Shown here piece by piece: positions 1 to 64,000 of a stretch of 64,000 nucleotides of DNA; the first letter of the stretch is position 1; every line of letters begins with the position of its first letter. The notes beneath the pieces were generated by a model. The model was not told where the DNA came from. It saw only the letters and a list, made by a program, of their open reading frames with translations, and ran no database searches. Made by a program: the position numbers and the translations under genes. The DNA comes from Macrostomum lignano (lineage: Eukaryota). The stretch is taken from contig NIVC01000171.1 of the NCBI GenBank assembly GCA_002269645.1, forward strand, positions 1 through 64,000. Direction: 5' to 3'.

Positions 1-753
1 ATATAATCGTCAACACTGCAGTTTTTATGGTAGAGAATTTACACGGCTGGCAGCTGTACGTTTTGATGGCCGCCGTTTGGTTAGTTCGATTCACCCCCTC
101 ACCCACCCAACCCGAGTCAGAGCGAATTCCTACTGTGCAAATACTGCACAGTGCAAATACTGCATTGGCTAATAGGATTATCAGAACTAAGTTAGAATTG
201 CATTCCAGCAGTTCTCATGCTTTGCAGTGAGTCTAATACGAATCCCAACAACTGTCTGTCTGTTGCACCACCTGCGTGCACTCGCGAAATCAGCTTTCTA
301 AAATCCAAAATCCAGTGCTCTGGAAATTGTCGCTCTGATTTCTCTAAAGGTAACTTTTAGCCGGCTGTGCCAACAACGCCTCAGTGGGGCTGCAAAAATT
401 GTTGGCAAGGCTAACAGGCTCCCTCGCTGTGTAGCCACAGTGTGACGCCAGGCTGCACTTGAAAACAGACAAACAGCCTCGACATAGGACCGCGCGTGCT
501 CAGAAATGGCCTGATCCCGCCGACCTCAGCACCTGTTGCTACTCTGCGTGGCCCCTCTCCTAGCGAGGAAATTCGGCTGTGAGGCTCCCAAATTGGCTCA
601 ATAAACGCGTTCTCGATTAGAGGAGGTGGGTGACTGGTTTGAGAGTCTTCCTGCCTTCAAGTTGGGCAGACAGACACCAGGCAGGCTATCAAATGCGTAA
701 CAGAACGTTTAGGCAAACGAAATTTACTGAGGTCTTCTTCTTCCAATTGTTTC

Positions 754-756
<3 letters not shown>

Positions 757-826
<70 letters not shown>

Positions 827-851
827 AGAGAGAAGAGAGAGAGGAGAGAGA
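757..851. repeat. (GA)n microsatellite
   Basis: Visible AGAG run with a few interruptions. Confidence 0.95.
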
Positions 852-1019
852 TACCAACTCCTCGTGTTGCTATTGGCTCCTCCTAGAAAGAAAAATTGGC
901 TCTGCACTTTTACTAACAGCGCTTTCAATTCCATTTAATAGAAAGACAGGCTAATATGGTGTGTTCCGAGTTCCACTGCCGGCTCCTCTTAAGCACTAAG
1001 CTTAAGCTTTGCCTCTAGG

Positions 1020-2215
1020 CTAACCAAAGACGCATTCCGACAGTTAACCAAAGACGCATTCCGACAGTTAACCAAAGACGCATTCCGACAGTTAACTAAA
1101 GACACATTCCGACAGTTAACCAAAGACACATTCCGACAGTTAACCAAAGACACATTCCGACAGTTAACCAAAGACACATTCCGACAGTTAACCAAAAGAC
1201 CATTCCGACAGTTAACTAAAGACGCATTCCGACAGTTAACCAAAGACACATTCCGACAGTTAACCAAAGACGCATTCCGACAGTTAACCAAAGACACATT
1301 CCGACAGTTAACCAAAGAAACATTCCGACAGTTAACCAAAGACACATTCCGACAGTTAACCAAAAGACGCATTCCGACAGTCAACGCAAAGACACATTCC
1401 ACAGTTAACTAAGACGCATTCCGACAGTTAACCAAAGACACATTCCGACAGTTAACCAAAGACGCATTCCGACAGTCAACCAAAGACACATTCCGACAGT
1501 TAACTAAAGACGCATTCCGACAGTTAACCAAGACACATTCCGACAGTTAACTAAAGACGCATTCCGACAGTTAACCAAGACACATTCCGACAGTTAACCA
1601 AGACAGACATTCCGACAGTCAACCAAAGACACATTCCGACAGTTAACTAAAGACGCATTCCGACAGTCAACCAAAGACACATTCGACAGTTAACTAAAGA
1701 CGCATTCCGACAGTTAACCAAAGACACATTCCGACAGTTACGACAGTTAACCAAAGACACATTCCGACAGTTAACCAAATAAAAATTCCGACAGTTAACC
1801 AAAGACACATTCCGACAGTTAACCAAATAAAACATTCCGACAGTTAACCAAAGACACATTCCGACAGTTAACCAAAGACGCATTCCGACAGTTAACCAAA
1901 GACACATTCCGACAGTTAACCAAAGACGCATTCCGACAGTTAACCAAAGACACATTCCGACAGTTAACTAAAGACGAATTCGACAGTTAACCAAAGACGC
2001 ATTCCGACAGTTAACCAAAGACACATTCCGACAGTTAAAAAAGACGAATTCCGACAGTTAACCAAAGACACATTCCGACAGTTAACCAAAGACACATTCC
2101 GACAGTCAACCAAAGACACACATTCCGATAGCTGACCAAAGACGCATTCCGACAGTTAACCAAAGACGCATTCCGATAGCTGACCAAAGACACATTCCGA
2201 CAGTTAACAAAAGAC
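1020..2215. repeat. 24-bp minisatellite, unit ~TTAACCAAAGACACATTCCGACAG, about 50 copies
   Basis: Read directly; units carry GTTAAC and vary by indels in the A-run (AAG/AAAG/AAAAG). It ends about 75 bp before the SVOP-like ATG. Confidence 0.95.
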
Positions 2216-2289
2216 AAAGACAAAGACAAGCGCAAAGACTTGAATAGGGAAACAAGAACGAGGCAACAGGGACAAGAGAGGCTCCGGCA

Positions 2290-3044
2290 ATGTCCGAAGC
2301 CACCGAGAAGACGCGAGCTCGTCCGTCGCAGCAGGCCGGCGTTTCAAGCGCTGCTTCGGCTGGAGGCGACGACGACAAAGACGACCAACAATAAAAGTTG
2401 GCGAAGTGATCGACGCCCTCGTGTTGGCCGCTTCCAAGCTCTCCTGACGGTGTTTTGCGGCCTGCTTCTACTAGGAGAGTCCATGGGCATCACTCTGATC
2501 GGAATTGTGGGCCGCACCATCCAGTGCCAGTGGCAACTGCCCAATCTGAGGCTGGCCATCTTCTCGCTGGCCATTTTCATGGCTTCCTGCTGTTCTGCCC
2601 GCTGTGGGGCTTCCTGCTGATCAGCATGGCAGGCGGGCGTCATGATCCTCGCATGGCCTTCACCGGCTACTACATGCTCATCTCCGCGCTGTTCGCCCAG
2701 CTTCGAATGCTGTCTTCCTGCGCACTGTGGCCGGAGCCTTCATGGCAACCACGCGCCGCAGGGCCTGGTGTACATGGTCGAGTGCTGCCGCGGCAACCGC
2801 CAGGCCTATCTGTTGAAACATCGCTTTGTCGTCTGGAGTGTCGGCCCCGTGCTGGAGCTCGCCGTCGCTCTGGGACTCAACGCTGCGGCGTCGGCAACGA
2901 AACCTGGCGGATCCTCGTCATTCTGTCTGCCCTGCCCATCATCGGCAGCTGCGGGGCTTACTGGCTGGTCCCGGAGACGCCTCGTTCTACCTGGTGCACG
3001 GCCAAATGGACAAGTGCAAGGCTTCGCTCAGGCACATCGCCAGG
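2290..3044 (+). CDS. SVOP: SVOP-like MFS/SLC22-family transporter, exon 1 (frameshifted)
   Basis: Segments stitched across frames read IKVGEVIDAL-(G)VGRFQALLTVFCGL..ESMGITL..IQCQWQL..WGFL(A)DQHGRR..LVYMVE..WRILVILSALP..VPETPRFYLVHG..LRHIAR, matching SV2/SVOP N-terminal half motifs from memory. GT donor at 3045. Several single-base losses break the frame. Confidence 0.7.
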
Positions 3045-3388
3045 GTGTGTTGCTAGGGGATTAATTGTTTTGGAGAAGATTAGTCAAAGGCCGCTGCTGT
3101 ACACCCCGTGTGTGCGTGTGTACGAGTGCTGTGCCTGAGTACAGTATTGACGCGCTTGTCTGTGCTCAGGAGGCAGCGGAATGGGCAGAATTGCCTCAGC
3201 GCTGGCTGTGCGACGGATGTCTCCACGGTGACCAAAACCCTTCTGCTAATTTATTATTGTAACTGTAGATGATTGAAATTAATGTACGTGAATTGAATTC
3301 TCCTGGGATTCGAATTTTGGGGAAGATTCTGCCCAGAAATATCGATTGGCAAAGTTTTACAAGCCAGATAAAACCGAACCGCACCAAG

Positions 3389-3760
3389 GTGAACGGTCGC
3401 GAGTCTGACTTTGACTGGGACAAATTGCGCATCAGCAGGAGGCCAAGACGGCGGAGGCGCCCCGCGTCAAGTGGCTGTTCAGCAGGAGGCTTCGCTCCCT
3501 CACGCTGGGCCTGGCTGCCATCAGCTTCCTGACAAACTTCACCTACTACGGCGGCGTTCTGTTCGCCCAGCAGCTCGTCCAGGAGTCCGGCATGAGCAAC
3601 AGCGTCGCCGAGGTGCTGCAGTCCAGCTGCGGCGGCGCCGACTGCCGGCGCTGTCGCAGCGCGACTACGTCAACCTGCTGGTGACGGCCTTGTCGGAGGT
3701 GCCCGCACAGTTATCGCTCTGTCCGTCAGCGCCTACCTGGAAAGGCGGCGAATGCTGCAG
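3389..3760 (+). CDS. SVOP: SVOP-like transporter, exon 2 (frameshifted)
   Basis: VNGRESDFDW..KWLFSRRLRSLTLGL..FLTNFTYYGGVLF..CGGADCR..LSQRDYVNLLVTALSEVPAQ..ERRRMLQ resembles SVOP 'YYGLVL..DYMDLLWTTLSEFPG'. IAR|VNG joins across intron 3045-3388; donor GT at 3761. Confidence 0.65.
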
Positions 3761-4052
3761 GTGGTTTGGGACCGGCAGTTGCTAAGGGGTCATTGTGGGC
3801 ACTGTGTCGTGTGTGAATTGCCGCAGTGAAGGGTTCATGGTTAGGATCCAGTTGGAAGACACGGTGAATGTCATATTAGGGATCATCAACTTCATTCATT
3901 GTGGAGTAGGTCATAGCGAGATCATAGTGGAGCAGGTCATAGCGGGGTCATAGTGAAGCAGGTCATAGTAGTGGATAGTAGGATCATGTTGGGGCATGGC
4001 GGCAGTCAGCAGGGCTCATGGTGGATAAAGTTGCCACAATCCTTCCGCGCAG

Positions 4053-4404
4053 GTGACCGCAGGCCTGGCTGGTGGCTTCACCCTGCTACTCATGCTGAGC
4101 AGCCTGGCACCCGCAGCGCCCCCTGCTGGTCAGCCTGCTGTTCTTCGCCCGCGGCTCCGCCGTGGTGACCATCAACATCAGCAACATCTACGCGCCGGAG
4201 GCGTTCCCCACAAGGGTGAGAGCGCTGGGCGTCGGGCTGATCCAGCTCACCGGCAAGTGCGGCTGCATCCTGACGCCCCTGATCGCCCAGGTGGTCATGC
4301 CGGCGTCCCGGATTGCTGGCCTCGTGGTCTACGCGGCGCGCTTCGTCGTCGTGGTACTGCTGGCGGCCTTCTGCCTGTCCGAGAGACCAAGGACGCCGAT
4401 CTAG
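4053..4404 (+). CDS. SVOP: SVOP-like transporter, last exon
   Basis: Acceptor ccgcgcag|GTG at 4052/4053. LLFFARGSAVVTINISNIYAPEAFPTRVRALGVG..KCGCILTPLIAQV matches the SVOP/SLC22 'Y.PE.YPT..RALG.G..R.G..ITP.IAQV' signature. Stop TAG at 4402-4404. Confidence 0.75.
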
Positions 4405-4487
4405 AGGACCACTGATCCGAGCGCTGAGCCGTCCGACTCTGTTGTGAAGCGTCTTTAAGGCCATTCTGATCCTGTAATTACTCCTGC

Positions 4488-4810
4488 ATCCTGACCCATG
4501 CTGACCCATGCTGACCCATCCTGACCCATCCTGATCCATCCTGACCCAACTTGACCCATCCTGACCCAACTTGACCCATCCTGACCCACCCTGACCCATC
4601 CTGACTCATCCTGACCCATGCTGACCCATCCTAACCATGCTGACCTATCCTAACCATCCTAGCCATCCTGACCCATCCTGACTCATCCTGACCCATCCTG
4701 ACCCATCCTAATCCATCCTGACCCAACTTGACCCATCCTGACCCACCCTGACCCATCCTGACTCATCCTGACCCATCCTGACCCATCCTGAACCATCCTG
4801 ACCCCTTCCC
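4488..4810. repeat. 10-bp tandem repeat (CTGACCCATC)n
   Basis: Read directly; explains the GSGWVRMGQD-type ORFs on the minus strand. Confidence 0.93.
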
Positions 4811-5431
4811 TAGCATCCGATGACCTCATTCTTGATTTGAAATTCGACTCCCATCCCAGACCATCCACCATGTCGACGTTCATCACCTAACAAGCAACTG
4901 CGTTCGCATTTCGCTTTTAAATGAATTACGTAGTTACCAGTCTTGTCGTTTTACCTGATAACCAATTAGCAATCCAATTCAAATTTATTAGTATATTATT
5001 ATTATTGAGATATTATTCAGAAAATACAATTGTCTTAACCTGAAAAAATTTTAATTTCCAAACTAGTGAAACTTAACTGACTACTGCTCAAATTACGAGT
5101 AGTATCTTGTGGATACTTGTAGTAACCGATTCCGATATTAAAAATGGCAGCAAACACCTTAAGGTCGAGCGCGCACCATCTAAAAAAGTCGCTGGTCTCA
5201 AGTAGCATTCTAGGAAAAAAAGCCCGCAGTTTGATAAGAGCCTCGGACAAAACAAAGCCTCGGACTCCGTTTGAGATTTAGAAGTACAGAAGGCGAGATA
5301 TACTCGAATTAGTGCTCAAAAACTGAAGACATTCAATCTCACCAATGCAGTTTGAATTGCTGCAAAAGTGGCATCCTTCCGCTTCGTTAACATGCGATTG
5401 CCAAATAAGCATAAGCATAGAGTCATGACAA

Positions 5432-5552
5432 GTCAATCAATCAATCAACCAACAAACTGATCAATTAACGAATCAATCAATCAATCAATCAACCAATCAA
5501 TCAATCAACCAATCAATCAACCAATCAACCAATCAACCAATCAATCAATCAA

Positions 5553-5588
<36 letters not shown>

Positions 5589-5592
5589 CCAA

Positions 5593-5644
<52 letters not shown>

Positions 5645-5656
5645 CCAATCAATCAA

Positions 5657-5720
<64 letters not shown>

Positions 5721-5834
5721 CATACCAATCAATCAATCAATTAATCAATCAACATACCAATGAATCAATCAATCAATCAATTAATCAATCAATTAATCAA
5801 TCAATCAATCAATTAATCAAACAATCAATCAATT

Positions 5835-5873
<39 letters not shown>

Positions 5874-5946
5874 TAATTAATCAACATACCAATCAATCAA
5901 TCAATCTTAATCAATCAATCAATCAATTAATCAAACAATCAATCAA
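5432..5946. repeat. (AATC)n/(AACC) tetranucleotide microsatellite, about 510 bp
   Basis: Read directly. Confidence 0.95.
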
Positions 5947-6669
5947 CAAAGCATCTAAAAACTTCAGACTAATTGGCTAATTGATAATTTTGTCTTAAAA
6001 ACGAAAATTTCCTATCTCAGTTTGATTTCAAAGAAAAGTTACATGCAGCGATAGGTAAACTTTGTTGCACAAGAGATTTTGTAATTCAGCATTAAGTTTA
6101 GTCACTGAATTCAGAATACAAGCAGTGTTGAATTTGCTATCAGATAAATTTGTTTATTACAATCATCGTACGAAAATGTTCAAGCCAGAATTAACACGTG
6201 TCTTGGAAAGTATTGCTGAGAAACTAACAGGCTCTCATATCTAACAGATTTTAAAACTCAAATTTCCAAGAAATTACACGTCAGCTGAAGGCTGCACTTT
6301 GAATTCTGCAGAAAAATTGTTTATTCATTGAATGACCGCGAGAGATAACGAGGCAAAAGTGTTTAAGCGTGTAATAACATCAACAGTTCAAACCGACAGT
6401 CTCTTATCAAGCTGTTCTAGCAATGCCTATAGAGGGCGTAGAATCGGGCATGTAGCGAGAGGAAGCCGTAACTTAACACCTTAATAAACAGATACTCCTA
6501 GATTACAAACAAAGTGTTGAGCTAGTGTAGGCTCGAACAAATAAGATTTTTTAAGTGCCATTACGAGAGAAATGGGTTCCAGTCAGCATAAGTAACCAAA
6601 TTATAAATAGTGTTGTACATGCGCAGCGTATTGATTGATTGATGTCCTTCTCTCAATGACTCAAGTCAG

Positions 6670-8393
6670 TCAGGCCAACGGGTCCTCGGAGATGTACCGG
6701 GACTCGTCAGCGGCAGTCGTGGGATCGCCGGAACGCGAACGGCGACTCCTCAGCTTGAAACAGTTGCTGATGCCGCCTTCTTCGTCCGTGGCGTCGTCTT
6801 CGTCGCCTGGAACCAGACTGCGTCGCTGCTCGCCGTCGCCAAACTGCTGCTGCTGGCGTCGGATGGAGCACCGACGCGCTAGCAGGACTGAGCCAGCCAT
6901 CAGTGCGGCCAGGAGCAGCACTCCAGCAGAGATGGCCACGGGCAGAACCCAGGCAGCAAGCTTGGCTTTGCCCGGAATGGCCGGATTCTCTGTGGGACTC
7001 TGAGTAGTAGCAGTACTAGTAGTGGTAGCAGTAGTAGTAGTAGTAGAGTTACAATCGGCAGGCTTGCAGTCGGTCAGTTTGATCGACTTCCCGCTGGCCT
7101 GGTCGCGACACGTCACCTGGTCGAGCTTGTAGAATTTCTTGCGAATGGCATCGGACCCGAGCTGCTTGCTGAGCCACAGCAGGCTGCAGTTGCACACCAG
7201 CGGGTTGCCAGCAAGCCGGAGGCCGCCGTCATCCAAGCTGGCCAGACCGGGCAGCGGATTCTCGCTGTCGCCGTCCAGCCCGCCGATGGTCGTCACGCCA
7301 GCGTTGGACAAGTCGAGTCGGCGAAGGGTCGGCTGGCCGAACGTGTCCGAGGTCCACTTGGACAGGCGGGTCCCAGACAGATTGATGTCCGTCAGCTTTC
7401 TCAGGTTGGACAGCTGAGCATCCAGTGACGTCAGCGGGCACTGGTTGAGGAACAGGTAAGTCAGGCTGGTGCCGCCCTCCAGGGCGTTCGGCTGGATGCT
7501 CGACAGCTTCTGGCTGCCGTCCAGGTGCAGGATGTCCAGACTGGGGAAGTTGCCGCTCGGCAGGAAGCCGTCGGGCAGCTCAGTCCAGCCAGTGGATTTC
7601 AGGGTCAGGCCGAGGAACTGATTGCTGAAGCGGCAGCGCTGAAGGCAGCCGCCACCTGCTCGACGGGCAGGTCCGGGTTCTGGCTGAGATCCAGGCTGGT
7701 GAGGTGATCAGCCAGGGGCAGCAGGGCCGTGGGGTCCAGGGCAGTCATCTTGACGCTGTTGAGCTTCACGGATTTGAGAGAACCAGCAGCACCGAGGGCT
7801 GCCAGGGTGGCGTTGCTGAGCTGGGGGAAGGTGTTCTTGGTGAGGACCAGAGACTCCAGCTTTCTGCACTTGGCATACGAATCCGGCGCTGCCGACCCAG
7901 TGAGGAGGTTCTCATCGATGCCCAGGTGAGTGAGGCTGGATCCGACATCATCGCACAGATCGGGCCAGTCGCTGAGTTGATTTCTGGTCAGGTAGAGCCG
8001 GCTGAGACTGCTCAAGCCGGTGAGGTTGCCAGGTCCGATTTTCTCCAGCTTGTTGTCAACCATGCTCAGCTCCTCCAGTTTGGACAGATTCTTCAACTCA
8101 TCGTTAATTTTCGAGATGCTGTTCCCATTGAGAATGAGCACCTGAGTGTCCACCGGGATGCCGTCCGGGATGCTGGACAGGCCATGGCAGGTCACCTGGT
8201 TCTTCTTGACGCCGTGCCTTCGCATCCCAACGGTGCAGTTGCACTTCTCTGGACAGTCCTTTTCAGCGCCTGTGGCGGCGGCCCGGTCGGCCGGTTGTGG
8301 CTGGCGGACCATCAGGAAGATCAGTGGAACGCAGATCAGAAGACCAACGATCGACAGCTTCATCAGCGGTCTGCGTGACTTTGAGCTGGCCAT
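6670..8393 (-). CDS. Intronless leucine-rich-repeat type I membrane protein (signal/anchor, LRRNT, about 11 LRRs, LRRCT, Thr-rich stalk, TM, short cytoplasmic tail); one frameshift near 7637
   Basis: ORF 8393-7605 has a hydrophobic N-terminus, CPEKCNC..VTCHGLSSIPDGIP (LRRNT) and LxxLxLxxN repeats. The frame of ORF 7311-6670 reads open from about 7636 (RFSNQFLGL..LDILHLDGSQ..LTYLFLNQC..LRRLDLSNAG) into NPLVCNCSLLWL (LRRCT), TTTTTATTTS and TM WVLPVAISAGVLLLAALMAGSVLLA. Restoring one base gives a single 574-aa ORF. Confidence 0.88.
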
Positions 8394-8924
8394 GATGATC
8401 GGGTTTTGATCTGGGGAAGCGAGTGTGAAAGACGAAGAGTGAATTGACTCGAATTCTATTAAAGCTTTATTAGATTTGGATTAGATTCTTGTTGCTTAAA
8501 GCCAGCCAGTTAAAGAGGGGTTAATAAGCTTTTCGTGAATAAGAGCCAGGCCATTTCTTGGAAATTCCGACCCTGAAGTCCTGTGCTATTTTTAGCTCAG
8601 AGTACACTGGTGACTGTGGCCAGCTGCCGAGGGGGATTGGCTGGCCCAACGACACAAAAGCAGTCCTCTACATATTGGCATGGCATCATGACTAAAAATA
8701 GTCTGGTTAACGGAAGAAATTTTCGGTTTCACTTCAAGAATTGCAGGAACTGAGAAATTATTCGTGAATAATGCCCACAAGAGTTAGTATTTTAGAGGTC
8801 AGCACACGAACAAAGCACTTGTGCAATGCGACATCAGTGAGCTCAGTTTTTGGTCAGGGCAATGTTGATAGCACAAATAGAGAATTAATAATCCATACTC
8901 GTATCAGTTATCAATATCATTGGA

Positions 8925-9306
8925 CAGTTCTCATCAGTTCTCATCAATTCTCATGAGTTTGTATTAGTTCTCATTAGTTCTAATCAGTTCTCATGAGTTT
9001 GTATTAGTTCTCATTAGTTCTAATCAGTTCTCATCAGTTCTCATCAGTTCTCATCAGTTCTCATCAGTTCTCATCAGTTCTCATCAGTTCTCATCAGTTC
9101 TCATCAGTTCTCATCAGTTCTCATCAGTTCTCATCAGTTCTCATCAGTTCTCATCAGTTCTCATCAGTTCTCATCAGTTCTCATCAGTTCTCATCAGTTC
9201 TCATCAGTTCTCATCAGTTTTCATCAGTTCTCATCAGTTTTCATCAGTTCTCATCACTTCTCATCAGTTCTCATAAATTCTAATCAGTTCTCAACAGTTC
9301 TCAACA
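8925..9306. repeat. 10-bp tandem repeat (GTTCTCATCA)n
   Basis: Read directly; near-perfect core about 9030-9270 with degenerate edges. Confidence 0.95.
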
Positions 9307-9834
9307 GTTACAGCAACAAGGACACTCTGATGTCAATTTTCATTTTAAACGGTAGCTTTTTTGAAGCAGACTTTGCGCCAAAGGAAACGTTCCAACACTC
9401 CTACTTACTGCCTACCTAATAGTAGCCAGTGTGGTACTTTTAGGCAAGCAAATTTTTTTGCGGGCATCGGCAGAATTGAAAGCGGAATTGAATTTCACTG
9501 ATATATAGGAAGAAATGTTCTCTCTGTGCAATCACGCCAATACGCCAAAAAATCATTTCAATTTTCAGCTATCGGGGTCAGCGCTTATTCATAAGCTGTG
9601 CTGTGGAACTGAGAGGCACAGATCTGTCCTAGATTTTAATCCGGTTCACACATTAGATGCCGATTTGCTTCTGAAGGATTTGCTTCTAATTCTTAAGGTT
9701 TTGCTTCAAGACAGCTTGACCTGGTACTAGTCTTAGATTCACGCTCAATTCACGCTCCACTCACTCTCTATTCACACTTCTTCACACTTCTTTCACACAC
9801 AATTCACACTCGATTCATGCTCCATTGGGGTCAT

Positions 9835-10660
9835 GATAGTCACATTGAAGTCAGGAGAGTCACATTGAGGTCAGGAGAGTCACATTGGGGTCAGGAGAGT
9901 CAAACTGGGGGTCAGGAGATTCACATTGAAGTCAGGAGAGTCACATCGGGGTCAAGAGAGTCACATTGGGGTCAGGAGAGTCACATTGGGGTCAGGAGAG
10001 TCACATTGGGGTCAGGAGAGTCACATTGGTGTCAGGAGAGTCACATCGAGGTCAGGAGAGTCACATCGGGGTCAAGAGAGTCACATTGGGGTCAGGAGAG
10101 TCACATTGGGGTCAGGAGAGTCACATTGGTGTCAGGAGAGTCACATTGGGGTCAGGGGAGTCACATCGGGGTCAGGGGAGTCACATCGAGGTCAGGAGAG
10201 TCACATTGGAGTTAGGATATTCACATTGGGGTCAGGGGAGTCACATTGGGTCAGGAGAGTCACATTGGGGTCAGGGGAGTCACATTGGGTCAGGAGAGTC
10301 ACATCAAGGTCAGGAGAGTCACTCCGGGGTCAGGGGAGTCACATCAAGGTCAGGAGAGTCACTCCGGGGTCAGGAGAGTCACATCAAGGTCAGGAGAGTC
10401 ACTCCGGGGTCAGGGGAGTCACATTGGGTCAGGAGAGTCACATCAAGGCCAGGAGAGTCACATTGGGGTCAGGGGAGTCATACTGGGTCAGGGGAGTCAC
10501 ACTGGGTCAGGGTAATCACACTGGGTCAGGGGAGTCACATTGGGTCAGGAGAGTCACATCGGGGTCAGGGGAGTCGCATTGGGATCAGGGGAGTCACTCC
10601 GGGGTCAGGGGAGTCACACTGGGTCAGGGGAGTCACATTGGGGTCAGGGGAGTCACATTG
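9835..10660. repeat. 19-20-bp minisatellite, unit ~GGGTCAGGAGAGTCACATTG, about 40 copies
   Basis: Read directly; source of the GQESHIGVRRVTL ORFs. Confidence 0.95.
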
Positions 10661-10951
10661 AACCCAGAGAGGTTAAATTTGGGGGTCCAACTTGTGTTCA
10701 CGGGATGGCACAGGTATCGCAGAGTGGATCAACAATAAATTTGGCAACTAGCATTCTAAAGCTTCCAGTCCGGAATGCTACAACCAAGGACTTCGTATAG
10801 ATGTCCATGCCAGGGTTGGCCAATAAGCGATCGTCACTCAAATAACTTAAATAAGCAAGCAATATTGCCGCAGAAGGCAGCCTGTCTTGCAGTCCTGCAG
10901 CTTGTCAAGCAAACTTCTCTGCAATCTCGCCTACAAACGGAATCCCCCAGC

Positions 10952-11331
10952 ATGCAGGAGGAGTTCAACTGCCTGACCGTCAACGCCACCGAGTACACCG
11001 ACCTGCTGCACATTGAATCGCTTCGACTGTCGCTGGCGGCCATCTGGGTGGCCGTGGGGCTGGCCATGTTTGTCGGCAACCTGCTGGTCATTGGGTCCAT
11101 CGCTGCCTACAGGGCGATGCGGACCGTGACCAACTGCTACATTCTGAACCTGGCCATCACGGATCTGCTCGTGTCCGTCATTGTCCTGCCGCTGAAGGGA
11201 GTCCAACTGCTGGGACCCTGCTGGCTGTCCGCCAAGATCTTCAACTCGCTTGGCTGCGCTGTGGTCACCTTCTTCCTGATGCTGCTGGTGTTCACCAGCC
11301 TGCTCACTCTGGTGGTCATCTCGCTGGAGCG
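10952..11331 (+). CDS. Class A (rhodopsin-type) neuropeptide-receptor-like GPCR, exon 1 (TM1-TM3)
   Basis: MQEEFNCLTVNATE..FVGNLLVI (TM1 GN), MRTVTNCYILNLAITDLL (TM2 LAxxD), ISLER. Phase-2 donor CG|GTGAG at 11331/11332. Confidence 0.92.
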
Positions 11332-11351
11332 GTGAGGGAAATCTGCCCCCC

Positions 11352-12572
11352 CCTATAATTAGGCGCCACAGACAAACACCTAATCAGGCATCACTGAGAC
11401 AGACACCTAATTAGGCATCACTGAGACAGACACCTAATTAGGCATCACTGAGACAGACACCTAATTAGGCATCACTGAGACAGACACCTAATCAGGCATC
11501 ACTGAGACAGACACCTAATCAGGCATCACTGAGACAGACACCTAATTAGGCATCACTGAGACAGACACCTAATTAGGCATCACTGAGACAGACACCTAAT
11601 CAGGCATCACTGAGACAGACACCTAATCAGGCATCACTGAGACAGACACCTAATTAGGCATCACTGAGACAGAAACCTAATTAGGCATCACTGAGACAGA
11701 CACCTAATTAGGCATCACTGAGACAGACACCTAATTAGGCATCACTGAGACAGAAACCTAATTAGGCATCACTGAGACAGACACCTAATTAGGCATCACT
11801 GAGACAGACACCTAATTAGGCATCACTGAGACAGACACCTAATTAGGCATCACTGAGACAGAAACCTAATTAGGCATCACTGAGACAGACACCTAATTAG
11901 GCATCACTGAGACAGACACCTAATTAGGCATCACTGAGACAGAAACCTAATTAGGCATCACTGAGACAGAAACCTAATTAGGCATCACTGAGACAGACAC
12001 CTAATTAGGCATCACTGAGACAGACACCTAATTAGGCATCACTGAGACAGAAACCTAATTAGGCATCACTGAGACAGAAACCTAATCAGGCATCACTGAG
12101 ACAGACACCTAATTAGGCATCACTGAGACAGACACCTAATTAGGCATCACTGAGACAGAAACCTAATTAGGCACCACTGAGACAGACACCTAATTAGGCA
12201 TCACTGAGACAGACACCTAATTAGGCATCACTGAGACAGAAACCTAATTAGGCACCACTGAGACAGAAACCTAATTAGGCACCACTGAGACAGAAACCTA
12301 ATTAGGCACCACTGAGACAGAAACCTAATTAGGCATCACTGAGACAGACACCTAATTAGGCATCACTGAGACAGAAACCTAATTAGGCACCACTGAGACA
12401 GAAACCTAATTAGGCACCACTGAGACAGACACCTAATTAGGCATCACTGAGACAGACACCTAATTAGGCATCACTGAGACAGAAACCTAATTAGGCACCA
12501 CTGAGACAGAAACCTAATTAGGCACCACTGAGACAGAAACCTAATTAGGCACCACTGAGACAGAAACCTAAT
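11352..12572. repeat. 27-bp minisatellite, unit ACCTAATTAGGCATCACTGAGACAGAC, left arm (about 45 copies)
   Basis: Read directly; begins about 20 bp after the GPCR donor and is interrupted by the LTR element. Confidence 0.96.
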
Positions 12573-12784
12573 TGTAATTGCCTCGCAATATTATTATCAA
12601 TTTGTTCTAAATAGGCAAGTGAGTTATATTATAAATGTACATCTTGTGTCGCATGAGTCATGTACGCCGTATTATTGATTTGTACGCGTAAAACCTCAAA
12701 TATATATATATCGCTAACTGGCCAGTTTGGGCCCCGTAATTTATTTTTCTCGCTCAGCTTAACACGCGGCCTTCAGACTTTACA
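12573..12784 (+). repeat. 5' LTR (212 bp)
   Basis: Direct repeat of 16955-17166 with TG...CA ends. Confidence 0.97.
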
Positions 12785-12821
12785 GTGGCGTCGCAAGCAA
12801 GCCCACTTGGTCCAGTCACTC

Positions 12822-15800
12822 ATGGCTCAATTCATCTCACTGCCACCCCCTGAGCAATTCAGCACTAGTGCAGATCAACAGAATGCCGGTAAACGCTGGA
12901 ACAAATGGTCCGATCATTTTTGTGACTTTATCGAAGCGTCAGGCATCAAAGACGAAACTCAGAAGTGCAAGCTCCTGGCCTACACGGCCGGCAGAGAAAT
13001 CGCGCAAATCATTAAAGACCTGCCAGATGACAAGAAAGACAGCCTCGAAACTCTGCTCGCAGCAATAAAAGAGCACTTCAAGGAGCGCAACAACATCGTA
13101 TTTGCCCGCTATCAGTTTCGTCTATGCGTTCAGCAAACCGGAGAGCCAGTGGACTCCTGGTACTCCCGACTCAACTCAGCGGCCGAGACATGCGAGTTCT
13201 CAGCACTCAAGGACTCCCTAATCAGAGATCAGATAGTGGCGACATGCTGCTCCGATAAACTTCGGCGAAGATTGCTGCAGGAGTCCAACATCTCTCTCGG
13301 CGATGCGTTGAGACAAGCGCGCGCGTTTGAAGCAGCAGAAGAGCAGGCCACGGCCATTGAGAACTCCAGTAGCATCGCAGCAGTGCACAGAGCGGCACCG
13401 AAGCAGTTCAGAGACAGCGGAACGCGCCCGAACAGTCAGCGGGTCCCTGGTGGCCAAGCAAACAGCGGCCCAACCAGCTGCTATCGATGCGGCGAACGCG
13501 GGCACAGCTCATGCAACGCGGCAAAAGGCAAAACCTGCCTGGCATGCGGCAAGCCAAACCATCTCGCCAAAGCATGCAGACAACGCAGGCCTCAAACAAG
13601 CTCCAGCATCAACGCCGTAGCGGACAAAGAAGCTGAGGCGGTCTTCATCGATCACGATTCGCTAAATGAGGAGGCCTTCACTATCCAGTCGCAAAAAACG
13701 GCACCCAGACGCAACTCCGCCAACACTAATCTGAGGATCGAGGGCAAGGACTTCATCGTACTCGTGGATAGTGGAGCCAGCTGCAACGTCATGAGCGAGG
13801 AGAACTTCCGGCGGCTAAGAAATGTTCGACTGCGCAGCGCCATCCATCCAATTTTCAGCTACGGGTCCACAACGCCTCTCCAAGTCCTGGGTGTCGCTGA
13901 CCTCAACGTGAGCACCGCAGCTAGCAGACAACTAGCTTCATTCTACATCACCAAAGGCTGTGGAACCACACTACTCGGTCGAGAAACCGCTTTCAACATG
14001 GGAATTCTGCACATCCAACATCCAACAGTTGAAGTCAACTCGGTGCAGACCACGGAAAATCTAGCCGCATCAGGTATTCAAGAGCTGTTCTCCAAGTACA
14101 GAGATGTCGACCAAGATCTTCCAACCGAACTCCGCATCAGCAGCATCCTTGGTGAGTTTAAGTCAATCTTCGAAGGCCTTGGCTGCGTTAAGGGCGTCGA
14201 GGTCGACGTTCGTCTTCGACCAGAAGCTGTCCCAGTCTGTCACCCACCCTCCAGAGTTCCCGTACACCAGCGGTCGGCGGTCATCGCGGAACTTCGGGCT
14301 CTCCTCGACCAAGGAATCATCGAGCGCGTCAACGGCCCGTCACCGTGGGTCTCCCGCATGGTTGTCGTCCCAAAAGAAGGCGGTGGCATCCGCATCTGCC
14401 AAGACCTGCGCGACGTCAACTCATTTGCCGTGCCAGAAAAGCAGCCCATCCCAACCTTTGAGGAGATCACGGACGAAATGGCGGGTTCCACGGTATTCAG
14501 CGAGCTCGACATCGTAAAGGCTTTCCACCAAATTCTTGTCAAACCGGAATCCCGTCACGTCTTCACCTTCAGCACCCCACTGGGTCTCATGCGACTGACC
14601 AGACTCAGCATGGGATTCACCAACGCATCCGAGATATTGCAAAGGGTTATGACAGGCGTCCTGAGCGGCCTTGACGGTGTCCGATGGGCACACGATGACA
14701 TCACCGTCTTTGCGAGCACGATGGAAGAGCACAACATCCGACTAAAACAGTGCTTCAAGCGCCTACAAGACCATGGAATCACACTCAACCCGAACAAGTG
14801 TCGCCTGGCACAGCCTTTCATCGATTTTCTTGGTATGCGCATCAGCGCACGAGGCGTTCAGCCTGCAGCCGAGAAGATCAAGGCCGTCAAAGACTTTAAG
14901 GAGCCAACAAATGTGTCAGAGCTGCGCTCATTCCTCGGTTTGGCCACCTACCTGTCCAGGTTCGTTCCGAACTTCTCAGATCTGACGCAGCCAATGCGAG
15001 AACTGCTAAAAAAAGGTCGTAAATGGTGCTGGTCAGAAAGGCAACAAAAAGCATTCCTGCAAACAAGAGCAGCGATCTGCAATGAGAGCGTCCTGGCCTT
15101 CTTTGACGTGAATCTCCCAACAGAAGTTCATGTGGACGCCTCGCCAGTCGGCCTGGGTGCCATTCTCAGCCAAGTGGATGAGAAAGGCGTTCGCAAACCG
15201 GTCGCCTTCGCCAGCAGGTCGCTCACGCCAGTTGAGCAGCGATACGCTCAAATTGAACGCGAGGCGCTTGCGGTGAAATTCGGGTGCCTACGTTTCGAGC
15301 ACTACCTCAGCGGCTGCCCAGATCTCACAGTCATCACGGATCACCGCCCATTAGTCCCGCTTTTTCAACCTGGTTCCAGGCCTCCACCAAGGATTGAACG
15401 GATGGCTTTAAGAGTGCAGCACCTCAAATTCAAGCTCATCTATCAGCCGGGGCCACAGAATCCAGCGGATGTCCTCAGTAGACAACCTGAAATGCAGACA
15501 AAGGACAACCCCGGGGAACTCCTGGACAGACGCTTCATCAACGCAGTCGCCATCGGCTCTACTCCGAAAGGACTGAACTTTGCAACAATTCAGGAGGCTT
15601 CAAAGTCAGACGGCACGATCCAAGCAGCTCTATCAGCTCTACGAACTGGCCAATGGGACAAGCAGAACAGAAATCTTCGAGCTTTGTCCTGCCTGCAGCA
15701 GGAGCTTTCAGAACATGACGGCGTGCTACTACGGAGCTCGTTGATCGTGATCCCGAGCAGCTTACGTCGGACGGTGCTCCAGCTGGCACATGCAGGCCAC

Positions 15801-16832
15801 CAATGCTGCCGAAAAACTATGGACAGACTGCAAACCAAAGTATGGTGGCCAGCGATGAGAAGCGACTGCCAGACGTTCGTCCAGTCTTGCTTCCCCTGCC
15901 AAGCGACATCGCCGAAGAGCCTCGCACCGCCACCACTCTCACCGTCGCAACTTCCGGACGGAGCATGGCTGGTTCTTGGAATGGACTTTTACGGCCCAGT
16001 CCAAGGGAAAATGCTTCTGGTGACAACCGATCTCTTTTCAAAATTTCCCGAGGTCGACATAGTCAGCTCAACATCAGCAGAGGCAGTGCTTCCGCATCTC
16101 CGGACTCTGTTTAGCAGATACGGCATCCCGTTGGAAATCGTCAGCGACAATGGACCTCCGTTTAACTCGGCAGAATTCACAAACTTCCTCTCAGAGTTCG
16201 GCATCAAGCATCGCCGGATCTGTCCGCTGCACCCCGAGGCGAACGGAGCGACCGAGCGAGTCAACAGGTGCATCAACAAGGTCATCAGAGCGGCCATCGC
16301 AGAAGGACGCAACTGGCGCACCGCACTCGACGACTGGCTGCTCGCTCATCGCGTCACTCCGCACTCGGCAACCGGCGTGGCACCAGCCGAACTGCTCATG
16401 GGCCGAGCTCTCAACGACGGCCTCCCGTCAATCCAACCATCGCAACCTGTGCAGCACGACCGAGCCGAACTCGCAAAGCGTCACGAGGCCTACAACAACC
16501 AGATGGCAGCAGGTTTCAACCGCTCCAGGAGGGCCAAGGCAGCCAATGTCAAGCCGGGTTCGGCGGTTCTCCGCAAGCGGACGAGACGCACGAAAATTCA
16601 AACGCCTTTCGAGCTCGAACCCTGGACCGTCACCGACAGGCGAGGCGATTCCTACGTCCTGCGGCAAGGCGACCGGACATGCACTCGCCACCTGACGCAC
16701 ATCCGGCCTCTGACAGCGACCGAGGACCCACCACCAGAAGCGGACGCTGGCGCCGCCTCGCCGGAGCGCGGCATTGCTGAGAGGCCGCACCCGAGAGCGG
16801 CCAAGGACAAGCCTATCAGCTACAGAGTTTGA
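12822..16832 (+). CDS. Gag-Pol polyprotein, 1336 aa, single uninterrupted ORF
   Basis: First internal ATG at 12822 (the track ORF begins inside the LTR). Two Cys/His knuckles (CYRCGERGH, CLACGKPNHLAKAC), protease LVDSGAS, RT (FSELDIVKAFHQ, WAHDDI), RNase H (VDASPVGLGAIL, EREALA, TDHRPL), integrase HHCC (HAGH..CFPC) and DDE (MDFYGP, SDNGPPF, NGATERVN). Confidence 0.95.
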   Translation: MAQFISLPPPEQFSTSADQQNAGKRWNKWSDHFCDFIEASGIKDETQKCKLLAYTAGREIAQIIKDLPDDKKDSLETLLAAIKEHFKERNNIVFARYQFRLCVQQTGEPVDSWYSRLNSAAETCEFSALKDSLIRDQIVATCCSDKLRRRLLQESNISLGDALRQARAFEAAEEQATAIENSSSIAAVHRAAPKQFRDSGTRPNSQRVPGGQANSGPTSCYRCGERGHSSCNAAKGKTCLACGKPNHLAKACRQRRPQTSSSINAVADKEAEAVFIDHDSLNEEAFTIQSQKTAPRRNSANTNLRIEGKDFIVLVDSGASCNVMSEENFRRLRNVRLRSAIHPIFSYGSTTPLQVLGVADLNVSTAASRQLASFYITKGCGTTLLGRETAFNMGILHIQHPTVEVNSVQTTENLAASGIQELFSKYRDVDQDLPTELRISSILGEFKSIFEGLGCVKGVEVDVRLRPEAVPVCHPPSRVPVHQRSAVIAELRALLDQGIIERVNGPSPWVSRMVVVPKEGGGIRICQDLRDVNSFAVPEKQPIPTFEEITDEMAGSTVFSELDIVKAFHQILVKPESRHVFTFSTPLGLMRLTRLSMGFTNASEILQRVMTGVLSGLDGVRWAHDDITVFASTMEEHNIRLKQCFKRLQDHGITLNPNKCRLAQPFIDFLGMRISARGVQPAAEKIKAVKDFKEPTNVSELRSFLGLATYLSRFVPNFSDLTQPMRELLKKGRKWCWSERQQKAFLQTRAAICNESVLAFFDVNLPTEVHVDASPVGLGAILSQVDEKGVRKPVAFASRSLTPVEQRYAQIEREALAVKFGCLRFEHYLSGCPDLTVITDHRPLVPLFQPGSRPPPRIERMALRVQHLKFKLIYQPGPQNPADVLSRQPEMQTKDNPGELLDRRFINAVAIGSTPKGLNFATIQEASKSDGTIQAALSALRTGQWDKQNRNLRALSCLQQELSEHDGVLLRSSLIVIPSSLRRTVLQLAHAGHQCCRKTMDRLQTKVWWPAMRSDCQTFVQSCFPCQATSPKSLAPPPLSPSQLPDGAWLVLGMDFYGPVQGKMLLVTTDLFSKFPEVDIVSSTSAEAVLPHLRTLFSRYGIPLEIVSDNGPPFNSAEFTNFLSEFGIKHRRICPLHPEANGATERVNRCINKVIRAAIAEGRNWRTALDDWLLAHRVTPHSATGVAPAELLMGRALNDGLPSIQPSQPVQHDRAELAKRHEAYNNQMAAGFNRSRRAKAANVKPGSAVLRKRTRRTKIQTPFELEPWTVTDRRGDSYVLRQGDRTCTRHLTHIRPLTATEDPPPEADAGAASPERGIAERPHPRAAKDKPISYRV

Positions 16833-16954
16833 CGGGTTTTGACGGGTAACTGGTGCTAAGGGCTGAGACAAATGTTTTTTTACCCTTAATGTTTTATTCC
16901 TTTTCCTTATCCTTTTAATCCGCAGTTCTGAGCTTTTTCGTTTTTGGGGAGAAG

Positions 16955-17166
16955 TGTAATTGCCTCGCAATATTATTATCAATTTGTTCTAAATAGGCAA
17001 GTGAGTTATATTATAAATGTACATCTTGTGTCGCATGAGTCATGTACGCCGTATTATTGATTTGTACGCGTAAAACCTCAAATATATATATATCGCTAAC
17101 TGGCCAGTTTGGGCCCCGTAATTTATTTTTCTCGCTCAGCTTAACACGCGGCCTTCAGACTTTACA
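16955..17166 (+). repeat. 3' LTR (212 bp)
   Basis: Direct repeat of 12573-12784, preceded by the PPT. Confidence 0.97.
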
Positions 17167-18097
17167 CTAATTAGGCGCCACTGAGACAGACACCTAATTA
17201 GGCGCCACTGAGACAGACACCTAATCAGGCATCACTGAGACAGACACCTAATCAGGCATCACTGAGACAGACACCTAATCAGGCATCACTGAGACAGACA
17301 CCTAATTAGGCATCACTGAGACAGACACCTAATCAGGCATCACTGAGACAGACACCTAATCAGGCATCACTGAGACAGACACCTAATTAGGCATCACTGA
17401 GACAGACACCTAATCAGGCATCACTGAGACAGACACCTAATCAGGCATCACTGAGACAGACACCTAATTAGGCATCACTGAGACAGACACCTAATTAGGC
17501 ATCACTGAGACAGACACCTAATCAGGCATCACTGAGACAGACACCTAATTAGGCATCACTGAGACAGACACCTAATTAGGCATCACTGAGACAGAAACCT
17601 AATTAGGCGCCACTGAGACAGACACCTAATTAGGCGCCACTGAGACAGACACCTAATCAGGCATCACTGAGACAGACACCTAATTAGGCATCACTGAGAC
17701 AGACACCTAATTAGGCATCACTGAGACAGACACCTAATTAGGCATCACTGAGACAGACACCTAATTAGGCACCACTGAGTGAGACAGATACCTAATTAGG
17801 CACCACTGAGTGAGACAGATACCTAATTAGGCACCACTGAGTGATACAGATACCTAATTAGGCGCCACTGAGACAGACACCTAATTAGGCACCACTGAGT
17901 GAGACAGACACCTAATCAGGCATCACTAAGTCAGACAGACACCTAATTAGGCACCACTGAGTGAGACAGACACCTAATCAGGCATCACTAAGTCAGACAG
18001 ACACCTAATTAGGCACCACTGAGTGAGACAGACACCTAATCAGGCATCACTAAGTCAGACAGACACCTAATTAGGCATCACTCAGACAGGCACCTAA
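17167..18097. repeat. 27-bp minisatellite, right arm (about 34 copies)
   Basis: Same unit as 11352-12572; degenerates (extra GTGA) towards the GPCR acceptor at 18152. Confidence 0.96.
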
Positions 18098-18152
18098 CTT
18101 GGCATCGCTGATCGCTGATCACGTGACTTTCCGCGCCTCTTCGCCCACGCAG

Positions 18153-18534
18153 CTTCCTGGCTATCGTGCACCCGCTGCGCAGCCTGATGTTCCAGTCGCG
18201 CAGTCGCACCGGCCTCTTCATCCTGCTCACTTGGAGTCTGCCGTCCGCATTCTGCCTGGTGCAGGCCTTCCACCCTGCCGCGGTGCCGTTTCACGGCTCC
18301 AGCCGTTACGGCAGCCTGCGCAATCAGCACTGCCTGGACAGCTTCAGCCAGGCCGGCCGCACCGCCTATGTGATGACGTCATTCGCTCTGCTGTTCCTCT
18401 GCCCGCTGGCCGTGGTGATCTTCACCTCTGGTGCCATCATCAGGGCGCTCATGCGGCCGGCGCCTGGCGAAGAGGGCGCCGTTGGCGGAGCGCCCCAGTC
18501 CGGAACTCAGGCCAGGGAGGAGAACAAAAGAAAG
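18153..18534 (+). CDS. Class A GPCR, exon 2 (end of TM3 to ICL3)
   Basis: Acceptor cccacgcag|C completes ER-F (ERFLAIVHPLR). TM4 LFILLTWSLPSAFC, ECL2 Cys (QHCLDSF), TM5 AYVMTSFALLFLCPLAVVIF. Phase-0 donor AAG|GTGGGT. Confidence 0.92.
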
Positions 18535-19572
18535 GTGGGTTCGACTGCGTGGGTTGTTCTTTGTGGGTTAGGCTGTGTGGGTTATTCTTTGCGGGTTTGG
18601 CTGTGTGGGTTATTCTTTGTGGGTTATTCTTTGTGGGTTGGGCTGTGTGGGTTGGTCTGTGTGGGTTTGGCTGTGTGGGTTATTCTTTGTGGGTTGTTCT
18701 TTGTGGGTTGGGCTGTGTGGGTTATTCTTTGTGGGTTTGGCTGTGTGGGTTATTCTTTGTGGGTTGGTCTGTGTGGGTCATTCTTTGTGGGTTTGGCTGT
18801 GTGGGTTTGGCTGTGTGGGTTGGTCTGTGTGGGTTTGGCTGTGTGGGTTATTCTTTGTGGGTTGGGCTGTGTGGGTTGGTCTGTGTGGGTTTGGCTGTGT
18901 GGGTTATTCTTTGTGGGTTTGGCTGTGTGGGTTATTCTTTGCGGGTTTGGCTGTGTGGGTTGGTCTGTGTGGGTTTGGCTGTGTGGGTTATTCTTTGTGG
19001 GTTTGGCTGTGTGGGTTTGGCTGTGTGGGTTTGGCTGTGTGGGTTATTCTTTGCGGGTTTGGCTGTGTGGGTTATTCTTTGTGGGTTATTCTTTGTGGGT
19101 TGGGCTGTGTGGGTTGGTCTGTGTGGGTTTGGCTGTGTGGGTTATTCTTTGTGTGTTGTTCTTTGTGGGTTGGGCTGTGTGGGTTGGTCTGTGTGGGTTT
19201 GGCTGTGTGGGTTATTCTTTGTGGGTTTGGCTGTGTGGGTTATTCTTTGTGGGTTGGTCTGTGTGGGTCATTCTTTGTGGGTTTGGCTGTGTGGGTTTGG
19301 CTGTGTGGGTTATTCTTTGTGGGTTGGGCTGTGTGGGTTGGTCTGTGTGGGTTTGGCTGTGTGGGTTATTCTTTGCGGGTTTGGCTGTGTGGGTTTGGCT
19401 GTGTGGGTTGTTCCTTGTGGGTTTGGCTGTTTGGATTGGGCTGTGTGGGCTGGTCTGTGTTTGTTTGGCTGTGTGGGTTGTTTTTCGTGGGTTGGGCTGT
19501 GTGTATTGTTCTTCGTGGATTGGGCTGCGTGGGCTGGGCTGTGTGGGTTGTTCTTTGTGGGCTGGGCTGTGT
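18535..19572. repeat. Modular TG-rich repeat (GTGGGTTATTCTTT / GTGGGTTTGGCTGT modules)
   Basis: Read directly; starts at the splice donor and produces the spurious W/C/G/V/L-rich ORFs. Confidence 0.93.
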
Positions 19573-20059
19573 TAACCGCTCTTTGTAACACTGTGAGCTG
19601 TAACTTCTTCGAACTCCCGGGCAGTTAATCAGTGAGCATCAATCCTGGCTCAATCTTTGCAGAAACCATTTAAACTGCAGACCAATGAGCTCAATCTCTA
19701 AGACAGCAGATTTGCTGGGTAGAAAGAGATTAGCGACCAGTCGCGCAGACTGACCCCAGAGCTTTGCAAAATTTATTCTTCAATTACTGGAATTCTGCCG
19801 CTCCTCAACCGAAGCAACGGGAGGGCTGGGGTCTGGCCAGATAAGTCAACACTCTGCGCTGGAATGCAGATCCTTGAGGCCGGCTTGAGAGCTTTGTCTA
19901 GAGGAAGGGGCAGTCTGGGCTGAGGGGATTAAGGACACGACTGTTGGTTTTGGGAGTCTCACAACCGGCAGCTGCTTTGGTGAGAGGGAGAGAGAGCTGA
20001 AAGAAGAAATTGTGGACAATGCAGATTTAAGATTGACTGCGAGAGAAATATATTAGAGA

Positions 20060-20615
20060 ATGCAAATGGAGAGGGAGGCAGAGAGAAAGTGAGCGTGAGA
20101 GAAGGGGAGAGAGAGGGAGAAATGGAGATTGGGGGAGAAAGGGAGAGGGAGAAGGAAATAAAGAGAGAGCGGGAGAGAGGGAAAGGGAAAGGGGTAGAGG
20201 AAGAGTGGGAGAGAGCGAAGAGGAGAGGGAGAGACAGGAGAGAGGGGAGAGAGAGAAAGGGGAGAGAGAGAAAGGGGAGAGAGAGAAAGGGGAGAGAGAG
20301 AAAGGGGAGAGAGAGAAAGGGGAGAGAGAGAAAGGGGAGAGAGAGAGAGAGGGGAGAGGGAGAGAGGGAGGGGAGAGAGAGAGGGGGAGAGAGAAGGGAG
20401 GGGAGAGGGAGAGAGAGAGTAGAGAGGGGAGAGAGAGAGAGAGGGGAGAGAGAGGGGAGGGGAGAGGAGAGAGAGAGAGAGAGGGGAGAGGGAGAGAGGG
20501 AGGGGAGAGAGAGAGAGAGAGAGGGGAGAGAGAGGGGAGGGGAGAGGGAGAGAGAGAGTAGAGAGGGGAGAGAGAGAGGGGGGGAGAGGGGAGAGGGGAG
20601 AGAGAGGGAGAGAGC
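20060..20615. repeat. Polypurine (GA-rich) tract including a 15-bp subrepeat GGGGAGAGAGAGAAA
   Basis: Read directly. Confidence 0.9.
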
Positions 20616-21120
20616 TAACAAAGAAAAGAGGGCACAGCAGAAAGCGGGCAATTTAGTAAACCGATGCCTCTCAAGGGGCTGAAGGCTGGGGCAGAATTAA
20701 TCTCAGAGCTGGGCCAGAGTAATTAAAAACACGAGAAGTCCAAGCCAATTGGGACCCCGCGGCCACAGTATCCAGACTCAACTTCAAAGCTCTCCATCCA
20801 CCGCCAGCCAGTCATCTTGAGCAGCAGCTCGTGACGGGCTTGAGTCTTTTTTTTCGCATATTTTTCTGAGAATTCGATGTGCACCGCTCAGCCCCAATAA
20901 TTATCAGTATTCTGTTTTATATTCTGCCGGATTAATTACCTTACTTTCTATTTAATCTCTAGGAAAATTTCCTTTTCGATAATTTCTGTTAATATTGATA
21001 TTATCTCCTAAAGGTTTTCTACATGAAAGTCAATATGAAACTTGTTATTGCAGAAAGACTGTTTTCCATTTTGGAAGTAACGTAGCCAATCATATTTTCA
21101 CTTTGATAAACTTATATCCA

Positions 21121-21518
21121 AGGTAGATTCGAATATCACTCTCAGATAGATTCGAATATCAATCTCAGGTAGATTCGAATATCACTGTCAGGTAGATTCG
21201 AATATCACTCTCAGGTAGATTCGAATATCACTGTCAGGTAGATTCGAATATCATTCTCAGGTAGATTCGAATATCACTGTCAGGTAGATTCGAATATCAT
21301 TCTCAGGTAGATTCGAATATCACTGTCAGGTAGATTCGAATATCCCTTTCATGTAGATTCGAATATCACTGTCAGGTAGATTCGAATATCCCTTTCATGT
21401 AGATTCGAATATCACTCTCAGGTAGATTCGAATATCACTCTCAGGTAGATTCGAATATCACTCTCAGGTAGATTCGAACATCGCTCTCAGGTAGATTCGA
21501 ATATCACTCTCAGGTAGA
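21121..21518. repeat. 23-bp minisatellite AGGTAGATTCGAATATCACTCTC, about 17 copies
   Basis: Read directly; ends about 28 nt before the GPCR exon 3 acceptor. Confidence 0.95.
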
Positions 21519-21547
21519 CTTAACAAAGCTCTTGTTTCCCTACCCAG

Positions 21548-21952
21548 GTGGCCAAGATGATCGTGGTGGTCACCTGTCTCTACCTGGTGTCCTGGGTGCC
21601 CTGGTACTCGGTGAACCTGACCGGCCTATTCTACACCGACTTATTCAACGAGAACTTCACCTTTCTGATGGCCCTGCTGCACCTGGTTGGTTTCGTGAAT
21701 TCCACAGCCAACCCCATCGTGTACTACTTCATGTCGCAGCGGTTCCGCGAGTGCTACCATCGGCTGCTGGCCAGCCTCTGCTGCGGCCGCTGGGACCCGA
21801 CCGCGGCCGCCGCGCCGGCCGCCTCGCTGGCTACTGGCAACGGCGGAGCTCGAATCACCGGGACGACGCCCGGTCGCGTCGAGTCAGTTTCTATGCGACC
21901 GTTGCTAAGCAAATCCTCTCGGCCGATTGTTGCCACGCAGAGCTGCGTGTGA
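21548..21952 (+). CDS. Class A GPCR, exon 3 (TM6, TM7, C-tail)
   Basis: Acceptor ctacccag|GTG. VAKMIVVVTCLYLVSWVPWY (TM6 SWxP), GFVNSTANPIVYYFMSQRFR (NPxxY, helix 8). The spliced CDS is 1167 nt = 388 aa with no frameshift. AATAAA at 21963. Confidence 0.93.
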   Translation: MAKMIVVVTCLYLVSWVPWYSVNLTGLFYTDLFNENFTFLMALLHLVGFVNSTANPIVYYFMSQRFRECYHRLLASLCCGRWDPTAAAAPAASLATGNGGARITGTTPGRVESVSMRPLLSKSSRPIVATQSCV

Positions 21953-22045
21953 GAGGCAATGAAAATAAACAGGTTTTAATTGTGGCAGCTGACACCAATG
22001 TGAACTTCTTCGGTGGTGTAACTGCTCCAGCAATAGAGTGGATTG

Positions 22046-22345
22046 CTAATCTAGCCAATATGGATATAAATAAATATAATGGATTGCTAATCTAGCCAAT
22101 ATGGTTATGAACGAATATAATGGATTGCTAATCTAGCCAATATGGTTATAAACGAATAGAATGGATTGCTAATCTAGCCAACATCGTTATAAATGAATAC
22201 AATGGATTGCTAATCTAGCCAACATCGTTATAAATTAATAGAAATGGATTGCTAATCTAGCCAACATCGTTATAAATGAATACAATGGATTGCTAATCTA
22301 GCCAATATCGTTATAAATGAATAGAAATGGATTGCTAATCTAGTC
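22046..22345. repeat. About 41-43-bp tandem repeat with constant core TGGATTGCTAATCTAGCCAA, 7 copies
   Basis: Read directly; the AT-rich parts are related to each other. Confidence 0.9.
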
Positions 22346-22724
22346 TAAATGAATAAAAACATCAGTTCTACATCGAGAATTTTGATTTCTTCATGCTTAA
22401 TGCTTAGTGTGTTCTGCATTATTTCTCTAAATTAATACTTAATAGCCCTTTCCATCAATGTATTATGCAATGCTTATTAAACATTTCCCGAACCTTGAAC
22501 CTCTTTTTTAAGTTTTGTGCGCATTCCCTGCCCCTGGCATATCGGTCAGTTTAAAACAAATGCTTAAATCTGTTAAAGTTAAACAAATAAATTGTTTAGA
22601 ATGAGAAATGGCATCTGAACTTTTGTTGTCATCATTTATGAATGAATGACCAGCTTTATAGATCGCATCAACGCGGTGTCTTTCATAAAGATAATTATTT
22701 TTGCATGTAGCTCTTCGCATTCTC

Positions 22725-23292
22725 ATGTAGCTCCCTATTACCCTACAATCTCAGGTAGCTCCCTACAGCCCTACAACCCTACAATCTCAGGTAGCTCCCT
22801 ACAGCCCTACAACCCTACAATCTCAGGTAGCTCCCTACAGCCCTACAATCCTACAATCTCAGGTAGCTCCCTACAGCCCTACAACCCTACAATCTCAGGT
22901 AGCTCCCTACAGCCCTACAACCCTACAATCTCAGGTAGCTCCCTATAGCCCTACAACCCTACAATCTCAGGTAGCTCCCTACAACCCTACAACCCTACAA
23001 TCTCAGGTAGCTCCCTACAGCCCTACAACCCTACAATCTCAGGTAGCTCCCTACAGCCCTACAACCCTACAATCTCAGGTAGCTCCCTACAGCCCTACAA
23101 CCCTACAATCTCAGGTAGCTCCCTACAGCCCTACAACCCTACAATCTCAGGTAGCTCCCTACAACCCTACAACCCTACAATCTCAGGTAGCTCCCTACAA
23201 CCCTACAACCCTACAATCTCAGGTAGCTCCCTACAGCCCTACAACCCTACAATCTCAGGTAGCTCCCTACAACCCTACAACCCTACAACCTC
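22725..23292. repeat. 36-bp minisatellite TCTCAGGTAGCTCCCTACAGCCCTACAACCCTACAA, about 15 copies
   Basis: Read directly. Confidence 0.95.
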
Positions 23293-23894
23293 AATAACCC
23301 AACGTGCTCAAGCAGTTGCTGTCAGATTCCCATAGGACTCCGCGCAAACTACAGTCTGCAGACAAATTCTGCTAACCACAGACTCAGTGCAGCCTCCCTC
23401 CGCCCCAGCCCCATCTATCTCAGCTGCCACCGACCCCATCCTCTATCCAGTCGATAATTCAGTTTTGCCTGCCTGACTGCCCTGAGAATAAATGAGGTCT
23501 GCTGGGCGGCAGCTGAAGAGGGCGTGATGAAGGGCCCATAGCCTAAAATCAGCAGATTCTCTCCCTCATCCTGTCTCACTATTCTCTCCTTTGCTTTAAC
23601 TCTTGATTTTCACGTGTTTCGCTGCACGCATATCAGCTTAGCCAAGGATGTCAATCCCTGTCCTGCTAGGTAAATTGGACCCGACATTGCAGCACCTGTC
23701 GTGGGCCTAACTAACCTGCTCAGAAAGAATCTTATTGAATTAAAGCCAGGCATTCGTCATCCATAGATCTTAATTTAATTATGCGGAGAGATCACGGCCG
23801 CGACTTATTTTTTTGAGATCATTGCAGGCCACCTAGGACCCCGAAATTTACATGTAAAACTTGTTCAGTTCAAGCCAACCTCCTACAACCAAAA

Positions 23895-24215
23895 ATGCAC
23901 ATGTAGAATGTACAGTGTGAGACGAACCCCTTCGCCCAAGTGTACATACAGAATGTACACTGTGAGCCAAACCCCTTCCCCCAAGTGTGTATGTACATAC
24001 AGAATGTACACTGTGAGCCAAACCCCTTCCCCCAAGTGTGTATGTACATACAGAATGTACAGTGTGAGCCGAACCCCTTCCCCCAAGTGTATATGTACAT
24101 ACAGAATGTACAGTGTGAGCCGAACCCCTTCCCCCAAGTGTATATGTACATACAGAATGTACAGTGTGAGCCGAACCCCTTCCCCCAAGTGTATATGTAC
24201 ATACAGAATGTACAG
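23895..24215. repeat. 51-bp tandem repeat, about 6 copies
   Basis: Unit TACATACAGAATGTACAGTGTGAGCCGAACCCCTTCCCCCAAGTGTATATG. Confidence 0.93.
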
Positions 24216-24604
24216 CACAAGGCAACCCCCTTCCTTTTTCAGTTGCACATGTGCATAATACTACAACCCTAAAAGTACAGTGTTGGGGAAGTCAAAACTG
24301 ATCTTCATTGTGTGGAAAGTTGAAAGCCTGAGCCTTCACGGCATCATTCATGCAGCGAACAATGCAGAGAGTAAAAAAGCGAATGCTACACTGCGTAGTC
24401 TGACAGAGTGAAAAGCGGTGAAATTTAAACGCATTGCGAACTATGAAAGAATGTTAAACTAGCAATTTCGTGGTGCCCAGTGTGCTGAGATCCAGGCACT
24501 GCACTGACTGGCTGACTTACTGATATAATGCATCTGCAGGCATGGTGGCCGGGGCGCTGAGAGGATGTCGAGCGGTTTGTGAAGCAGCGCGCATAATGTA
24601 CGAG

Positions 24605-25345
24605 CTCTAGCATGAGCTGATGAGCACTAGCATGAGCTGATGAGCACTAGCATGAGCTGATGAGCTCTAGCATGAGCTGATGAGCTCTAGCATGAGCTGA
24701 TGAGCTCTAGCATGAGCTGATGAGCTCTAGCATGAGCTGATGAGCCCTAGCATGAGCTGATGAGCTCTAGCATGAGTTGATGAGCACTAGCATGAGCTGA
24801 TGAGCTCTAGCATGAGCTGATGAGCACTAGCATGAGCTGATGAGCTCTAGCATGAGCTGATGAGCACTAGCATGAGCTGATGAGCTCTATCATGAGCTGA
24901 TGAGCACTAGCATGAGCTGATGAGCTCTAGCATGAGCTGATGAGCACTAGCATGAGCTGATGAGCTCTAGCATGAGCTGATGAGCACTAGCATGAGCTGA
25001 TGAGCTCTAGCATGAGCTGATGAGCACTAGCATGAGCTGATGAGCACTAGCATGAGTTGATGAGCACTAGCATGAGCTGATGAGCACTAGCATGAGCTGA
25101 TGAGCTCTAGCATGAGCTGATGAGCACTAGCATGAGCTGATGAGAACTAGCATGAGCTGATGAGCTCTAGCATGAGCTGATGAGCACTAGCATGAGCTGA
25201 TGAGCTCTAGCATGAGCTGATGAGCACTAGCATGAGCTGATGAGCACTAGCATGAGCTGATGAGCTCTAGCATGAGCTGATGAGCACTAGCATGAGCTGA
25301 TGAGCTCTAGCATGAGCTGATGAGCACTAGCATGAGCTGATGAGC
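24605..25345. repeat. 20-bp minisatellite CATGAGCTGATGAGC(T/A)CTAG, about 37 copies
   Basis: Read directly; two alternating variants. Confidence 0.96.
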
Positions 25346-25713
25346 AGACAAAGTTGCACTGTCTGTAGTGTAGCACAGTGATATTAATTGATATCGCTAA
25401 CTTTCTGTGTAAAAGTCTTTTGAAGAGCCGCTAGTCCAAATTCTAGTTTAAGTAGTCTTTGGTTCAGTCCAACACATGCTTCTCCGACTGTCGGCAAAAC
25501 ATTGCCGATTTTCCTCACTAGCAGGTATCGCAGATGTCCATTGCAGTTTTAGAGGAATATCAAGTACACCTGGGGGGGAAGTGAACATCCTGATGCTGGA
25601 CCAAGGGTAACAGCTCTCCATCAGTTGCTGTCGCACCTCTGTCGGACTGAAGAGCCAAATTATGTGCGCCAGGTCAGACGCAAACAGGAACTGACATAAT
25701 GGAGAAGTTTCGC

Positions 25714-25718
25714 CTCTC

Positions 25719-25757
<39 letters not shown>
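25714..25757. repeat. (CT)n microsatellite
   Basis: Read directly. Confidence 0.9.
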
Positions 25758-25760
<3 letters not shown>

Positions 25761-25852
25761 CCTCACCTGTACTTTTAAAAGTGCGAGCAGCTTTTGTGGC
25801 GGAAAATGATTGAATCGTCATTGCGGTGGGCCTGCAGTGTTCAGCATAAGTA

Positions 25853-26130
25853 ATGCCTCTCACGATACCCCAATGCCTCTCCCGATACCCCAATACCTCT
25901 CCCGATACCCCAATACCTCTCCCGATACCCCAATGCCTCTCCCGATCCCCCAATACCTCTCCCGATCCCCCAATACCTCTCCCGATCCCCCAATACCTCT
26001 CCCGATACCCCAATACCTCTCCCGATACCCCAATACCTCTCCCGATACCCCAATACCTCTCCCGATACCCCAATACCTCTCCCGATACCCCAATACCTCT
26101 CCCGATACCCCAATACCTCTCCCGATTACC
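25853..26130. repeat. 20-bp minisatellite CCCCAATACCTCTCCCGATA
   Basis: Read directly. Confidence 0.94.
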
Positions 26131-27066
26131 CGATACTCCGATTTTATATGAAAATATTCCTTAAAAAACCAACTACCCGTCCAAATTAAAATGTTTACAG
26201 ATCCCTTGCATGAATTGGAATCCCACACAGCTATTCAATCCAAGCAATAAAAGCGTCGGATTCCATAATGCCCAGATCAGTTACCAATTTTCCGATCTAA
26301 ATTAATCAGCCACAACAGCTACAGGGACAATTTTAAAAGCGGCAAAAACTTCACAGAGAGAATTTCCCATCAGAGCTGTGAAAAAAACCATTATCAAAAG
26401 AGCCTTAGAAATGCCTCTCACACAGGTTTTTAGTAAAAGAGGAAAGAGCTCTTTGATGCACGATTTTGTTTAGCAGTCTCGAAAAAATCGGGACTCTGGA
26501 AACTTCCTGGCGACAGTACAGAAATTCACTTCCGCTTGGCTTGCTTCACCAGAAGAAAGGGGAGTGCTTATGGTTTCTATTGATGTTTAAAAACTAATCC
26601 TAGAGATTATATTTGTACGAGCCCATAATTACTTGATTTTGCATTAAAAAAAGACTATAAATTCCTCTGCACTACTACTTGAAGTAGGCGAGTTCAGACC
26701 TGCGAGAGATCGTTATTTCCTGCTTGATCGTTTTTCGTTGTCCCCAGCTTGAAAACAGCACTACAAGCATTGTTATCGTCATTGCTTCTAATATTTGTTA
26801 AAGTAAACGATCATGAAAACGGATAGATATTTTGTCCGATTTAAATTTAACAGGCACCACACCACAGGCTTGGCTAAGCACGAATTAAAACAAAGTCCAA
26901 CTAATCCAGACATAATGCAGCTAACCAACAGATACTAACGTATTTGAAAGTCGGCAGTCGAGTGCTGTATGGCCAGAGAAAACCGAACCAATTTGACCTG
27001 ACTGGCACACGTTAAGAAACTAAGATCCAGCTTACATCCAAATCAAGAAAACCGAAAACCCACACA

Positions 27067-28672
27067 ATGACTCGCTTTGACGACATCCTACCCGAGATCG
27101 GGGACCGCGGTCCCTACCAGGTCCTGCTCCTCATCCTCCTGTCCTTCGTCAAGTTCTTCGCCGCGTTCCAAACGGTCGCCGTCGTCTTCACGGCCGGCCG
27201 GATGGACTTCCAGTGCCTCGAGTCCGGCAACGAGTCGTCGAGCTCCTGGCAGCAGCAGGTGGCGTCGAACTGAACTGAACCGGCTGCCGATCGCTGCTAC
27301 AGGCTCAACGGAAGCGAGGCCTGCACCGTCTGGGTGTTCAACAGCACCAGCGGACCGTTCGGGTCCAGTTGGAGGTCGCAGTTCTCGCTAGTGTGCAGCA
27401 GAGAGAAGCTGGTGAACCTGTGCAGCACGCTGTACATGCTGGGCCTGCTGATCGGCAGCACGGCCTACGGAGCTCTGTCCGATCACTGGGGCCGCCTGAG
27501 AGCCGCCTGCGCCGCCACCATCAATGTGTGGATCGCTGGCGTCGCGCTCGCTTTTAGCCCCTCCGTGGAGGTGTACGCCGCGTTGCGCCTCCTCTGCGGC
27601 CTCGGCTCCAGTGGAATCCTCAGCGTGTGCAACGCCATGGTAGCCGAGTCGGTCACGCAGCGCGACCGCTTGGCCGCCGTCCTCCTCGGAACCAACGGCT
27701 GGAACATCGCGTTCTGCGTCTGCAGCATCATTGCCTTCAGCATCCGCAGCCACTGGAAGCTCGAGCTCACGCTTGCTGGCCCCGCCATCCTGTCCATACC
27801 GCTGCTCTTGCTGCTCGGAGAGTCGCCTCGTTGGCTGCTCGCAAAAAACCGACCTGACGACGCCAACCGTGTCTGTCAGCGAATTGCCCGTATCAACTGC
27901 CGTCGGCCTCCCGCCTGCTTCGATGAGGATGCAGCGAGTGTGCTGCACCCTCATTGACCAGCAGGGCAGCCACCCAAACGCTGGACTCATCGATCTGCTC
28001 CGCTCGCCTACCATGCGTCTGACGACTCTGCTTCTGTGGAACAATTTCCTCGCCTCATCCATGGTCTACTACGGCCTCATCCTGTCTACCGGCACCCTCT
28101 CCGGTAACATCTACCTCACCTTCCTGCTCGGCAGCGCCGTCGGAGTTCCAGCATCCGCCTTCTCCATCATCACCGCTCACTTCATCGGTCGACCGCTGCT
28201 ATTCAATCTCGTGTACTTTCTGTCATCAGACTGCATGTTCGCCATCGCCTTTCTGTTTGGCAATCCGAAATTCGGTACTTTAATTGTTGCTTTAGCCATC
28301 ACGGGCACATTCTTTTCCACTTCATCGTTCGATACAAGCTGGGCCTACTCTGGAGAGCTGTTCCCCACCCTGTTGAGGAATGTCGGTATGGGCAGCTCCT
28401 CCACCGCTGCTCGAGTTGGCGGGATCCTCGCTCCACTTATCAACATCCTTGGCGAGGTCTGGAAGCCGTTGCCGTTTATCATCTTCGCCTCCGTCAGCCT
28501 CTTGACGGCCTTCTTGGCGCTGCTCCTGCCCGAGACGAAGGGGGCTCACCTGCCCGAGTCGCTGAAGGACGCGGATAAAGAGTACATCAAGCCGAAGGTG
28601 CAACGCTTGTTTGAGAGCAACTGCGGTGGCTTGTCGGATGCCAGAGGCATGCAGTTGGAAGTAAAAATGTAA
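27067..28672 (+). pseudogene. Intronless SLC22 organic cation/anion transporter-like sequence with an in-frame TGA (27271-27273) and a +1 frameshift (about 27948); pseudogene or consensus error
   Basis: MTRFDDILPEIGDRGPYQ (SLC22 N-terminus), FSLVC, LSDHWGR, GESPRWL, MVYYGL, ELFPTLLRNVGMGSSSTAARVGGILAP and LPETKG are SLC22 signatures. ORFs 27067 and 27334 are in the same frame; ORF 27731 carries the C-terminal half in the next frame. Confidence 0.85.
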
Positions 28673-28747
28673 AAATATATCTGTTGAACTGGACTCCTCT
28701 CGATTTAAATTGAACTAATTTGATTAGCTAGGCTTTGTTTTAGGTTT

Positions 28748-29060
28748 TTAGGTGAGGGGTTCACTGGAGCCGAACGGGAAGACCCGCTGCTTTGACTCGC
28801 GCAGGATGTCTGCCGTGCTTCCAATGGCCTTGAATGTTTTGAGTACATTCGGTTTGCAGCTGGTGCTGCTGTCGATTAGCAGGTCTGTGGCGTGGTCGTT
28901 GATGTCCGCTTTAACGAGCGGTAGTTGCTTACGCTGTGGCGTAAGGCAGAACACCACACAGCTGCTGTCGCTCTCGCTGTTGCTGATCAATCGGCTGCTC
29001 CTCGGCAATGGTGTGCACCTTTCTGGAGCTCGCAGATTTGGACAAGCACGCCTTCGCCGA
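28748..29060 (-). CDS. Possible 3' coding exon of an unidentified minus-strand gene
   Basis: Strong C/G-ending codon bias in ..ISNSESDSSCVVFCLTPQ..PFGSSEPLT*, stop TAA at 28750-28748. No family recognised and no clean acceptor found. Confidence 0.3.
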
Positions 29061-29067
29061 CGTTGTT

Positions 29068-29452
29068 GCAGAGAGGGTGGAGAGAGGGTTGAGAGTGGGT
29101 GGAGAGAGAGGGTGGAGAGTGGGTGGAGAGTGGGTGGAGAGAGGGTGGAGAGAGAGGTGGAGAGTGAGTGGAGAGTGAGTGGAGAGAGGCTGGAGAAAGA
29201 GGTGAAGAGAAGGTGGAGAGAGGGTGGAGATTGGGTGGAGAGTGGGTGGAGAGAGAGGGCGGAGAGAGAGGGTGAAGAGAGGGTGGAGAGAGGGTGGAGA
29301 GAGGTGGAGAGAGGGTGGAGAGAGGTTGAAGAGAGAGGGTGGAGACAGAGGGTGGAGAGAGGGTGGAGAGAGAGGGTGGAGAGAGAGGGTGGAGAGAGGG
29401 TGGAGAGAGGGTGGAGAGAGGGTGGAGAGAGAGGGTGGAGAGAGGGTGGAGA
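29068..29452. repeat. GA-rich repeat, ~(GAGAGAGGGTG)n
   Basis: Read directly. Confidence 0.9.
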
Positions 29453-29934
29453 GTTGCTAGTGCAGTGGCGGCCCCAGGCCAAATCTCACCAGACAGCAGG
29501 AGGAGCCGGAAAGCGCAGCCAGTCACGGACGCACCGTTTGAAAAAATAAATCAGTTGCTCACAGCGCGGCAGAGTTTGGGTGCAGCCGATGCCACTACTG
29601 CATGCCTGCGCACTGCAATCGACAGCTACATGCAAGGCGCCCTACTGAAAACCGAATCAAGGCTTGGCGTTTACCATACTCAACCGTGCAGAGCTTCATT
29701 CATTGCTGATTTGCGATGTTTTGCAAGGCATGAATAATTAATTATTGTGGCTGGTTACATCAAGGAAATGAAAATAATTGTTATTTTTTAGACTAGTTTG
29801 CAAAACTCTGGGAACTTTAAATTCTGAAAGACTAAAGTTCTTTATGGCCTCTTTATGCCTTTGTGATTCACTTCAGCATTTGCGCTCGGATTAAAACACT
29901 ATTTCTGCTTAAGTGCTGCTAATTCTCGGCAGAT

Positions 29935-30918
29935 CCCCCCATTTCTACTAATCCACACACCTCTCCTAATCCCCCCACTTCTCCTAATCCACAACACCTC
30001 TCCTAATCCCCCACTTTTCTTAGTCACATACTTCTCCTACTCTCCACACCTCTCCTAATCCCCTTACCTTTCATAATCCCCTCACCTCTCCTAATCCCCT
30101 CACCTTTCCTAATCCCCTCACCTCTCCTAATCCCCTCACCTCTCCTAATCCCCTCACCTCTCCTAATCCCCTCACCCCTCCTAATCCCCTCACCTCTCCT
30201 AATCCCCTCACCTCTCCTAATCCCCTCACCTCTCCTAATCCCCTCACCCCTCCTAATTCCCTCACCTTTCCTAATCCCCTCACCTTTCCTAATCCCCTCA
30301 CCTTTCCTAATCCCCTCACCTCTCCTAATCCCCTCACCTTTCCTAATCCCCTCACCTCTCCTAATGGCCCCTCACCTTTCCTATTCCCCTCACCTCTCCT
30401 AATCCCCTCACCTTTCCTAATCCCCTCACCTCTCCTAATCCCCACACTTCTCCTAATCCCCACACCTCTCCTAATCCCCACACTTCTCCTAATCCACACA
30501 CCTCTCCTAATCCCCCCACTTCTCCTAATCCACACACCTCTCCTAATCCCCTCACCTCTCCTAATCCCCACACTTCTCCTAATCCACACACCTCTCCTAA
30601 TCCCCCCACTTCTCCTAATCCACACACCTCTCCTAATCCCCCCACTTCTCCTAATCCACACACCTCTCCTAATCCCCCACTTTTCTTAATCACATACTTC
30701 TTCTAATCTCCACACCTCTCCTAATTCCCACACTTCTCCTAATCCCATACTTCTCCTAATCACATACTTCTCCTAATCCCCACACTTCTCCTAATCCCAT
30801 ACTTCTAATCCCCACGCCTCTTCTAATTCCCATACCTCTCTTAATCCCCACACTTTTCTTAATCCTCACACTTCTTCGAATCCTCACACTTCTCCTAATC
30901 CCCACACCTCTTCCAATC
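29935..30918. repeat. 18-bp minisatellite CCTCTCCTAATCCCCTCA with degenerate flanks
   Basis: Read directly. Confidence 0.93.
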
Positions 30919-31307
30919 ACGTGCAATCTGCTACTGCAATCTGCTACCTGCTACTGCTATAAAGAATCCTCACTATCTAGCTCATGTTTTTCTTCATCAG
31001 GACCCGGGCACCCCAGCTTCACCCGAACTCCAAACTGTTAAGGTGGAAGAAAAAATTAAGTCAGAAAAAGCAGCTGCAATTTTTCTCCGTAGCTAATTGC
31101 TAAATACCTGCTTCCGAATCAGACACTCGTGAATAATTAATAATCAGGTCTGTCAGTTGTCACGCTAAACCAACTGCTGGATGTTGTGGGCTCTGAAATT
31201 TCAAATCCCAGAGACGGAGGAATGAGGTGGATCAAGTTTTTATCCCATCAGCGTCCTGGGCCGAATAACAAAATCCCATGCATCCCCTATAGGTAGAGTT
31301 GTTCTCT

Positions 31308-32345
31308 TCGGTAGTTTAGTGGGGCGGATTCACCAGGATCGGTAGTTTAGGGGGGCGGATTCACCAGGATCGGTAGTTTGTAGGGGGCGGATTCACCAGG
31401 ATCGGTAGTTTGTAGGGGCGGATTCACCAGGATCGGTAGTTTGTAGGGGGCGGATTCACCAGGATCGGTAGAGTTTAGGGGGTGGATTCACCAGGATCGG
31501 TAGTTTGTAGGGGGCGGATTCACCAGGATCAGTAGTTTAGGGGGCGGATTCACCAGGATCGGTAGTTTGTAGGGGCGGATTCACCAGGATCGGTAGTTTG
31601 TAGGGGGCGGATTCACCAGGATCGGTAGTTTGTAGGGGGCGGATTCACCAGGATCGGTAGTTTGGGGGGCGGATTCACCAGGATCGGTAGTTTGTAGGGG
31701 GCGGATTCACCAGGATCGGTAGTTTGTAGGGGGAGGATTCACCAGGATCGGTAGTTTAGGGGGCGGATTCACCAGGATCGGTAGTTTGTAGGGGGCGGAT
31801 TCACCAGGATCGGTAGTTTGTAGGGGGCGGATTCACCAGGATCGGTAGTTTGGGGGCGGATTCACCAGGATCGGTAGTTTGTAGGGGGCGGATTCACCAG
31901 GATCGGTAGTTTGTAGGGGAGGATTCACCAGGATCGGTAGTTTGTAGGGGGCGGATTCACCAGGATCGGTAGTTTGTAGGGGGCGAATTCAACAGGATCG
32001 GTAGTTTGTAGGGGGCGGATTCACCAGGATCAGTAGTTTAGGGGCGGATTCACCAGGATCGGTAGTTTGTAGGGGGCGGATTCACCAGGATCGGTAGTTT
32101 GTAGGGGGCGGATTCACCAGGATCGGTAGTTTGTAGGGGGCGAATTCAACAGGATCGGTAGTTTGTAGGGGGCGGATTCACCAGGATCAGTAGTTTAGGG
32201 GCGGATTCACCAGGATCGGTAGTTTGTAGGGGGCGAATTCACCAGGATCGGTAGTTTGTAGGGGGCGGATTCACCAGGATCGGTAGTTTGTAGGGGCGGA
32301 TTTATAAGAATCTGTAGTTTAGGGGGCGGATTCATCAGCGTCGAT
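31308..32345. repeat. 29-32-bp minisatellite GGGGGCGGATTCACCAGGATCGGTAGTTTGTA, about 33 copies
   Basis: Read directly; ends about 340 bp upstream of the putative Scratch ATG. Confidence 0.95.
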
Positions 32346-32683
32346 AGTTTAGGGGAGTGGATTCGTTAGGATCGGTAGTGAAGAGATTAAGAAAGACTAA
32401 AGAGATTAAGATTATGAGATTAAAAGATCCTCGAATTTATGAACTGAAGTGCGACTTCTCAGAAGTTTAGGAAGAATATTCAAAGAAGAGGAATTATTGT
32501 GGATCCCGGCTCGAGTCGGAGCCGCTCTCATTGGCTAGCGGGGCTGGCGACTTCCCCTTCCCGCGAATCCCGCTCAGGCCAAACCATCCCCACCACCCCA
32601 ATCTCTGAGCATAAATTTGAGAACTGGCCCAGAAAATCTCAAGCTCCTCTCCTGCTCACTGCTTCCCTTCATCAATCAGTCTC

Positions 32684-32918
32684 ATGGACCAGTCAGACCC
32701 ATTGAGTTCAAGTGCCCTCATCGCCAGAAGCTGCCAGCTGTTGATGCAGCAGCAGTTGTCAGTACCAGGAACCGCGTTATCGAGCTCTTCGAGTGTTGCA
32801 GACTCTGCTTCCAGTTCTGCCGCGGCACTCCTGGAAGAAAATCTGCGCTTCTATCAGCAAGTTGCCGCCGCGGCTGCCTGGTGGCGCCACCAGCTGCAGC
32901 TCGCCGGCGCCGCGATTG
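32684..32918 (+). CDS. scrt: Putative first coding exon of the Scratch gene
   Basis: ATG at 32684; Q/A/S-rich peptide typical of a transcription factor; strong donor G|GTGAGT at 32918/32919 in phase 1, compatible with the phase-1 acceptor at 49579. The linkage across 16.7 kb is inferred. Confidence 0.6.
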
Positions 32919-33900
32919 GTGAGTTTCTTAGAAAATACGACCGGTTTCTTAGAAATTCGTTTGGAAATAAATCATTTTTCTTCAAAAGCCAAGTCGACTT
33001 CTGGGCAAAAATGTTTTTGACATTTCGTTTCTTGGAAAAATCAGTATTTTTTCTTAGAAAAGTTAGCAGGATTTTAAATATTCTTTCTTAGAATTCTGAT
33101 CTTTAAAAATGTGTTTTCTGTCTCTCGTTTCTCGGAAAGTTTTCTGCTTCTTATCTGTTTCCTAAGTCGATTGTTATCCATAAATCTCTTGGAAAATAAA
33201 TTCAGATTTGAATTGTTCACTTTTAAGAATTTTGTCAATTTCTTAAAGTAAACCAAATAGTTTGTCTCTTCAATCTGTGTGGGACATGACAAAGGAGCAA
33301 AGTTTACGCACGAATAACGATTCGAGCAAGAAGCTTTTTGTTAGAGAGGGAAGACACAAAAATAATTAACTCCAAGGACTGCTGTAGGACGAACCTCTCC
33401 CTCGATGTCTCATGTACCAAATAGCAACAGATTTGAAAAAAATAATTTTTTAAACCAAGCTTTATTTAAAACCATCAGAGCAGAACTTGTGCTCAAGATG
33501 GGTGAAGAGATGCCGAGAACAGGGAGGGTTTCACAGACAGCAGCGTGTGGAGGGAGCCAGATGTCACTTTTGTATCCTTATGCCCGCTCAGAGTCATGTT
33601 TTATTATTAGGCATCTCCAATGCTATCATTTGGTGTCATTTTTTTCTCTCCAAAGAAGAAACAATCCTTTGTTCGCTGATGCGAACTCGATGACAGGGGG
33701 GGGGGGAGAAGGGACAGAGAAAGGCAGCCTGACTGTTGCTTGCAGCTGTTCAGTTCTGTAGCAATCAGCTTAGCAACTATATAAGATTTCATTATTTCTA
33801 CCGCCCATGAACAAAGCTATATTTGCACTGATATATATTCAATGCATTGGCTGGAATTGATACCGATAGGTTTATAAAGATCATCCTTAGCACTGTGCTG

Positions 33901-36900
33901 GGTGGCGCTTCTGTTCTGAGTGAATGGCGCTTCTGTTCTGGGTGAATGGCGCTTCTGTTCTGGGTGAATGGCGCTTCTGTTCTGGTGAATGGCGCTTCTG
34001 TTCTGGTGAATGGCGCTTCTGTTCTGGTGAATGGCGCTTCTGTTCTGGGTGAATGGCGCTTCTGTTCTGTGAATGGCGCTTCTGTTCTGGTGAATGGCGC
34101 TTCTGTTCTGGGTGAATGGCGCTTCTGTTCTGGTGAATGGCGCTTCTGTTCTGGTGAATGGCGCTTCTGTTCTGGGTGAATGGCGCTTCTGTTCTGGGTG
34201 AATGGCGCTTCTGTTCTGGTGAATGGCGCTTCTGTTCTGGGTGAATGGCGCTTCTGTTCTGGTGAATGGCGCTTCTGTTCTGGGTGAATGGCGCTTCTGT
34301 TCTGGGTGAATGGCGCTTCTGTTCTGGGTGAATGGCGCTTCTGTTCTGGGTGAATGGCGCTTCTGTTCTGGGTGAATGGCGCTTCTGTTCTGGGTGAATG
34401 GCGCTTCTGTTCTGGGTGAATGGCGCTTCTGTTCTGGGTGAATGGCGCTTCTGTTCTGGGTGAATGGCGCTTCTGTTCTGGGTGAATGGCGCTTCTGTTC
34501 TGGGTGAATGGCGCTTCTGTTCTGGGTGAATGGCGCTTCTGTTCTGGGTGAATGGCGCTTCTGTTCTGGGTGAATGGCGCTTCTGTTCTGGGTGAATGGC
34601 GCTTCTGTTCTGGGTGAATGGCGCTTCTGTTCTGGGTGAATGGCGCTTCTGTTCTGGGTGAATGGCGCTTCTGTTCTGGGTGAATGGCGCTTCTGTTCTG
34701 GGTGAATGGCGCTTCTGTTCTGAGTGAATGGCGCTTCTGTTCTGGGTGAATGGCGCTTCTGTTCTGGTGAATGGCGCTTCTGTTCTGGTGAATGGCGCTT
34801 CTGTTCTGGGTGAATGGCGCTTCTGTTCTGGGTGAATGGCGCTTCTGTTCTGAGTGAATGGCGCTTCTGTTCTGGGTGAATGGCGCTTCTGTTCTGGGTG
34901 AATGGCGCTTCTGTTCTGGGTGAATGGCGCTTCTGTTCTGGTGAATGGCGCTTCTGTTCTGGGTGAATGGCGCTTCTGTTCTGGTGAATGGCGCTTCTGT
35001 TCTGGGTGAATGGCGCTTCTGTTCTGGGTGAATGGCGCTTCTGTTCTGGGTGAATGGCGCTTCTGTTCTGGGTGAATGGCGCTTCTGTTCTGGGTGAATG
35101 GCGCTTCTGTTCTGGGTGAATGGCGCTTCTGTTCTGGGTGAATGGCGCTTCTGTTCTGGGTGAATGGCGCTTCTGTTCTGGGTGAATGGCGCTTCTGTTC
35201 TGGGTGAATGGCGCTTCTGTTCTGGGTGAATGGCGCTTCTGTTCTGGGTGAATGGCGCTTCTGTTCTGGGTGAATGGCGCTTCTGTTCTTCTGGGTGAAT
35301 GGCGCTTCTGTTCTGGGTGAATGGCGCTTCTGTTCTGGGTGAATGGCGCTTCTGTTCTGGTGAATGGCGCTTCTGTTCTGGGTGAATGGCGCTTCTGTTC
35401 TGGTGAATGGCGCTTCTGTTCTGGTGAATGGCGCTTCTGTTCTGGTGAATGGCGCTTCTGTTCTGGTGAATGGCGCTTCTGTTCTGGTGAATGGCGCTTC
35501 TGTTCTGGTGAATGGCGCTTCTGTTCTGGTGAATGGCGCTTCTGTTCTGGGTGAATGGCGCTTCTGTTCTGGTGAATGGCGCTTCTGTTCTGGGTGAATG
35601 GCGCTTCTGTTCTGGGTGAATGGCGCTTCTGTTCTGGTGAATGGCGCTTCTGTTCTGGGTGAATGGCGCTTCTGTTCTGGGTGAATGGCGCTTCTGTTCT
35701 GGTGAATGGCGCTTCTGTTCTGGGTGAATGGCGCTTCTGTTCTGGGTGAATGGCGCTTCTGTTCTGGGTGAATGGCGCTTCTGTTCTGGGTGAATGGCGC
35801 TTCTGTTCTGGTGAATGGCGCTTCTGTTCTGGTGAATGGCGCTTCTGTTCTGGGTGAATGGCGCTTCTGTTCTGAGTGAATGGCGCTTCTGTTCTGGTGA
35901 ATGGCGCTTCTGTTCTGGGTGAATGGCGCTTCTGTTCTGAGTGAATGGCGCTTCTGTTCTGGGTGAATGGCGCTTCTGTTCTGGTGAATGGCGCTTCTGT
36001 TCTGGGTGAATGGCGCTTCTGTTCTGGTGAATGGCGCTTCTGTTCTGGTGAATGGCGCTTCTGTTCTGGTGAATGGCGCTTCTGTTCTGGGTGAATGGCG
36101 CTTCTGTTCTGGGTGAATGGCGCTTCTGTTCTGGGTGAATGGCGCTTCTGTTCTGGGTGAATGGCGCTTCTGTTCTGGGTGAATGGCGCTTCTGTTCTGG
36201 GTGAATGGCGCTTCTGTTCTGGGTGAATGGCGCTTCTGTTCTGGGTGAATGGCGCTTCTGTTCTGGGTGAATGGCGCTTCTGTTCTGGGTGAATGGCGCT
36301 TCTGTTCTGGGTGAATGGCGCTTCTGTTCTGGGTGAATGGCGCTTCTGTTCTGGGTGAATGGCGCTTCTGTTCTGGGTGAATGGCGCTTCTGTTCTGGGT
36401 GAATGGCGCTTCTGTTCTGGGTGAATGGCGCTTCTGTTCTGGGTGAATGGCGCTTCTGTTCTGGGTGAATGGCGCTTCTGTTCTGGGTGAATGGCGCTTC
36501 TGTTCTGGTGAATGGCGCTTCTGTTCTGGTGAATGGCGCTTCTGTTCTGGTGAATGGCGCTTCTGTTCTGGGTGAATGGCGCTTCTGTTCTGGTGAATGG
36601 CGCTTCTGTTCTGGGTGAATGGCGCTTCTGTTCTGGTGAATGGCGCTTCTGTTCTGGGTGAATGGCGCTTCTGTTCTGGGTGAATGGCGCTTCTGTTCTG
36701 GGTGAATGGCGCTTCTGTTCTGGGTGAATGGCGCTTCTGTTCTGGGTGAATGGCGCTTCTGTTCTGGTGAATGGCGCTTCTGTTCTGGGTGAATGGCGCT
36801 TCTGTTCTGGTGAATGGCGCTTCTGTTCTGGGTGAATGGCGCTTCTGTTCTGGGTGAATGGCGCTTCTGTTCTGGGTGAATGGCGCTTCTGTTCTGGTGA

Positions 36901-39900
36901 ATGGCGCTTCTGTTCTGGGTGAATGGCGCTTCTGTTCTGGGTGAATGGCGCTTCTGTTCTGGTGAATGGCGCTTCTGTTCTGGGTGAATGGCGCTTCTGT
37001 TCTGGGTGAATGGCGCTTCTGTTCTGGGTGAATGGCGCTTCTGTTCTGGGTGAATGGCGCTTCTGTTCTGGGTGAATGGCGCTTCTGTTCTGGGTGAATG
37101 GCGCTTCTGTTCTGGGTGAATGGCGCTTCTGTTCTGGGTGAATGGCGCTTCTGTTCTGGTGAATGGCGCTTCTGTTCTGGGTGAATGGCGCTTCTGTTCT
37201 GGTGAATGGCGCTTCTGTTCTGGTGAATGGCGCTTCTGTTCTGGGTGAATGGCGCTTCTGTTCTGGGTGAATGGCGCTTCTGTTCTGGTGAATGGCGCTT
37301 CTGTTCTGGGTGAATGGCGCTTCTGTTCTGGTGAATGGCGCTTCTGTTCTGAGTGAATGGCGCTTCTGTTCTGGTGAATGGCGCTTCTGTTCTGAGTGAA
37401 TGGCGCTTCTGTTCTGAGTGAATGGCGCTTCTGTTCTGGGTGAATGGCGCTTCTGTTCTGGTGAATGGCGCTTCTGTTCTGGTGAATGGCGCTTCTGTTC
37501 TGGTGAATGGCGCTTCTGTTCTGGGTGAATGGCGCTTCTGTTCTGGTGAATGGCGCTTCTGTTCTGGTGAATGGCGCTTCTGTTCTGGGTGAATGGCGCT
37601 TCTGTTCTGGGTGAATGGCGCTTCTGTTCTGGTGAATGGCGCTTCTGTTCTGGGTGAATGGCGCTTCTGTTCTGGGTGAATGGCGCTTCTGTTCTGGGTG
37701 AATGGCGCTTCTGTTCTGGGTGAATGGCGCTTCTGTTCTGGGTGAATGGCGCTTCTGTTCTGGGTGAATGGCGCTTCTGTTCTGGGTGAATGGCGCTTCT
37801 GTTCTGGTGAATGGCGCTTCTGTTCTGGGTGAATGGCGCTTCTGTTCTGGTGAATGGCGCTTCTGTTCTGGGTGAATGGCGCTTCTGTTCTGGGTGAATG
37901 GCGCTTCTGTTCTGGGTGAATGGCGCTTCTGTTCTGGGTGAATGGCGCTTCTGTTCTGGGTGAATGGCGCTTCTGTTCTGGTGAATGGCGCTTCTGTTCT
38001 GGTGAATGGCGCTTCTGTTCTGGTGAATGGCGCTTCTGTTCTGAGTGAATGGCGCTTCTGTTCTGGTGAATGGCGCTTCTGTTCTGGTGAATGGCGCTTC
38101 TGTTCTGGTGAATGGCGCTTCTGTTCTGGTGAATGGCGCTTCTGTTCTGGGTGAATGGCGCTTCTGTTCTGGTGAATGGCGCTTCTGTTCTGGTGAATGG
38201 CGCTTCTGTTCTGGGTGAATGGCGCTTCTGTTCTGGGTGAATGGCGCTTCTGTTCTGGTGAATGGCGCTTCTGTTCTGGGTGAATGGCGCTTCTGTTCTG
38301 GGTGAATGGCGCTTCTGTTCTGGGTGAATGGCGCTTCTGTTCTGGGTGAATGGCGCTTCTGTTCTGGTGAATGGCGCTTCTGTTCTGGGTGAATGGCGCT
38401 TCTGTTCTGGGTGAATGGCGCTTCTGTTCTGGTGAATGGCGCTTCTGTTCTGGGTGAATGGCGCTTCTGTTCTGGGTGAATGGCGCTTCTGTTCTGGGTG
38501 AATGGCGCTTCTGTTCTGGGTGAATGGCGCTTCTGTTCTGGGTGAATGGCGCTTCTGTTCTGGGTGAATGGCGCTTCTGTTCTGGTGAATGGCGCTTCTG
38601 TTCTGGGTGAATGGCGCTTCTGTTCTGGGTGAATGGCGCTTCTGTTCTGGGTGAATGGCGCTTCTGTTCTGGGTGAATGGCGCTTCTGTTCTGGGTGAAT
38701 GGCGCTTCTGTTCTGGTGAATGGCGCTTCTGTTCTGGTGAATGGCGCTTCTGTTCTGGTGAATGGCGCTTCTGTTCTGGTGAATGGCGCTTCTGTTCTGG
38801 TGAATGGCGCTTCTGTTCTGGTGAATGGCGCTTCTGTTCTGAGTGAATGGCGCTTCTGTTCTGGGTGAATGGCGCTTCTGTTCTGGTGAATGGCGCTTCT
38901 GTTCTGGTGAATGGCGCTTCTGTTCTGGTGAATGGCGCTTCTGTTCTGGGTGAATGGCGCTTCTGTTCTGGTGAATGGCGCTTCTGTTCTGGTGAATGGC
39001 GCTTCTGTTCTGGGTGAATGGCGCTTCTGTTCTGGGTGAATGGCGCTTCTGTTCTGGTGAATGGCGCTTCTGTTCTGGTGAATGGCGCTTCTGTTCTGGG
39101 TGAATGGCGCTTCTGTTCTGGTGAATGGCGCTTCTGTTCTGGGTGAATGGCGCTTCTGTTCTGGGTGAATGGCGCTTCTGTTCTGGTGAATGGCGCTTCT
39201 GTTCTGGTGAATGGCGCTTCTGTTCTGGGTGAATGGCGCTTCTGTTCTGAGTGAATGGCGCTTCTGTTCTGGTGAATGGCGCTTCTGTTCTGGTGAATGG
39301 CGCTTCTGTTCTGAGTGAATGGCGCTTCTGTTCTGGGTGAATGGCGCTTCTGTTCTGGTGAATGGCGCTTCTGTTCTGAGTGAATGGCGCTTCTGTTCTG
39401 GGTGAATGGCGCTTCTGTTCTGGTGAATGGCGCTTCTGTTCTGGTGAATGGCGCTTCTGTTCTGGGTGAATGGCGCTTCTGTTCTGGGTGAATGGCGCTT
39501 CTGTTCTGGTGAATGGCGCTTCTGTTCTGGTGAATGGCGCTTCTGTTCTGGGTGAATGGCGCTTCTGTTCTGGGTGAATGGCGCTTCTGTTCTGGGTGAA
39601 TGGCGCTTCTGTTCTGGGTGAATGGCGCTTCTGTTCTGGTGAATGGCGCTTCTGTTCTGGTGAATGGCGCTTCTGTTCTGGGTGAATGGCGCTTCTGTTC
39701 TGGGTGAATGGCGCTTCTGTTCTGGGTGAATGGCGCTTCTGTTCTGGGTGAATGGCGCTTCTGTTCTGGGTGAATGGCGCTTCTGTTCTGGGTGAATGGC
39801 GCTTCTGTTCTGGGTGAATGGCGCTTCTGTTCTGGTGAATGGCGCTTCTGTTCTGGGTGAATGGCGCTTCTGTTCTGGGTGAATGGCGCTTCTGTTCTGG

Positions 39901-42900
39901 TGAATGGCGCTTCTGTTCTGGGTGAATGGCGCTTCTGTTCTGGGTGAATGGCGCTTCTGTTCTGAGTGAATGGCGCTTCTGTTCTGGTGAATGGCGCTTC
40001 TGTTCTGGGTGAATGGCGCTTCTGTTCTGGTGAATGGCGCTTCTGTTCTGGGTGAATGGCGCTTCTGTTCTGGGTGAATGGCGCTTCTGTTCTGGGAGAA
40101 TGGCGCTTCTGTTCTGGGTGAATGGCGCTTCTGTTCTGGGTGAATGGCGCTTCTGTTCTGAGTGAATGGCGCTTCTGTTCTGGTGAATGGCGCTTCTGTT
40201 CTGGTGAATGGCGCTTCTGTTCTGGTGAATGGCGCTTCTGTTCTGGGTGAATGGCGCTTCTGTTCTGGTGAATGGCGCTTCTGTTCTGGTGAATGGCGCT
40301 TCTGTTCTGGTGAATGGCGCTTCTGTTCTGGGTGAATGGCGCTTCTGTTCTGGTGAATGGCGCTTCTGTTCTGGTGAATGGCGCTTCTGTTCTGGGTGAA
40401 TGGCGCTTCTGTTCTGGGTGAATGGCGCTTCTGTTCTGAGTGAATGGCGCTTCTGTTCTGAGTGAATGGCGCTTCTGTTCTGGGTGAATGGCGCTTCTGT
40501 TCTGAGTGAATGGCGCTTCTGTTCTGGGTGAATGGCGCTTCTGTTCTGGGTGAATGGCGCTTCTGTTCTGGGTGAATGGCGCTTCTGTTCTGGTGAATGG
40601 CGCTTCTGTTCTGGTGAATGGCGCTTCTGTTCTGAGTGAATGGCGCTTCTGTTCTGGGTGAATGGCGCTTCTGTTCTGGTGAATGGCGCTTCTGTTCTGG
40701 TGAATGGCGCTTCTGTTCTGGGTGAATGGCGCTTCTGTTCTGGTGAATGGCGCTTCTGTTCTGGTGAATGGCGCTTCTGTTCTGGTGAATGGCGCTTCTG
40801 TTCTGGGTGAATGGCGCTTCTGTTCTGGTGAATGGCGCTTCTGTTCTGGTGAATGGCGCTTCTGTTCTGGGTGAATGGCGCTTCTGTTCTGGGTGAATGG
40901 CGCTTCTGTTCTGGTGAATGGCGCTTCTGTTCTGGGTGAATGGCGCTTCTGTTCTGGGTGAATGGCGCTTCTGTTCTGGGTGAATGGCGCTTCTGTTCTG
41001 GGTGAATGGCGCTTCTGTTCTGGGTGAATGGCGCTTCTGTTCTGGGTGAATGGCGCTTCTGTTCTGGGTGAATGGCGCTTCTGTTCTGGGTGAATGGCGC
41101 TTCTGTTCTGGGTGAATGGCGCTTCTGTTCTGGGTGAATGGCGCTTCTGTTCTGGGTGAATGGCGCTTCTGTTCTGGGTGAATGGCGCTTCTGTTCTGGG
41201 TGAATGGCGCTTCTGTTCTGGGTGAATGGCGCTTCTGTTCTGGGTGAATGGCGCTTCTGTTCTGGTGAATGGCGCTTCTGTTCTGGTGAATGGCGCTTCT
41301 GTTCTGGTGAATGGCGCTTCTGTTCTGGTGAATGGCGCTTCTGTTCTGGTGAATGGCGCTTCTGTTCTGGGTGAATGGCGCTTCTGTTCTGGTGAATGGC
41401 GCTTCTGTTCTGGTGAATGGCGCTTCTGTTCTGGGTGAATGGCGCTTCTGTTCTGGGTGAATGGCGCTTCTGTTCTGGGTGAATGGCGCTTCTGTTCTGG
41501 GTGAATGGCGCTTCTGTTCTGGGTGAATGGCGCTTCTGTTCTGGTGAATGGCGCTTCTGTTCTGGTGAATGGCGCTTCTGTTCTGGTGAATGGCGCTTCT
41601 GTTCTGGGTGAATGGCGCTTCTGTTCTGGTGAATGGCGCTTCTGTTCTGGGTGAATGGCGCTTCTGTTCTGGGTGAATGGCGCTTCTGTTCTGGTGAATG
41701 GCGCTTCTGTTCTGGGTGAATGGCGCTTCTGTTCTGGGTGAATGGCGCTTCTGTTCTGGGTGAATGGCGCTTCTGTTCTGGGTGAATGGCGCTTCTGTTC
41801 TGGGTGAATGGCGCTTCTGTTCTGGGTGAATGGCGCTTCTGTTCTGGGTGAATGGCGCTTCTGTTCTGGGTGAATGGCGCTTCTGTTCTGGGTGAATGGC
41901 GCTTCTGTTCTGGGTGAATGGCGCTTCTGTTCTGGGTGAATGGCGCTTCTGTTCTGGTGAATGGCGCTTCTGTTCTGGGTGAATGGCGCTTCTGTTCTGG
42001 GTGAATGGCGCTTCTGTTCTGGGTGAATGGCGCTTCTGTTCTGGTGAATGGCGCTTCTGTTCTGGGTGAATGGCGCTTCTGTTCTGAGTGAATGGCGCTT
42101 CTGTTCTGGGTGAATGGCGCTTCTGTTCTGGTGAATGGCGCTTCTGTTCTGGTGAATGGCGCTTCTGTTCTGGGTGAATGGCGCTTCTGTTCTGGTGAAT
42201 GGCGCTTCTGTTCTGAGTGAATGGCGCTTCTGTTCTGGGTGAATGGCGCTTCTGTTCTGGTGAATGGCGCTTCTGTTCTGGTGAATGGCGCTTCTGTTCT
42301 GGGTGAATGGCGCTTCTGTTCTGGGTGAATGGCGCTTCTGTTCTGGTGAATGGCGCTTCTGTTCTGGTGAATGGCGCTTCTGTTCTGGGTGAATGGCGCT
42401 TCTGTTCTGGTGAATGGCGCTTCTGTTCTGGTGAATGGCGCTTCTGTTCTGGGTGAATGGCGCTTCTGTTCTGGGTGAATGGCGCTTCTGTTCTGGGTGA
42501 ATGGCGCTTCTGTTCTGGGTGAATGGCGCTTCTGTTCTGGGTGAATGGCGCTTCTGTTCTGGGTGAATGGCGCTTCTGTTCTGGGTGAATGGCGCTTCTG
42601 TTCTGGTGAATGGCGCTTCTGTTCTGGGTGAATGGCGCTTCTGTTCTGGTGAATGGCGCTTCTGTTCTGGTGAATGGCGCTTCTGTTCTGGGTGAATGGC
42701 GCTTCTGTTCTGGGTGAATGGCGCTTCTGTTCTGGGTGAATGGCGCTTCTGTTCTGGGTGAATGGCGCTTCTGTTCTGAGTGAATGGCGCTTCTGTTCTG
42801 GGTGAATGGCGCTTCTGTTCTGGTGAATGGCGCTTCTGTTCTGGGTGAATGGCGCTTCTGTTCTGGTGAATGGCGCTTCTGTTCTGGTGAATGGCGCTTC

Positions 42901-45900
42901 TGTTCTGAGTGAATGGCGCTTCTGTTCTGGTGAATGGCGCTTCTGTTCTGGGTGAATGGCGCTTCTGTTCTGGTGAATGGCGCTTCTGTTCTGGTGAATG
43001 GCGCTTCTGTTCTGGTGAATGGCGCTTCTGTTCTGGTGAATGGCGCTTCTGTTCTGGTGAATGGCGCTTCTGTTCTGGGTGAATGGCGCTTCTGTTCTGG
43101 GTGAATGGCGCTTCTGTTCTGGGTGAATGGCGCTTCTGTTCTGGGTGAATGGCGCTTCTGTTCTGGGTGAATGGCGCTTCTGTTCTGGTGAATGGCGCTT
43201 CTGTTCTGGGTGAATGGCGCTTCTGTTCTGGTGAATGGCGCTTCTGTTCTGGGTGAATGGCGCTTCTGTTCTGGGTGAATGGCGCTTCTGTTCTGGGTGA
43301 ATGGCGCTTCTGTTCTGGGTGAATGGCGCTTCTGTTCTGGGTGAATGGCGCTTCTGTTCTGGGTGAATGGCGCTTCTGTTCTGGTGAATGGCGCTTCTGT
43401 TCTGGGTGAATGGCGCTTCTGTTCTGGGTGAATGGCGCTTCTGTTCTGAGTGAATGGCGCTTCTGTTCTGGGTGAATGGCGCTTCTGTTCTGGGTGAATG
43501 GCGCTTCTGTTCTGGGTGAATGGCGCTTCTGTTCTGGTGAATGGCGCTTCTGTTCTGGGTGAATGGCGCTTCTGTTCTGGTGAATGGCGCTTCTGTTCTG
43601 GGTGAATGGCGCTTCTGTTCTGGTGAATGGCGCTTCTGTTCTGAGTGAATGGCGCTTCTGTTCTGGGTGAATGGCGCTTCTGTTCTGGTGAATGGCGCTT
43701 CTGTTCTGAGTGAATGGCGCTTCTGTTCTGGGTGAATGGCGCTTCTGTTCTGGGTGAATGGCGCTTCTGTTCTGGTGAATGGCGCTTCTGTTCTGGGTGA
43801 ATGGCGCTTCTGTTCTGGGTGAATGGCGCTTCTGTTCTGGGTGAATGGCGCTTCTGTTCTGAGTGAATGGCGCTTCTGTTCTGGGTGAATGGCGCTTCTG
43901 TTCTGGGTGAATGGCGCTTCTGTTCTGGTGAATGGCGCTTCTGTTCTGGGTGAATGGCGCTTCTGTTCTGGGTGAATGGCGCTTCTGTTCTGGGTGAATG
44001 GCGCTTCTGTTCTGGGTGAATGGCGCTTCTGTTCTGGTGAATGGCGCTTCTGTTCTGGTGAATGGCGCTTCTGTTCTGGGTGAATGGCGCTTCTGTTCTG
44101 GTGAATGGCGCTTCTGTTCTGAGTGAATGGCGCTTCTGTTCTGGGTGAATGGCGCTTCTGTTCTGGTGAATGGCGCTTCTGTTCTGGTGAATGGCGCTTC
44201 TGTTCTGGGTGAATGGCGCTTCTGTTCTGGTGAATGGCGCTTCTGTTCTGGTGAATGGCGCTTCTGTTCTGGGTGAATGGCGCTTCTGTTCTGGGTGAAT
44301 GGCGCTTCTGTTCTGGTGAATGGCGCTTCTGTTCTGGTGAATGGCGCTTCTGTTCTGGGTGAATGGCGCTTCTGTTCTGGTGAATGGCGCTTCTGTTCTG
44401 GGTGAATGGCGCTTCTGTTCTGGGTGAATGGCGCTTCTGTTCTGGTGAATGGCGCTTCTGTTCTGGGTGAATGGCGCTTCTGTTCTGGGTGAATGGCGCT
44501 TCTGTTCTGGGTGAATGGCGCTTCTGTTCTGGGTGAATGGCGCTTCTGTTCTGGTGAATGGCGCTTCTGTTCTGGTGAATGGCGCTTCTGTTCTGGGTGA
44601 ATGGCGCTTCTGTTCTGGGTGAATGGCGCTTCTGTTCTGAGTGAATGGCGCTTCTGTTCTGGGTGAATGGCGCTTCTGTTCTGGGTGAATGGCGCTTCTG
44701 TTCTGGGTGAATGGCGCTTCTGTTCTGGGTGAATGGCGCTTCTGTTCTGGGTGAATGGCGCTTCTGTTCTGGTGAATGGCGCTTCTGTTCTGGGTGAATG
44801 GCGCTTCTGTTCTGGTGAATGGCGCTTCTGTTCTGAGTGAATGGCGCTTCTGTTCTGGGTGAATGGCGCTTCTGTTCTGGTGAATGGCGCTTCTGTTCTG
44901 AGTGAATGGCGCTTCTGTTCTGGGTGAATGGCGCTTCTGTTCTGGGTGAATGGCGCTTCTGTTCTGGTGAATGGCGCTTCTGTTCTGGGTGAATGGCGCT
45001 TCTGTTCTGGGTGAATGGCGCTTCTGTTCTGGTGAATGGCGCTTCTGTTCTGGTGAATGGCGCTTCTGTTCTGGGTGAATGGCGCTTCTGTTCTGGGTGA
45101 ATGGCGCTTCTGTTCTGGTGAATGGCGCTTCTGTTCTGGGTGAATGGCGCTTCTGTTCTGGGTGAATGGCGCTTCTGTTCTGGTGAATGGCGCTTCTGTT
45201 CTGGTGAATGGCGCTTCTGTTCTGGTGAATGGCGCTTCTGTTCTGGTGAATGGCGCTTCTGTTCTGGGTGAATGGCGCTTCTGTTCTGGTGAATGGCGCT
45301 TCTGTTCTGGTGAATGGCGCTTCTGTTCTGGGTGAATGGCGCTTCTGTTCTGGTGAATGGCGCTTCTGTTCTGGTGAATGGCGCTTCTGTTCTGGGTGAA
45401 TGGCGCTTCTGTTCTGGGTGAATGGCGCTTCTGTTCTGGTGAATGGCGCTTCTGTTCTGGGTGAATGGCGCTTCTGTTCTGGGTGAATGGCGCTTCTGTT
45501 CTGGTGAATGGCGCTTCTGTTCTGGTGAATGGCGCTTCTGTTCTGGGTGAATGGCGCTTCTGTTCTGGGTGAATGGCGCTTCTGTTCTGGGTGAATGGCG
45601 CTTCTGTTCTGGGTGAATGGCGCTTCTGTTCTGGTGAATGGCGCTTCTGTTCTGGGTGAATGGCGCTTCTGTTCTGGTGAATGGCGCTTCTGTTCTGGTG
45701 AATGGCGCTTCTGTTCTGGGTGAATGGCGCTTCTGTTCTGGGTGAATGGCGCTTCTGTTCTGGTGAATGGCGCTTCTGTTCTGGGTGAATGGCGCTTCTG
45801 TTCTGGGTGAATGGCGCTTCTGTTCTGGGTGAATGGCGCTTCTGTTCTGGTGAATGGCGCTTCTGTTCTGGGTGAATGGCGCTTCTGTTCTGGGTGAATG

Positions 45901-48900
45901 GCGCTTCTGTTCTGGTGAATGGCGCTTCTGTTCTGGGTGAATGGCGCTTCTGTTCTGGGTGAATGGCGCTTCTGTTCTGGTGAATGGCGCTTCTGTTCTG
46001 GGTGAATGGCGCTTCTGTTCTGGGTGAATGGCGCTTCTGTTCTGGGTGAATGGCGCTTCTGTTCTGGGTGAATGGCGCTTCTGTTCTGGGTGAATGGCGC
46101 TTCTGTTCTGGGTGAATGGCGCTTCTGTTCTGGGTGAATGGCGCTTCTGTTCTGGTGAATGGCGCTTCTGTTCTGGTGAATGGCGCTTCTGTTCTGGGTG
46201 AATGGCGCTTCTGTTCTGGGTGAATGGCGCTTCTGTTCTGAGTGAATGGCGCTTCTGTTCTGGGTGAATGGCGCTTCTGTTCTGGGTGAATGGCGCTTCT
46301 GTTCTGGTGAATGGCGCTTCTGTTCTGGGTGAATGGCGCTTCTGTTCTGGGTGAATGGCGCTTCTGTTCTGAGTGAATGGCGCTTCTGTTCTGGGTGAAT
46401 GGCGCTTCTGTTCTGGGTGAATGGCGCTTCTGTTCTGGTGAATGGCGCTTCTGTTCTGGTGAATGGCGCTTCTGTTCTGGGTGAATGGCGCTTCTGTTCT
46501 GGTGAATGGCGCTTCTGTTCTGGTGAATGGCGCTTCTGTTCTGGTGAATGGCGCTTCTGTTCTGAGTGAATGGCGCTTCTGTTCTGGGTGAATGGCGCTT
46601 CTGTTCTGGGTGAATGGCGCTTCTGTTCTGGTGAATGGCGCTTCTGTTCTGGGTGAATGGCGCTTCTGTTCTGGGTGAATGGCGCTTCTGTTCTGGGTGA
46701 ATGGCGCTTCTGTTCTGGTGAATGGCGCTTCTGTTCTGGGTGAATGGCGCTTCTGTTCTGGGTGAATGGCGCTTCTGTTCTGAGTGAATGGCGCTTCTGT
46801 TCTGGGTGAATGGCGCTTCTGTTCTGGGTGAATGGCGCTTCTGTTCTGGGTGAATGGCGCTTCTGTTCTGGGTGAATGGCGCTTCTGTTCTGGGAATGGC
46901 GCTTCTGTTCTGAGTGAATGGCGCTTCTGTTCTGGGTGAATGGCGCTTCTGTTCTGGTGAATGGCGCTTCTGTTCTGAGTGAATGGCGCTTCTGTTCTGG
47001 GTGAATGGCGCTTCTGTTCTGGTGAATGGCGCTTCTGTTCTGAGTGAATGGCGCTTCTGTTCTGGGTGAATGGCGCTTCTGTTCTGGTGAATGGCGCTTC
47101 TGTTCTGAGTGAATGGCGCTTCTGTTCTGGGTGAATGGCGCTTCTGTTCTGGGTGAATGGCGCTTCTGTTCTGGGTGAATGGCGCTTCTGTTCTGGGTGA
47201 ATGGCGCTTCTGTTCTGGGTGAATGGCGCTTCTGTTCTGGTGAATGGCGCTTCTGTTCTGGGTGAATGGCGCTTCTGTTCTGGGTGAATGGCGCTTCTGT
47301 TCTGGGTGAATGGCGCTTCTGTTCTGGGTGAATGGCGCTTCTGTTCTGGGTGAATGGCGCTTCTGTTCTGGGTGAATGGCGCTTCTGTTCTGGGTGAATG
47401 GCGCTTCTGTTCTGGGTGAATGGCGCTTCTGTTCTGGTGAATGGCGCTTCTGTTCTGGGTGAATGGCGCTTCTGTTCTGGGTGAATGGCGCTTCTGTTCT
47501 GGTGAATGGCGCTTCTGTTCTGGGTGAATGGCGCTTCTGTTCTGGGTGAATGGCGCTTCTGTTCTGGGAGAATGGCGCTTCTGTTCTGGGTGAATGGCGC
47601 TTCTGTTCTGGGCGAATGGCGCTTCTGTGCTGAGTGAATGGCGCTTCTGTTCTGGGCGAATGGCGCTTCTGTGCTGAGTGAATGGCGCTTCTGTTCTGGT
47701 GAATGGCGCTTCTGTTCTGGGTGAATGGCGCTTCTGTTCTGGTGAATGGCGCTTCTGTTCTGAGTGAATGGCGCTTCTGTTCTGGGTGAATGGCGCTTCT
47801 GTTCTGGGTGAATGGCGCTTCTGTTCTGGTGAATGGCGCTTCTGTTCTGGGTGAATGGCGCTTCTGTTCTGGGTGAATGGCGCTTCTGTTCTGGTGAATG
47901 GCGCTTCTGTTCTGGTGAATGGCGCTTCTGTTCTGGGTGAATGGCGCTTCTGTTCTGGGTGAATGGCGCTTCTGTTCTGGTGAATGGCGCTTCTGTTCTG
48001 GGTGAATGGCGCTTCTGTTCTGGGTGAATGGCGCTTCTGTTCTGGGTGAATGGCGCTTCTGTTCTGGGTGAATGGCGCTTCTGTTCTGGGCGAATGGCGC
48101 TTCTGTGCTGAGTGAATGGCGCTTCTGTTCTGGGTGAATGGCGCTTCTGTTCTGAGTGAATGGCGCTTCTGTTCTGAGTGAATGGCGCTTCTGTTCTGGG
48201 TGAATGGCGCTTCTGTTCTGGTGAATGGCGCTTCTGTTCTGAGTGAATGGCGCTTCTGTTCTGGGTGAATGGCGCTTCTGTTCTGGGTGAATGGCGCTTC
48301 TGTTCTGGTGAATGGCGCTTCTGTTCTGGTGAATGGCGCTTCTGTTCTGGGTGAATGGCGCTTCTGTTCTGGGTGAATGGCGCTTCTGTTCTGAGTGAAT
48401 GGCGCTTCTGTTCTGGGTGAATGGCGCTTCTGTTCTGGGTGAATGGCGCTTCTGTTCTGGGTGAATGGCGCTTCTGTTCTGGGTGAATGGCGCTTCTGTT
48501 CTGGGTGAATGGCGCTTCTGTTCTGGGTGAATGGCGCTTCTGTTCTGGGTGAATGGCGCTTCTGTTCTGGTGAATGGCGCTTCTGTTCTGGGTGAATGGC
48601 GCTTCTGTTCTGGGTGAATGGCGCTTCTGTTCTGAGTGAATGGCGCTTCTGTTCTGGGTGAATGGCGCTTCTGTTCTGGGTGAATGGCGCTTCTGTTCTG
48701 GGAGAATGGCGCTTCTGTTCTGGTGAATGGCGCTTCTGTTCTGGGAATGGCGCTTCTGTCTGAGTGAATGGCGCTTCTGTTCTGGGGAATGGCGCTTCTG
48801 TGCTGAGTGAATGGCGCTTCTGTTCTGAGTGAATGGCGCTTCTGTTCTGGGTGAATGGCGCTTCTGTTCTGAGTGAATGGCGCTTCTGTTCTGAGTGAAT

Positions 48901-49523
48901 GGCGCTTCTGTTCTGGGTGAATGGCGCTTCTGTTCTGGGTGAATGGCGCTTCTGTTCTGAGTGAATGGCGCTTCTGTTCTGGGTGAATGGCGCTTCTGTT
49001 CTGGGTGAATGGCGCTTCTGTTCTGGGTGAATGGCGCTTCTGTTCTGGTGAATGGCGCTTCTGTTCTGGGTGAATGGCGCTTCTGTTCTGGGTGAATGGC
49101 GCTTCTGTTCTGGTGAATGGCGCTTCTGTTCTGGTGAATGGCGCTTCTGTTCTGGGTGAATGGCGCTTCTGTTCTGGTGAATGGCGCTTCTGTTCTGGGT
49201 GAATGGCGCTTCTGTTCTGGGTGAATGGCGCTTCTGTTCTGGGTGAATGGCGCTTCTGTTCTGGGTGAATGGCGCTTCTGTTCTGGGTGAATGGCGCTTC
49301 TGTTCTGGGTGAATGGCGCTTCTGTTCTGAGTGAATGGCGCTTCTGTTCTGGGTGAATGGCGCTTCTGTTCTGGGTGAATGGCGCTTCTGTTCTGAGTGA
49401 ATGGCGCTTCTGTTCTGGGTGAATGGCGCTTCTGTTCTGGGAGAATGGCGCTTCTGTTCTGGGAGAATGGCGCTTCTGTTCTGAGTGAATGGCGCTTCTG
49501 TTCTGGGTGAATGGCGCTTCTGT
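33901..49523. repeat. 15.6-kb satellite of 21/22-bp units GAATGGCGCTTCTGTTCTG(G/GG/AG)T, roughly 720 copies
   Basis: Read directly; three main unit variants (CTGGTGAA, CTGGGTGAA, CTGAGTGAA). Copy number is length divided by about 21.7. Confidence 0.99.
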
Positions 49524-49578
49524 GCCGAGAGGCGCTGTAATGTTAAACAAATCTGTACTATAAATCTACTCCCCGCAG

Positions 49579-50094
49579 GCTCTTATCCGATCGCAACGAA
49601 AGACTGGCAGACACCGCAGCTTCGGGCGCTTCAGCATCTGCCGCAGCCGCAGGCGCCGCCGCAGGAGCAGCCTCCGCCTTCATCAGCAGCGAAGGAGCTC
49701 CTGGCAGATGACGACAGCCAGCCGAGCTCCACAGTCAGGTACACCATCGACGCCTTCTTGGCTAGCGACGGTCGCTCCTCCCGACGTGTCGGCAGCGGCG
49801 CTGGGCGGCCGCCGAAGTCGCCGACAAAGGAGGCGAGCCGGGCCAGCCGGTTCGAGTGCTCGGACTGCGGCCGGAGCTACGCCACCTCCAGCAACCTCAG
49901 CCGGCACCGCCAGACGCATCGGAGTCTCGACAGTCAGGGAGCTCGGCGCTGCCAGCACTGCGGCAAGGCCTACGTGTCCATGCCGGCCCTGGCGATGCAC
50001 CTGATGACGCACAGCCTGAAGCACCGCTGCCACGTGTGCGGCAAGTCCTTCAGCCGGCCCTGGTTACTGAGCGGCCACCTCAGGGCTCACACCG
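49579..50094 (+). CDS. scrt: Scratch-family (Snail superfamily) C2H2 zinc-finger factor, exon 2
   Basis: Acceptor ccccgcag|GC. Scratch-domain-like YTIDAFLASDGRS; fingers CSDCGRSYATSSNLSRHRQTH, CQHCGKAYVSMPALAMHLMTH and CHVCGKSFSRPWLLSGHLRAH closely match SCRT1/2 fingers as I recall them. Donor G|GTGAGG. Confidence 0.93.
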
Positions 50095-50116
50095 GTGAGG
50101 AGAGCAGCCCGGCCTG

Positions 50117-51555
50117 AATCTGTGTATCTATAGATCTAGACACTGTTTATCTATATATCTAGACACTGTGTATCTATAGATCTAGACAGAGTGTTTTTAT
50201 AAATCTAGACACTGTGTATCTATAGATCTAGTCAGAGTGTATTTATAAATCTAGACACTGTGTATCTATAGATCTAGTCAGAGTGTATTTATAAATCTAG
50301 ACACTGTGTATCTATAGATCTAGACAGAGTGTATTTATAAATCTAGACACTGTGTATCTATAGATCTAGTCAGAGTGTATTTATAAATCTAGACACTGGG
50401 TATCTATAAATCTAGACACTGTGTATCTATAGATCTAGACACTGTGTATCTATCGATCTAGACACTGTGTATCTATAGATCTAGACAGAGTGTATTTATA
50501 AATCTAGACACTGTGTATCTATAGATCTAGTCAGAGTGTATTCATAAATCTAGACACTGGGTATCTATAAATCTAGACACTGTGTATCTATAGATCTAGA
50601 CACTGTGTATCTATCGATCTAGACACTGTGTATCTATAGATCTAGACAGAGTGTATTTATAAATCTAGACACTGTGTATCTATAGATCTAGTCAGAGTGT
50701 ATTCATAAATCTAGACACTGGGTATCTATAAATCTAGACACTGTGTATCTATAGATCTAGACACTGTGTATCTATCGATCTAGACACTGTGTATCTATAG
50801 ATCTAGACGTTGTGTATCTATAGATCTAGACACTGTGTATCTATAGATCTAGACACTGTGTATCTATAGATCTAGACAGAGTGTATTTATAAATCTAGAC
50901 ACTGTGTATCTATAGATCTAGTCAGAGTGTATTTATAAATCTAGACACTGGGTATCTATAAATCTAGACACTGTGTATCTATAGATCTAGACAGAGTGTA
51001 TTTATAAATCTAGACACTGTGTATCTATAGATCTAGACACTGTGTATCTATAGATCTAGACACTGTGTATCTATAGATCTAGACACTGTGTATCTATAGA
51101 TCTAGACACTGTGTATCTATAGATCTAGACACTGTGTATCTATAGATCTAGACACTGTGTATCTATAGATCTAGACACTGTGTATCTATAGATCTAGACA
51201 CTGTGTATCTATAGATCTAGACACTGTGTATCTATAGATCTAGACACTGTGTATCTATAGATCTAGACACTGTGTATCTATAGATCTAGACACTGTATAT
51301 CTATATATCTAGACACCGTGTATCCATATATCCTAGATACAGTGCACCTATAGATCTAGACACAGTGTACCTATAGATCTAGACACTATGCATCTATAGA
51401 TCTAGATACACGATACCTGATACAGTGAATATATTTTTCTAGCCATGTATATATAGATTTAGATACTATGCATCTATAGATCTAAATATTATAGACATGT
51501 ATCTATCCAGCATCTATAGATCTATACAATGTTTTTGAGCCTTAGACACGCCTTA
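50117..51555. repeat. 23-bp minisatellite CACTGTGTATCTATAGATCTAGA with variants, about 60 copies, filling Scratch intron 2
   Basis: Read directly. Confidence 0.96.
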
Positions 51556-51673
51556 GATCTATAGATCCATAGAAAGTGCATTCACAGATCCAGCTAGAGA
51601 TAACTCTCTAGCGCTGAAATCCCTAGACATCTCCAGACGCATCTACAGACCGTCTCGAACTCTCAACCAACAG

Positions 51674-51888
51674 GCGAAAAACCTTTCGGATGTGCGCACT
51701 GCGGCCGCGCATTCGCCGACCGGTCCAACCTGCGCGCGCACATGCAGACCCACACCGGTGAGAGGCAGCACCGGTGCCACAGGTGCGGCCGGGGCTTCGC
51801 ACTGCGCGCCTATCTTAGCAAGCACCTGGAGTCCCGGGCCTGCTGCAGGGGCGAGGCTGAGAAAGCGATGAAAGTTGAAACAGTGTGA
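51674..51888 (+). CDS. scrt: Scratch gene, last exon (fingers 4-5)
   Basis: Acceptor caaccaacag|GC gives GEKPFGCAHCGRAFADRSNLRAHMQTH..CHRCGRGFALRAYLSKHLESRAC. Stop TGA at 51886-51888. The three exons total 966 nt = 321 aa. Confidence 0.93.
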
Positions 51889-51973
51889 CTTGGCAATGCC
51901 TGCTCCAAACTTACCTGCTAATCGCTATTGCAATGTACATGTATCAAGCCAAACCTGTTGTTTACTCTGGCAC

Positions 51974-51979
51974 AATAAA
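51974..51979 (+). terminator. Candidate polyadenylation signal (AATAAA) of Scratch
   Basis: First AATAAA, 86 nt after the stop codon; position only. Confidence 0.5.
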
Positions 51980-52195
51980 CTTTTGAAAAAGCCATAGCGA
52001 CTAAACTGATACGAGAGCGGCGTGCGTTTACAATTTTAATAAATTTTTTATCTGATTCATTCTCCTACACCCAATGCAACGGGGGTGCAGATATTGTATA
52101 AGGGGGGTATATATAAGCACAAATACTTCTCATGTGGGATTGAACCTCAGAATTGAGGATTTCTGCTACTGTGGTCGTTTGTCTATGCCAAATAT

Positions 52196-52610
52196 ACCCT
52201 CTCTCTGACTCTCCCCCTCTCTGACTCTCCCCCTCTCTGACTATCCCCCACTCTGACTCTCACCCTCTCTCTGACTCTCAACCTCTCTCTGACTCTCAAC
52301 CTCTCTCTGACTCTCACCCTCTCTGACTCACCCTCTCTCTGACTCTCACCCTCTCTCTGACTCTCACCATCTCTCTGACTCTCACCCTCTCTCTGACTTT
52401 CACCCTCTCTCTGACTCTCACCCTCTCTCTGACTCTCACCCTCTCTCTGACTCTCACCCTCTCTCTGACTCTCACCCTCTCTCCGACTCTCACCCTCTCT
52501 CTGACTCCCACCCTGTCTCTCTGATTCTCATTATGTCATTCCCTCTTTGATTCTTACCCTCTCTAACAATTAACCTCTTTATCTGACTCTCACTACTCTC
52601 TCTCAGATTT
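52196..52610 (+). repeat. 18-bp array (CTCTCACCCTCTCTCTGA)n, pyrimidine strand on +
   Basis: Reverse complement of the arrays at 52940-53400 and 53903-54480. Confidence 0.92.
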
Positions 52611-52624
52611 CGACAATTCAAGCC

Positions 52625-52705
52625 TGTAGGCCGGTGGTCCTTGTGAAGTTTCTGGCCTGCCAATTTTACTGTCCCGATTTGAGTGGTCGTCGGTTCGAGT
52701 TCCGT
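52625..52705 (+). other. Degenerate tRNA-like / pol III promoter-like segment (possible SINE head)
   Basis: A-box-like TAGGCCGGTGG near 52626 and B-box-like GGTTCGAGTTCC near 52692; no convincing cloverleaf. Confidence 0.25.
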
Positions 52706-52939
52706 GACGGCGGCCGGTCACCGGACATGATGAGGGCGCCATCACACCAGGTTTAGTCCTGTCAGATCAGAGCTTGCCGCCTCGTGGAACCAGTTGGCTA
52801 GCAGTTACCCATTTTTTATGCCGGACAATGAGTGACTCAAGGTGACCTTGAGCCAAAATCTGGACTGCCATCTCCCCACAAAACCGACACATTGACAGAC
52901 TACAAGGGTTATGAGGCAGAAAGGTAGCCAGAGAGCGAG

Positions 52940-53400
52940 AGGGTAAGACTTGGAGAGTGGGGGTAATCAGAGAAGGGTGAGAGTCAGAGAGAGGGTGAGA
53001 GTCAGAGAGAGGCTGAGAGTCAGAGAGAGGGTGAGAGCAGAGAGAGGGTGAGAGTCAGAGGGGGTGAGAGTCAAAGGGGGTGGGAGTCAGAGGGGGTGAC
53101 AATCAGAGAGAGGGTGAGAGTCAGAGAGAGGGTGAGATTTAGAGAGGGTGACAGTCAGAGAGAGTGAGAGTCATAGAGAGGGTGAGAGTCAGAGGGGGTG
53201 AGAGTCAGAGAGAGGCTGAGAGTCAGAGAGAGGCTGAGAGTCAGAGAGAGGCTGAGAGTCAGAAGGGGTGAGAGTCAGAGTGGGTGAGAGTCAGAGAGAG
53301 GCTGAGAGTCAGAGAGAGGCTGAGAGTCAGAAGGGGTGAGAGTCAGAGGGGTGAGAGTCAGAGAGGGTGAAAGTCGGAGAGGGGTGACAGTCAGAGACAG
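52940..53400 (-). repeat. 18-bp array (TCAGAGAGAGGGTGAGAG)n, inverted relative to 52196-52610
   Basis: Read directly. Confidence 0.92.
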
Positions 53401-53902
53401 TCAGCTTCAGTCTGAACTGAGCTGAGAAGACTTGGCACTCCAATCCAGATTCTGCTTCACGGCCTCCTCTACTGATCAATCTCTGCCCTCATGTTCAAAT
53501 TTCACCGAATAAAAACGGAACAGAAAACAAAGTGGGGATCTTCATGGGAAATTCGATGCCAATGCCCACTGCGTACCGACTCTGATGGGGCGCGTGTTGA
53601 CCCCTGTTGTTGCGCAATCGAGCAAGCAACCCATCGATCTTGGCGCAAAATCTTTTTGAGAGACGGAGCAGCTTTTTGCGTCTGAGACGGCTGGGATTGA
53701 CAGCCAGATGAGCGACTGCGGTTAGACAGAGAGGCGGCCTGGGGCGAAACAAATTCTATAAAAATGAATTGAGATGCCGGTTGTGAAGACAGAAAAGGTT
53801 GATAATTCCAAGATTAAGAGCGATGGATGCGGGGGAGAGTCTGAGTGCCCTCGAGCATAAGAGGAAGGGGTGGGTGTCGAAGAGCTGAGATCAGGGTTGA
53901 AT

Positions 53903-54480
53903 TCAGTGAGAGTGGGTGAGATTCAGAGAGAGGGTGAGAGTCAGAGAGAGGGTGAGAGTCAGAGAGAGGGTGAGAATCAGAGAGAGGGTGAGAATCAGAG
54001 GGAGGTTGAGAGTCAGAGAGAGGGTGAGAGTCAGAGCAAGGGTGAGAATCAGAGAGAGAGGGTGAGAGTCAGAGAGAGGGTGAGAGTCAGAAAGAGGGTG
54101 AGAATCAAAGAGAGGCTGAGAGTCAGAGAGAGGGTGAGAATCAGAGAGAGGGTGAGAGTCAGAGAGAAGGTGAGAGTCAGAGAGAGGCTGAGAGTCACAG
54201 AGGCTGAGAGTCAGAGAGAGAGTGAGAGTCAGAGAGAGGGTGAGAGTCAGAAAGAGGGTGAGAATCAAAGAGAGGCTGAGAGTCAGAGAGAGGGTGAGAA
54301 TAAGAGAGAGGGTGATGTCAAAGAGAGGCTGAGAGTCAGAGAGAGTGTGAGAGTCACAGAGGCTGAGAGTCAGAGAAAGGGTGAGAATCAAAGAGAGGGT
54401 GAGAATCAAAGAGAGGGTGAGAGTGAAAGAGATCGAGAGAGTCAGTCAGGGGGTGAGAGTCAGAGAGTGTGAGAGTCAGA
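53903..54480 (-). repeat. Third array of the same 18-bp family
   Basis: Same unit and orientation as 52940-53400. Confidence 0.92.
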
Positions 54481-57033
54481 CAGCTGGAGAGAGCTACGTG
54501 GTAGCCAGGCAATGCACCGCAGAGCAAACCATCCTGCATCCCCAGATCGAGAGATAACCAGTCCGCATCGTTAGCCCCGTGATTTAATAATGTCTCGAAC
54601 TCATAATTCTGGTCCAAGAACAGTGTTAGAAATATTCACCAATTCAGATCTCAAGTGCCGAAATCTTATATTCATACAATAGCTGCACTCACGGTATACA
54701 TAGGGATTCAGCTATAGGCTGGTCCCCCCCGCAGAGACTGACCATCTGCGCATGGCTTGGATGCAGTTTACACACAGATTGGAATTGGCGGGTGCTTTGC
54801 TAACTTTTTTATAATCCCTCTGGGGTGGCCCAGAGAGAGAAGGAATCTCATTCACACGGCTTGTACACGACTGAAAACATCTCAAATTTATGGCGGCAAG
54901 GCGGCACAATTAAAACACTTTTTGAGCTTCTGACTGACGGAATGACACCGGAGGCTTGCAGGCGTCACGTGCGACAGGAGCTGCTTGCGCTTTTTTATGT
55001 AGCACCGAAACGCAGATCCATGCGGCAGAGGCGGGCCGGATAAGCTCTAAAAACACTGGAGGACAAGTCGTAAAAAAATAAGGAAAAATCAGGCAAATTT
55101 GCTCCGCCGAAAGGAGTCATGGACCTTTGGTTGGATTTCTGGAATGGAAACTGCCGAATATTGGGAGGGGCCAGCCCCCAAAGCGCAGAGAATGTACATG
55201 CAAGCTTTTCCACTACAGAAGGCAAAATTTGGGCCAGTCCAGATGTTTTAAGTGTCCATTAAGGGACCACCTTGCCGCGACAGAAAGTTGGGGAGAGTCA
55301 GACAGCAGATGGGGCCCCTGCTGTGAGCGTGTCAACCGGTCATTACAGCGATAAAAACATTGTTGAGAGTCGTTGAGGCAGTGGTTCTCCGGCTGGGGGA
55401 GAGATTTCACTTCCCCATCCGGGGATGAGGGTAGGAAGCTGCAAATTGATGGCTAGATGGGGAGGAGGTGATGGAGAGCTTCTTAATACGGGCTTTAGAG
55501 ACTCTGAGCCCAGATTCACCCAGTTCAATGCTGCTCAACCCTGCTCAACCTGTTTGACGCACAAATTAACAACTGTGTGAGACTGGCTGTCTATGGCAAA
55601 ACCTCCACAACTGCCTTCACATCTGACATCGAACAAACACCAATTAAATTAAAGTTGCACTTTAACTGATGATAAATTGAGAAGCTTCTCCGACATCATT
55701 TCGTTCGCAACTTCTCAGAGTCTGGAGAGCTCTTCGAAAACCCTTCTGAATTGGAGGAGGTGACAAAGAGAGTTTTAAGGGGAAACAGCGGGTGGGGGGC
55801 ATGGGGGACCCGTAATGAGGGCCCGGGAGACTCCAGCCACCCAGTTGTCAACCCCATAGCAACCGACTTTTTCTAGCAACTGTTGAGCACAGGGGAGGAA
55901 GCGCGAGGGATTAGATGGGGATCTATGTTAGGCCTGCAGCAGGTCTCGCGGGACCCGCCCGGCTTTATTGAAGCCTCGCCCGGAGGCGGTGTCGGCGAGG
56001 CCGGTGATTGCCGTCAGTTTCTGGGTAATAGATTTAGGAAGCTGGGACCCGGCCGCTGGGCGATGAAGCGTTGCGCCACCTCAATGCAAAAGCTGTTGCT
56101 AGGCGAGTTTGTGACAGGAAAAGTGGCTGAACGGCTGAAAGAAGATTGAAGGTGCGATAGCTGGGCTAATACGGAAACTTGTGGGTTGCCGTTGCTGCGA
56201 GGACATCTGTCGCCCAGTTAGGCTCAGGCTTAGGGGATCAGGCTCCATCAAATCCAGGTTTTGAGTCACCGCGGCTCGATTTTTTAGAGACCGGCTCAGC
56301 ACGAGCAGCAGCCAAGGAGATTCAAAGAGTCTGGAGCCAACTTCAGTCGAAGGCCCTCAACTTAAGCCAAGCGATCCTGTTGCCACAGTCTTCTGTCTCC
56401 TATCTCCGTAATGTATTTTTTTTCGAAAAAAACCGCCTCTTAAAACTTTCCAAGAAACGTACTTTCCCGTCCGTCTACTTTGAGTAGTCCTTGGTTGCTG
56501 TGTTTGCGCAGCGCTGAATGAGGTTTTGCCATTGACAAATTCAGGCGAGAATGAAACACACGAGAGACAGAGGCAGCTGAAATTATGCCGATATGTTTTG
56601 TCAATATCATCCTTTGCAATTCGAAAGTTCAGAAGTTGAAAACCAGCATCCAGAGAAATCTGCAGGAGAGGCTGCGTCCTGCTATTTTGGTAGTCCATGA
56701 CTCTGGTTGGAAGTCCCTGAGCAAAAATGCCAATCGACGGGGGCGAGAAGCAGAATTTGAAGGATTAGTTGCTGAGGTGCCCTGCGGGGCCAGTTGCTCT
56801 GTGCTCCCTCATCACCGCCTGAGCAGTCGGATATTAATGCCACGTGTCAGAGCTGATGGTCCGGCGCCATTAATCAAACCCTGCATTCATTCACAGCTCA
56901 CTCGCTTCCGGGCAGCAAAGGTTTTGTATTTGTTGACGGAAATTATGAATACAAATTAATTCCAACCCAGCTAGTGCATTGGGGGGCGTCTTTCGGGGAG
57001 GGGGCCTCGTTTGATGGCGCCAGCACCCTCAAG

Positions 57034-57508
57034 CAGCACCAGAGGCGCCAGCACCAGAGGCGCCAGCACCAGAGGCGCCAGCACCAGAGGCGCCAGCACC
57101 AGAGGCGCCAGCACCAGAGGCGCCAGCACCAGAGGCGCCAGCACCAGAGGCGCCAGCACCAGAGGCGCCAGCACCAGAGGCGCCAGCACCAGAGGCGCCA
57201 GCACCAGAGGCGCCAGCACCAGAGGCGCCAGCACCAGAGGCGCCAGCACCAGAGGCGCCAGCACCAGAGGCGCCAGCACCAGAGGCGCCAGCACCAGAGG
57301 CGCCAGCACCAGAGGCGCCAGCACCAGAGGCGCCAGCACCAGAGGCGCCAGCACCAGAGGCGCCAGCACCAGAGGCGCCAGCACCAGAGGCGCCAGCACC
57401 AGAGGCGCCAGCACCAGAGGCGCCAGCACCAGAGGCGCCAGCACCAGAGGCGCCAGCACCAGAGGCGCCAGCACCAGAGGCGCCAGCACCAGAGGCGCCA
57501 GCACCAGA
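57034..57508. repeat. Perfect 15-bp minisatellite (CAGCACCAGAGGCGC)n, about 31 copies
   Basis: Read directly; no variant units seen. Confidence 0.97.
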
Positions 57509-57934
57509 AATAATTAAGTTTGCTAACTTGTAAAAACATAAAAAAAACAGCCGATAGAAATTGGTCATTCTCGCATGACTACTGTGAGTAGCATTAACAA
57601 AAAGGTGCGATTTAGTGTTTTATATTGCACTGGTTTCAAAAATGAACCGCTGATACCCTAAGTTTGGTTAAAACGGCATTTGATTTCATCAAACTAAACA
57701 GACAGACGCACACAACTATAAATACATGGGATAAGCCAATGAAATATGGCATACAGCACTATCTAATCAAAAGAACAATAAGTATAATGTGACAATAAAA
57801 TGTCAGTGACAAATTCAACGCTGCAAGCAAAACATGTGTTGCAAAAAGTTGCCTGTTCAAAGTTATTGTGCTTTTAAAAATAGAAAACAACAAAATTTTG
57901 TGGTAATCTAAGCATTATAAATATTTTCGTTGTT

Positions 57935-58578
57935 TACAATGTACACTGGAGGACCGCGTGGATTGGGGTAGGGGCTGTTCTGGAGCCAATGTACACTGGA
58001 GGACTGCGTGGATAGGGGTGGGGGCTGTTCTGGAGCCAATGTACACTGAAGGACTGCGTGGATTGGGGTGGGGCTGTTCTGGAGCCAATGTACACTGAAG
58101 GACTGCGTGGATTGGGGTGGGGCTGTTCTGGAGCCAATGTACACTGGAGGACTGCGTGGATTTGGGGATTGGGGTGGGGGCTGTTCTGGAGCCAATGTAC
58201 ACTGGAGGACTGTGTGGATTGGGGTGGGGCTGTTCTGGAGCCAATGTACACTGGAGGACTGCGTGGATTGGGGTGGGGCTGTTCTGGAGCCAATGTACAT
58301 TGGAGGACTGCGTGGATTAGGGTTGGGGCTGTTCTGCAGCCAATGTACACTGGAGGACTGCGTGGATTGGGGTGGGGCTGTTCTGGAGCCAATGTACACT
58401 GGAGGACTGCGTGGATTGGGGTGGGGCTGTTCTGGAGCCAATGTACACTGGAGGACTGCGTGGATTGGGGTGGGGGCTGTTCTGGAGCCAATGTACACTG
58501 GAGGACTGCGTGGATTGGGGTGGGGGCTGTTCTGGAGCCAATGTACACTGAAGGACTGAGTGGATTGGGGTGGGGCTA
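57935..58578. repeat. 49-50-bp minisatellite CCAATGTACACTGGAGGACTGCGTGGATTGGGGTGGGGCTGTTCTGGAG, about 13 copies
   Basis: Read directly. Confidence 0.95.
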
Positions 58579-59369
58579 CTATGGAGCAGCTAGCAGCCAC
58601 CCACTTCACTGAGTAAACCACTCAGTTACACGGAGATTCAGCAGACCACAAATAATAGCCTATTTCAGTGTGACACTTATACACAGAGATCATAGACAAA
58701 TAATGCAAATAACGTACGTATTGTTTTTACAAAACTAAAACAACGATAAGCACACTGCACTACTGAAAGTAGCTTACGCACACTGCTGCACAAGCAAAGC
58801 AGAGGTTTAGAGGTAAAATTTGCTCAATACTCGTAGAAATACTTTCTTTTAAAAAGCGAGAACAAAAATTAATTTGTTTTCTTGATGTGCCGAGGTACTA
58901 CTAAAATAAAGCTTAACAATAAGTAGCATAGATGCACGCGAACGCTATTATAGTAAATATCAACAATAAAAAATAGCGCTTGTAAACAAAAGTATTTCAT
59001 AAACAGCGATGAAAAGTATTAGCAAGTTTCAGTAGGATGAAACCAACAAAATATTGAAAGCTGTCGCAACAGATATCAATGAAGAAAAAGATTTACAACA
59101 AATTGCTAAATCTACAAAACTTGCAGCAGGGACAGCGCAGTCCATGAAAACTCAAGATTGCACAAATTAATTTACTTCTATTACTCAATTTAAAACTGAC
59201 TGCCGACTTATTTTTTCGACTACATAATTAAACTACACTACTTACTAGCGCTGCGATCAGTAGCATAGTGAGGATAAAACTAAAAAATCAGTTAAAATAT
59301 TGATTATCGAGGTTTCAAACTGTTGGGCCCCCTAAAAATACAAAAAGTTCCTGCATCATCATCAGCTAC

Positions 59370-59834
59370 TCAGCAGTTCTCTGGCAGGCTCTCAGCAGGC
59401 GGCGGCGGGGGCGCCAGTGCCGGCTCGGCCAGGCTGTGAGTGATGTCGAACAGAGACTGGTCGTCGGCAGCCAGCTGGCTCTCAAAGAAGCCGGACTCGC
59501 GCGGCGGGCAGGTGGAGGTGAAATTCTCCTCGGTGACCAGCGGCGCCTGCCGATGGCTCCTGCCGGGGCTGCCGGACTCGTCGCGGGTGTTGGACAGGAA
59601 CGGCTGCGACTCGTCCTCTGACTGGCCGAGGCGCCGGCCGCCACCGCTGCCAGCGGCCGAGTTCTTGCACATCGGCGACAGCTCGGACACGTGGGTGGTG
59701 CCGCTGCTGTTGTTGTTGCGCCGGCGGAGGCTCAGCCGCCTGAGCAGGTTTATCAGCGAGGGAATGCTGCCGCCCGAGTTTCCGCTTGACGACTGGGGAG
59801 GGGGCAACAGGTGAGGGCTGTGCTTGACTGAGCC
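59370..59834 (-). CDS. Adhesion GPCR, last exon (cytoplasmic tail)
   Basis: Phase-0 acceptor gtagtcag|GGC at 59834, in frame with ORF 59807-59370; GC-rich codon-like S/P/R-rich tail ending ESLPENC*. The acceptor choice is inferred. Confidence 0.7.
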   Translation of the reverse strand, partial: GSVKHSPHLLPPPQSSSGNSGGSIPSLINLLRRLSLRRRNNNSSGTTHVSELSPMCKNSAAGSGGGRRLGQSEDESQPFLSNTRDESGSPGRSHRQAPLVTEENFTSTCPPRESGFFESQLAADDQSLFDITHSLAEPALAPPPPPAESLPENC

Positions 59835-59855
59835 CTGACTACCGGACCAGTAGCT

Positions 59856-60872
59856 GACACAGTCCTATCCGATCCTGACACATTCCAATCCGATCCTGAC
59901 ACATTCCCATCCGATCCTGACACATTCCTATCCGATCCTGACACATTCCTATCCGATTCTGACACATTCCTATCCGATTCTGACACATTCCTATCCGATT
60001 CTGACACAGTCCTATCCGATTCTGACACAGTCCTATTTGATCCTGACACATTCCAATCCGATCCTGACACAGTCCTATCCGATCCTGACACATTCCAATC
60101 CGATCCTGACACATTCCTATCCGATCCTGACACATTCCTATCCGATTCTGACACATTCCTATCCGATCCTGACACATTCCTATCCGATTCTGACACATTC
60201 CTATCCGATTCTGACACATTCCTATCCGATTCTGACACATTCCTATCCGATCCTGACACATTCATATCTGATCCTGACACATTCCAATTCGATTCTGACA
60301 CATTCCTATCCGATCCTGACACATTCCTATCCGATCCTGACACATTCCTATCCGATTCTGACACATTCCTATCCGATTCTGACACATTCCTATCCGATTC
60401 TGACACATTCCTATCCGATCCTGACACATTCATATCTGATCCTGACACATTCCAATTCGATTCTGACACATTCCTATCCGATCCTGACACAGTCCTATCC
60501 GATTCTGACACATTCCTATCCGATCCTGACACATTCCTATCCGATTCTGACACATTCCTATCCGATTCTGACACATTCCTATCCGATCCTGACACAGTCT
60601 ATCCGATTCTGACACATTCCTATTCGATTCTGACACATTCCTATCCAATCCTGACACATTCCTAACCGATTCTGACACATCTCTAACCGATTCTGACACA
60701 TCTCTAACCGATTCTGACACATCTCTAACCGATTCTGACACATCTCTAACCGATTCTGACACATCTCTAACCGATTCTGACACATCTCTAACCGATCCTG
60801 ACACATCTCTAACCGATTCTGACACATCTCTAACCGATTCTGACACATCTCTAACCGATTCTGACACATTTC
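59856..60872. repeat. 21-bp minisatellite CCTATCCGAT(T/C)CTGACACATT, about 48 copies, filling an adhesion-GPCR intron
   Basis: Read directly; a CTCTAACCGATT sub-variant dominates the right end. Confidence 0.96.
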
Positions 60873-60921
60873 CCTCAGAGCTGACACATGAACTGCCACA
60901 CCAGTAAGCCCCAGAGCTCAC

Positions 60922-61578
60922 CTTGGCATTCCCGGCAGAGTTCACCTTGGCCTTCCTATTCGCATTGTTGGCATTCTTTGACTGCCCCGAGCTGCCTGTG
61001 CCGCTCATCCTGGCGTGTCGCCGATTCTGCAGCCAAGCCCTGAGGCACTGCGGCGTGCACCGGCTCTGCAGCAGACACTTCTCCCAGCCGTCCCGGATCC
61101 GGTCGTGAGCGAATATTTGAGTGAAAAAGATGAAGCAGCCTTGCAGACCGTTGAGCAAAGTGAAAGCGTAGTGCAGCGCCACGAACAGGTGAGTCTGGGC
61201 AAAGTAGAACAGCAGGCCCAGCAACCAGGTCAGGCCAAGCAGGCCGGCCAGTGTCACGGACAGCTTCACCTGACGCCGAAGGTACGGCAGCAGGTCCGGC
61301 TTCGGGCAGCGGACGGCGTCGCGCTGGGTGAGCTTGACAAGCACGATGACGAAGACCAGGAGGTTGGCCAGGCACACCAGCAGCATGGGGGCCAGGAAGG
61401 CGTAGTTGGTGCCCAGCTCCTCGGACAGCCAGCACGCCTTTGGCGCCGGGGTGGCCGAGTCCGAGGCCAGGTCGGGCGACTCCAGCTGGATGAGCTGCCG
61501 GTGCCGCAGGCCGGCTGTGATGGCCACAATGACCGCTGGGGCGGCGTAGCTCAGCAGGCAGTAGTGCCAGAACTTCAC
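60922..61578 (-). CDS. Adhesion GPCR (class B2), exon with TM4-TM7
   Basis: Acceptor ccgccag|GTG; YAAPAVIVAIT, ACWLS (ECL2 CWL), YAFLAPM..ANLLVF, LLGLTWLLG (TM6), YAFTLLNGLQGCFIFF (TM7 N.LQG.FIF). Donor AAG|GTGAG at 60922/60921. Confidence 0.92.
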
Positions 61579-61689
61579 CTGGCGGAGCCGGCAGAGTTGG
61601 ACAGAAAACTTACTTATTTATTGCTGCTTTCTATACATATCGGGTGGGAGCTTGCGACTCACAGACTCAGGCTAGCCTGAGTCCCGTAG

Positions 61690-62165
61690 CTTCTAAACTC
61701 ACCTTTATCCCGACTAATCTCACATCTATTCCGTCTAATCTCTCCCCTATCCCGTCTAATCTCACCTCTACTCCGTCTAATCTCACCTCTTTTCCGTCTA
61801 ATCTCTCCCTAATCCCGTCTTATCTCTCCTCAATCTCATCTAATCTCACCCTATCCCTTCTAGTCTCACCTCTATTCCGTCTAATCTCACCCTATCCCTT
61901 CTCGGCTCACCTCTATTCCGTCTAATCTCACCCTATCCCTTCTAGTCTCACCTCTATTCCGTCTAATCTCACCCTATCCCTTCTCGGCTCACCTCTATTC
62001 CGTCTAATCTCAACCAGTTCCATTTAATTTCACCCCCATCTAATCTCACCTCTATTCTGACTAATCTCACCCCTATCCCGTCTAATCGCACCCCAATCCC
62101 GTCTAACCTTATCCCTTCAACTCTATCCATTCCCATCCTTCCCCACACAGTCTAATCTCGCAATC
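61690..62165. repeat. Degenerate ~19-40-bp repeat (TCTAATCTCACCCTATCCC..) in an adhesion-GPCR intron
   Basis: Read directly. Confidence 0.85.
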
Positions 62166-62175
62166 CTTAGCTCAC

Positions 62176-63032
62176 CTTAGCAAACGCGGAGTCCACTCCT
62201 GGCAGCACAACAATGAGACTCTTGGCGTACATCACGCCCTCGCACAGCAGCCAGCAGAACACGCAGAGCAGAGCGTACAGAGTCAGGCCGGACAGAATCT
62301 GACAGCCTAGGTGGCCGAGAGCGGCAGGCGGATTGAAGCCGACAAGGTAAAGCGAGTGAGCCAGCAGCAGGGCGAAGCACAGGCTGTGGTGCACCCTGTG
62401 CAGGGTGACCACTGACTTGTCAGCCAGCGGGCCCCTCAGTTTAATGGCCAGGTAGGTGATGTTGGTGATCAGCAGGCAGGCGATGGAGGCGCCCAGGCAC
62501 ACGTAGGTGAGGGCGCGCAGCACCGGCGAATGCATTCGCCACAGCCGGTGCGTGTCGGGCCCCAGCCAGACGGTGCCGGGCAGCACCACGGCGGCGAAGC
62601 TGGTCAGATGCTCGCAGCTGCAGGCTGTCCGACTGCTGTCCGACAGTTCGGCCACTGGACGGCAGCCACGCTCGGACAGGGAGCTGTCGGCCTGGAGGAA
62701 AACGCAGCGACGCTCGGCAGAGCCGACATTGGAGCTGTCCAGGTGCGGCAGCAGCAGCAGAACCCGCAGCTCCACGCCGCTGTCGAGCCGGGCCCCGTCA
62801 GCGGCCGAGTACAGCGTGGCCTGCACGATCCTCGACGCCACCGGCTGGCCAGCGTTGCCTAGGCGACTAATTAGACGCGGCAGGTTGACAACGCTGGTTA
62901 CCATGGATACGGGAGGCGACGCGGCGGAAAACGAGGAGGCGGAGTTTCCTTTGTTGAGCAAGTTGACTTTCACTGCCGCAGAGTCGGACTGCATCAGCGC
63001 TGAGCCAGAGCGCATGCGGCGGACGGACATGG
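62176..63032 (-). CDS. Adhesion GPCR, exon with GAIN/GPS and TM1-TM3; gene is 5'-partial
   Basis: GPS-like CVF..GC..TACSCEHLTSFAAVV; TM1 ALTYVCLGASIACLL; HHSLCFALLLA; GCQ..LYALLCVFCWLLCEG (class B signature). Acceptor ccctccgcag|CC at 63032 (phase 1, so upstream exons are required); donor AAG|GTGAG at 62176/62175. Confidence 0.9.
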
Positions 63033-63149
63033 CTGCGGAGGGGGGGGGGTCGGGGATCCATGCTGGTGTACGCGGCATCTGCGCTCAATTACGACGTATT
63101 TATGGGTGGTTTGGTGAATGTACATTCCATCGGCTCCAACAGGGGGTGG

Positions 63150-63462
63150 GGGGGGGGTTGCAGCCTAGTGCTTAGAGCGTCGGACTCACGACTGAAAGGT
63201 CGGGGGTTCGATTCCCGACCCACTCGGAACAATCTGTGTCCTTGAGCAAGGCACTTAACTCTGCATTGCTTCAGTTCACCCAGCTGTAAAAAGGGTGCCA
63301 GCATTAGCTGGGATAACTGAGGGTGCGTGTGGCGACCCCCAGTCCTTGGACTGAACAGCCGTACGCAGCCTTCAGATGCGCCGCGCAATAGCTGCGGCTG
63401 AGCTGTCGGTTGCACATCTGGCCCAATTGGGGCAGGTGTAATCAACTATTATAATTATTACA
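63150..63462 (+). mobile_element. tRNA-derived CORE-SINE
   Basis: tRNA-like head GCCTAGTGCTTAGAGCGTCGGACT..GGTTCGATTCCC (B-box 63205-63215); then CTGTGTCCTTGAGCAAGGCACTTAACTCTGCATTGCTTCAGTTCACCCAGCTGTAAAAAGGG (63234-63295), which aligns by eye to the MIR/CORE domain as I recall it; AT-rich tail. Confidence 0.8.
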
Positions 63463-64000
63463 TCCCATGAATTATGAATGTTTTAGTGATTTCTGGTGAA
63501 TGTACATACGATGAATTCAGGCCGTTCTTCATAACTGTACAATTGTACATATTCCATGGCACACGAAGGCTTTTGTCGAATACACATTCCATTATTTTAT
63601 CATTTGAGTCGCTATGCACAGCATAGCCTTACAGGCATAAACTTGAGCCTTGTGGAATTTCGCCTGCAGCCAAAGCCTCAGTGCAAAGAGATAAAATTAC
63701 TAGCAAATCATATACCGCATTATCGCCGTATAAAATCTTCAAGCCGCTCCCTCACTGTTTGATTGTCAACAGGAAACTGGCTGACCAGCAGTAAAGATGG
63801 AAGCAGATTTGATGTTTATCAGAGCTTTGATCCCGAGCTAAAATGCTTTTAATGTAAATAGCTGCGCCAAAAACAGGGCCTGCAGCGGCAAGCAGAAAAA
63901 AGGTCTGCATTGGCGTCTTCAGTCTTTCGTTGCCGAGGCCTTGAAGTTCAAAATTATCCTTGAGGCAGTTTTTAGCACAAAAGAAGATGCTGGCTGCTGC

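Follow-up and report, generated by a model that had tools for sequence, protein, structure and literature searches.

The stretch of Macrostomum lignano DNA analyzed here (hereafter the window) comprises positions 1–64,000 of scaffold NIVC01000171.1 of the assembly Mlig_3_7, a PacBio-CLR/Canu draft. It carries an unannotated Scratch-type zinc finger gene and, upstream of the exons that encode the fingers, a single tandem array of 15.6 kb. The features of this region, all given for the plus strand, are as follows.

32598–32616, plus strand: promoter-like motifs CCAAT (32598) and ATAAAT (32611), found by motif match 68–86 nt before the candidate ATG
32684–32918, plus strand: candidate coding exon 1, from ATG to ATTG followed by GTGAGT, 78 codons plus 1 nt (ORF and donor)
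32919–49578, plus strand: intron 1 if the gene is cis-spliced, 16,660 bp long and 93.8% array (splice signals and frame)
32925–33137, plus strand: six TTCTNRGAA palindromes, a cluster beginning 7 nt past the candidate donor (motif count)
33903–49523, plus strand: tandem array in which a 21/22-bp unit with the consensus TGGCGCTTCTGTTCTGGGTGAA recurs about 720 times (Tandem Repeats Finder and anchor splitting)
49559–49634, plus strand: elements of a gene model without intron 1, namely TATAAA (49559–49564) and in-frame CAG acceptors ending at 49610 and 49634 (motifs)
49579–50094, plus strand: coding exon 2, with the Scratch domain and zinc fingers 1–3 (homology and ORF)
50095–51673, plus strand: intron 2, 1,579 bp (gene model)
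51674–51888, plus strand: coding exon 3, with zinc fingers 4–5 and a TGA stop codon (ORF and finger pattern)
51974–51979, plus strand: AATAAA, the likely poly(A) signal, 86 nt past the stop codon (motif)

By homology the unannotated gene is a genuine Scratch paralog of M. lignano; an earlier note on this DNA had called it Scratch. Its best matches, with 56–68% identity, are Scratch proteins from insects, flatworms, and other sources (60–68% for insect Scratch proteins and 56% for the M. lignano “Transcriptional repressor scratch 1,” A0A1I8I524), and the model aligns lengthwise with Scratch proteins. Two features tie it to the Scratch subfamily, which belongs to the Snail superfamily of C2H2 repressors: a Scratch domain, and five fingers that end in one of C2HC type. 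The Scratch domain, YTIDAFLASDGRSSRR, aligns with YTFDAFFVSDGRSRKR in the M. lignano Scratch protein and with YTYEAFFVSDGRSKK in others; four of the fingers are C2H2 by pattern, and the finger region matches Pfam zf-C2H2 (2.3e-26). That the gene should be called neural is read from its Scratch family membership. The model differs from SNAG-bearing Scratch proteins in that it does not begin with an MPR... N-terminus. SNAG sequences (MPRSFLVKK/MPRCLMAKK; MPR..x.K) are absent from the six frames of the window, and 48 of the 120 Scratch matches start with MPRCLMAKK. The M. lignano paralog likewise starts without SNAG, so the motif may be dispensable in the M. lignano lineage.

The N-terminal 169 amino acids of the model (exon 1 and the region before the fingers) find no match at E ≤ 10 in a homology search. 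Exon 2 has no in-frame ATG ahead of finger 2, and the start codon must therefore come from upstream or from a spliced leader. Intron 2 is itself filled to 81% by a 23-bp array (50120–51406) unrelated to the large one. The gene is missing from the transcriptome-based M. lignano annotation; in the collections searched, no protein of about 125 amino acids or longer derives from a transcript of it, and exact look-ups of the 321-amino acid model product and of the exon 2 ORF return no record. Neither an individual intronic array nor a Scratch gene of M. lignano is described in the papers searched.

The array is 15,621 bp long, and the earlier count of about 720 near-identical units is borne out. 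Tandem Repeats Finder reports the unit TGGCGCTTCTGTTCTGGGTGAA with period 22, 720.5 copies, 97% matches, and 1% indels, and splitting at the exact 11-mer GGCGCTTCTGT gives 721 anchors, which are spaced by 22 bp in 488 cases, 21 bp in 228, 20 bp in three, and 25 bp in one. There are just 11 unit variants, among which the GGG form (424 units), the GG form (226), and the GAG form (52) predominate. The 22-bp units vary at three positions only and carry 68 substitutions in 10,736 bases (0.6%); the other differences are a one-base difference in the G run, which accounts for the 21-bp unit, and a handful of uncommon indel variants. The difference between GG and GGG is of the type that PacBio-CLR consensus miscalls. 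Four of the 720 units are neither 21 nor 22 bp long, and two more are odd 21-bp forms. The whole is a head-to-tail tandem array of high identity with degenerate partial units at both edges. Variant frequencies shift gradually along it, with no abrupt switch, and its final 2 kb are enriched in rare variants. The order of the variants has a periodicity of three units (lag-3 autocorrelation z = 5 for GG against the rest and z = 9 across all variants), with the 21-bp units and a substitution variant recurring in phase as (C-A-b)n blocks.

The plus strand of the array is 37% T, 35% G, 18% C, and 10% A; its GC skew is +0.31 and its AT skew –0.59, so that the G-rich strand is the non-template strand for the gene. 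Each unit contains one CpG (observed/expected 0.71). In the sense strand there are no GT[AG]AG, CAG, TAG, or AATAAA/ATTAAA sequences and 720 ATGs. No further copy of the unit (up to 3 mismatches in 22) occurs in the other 48 kb of the window. A transposon origin was considered and ruled out, as terminal inverted repeats, target-site duplications, and extra unit copies were all sought around the array and not found. The minus strand carries an ORF of 5,250 codons (33798–49550), and this ORF is the one reason to imagine a giant repetitive protein here. Such a protein is hardly conceivable: the minus strand of the unit is free of stop codons in every frame and hence open by construction, it has no ATG, the frame is shifted by the 228 units of 21 bp, and 220 amino acids translated from it match nothing among 5.8 billion proteins. 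The same translated search also served to look for the satellite at other loci and gave no match, but protein collections are a poor proxy for this purpose.

Whether the array lies inside the gene depends on exon 1. The earlier note had placed it in the first intron, and its arithmetic holds: the intron would be 16,660 bp long and 93.8% array, the array ends 55 nt before the AG, and the coding sequence is 235 + 516 + 215 = 966 nt. The splice signals and the phase speak for this placement; exon 1 itself is a candidate read from sequence signals. The donor, G|GTGAGT, fits the species motif GT[G/A]AG (PMC8629364), the acceptor has a pyrimidine tract and CAG (ccccgCAG|G, preceded by ...ctactccccgCAG), both sides are phase 1, and the frame closes to give 321 amino acids. 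The GC content is 60% in exon 1 and 37.5% in the sequence past the candidate donor; at the donor itself the fall is from about 0.6 to about 0.3. Exon 1 is the sole non-repeat candidate in the 5.2 kb upstream that combines an ATG-initiated ORF with a donor; two such combinations in the right phase are found there, and about 1.25 would be expected by chance on our own estimate. Exon 1 has no significant homolog and no support from codon usage. Local BLAST against the 120 Scratch proteins gives low-complexity noise alone, and log-odds of codon usage, for which 1,248 codons of the window served as the training set, are alike in its three frames, with 20% of random segments scoring as high. Colinear with the first coding exon of the paralog there is a weak match (PGTALSSSSS/PSTPLASSSS), equally far from the first Met in both, with a post hoc p = 0.03. 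The paralog isoform P0041 resembles the model in having a short first coding exon that starts with MD and joins just before LQxLP. All told, we regard placement of the array within the first intron as plausible, and as rather more probable than its lying outside.

A gene model that does without intron 1 survives because the spliced leader of M. lignano ends in AUG. Between 30 and 39% of genes in this species are trans-spliced, to a 35-nt leader that ends in ATG (PMC5730564; PMC8629364). The leader could supply the start codon at an in-frame acceptor ending at 49610 or 49634, with transcription initiated by the TATAAA at 49559 or from a distant upstream site, and the array would then be outron, or else 5′ flank or promoter. 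Several features of the region agree with such a structure, in addition to the absence of homology and codon-statistics support for exon 1. The TATAAA lies 36 nt past the end of the array; the site CTTCAG|CAT ending at 49634 fits the trans-splice acceptor motif [T/C]TNCAG (PMC8629364); and CAG|ACA ending at 49610 lies within one residue of the aligned exon boundary of the paralog, which falls closer to 49611 than to 49579. However, the best acceptor, at 49578, would put the leader AUG out of frame and yet is in phase with the exon 1 donor, and the pyrimidine tracts of the two in-frame acceptors are poor (0.31–0.54). Transcription begun near 49590 would give an outron just 20–45 nt long, and with transcription from before exon 1, the consensus donor in cis should favor cis-splicing (PMC8629364). 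None of the nine leader-AUG versions of the protein is on record in exact look-ups. We judge this structure unlikely, although it is the strongest of the alternatives considered here.

Another concern is that the assembly misrepresents the array, with its length inflated or collapsed, many of the GG/GGG differences being consensus errors, or two loci of the same satellite joined. Mlig_3_7 was built with Canu v1.4 from 2015 PacBio CLR reads at 130× coverage and polished by Pilon with short reads mapped by Bowtie2, and its authors blame repeats for the difficulty of assembling the genome (PMC5730564). Short-read polishing is unreliable within a 15.6-kb array whose units differ by 0.6% substitutions, and the commonest variant is a single base in a G run. 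Against this stands the internal order of the array. The three-unit periodicity of the 21-bp units would not be expected from random error, the 21-bp units being in phase with the substitution variant; variant frequencies change gradually, and odd units are rare. The window contains no N characters and hence no gap, and at the reported coverage, spanning reads are plausible. Looping by the assembler was ruled out, as blocks of variant order are not repeated over long distances (the longest repeated string is 20 consensus units in a row). A serious misrepresentation thus seems rather improbable, somewhat more so than the trans-spliced structure.

Tandem repeats are characteristic of the surroundings. 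Of the M. lignano assembly, 15% is reported to be simple and tandem repeats (PMC5730564), and within the window, tandem repeats account for 37% of the sequence when the large array is excluded and 52% when it is included, in 22 unrelated unit families. A core motif common to these 22 families was sought, and none was found above chance. Arrays with units of 10–51 bp occur by the dozen, several of them between exons, and the ORF fragments of a neighboring receptor gene are set apart by stretches with repeat arrays. Even in this company the 15.6-kb array stands out. It exceeds the next longest array 11-fold and the median (561 bp) 28-fold, and it is far more homogeneous than the others. A scan of the whole window against Rfam gives no matches, and bacterial promoter and terminator scans are not applicable to animal DNA. 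The neighboring transporter gene has two intact copies elsewhere in M. lignano (L001 and L002), which match the window over the coding region only (92.6%). The window's copy is a pseudogene paralog, and for this reason synteny with the intact copies supplies no orthologous Scratch locus for comparison.

Most likely, the array is an oversized case of the tandem repeats that fill the M. lignano genome and not a regulatory device. The account toward which we lean, by a modest degree, is that of a locally amplified minisatellite of satellite size, most likely within a 16.7-kb first intron, that is a neutral or slightly costly passenger. Replication slippage and unequal exchange, processes that should keep it homogeneous and leave three-unit higher-order blocks, would have enlarged the array where it lies, between the acceptor at 49578 and a 5′ coding exon (32684–32918) that is short and poorly conserved. 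That the units are nearly identical (0.6% substitutions) speaks for recent expansion or turnover rather than long-term conservation. The array would be transcribed as about 81% of a primary transcript of about 19 kb and spliced out with the intron, and its transcription and removal can presumably be harmless because the sense strand has no consensus donor, CAG/TAG acceptor, or poly(A) signal; its 720 AUGs would be kept out of the mRNA. Predictable effects should be limited to a few added minutes of transcription and perhaps some hindrance of the polymerase on a GC-skewed template. The sequence analysis directly shows the array and its anatomy, which gene this is, that splice signals and frame are consistent, and how rich in repeats the surroundings are. 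What we infer is that exon 1 is real, that the array is transcribed, and, as the default assumption, that it is neutral.

The opposite reading makes the array a regulatory element of the Scratch gene under selection, acting as a delay of transcription tunable by length, as a repeat RNA that binds proteins (pyrimidine-tract, YGCY, or UGU-binding proteins would be candidates), as a place where heterochromatin or Polycomb nucleates, or as some 720 transcription factor sites. Its exceptional length, its position 55 nt from an acceptor of a developmental regulator, its strand asymmetry with a G-rich non-template strand, and the CpG in every unit could all be taken in this sense. Every unit also contains ATGGCG, which resembles the core of YY1/Pho-type sites. 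A human precedent exists in CACNA1C, where variation of a repeat in intron 3 is tied to expression (PMC11118589). Dozens of arrays whose units are unrelated arise in the surrounding genome, however, and their presence in introns of neighboring genes favors a mutational over a functional origin. The predicted structure of the repeat RNA is weak (z = –2.35, with an empty centroid) and has no match in Rfam, and the near-identity of the units points to recent turnover. At general Pol II elongation rates, 15.6 kb would add an estimated 4–10 minutes of transcription, and M. lignano development takes days. The repeat-RNA sponge, heterochromatin nucleation, and tunable delay are candidate functions that the repeat-rich context weakens, and selection for regulation is improbable. 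A functional, length-variable cis-element that sets when and where the repressor is made is a still more doubtful version. It might act through R-loop-prone GC skew, through repeated motifs (ATGGCG in DNA; CGCU and UGUU in RNA), or through chromatin nucleation, and if it were true, differences in copy number between lines would tune neural development.

Intronic repeats of considerable length are known in other animals. The human expansions FXN GAA, C9orf72 GGGGCC, ATXN10 ATTCT, and CNBP CCTG are intronic and can impede transcription, form R-loops, or sequester RNA-binding proteins; the units at these loci are 3–6 bp long, and the expansions cause disease. Of such effects, the earlier note had invoked delay and protein binding for the present array, for which nothing in our analysis points to toxicity, RNA foci, or silencing. 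The Drosophila Y-linked fertility genes kl-2, kl-3, and kl-5 offer a second comparison, as satellite makes up most of the intron in both cases (94% in the model here) (Fingerhut et al. 2019; PMC6508621). In Drosophila, however, the introns reach megabase length and consist of 5–7-bp satellites, and the genes lie on a heterochromatic Y and require a dedicated spermatocyte expression program (PMC6508621). The M. lignano intron model, in contrast, is 16.66 kb long, about 100 times smaller and well short of the megabase scale, and it has a 22-bp unit, a gene-bearing neighborhood, and predicted co-transcription.

Closer in size is the human CACNA1C intron 3 VNTR, which has a 30-bp unit and a median length of 5.7 kb and reaches 61 kb (PMC11118589). 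Both are multi-kilobase minisatellites with a strong consensus and few unit variants, and CACNA1C is a neuronal gene whose repeat has internal duplications. The VNTR, however, is a small part of a 328-kb intron, whereas the present array would be 93.8% of its intron, and the M. lignano units are more uniform (11 unit variants against 158). The polymorphism of the VNTR and its link to expression are documented, whereas for the M. lignano array both would be conjecture. The nearest relatives in kind are the abundant tandem repeats of the same genome (Wudarski et al. 2017; PMC5730564), and for now the case serves chiefly as an extreme example of what is already known about that genome.

If the intron model is true, the gene would offer a compact and tractable satellite-dominated intron, in which an mRNA of about 1.1 kb comes from a primary transcript of which a single repeat forms about 81%. 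Transgenesis works in M. lignano and long-read and RNA-seq data are public, so that the inertness of the array, slowing of the polymerase, and chromatin marks are answerable questions. The case also points to a difficulty of practical consequence, as the transcriptome-based M. lignano annotation lacks a conserved developmental regulator, for which its repeat-filled structure or low expression are possible causes. Lastly, TTCTNRGAA has 21 matches in the window, counting both strands, against 6.7 expected, and six of the 15 distinct sites fall in the cluster just downstream of the candidate exon 1 donor (32925–33137).

The tandem array at 33903–49523 is real, and striking for both its size and its uniformity. 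Tandem Repeats Finder reports a period of 22, 720.5 copies, 97% matches and 1% indels, with the consensus unit TGGCGCTTCTGTTCTGGGTGAA. The 11-mer GGCGCTTCTGT is present exactly in every unit, giving 721 anchors spaced 22 bp (n = 488), 21 bp (n = 228), 20 bp (n = 3) or 25 bp (n = 1) apart; these counts bear out an earlier note's description of about 720 copies of a 21/22-bp unit spanning 15.6 kb. Only 11 distinct unit variants occur, among them the GGG form (424 units), the 21-bp GG form (226) and the GAG form (52), and substitutions in the 22-bp units (68 in 10,736 bases, 0.6%) are confined to three positions. There are no gaps in the window sequence.

The array lies between the candidate first exon and the second exon of a Scratch gene, whose coding parts are as follows.

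Coding exons of the Scratch gene model (slash, exon end)
32684–32918, plus strand: candidate exon 1, an ATG-initiated ORF ending exactly at G/GTGAGT
49579–50094, plus strand: exon 2, which with exon 3 encodes the Scratch domain and five zinc fingers
51674–51888, plus strand: exon 3, which ends the coding part with the stop

Judged by its encoded protein, this gene, which the earlier note had called Scratch, is a true Scratch paralog: it has the Scratch domain (YTIDAFLASDGRSSRR) and the five fingers, and its best database matches are insect Scratch proteins (60–68% identity) and the M. lignano "Transcriptional repressor scratch 1" (56%), so it is a diverged paralog. An AATAAA lies 86 nt past its stop. 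No SNAG motif occurs anywhere in the window, and the M. lignano paralog likewise lacks one at its start. No protein encoded by this locus is among the database matches, the 321-amino acid model is absent from the protein collection, and no transcript-derived product was found, the gene being missing from the transcriptome-based NCBI annotation. We found no paper that treats satellites within M. lignano genes, or its Scratch genes.

In the frame of exon 2 the first ATG comes no earlier than finger 2 and a stop lies at 49482–49484, so the start codon must come from elsewhere. Splicing of candidate exon 1 to 49579 would supply it across an intron of 16,660 bp (32919–49578), of which the array makes up 93.8% and ends 55 nt before the AG; these values and the 966 coding nt of the three-exon model reproduce the earlier note's arithmetic. 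Several points favor exon 1. Its donor, GTGAGT, fits the species' GT[G/A]AG motif (PMC8629364), and its phase is that of the best acceptor, ctactccccgCAG/G. GC content is about 0.6 before the donor and about 0.3 after it, and CCAAT and ATAAAT motifs lie 68–86 nt 5′ of the ATG. Exon 1 is the only ATG-ORF with a donor outside repeats in the 5.2 kb searched upstream, where about one is estimated to be expected by chance. Isoform P0041 of the paralog, one of its two database versions, is arranged alike: its first coding exon is short, begins with MD and joins just before LQxLP. The N-termini also match in the pair PGTALSSSSS/PSTPLASSSS, at an identical offset (post hoc p = 0.03). Against exon 1, besides the chance expectation, neither the database search nor local BLAST against Scratch proteins found a significant homolog of it, its codon score does not distinguish it, and the exon boundary of the paralog is closer in the alignment to 49611 than to 49579. 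That boundary is implied by a 141-residue block, ending immediately ahead of EVTEELQQLP, by which the other version, P0040, differs from P0041; its counterpart in the window is an in-frame CAG at 49610, 32 nt downstream of the proposed acceptor.

The AUG might instead be brought by a spliced leader, leaving exon 1 unused and the array as outron or upstream DNA. About a third of M. lignano mRNAs receive a spliced leader of 35 nt whose last three bases are ATG (PMC8629364), and the genome paper gives 38.8% of genes as trans-spliced and a mean intron of 1.1 kb (PMC5730564). In-frame acceptors end at 49610 and at 49634, the latter fitting the trans-acceptor motif; a TATAAA lies at 49559, downstream of the array, and with a leader AUG the protein could be complete, Scratch domain and full set of fingers included. 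A leader joined at 49578, the strong acceptor, would have its AUG out of frame, which favors cis-splicing there, and we consider the spliced-leader origin unlikely. The earlier note's placement of the array in intron 1 is supported by splice motifs, phase and reading frame but not by exon 1 homology or codon signal; the assignment is plausible but unproven, and the array probably does lie in a cis-spliced intron 1.

If so, the array would form about 81% of a roughly 19-kb primary transcript and would add an estimated 4–10 minutes of transcription at general Pol II rates, which is small for an animal developing over days and beside the >100-kb introns found elsewhere. Its sense strand contains no GT[AG]AG, CAG, TAG, AATAAA or ATTAAA, so transcription could run through it with no splice or poly(A) site arising; with its 720 ATGs, translation of the mRNA would require its removal. 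The strand is 72% G+T with a GC skew of +0.31, which could favor R-loops; predicted RNA structure is weak (z = −2.35, empty centroid), and the window has no Rfam match. A minus-strand ORF of 5,250 codons (33798–49550) was rejected as a gene, having no ATG and no homolog; it runs through the array only because the unit, read in reverse complement, lacks stop triplets whatever the frame, and gene-prediction software could call it wrongly.

The order of unit variants is non-random (281 runs versus 311 ± 11 expected), with a strong 3-unit periodicity (lag-3 autocorrelation 0.59 versus 0.45, z = 9; z = 5 for the 21-bp form alone) and local (C-A-b)n blocks where the 21-bp form and a substitution variant recur in phase. 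The pattern suggests local higher-order duplication in blocks of about 65 bp, and the periodicity and in-phase blocks indicate that the GG/GGG differences are for the most part real and not consensus noise. Rare variants are concentrated in the final 2 kb, and degenerate partial units lie at both edges. Within the window there are no terminal inverted repeats or duplicated flanks around the array and no further copies of its unit. Variant frequencies drift smoothly and no extended stretch of variant order recurs, so neither assembler looping nor a chimeric join is indicated. The assembly, Mlig_3_7, is a Canu build from 2015 PacBio CLR reads (130x), Pilon-polished with short reads (PMC5730564); array length and continuity are provisional and need spanning reads.

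The window, bases 1–64000 of the 89,793-bp scaffold NIVC01000171.1 in assembly GCA_002269645.1, is an extreme example of repeat-rich M. lignano sequence. Tandem repeats make up 52% of it, or 37% with the array excluded, in 22 unrelated families (units 10–51 bp) that share no core motif. A different 23-bp array fills 81% of Scratch intron 2, and arrays and an LTR element lie in the stretches between ORF fragments of a rhodopsin-type receptor gene, so arrays between exons are normal here; this one stands out by its size, 15.6 kb, with the second-largest reaching 1.4 kb and the median 561 bp. Given this context, the functions that the earlier note proposed (repeat RNA, transcriptional delay, heterochromatin, length tuning) are less likely and stay hypothetical. 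Three known cases come closest: the same genome's repeat load (PMC5730564); an array in intron 3 of human CACNA1C, with 30-bp units, a median of 5.7 kb and lengths up to 61 kb, which is linked to expression (PMC11118589); and Drosophila Y-linked genes whose introns are filled with satellite, roughly a hundredfold larger and dependent on a dedicated expression programme (PMC6508621).

Six TTCTNRGAA palindromes, mostly TTTCTTAGAAA, lie within 213 bp at 32925–33137, the first 7 nt past the exon 1 donor; they are of the TTCNNNGAA type bound by STAT factors. They make up six of the window's 15 distinct sites; both strands together give 21 matches versus 6.7 expected. The group may represent a regulatory cluster within the intron or a minisatellite that has decayed. 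A leucine-rich-repeat ORF (7605–8393, minus strand) exactly matches an NCBI protein encoded on this scaffold, with identical coordinates. Annotation of the repeat-dense scaffold is sparse, with only one gene in the first 18 kb, though receptor ORFs are also there. A Ty3/gypsy-type LTR retrotransposon (11356–18111; gag-pol ORF 12660–16832) sits between the rhodopsin-type receptor fragments (10775–11335, about 18166–18530, 21548–21952). Each of its LTRs has a 27-bp tandem array of about 1 kb, and their non-repeat parts (12574–12784 and 16956–17166) are 100% identical, so the insertion is young. The neighboring transporter ORF is 92% identical to two M. lignano proteins; this MFS/organic-cation-transporter-like copy (27065–28672) is a pseudogene. 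Compared with the intact M. lignano genes Mlig025194 g1 and g2, to which it is 92.6% identical in nucleotides but with no common flanks, it contains an in-frame stop and lacks 2 bp at 27930. The C-terminal ORF of an adhesion-type (7tm_2 + GPS) receptor on the minus strand contains a 48-copy, 21-bp array (59854–60870), in frame because 21 bp is seven codons, that may encode a repetitive SESVRDV/SESDRNV tail. Just past the Scratch 3′ end, at 52196–54480, three arrays are built from one 18-bp family (ACCCTCTCTCTGACTCTC); the first runs opposite to the others, which makes a large, imperfect inverted repeat with arms about 440 bp apart.
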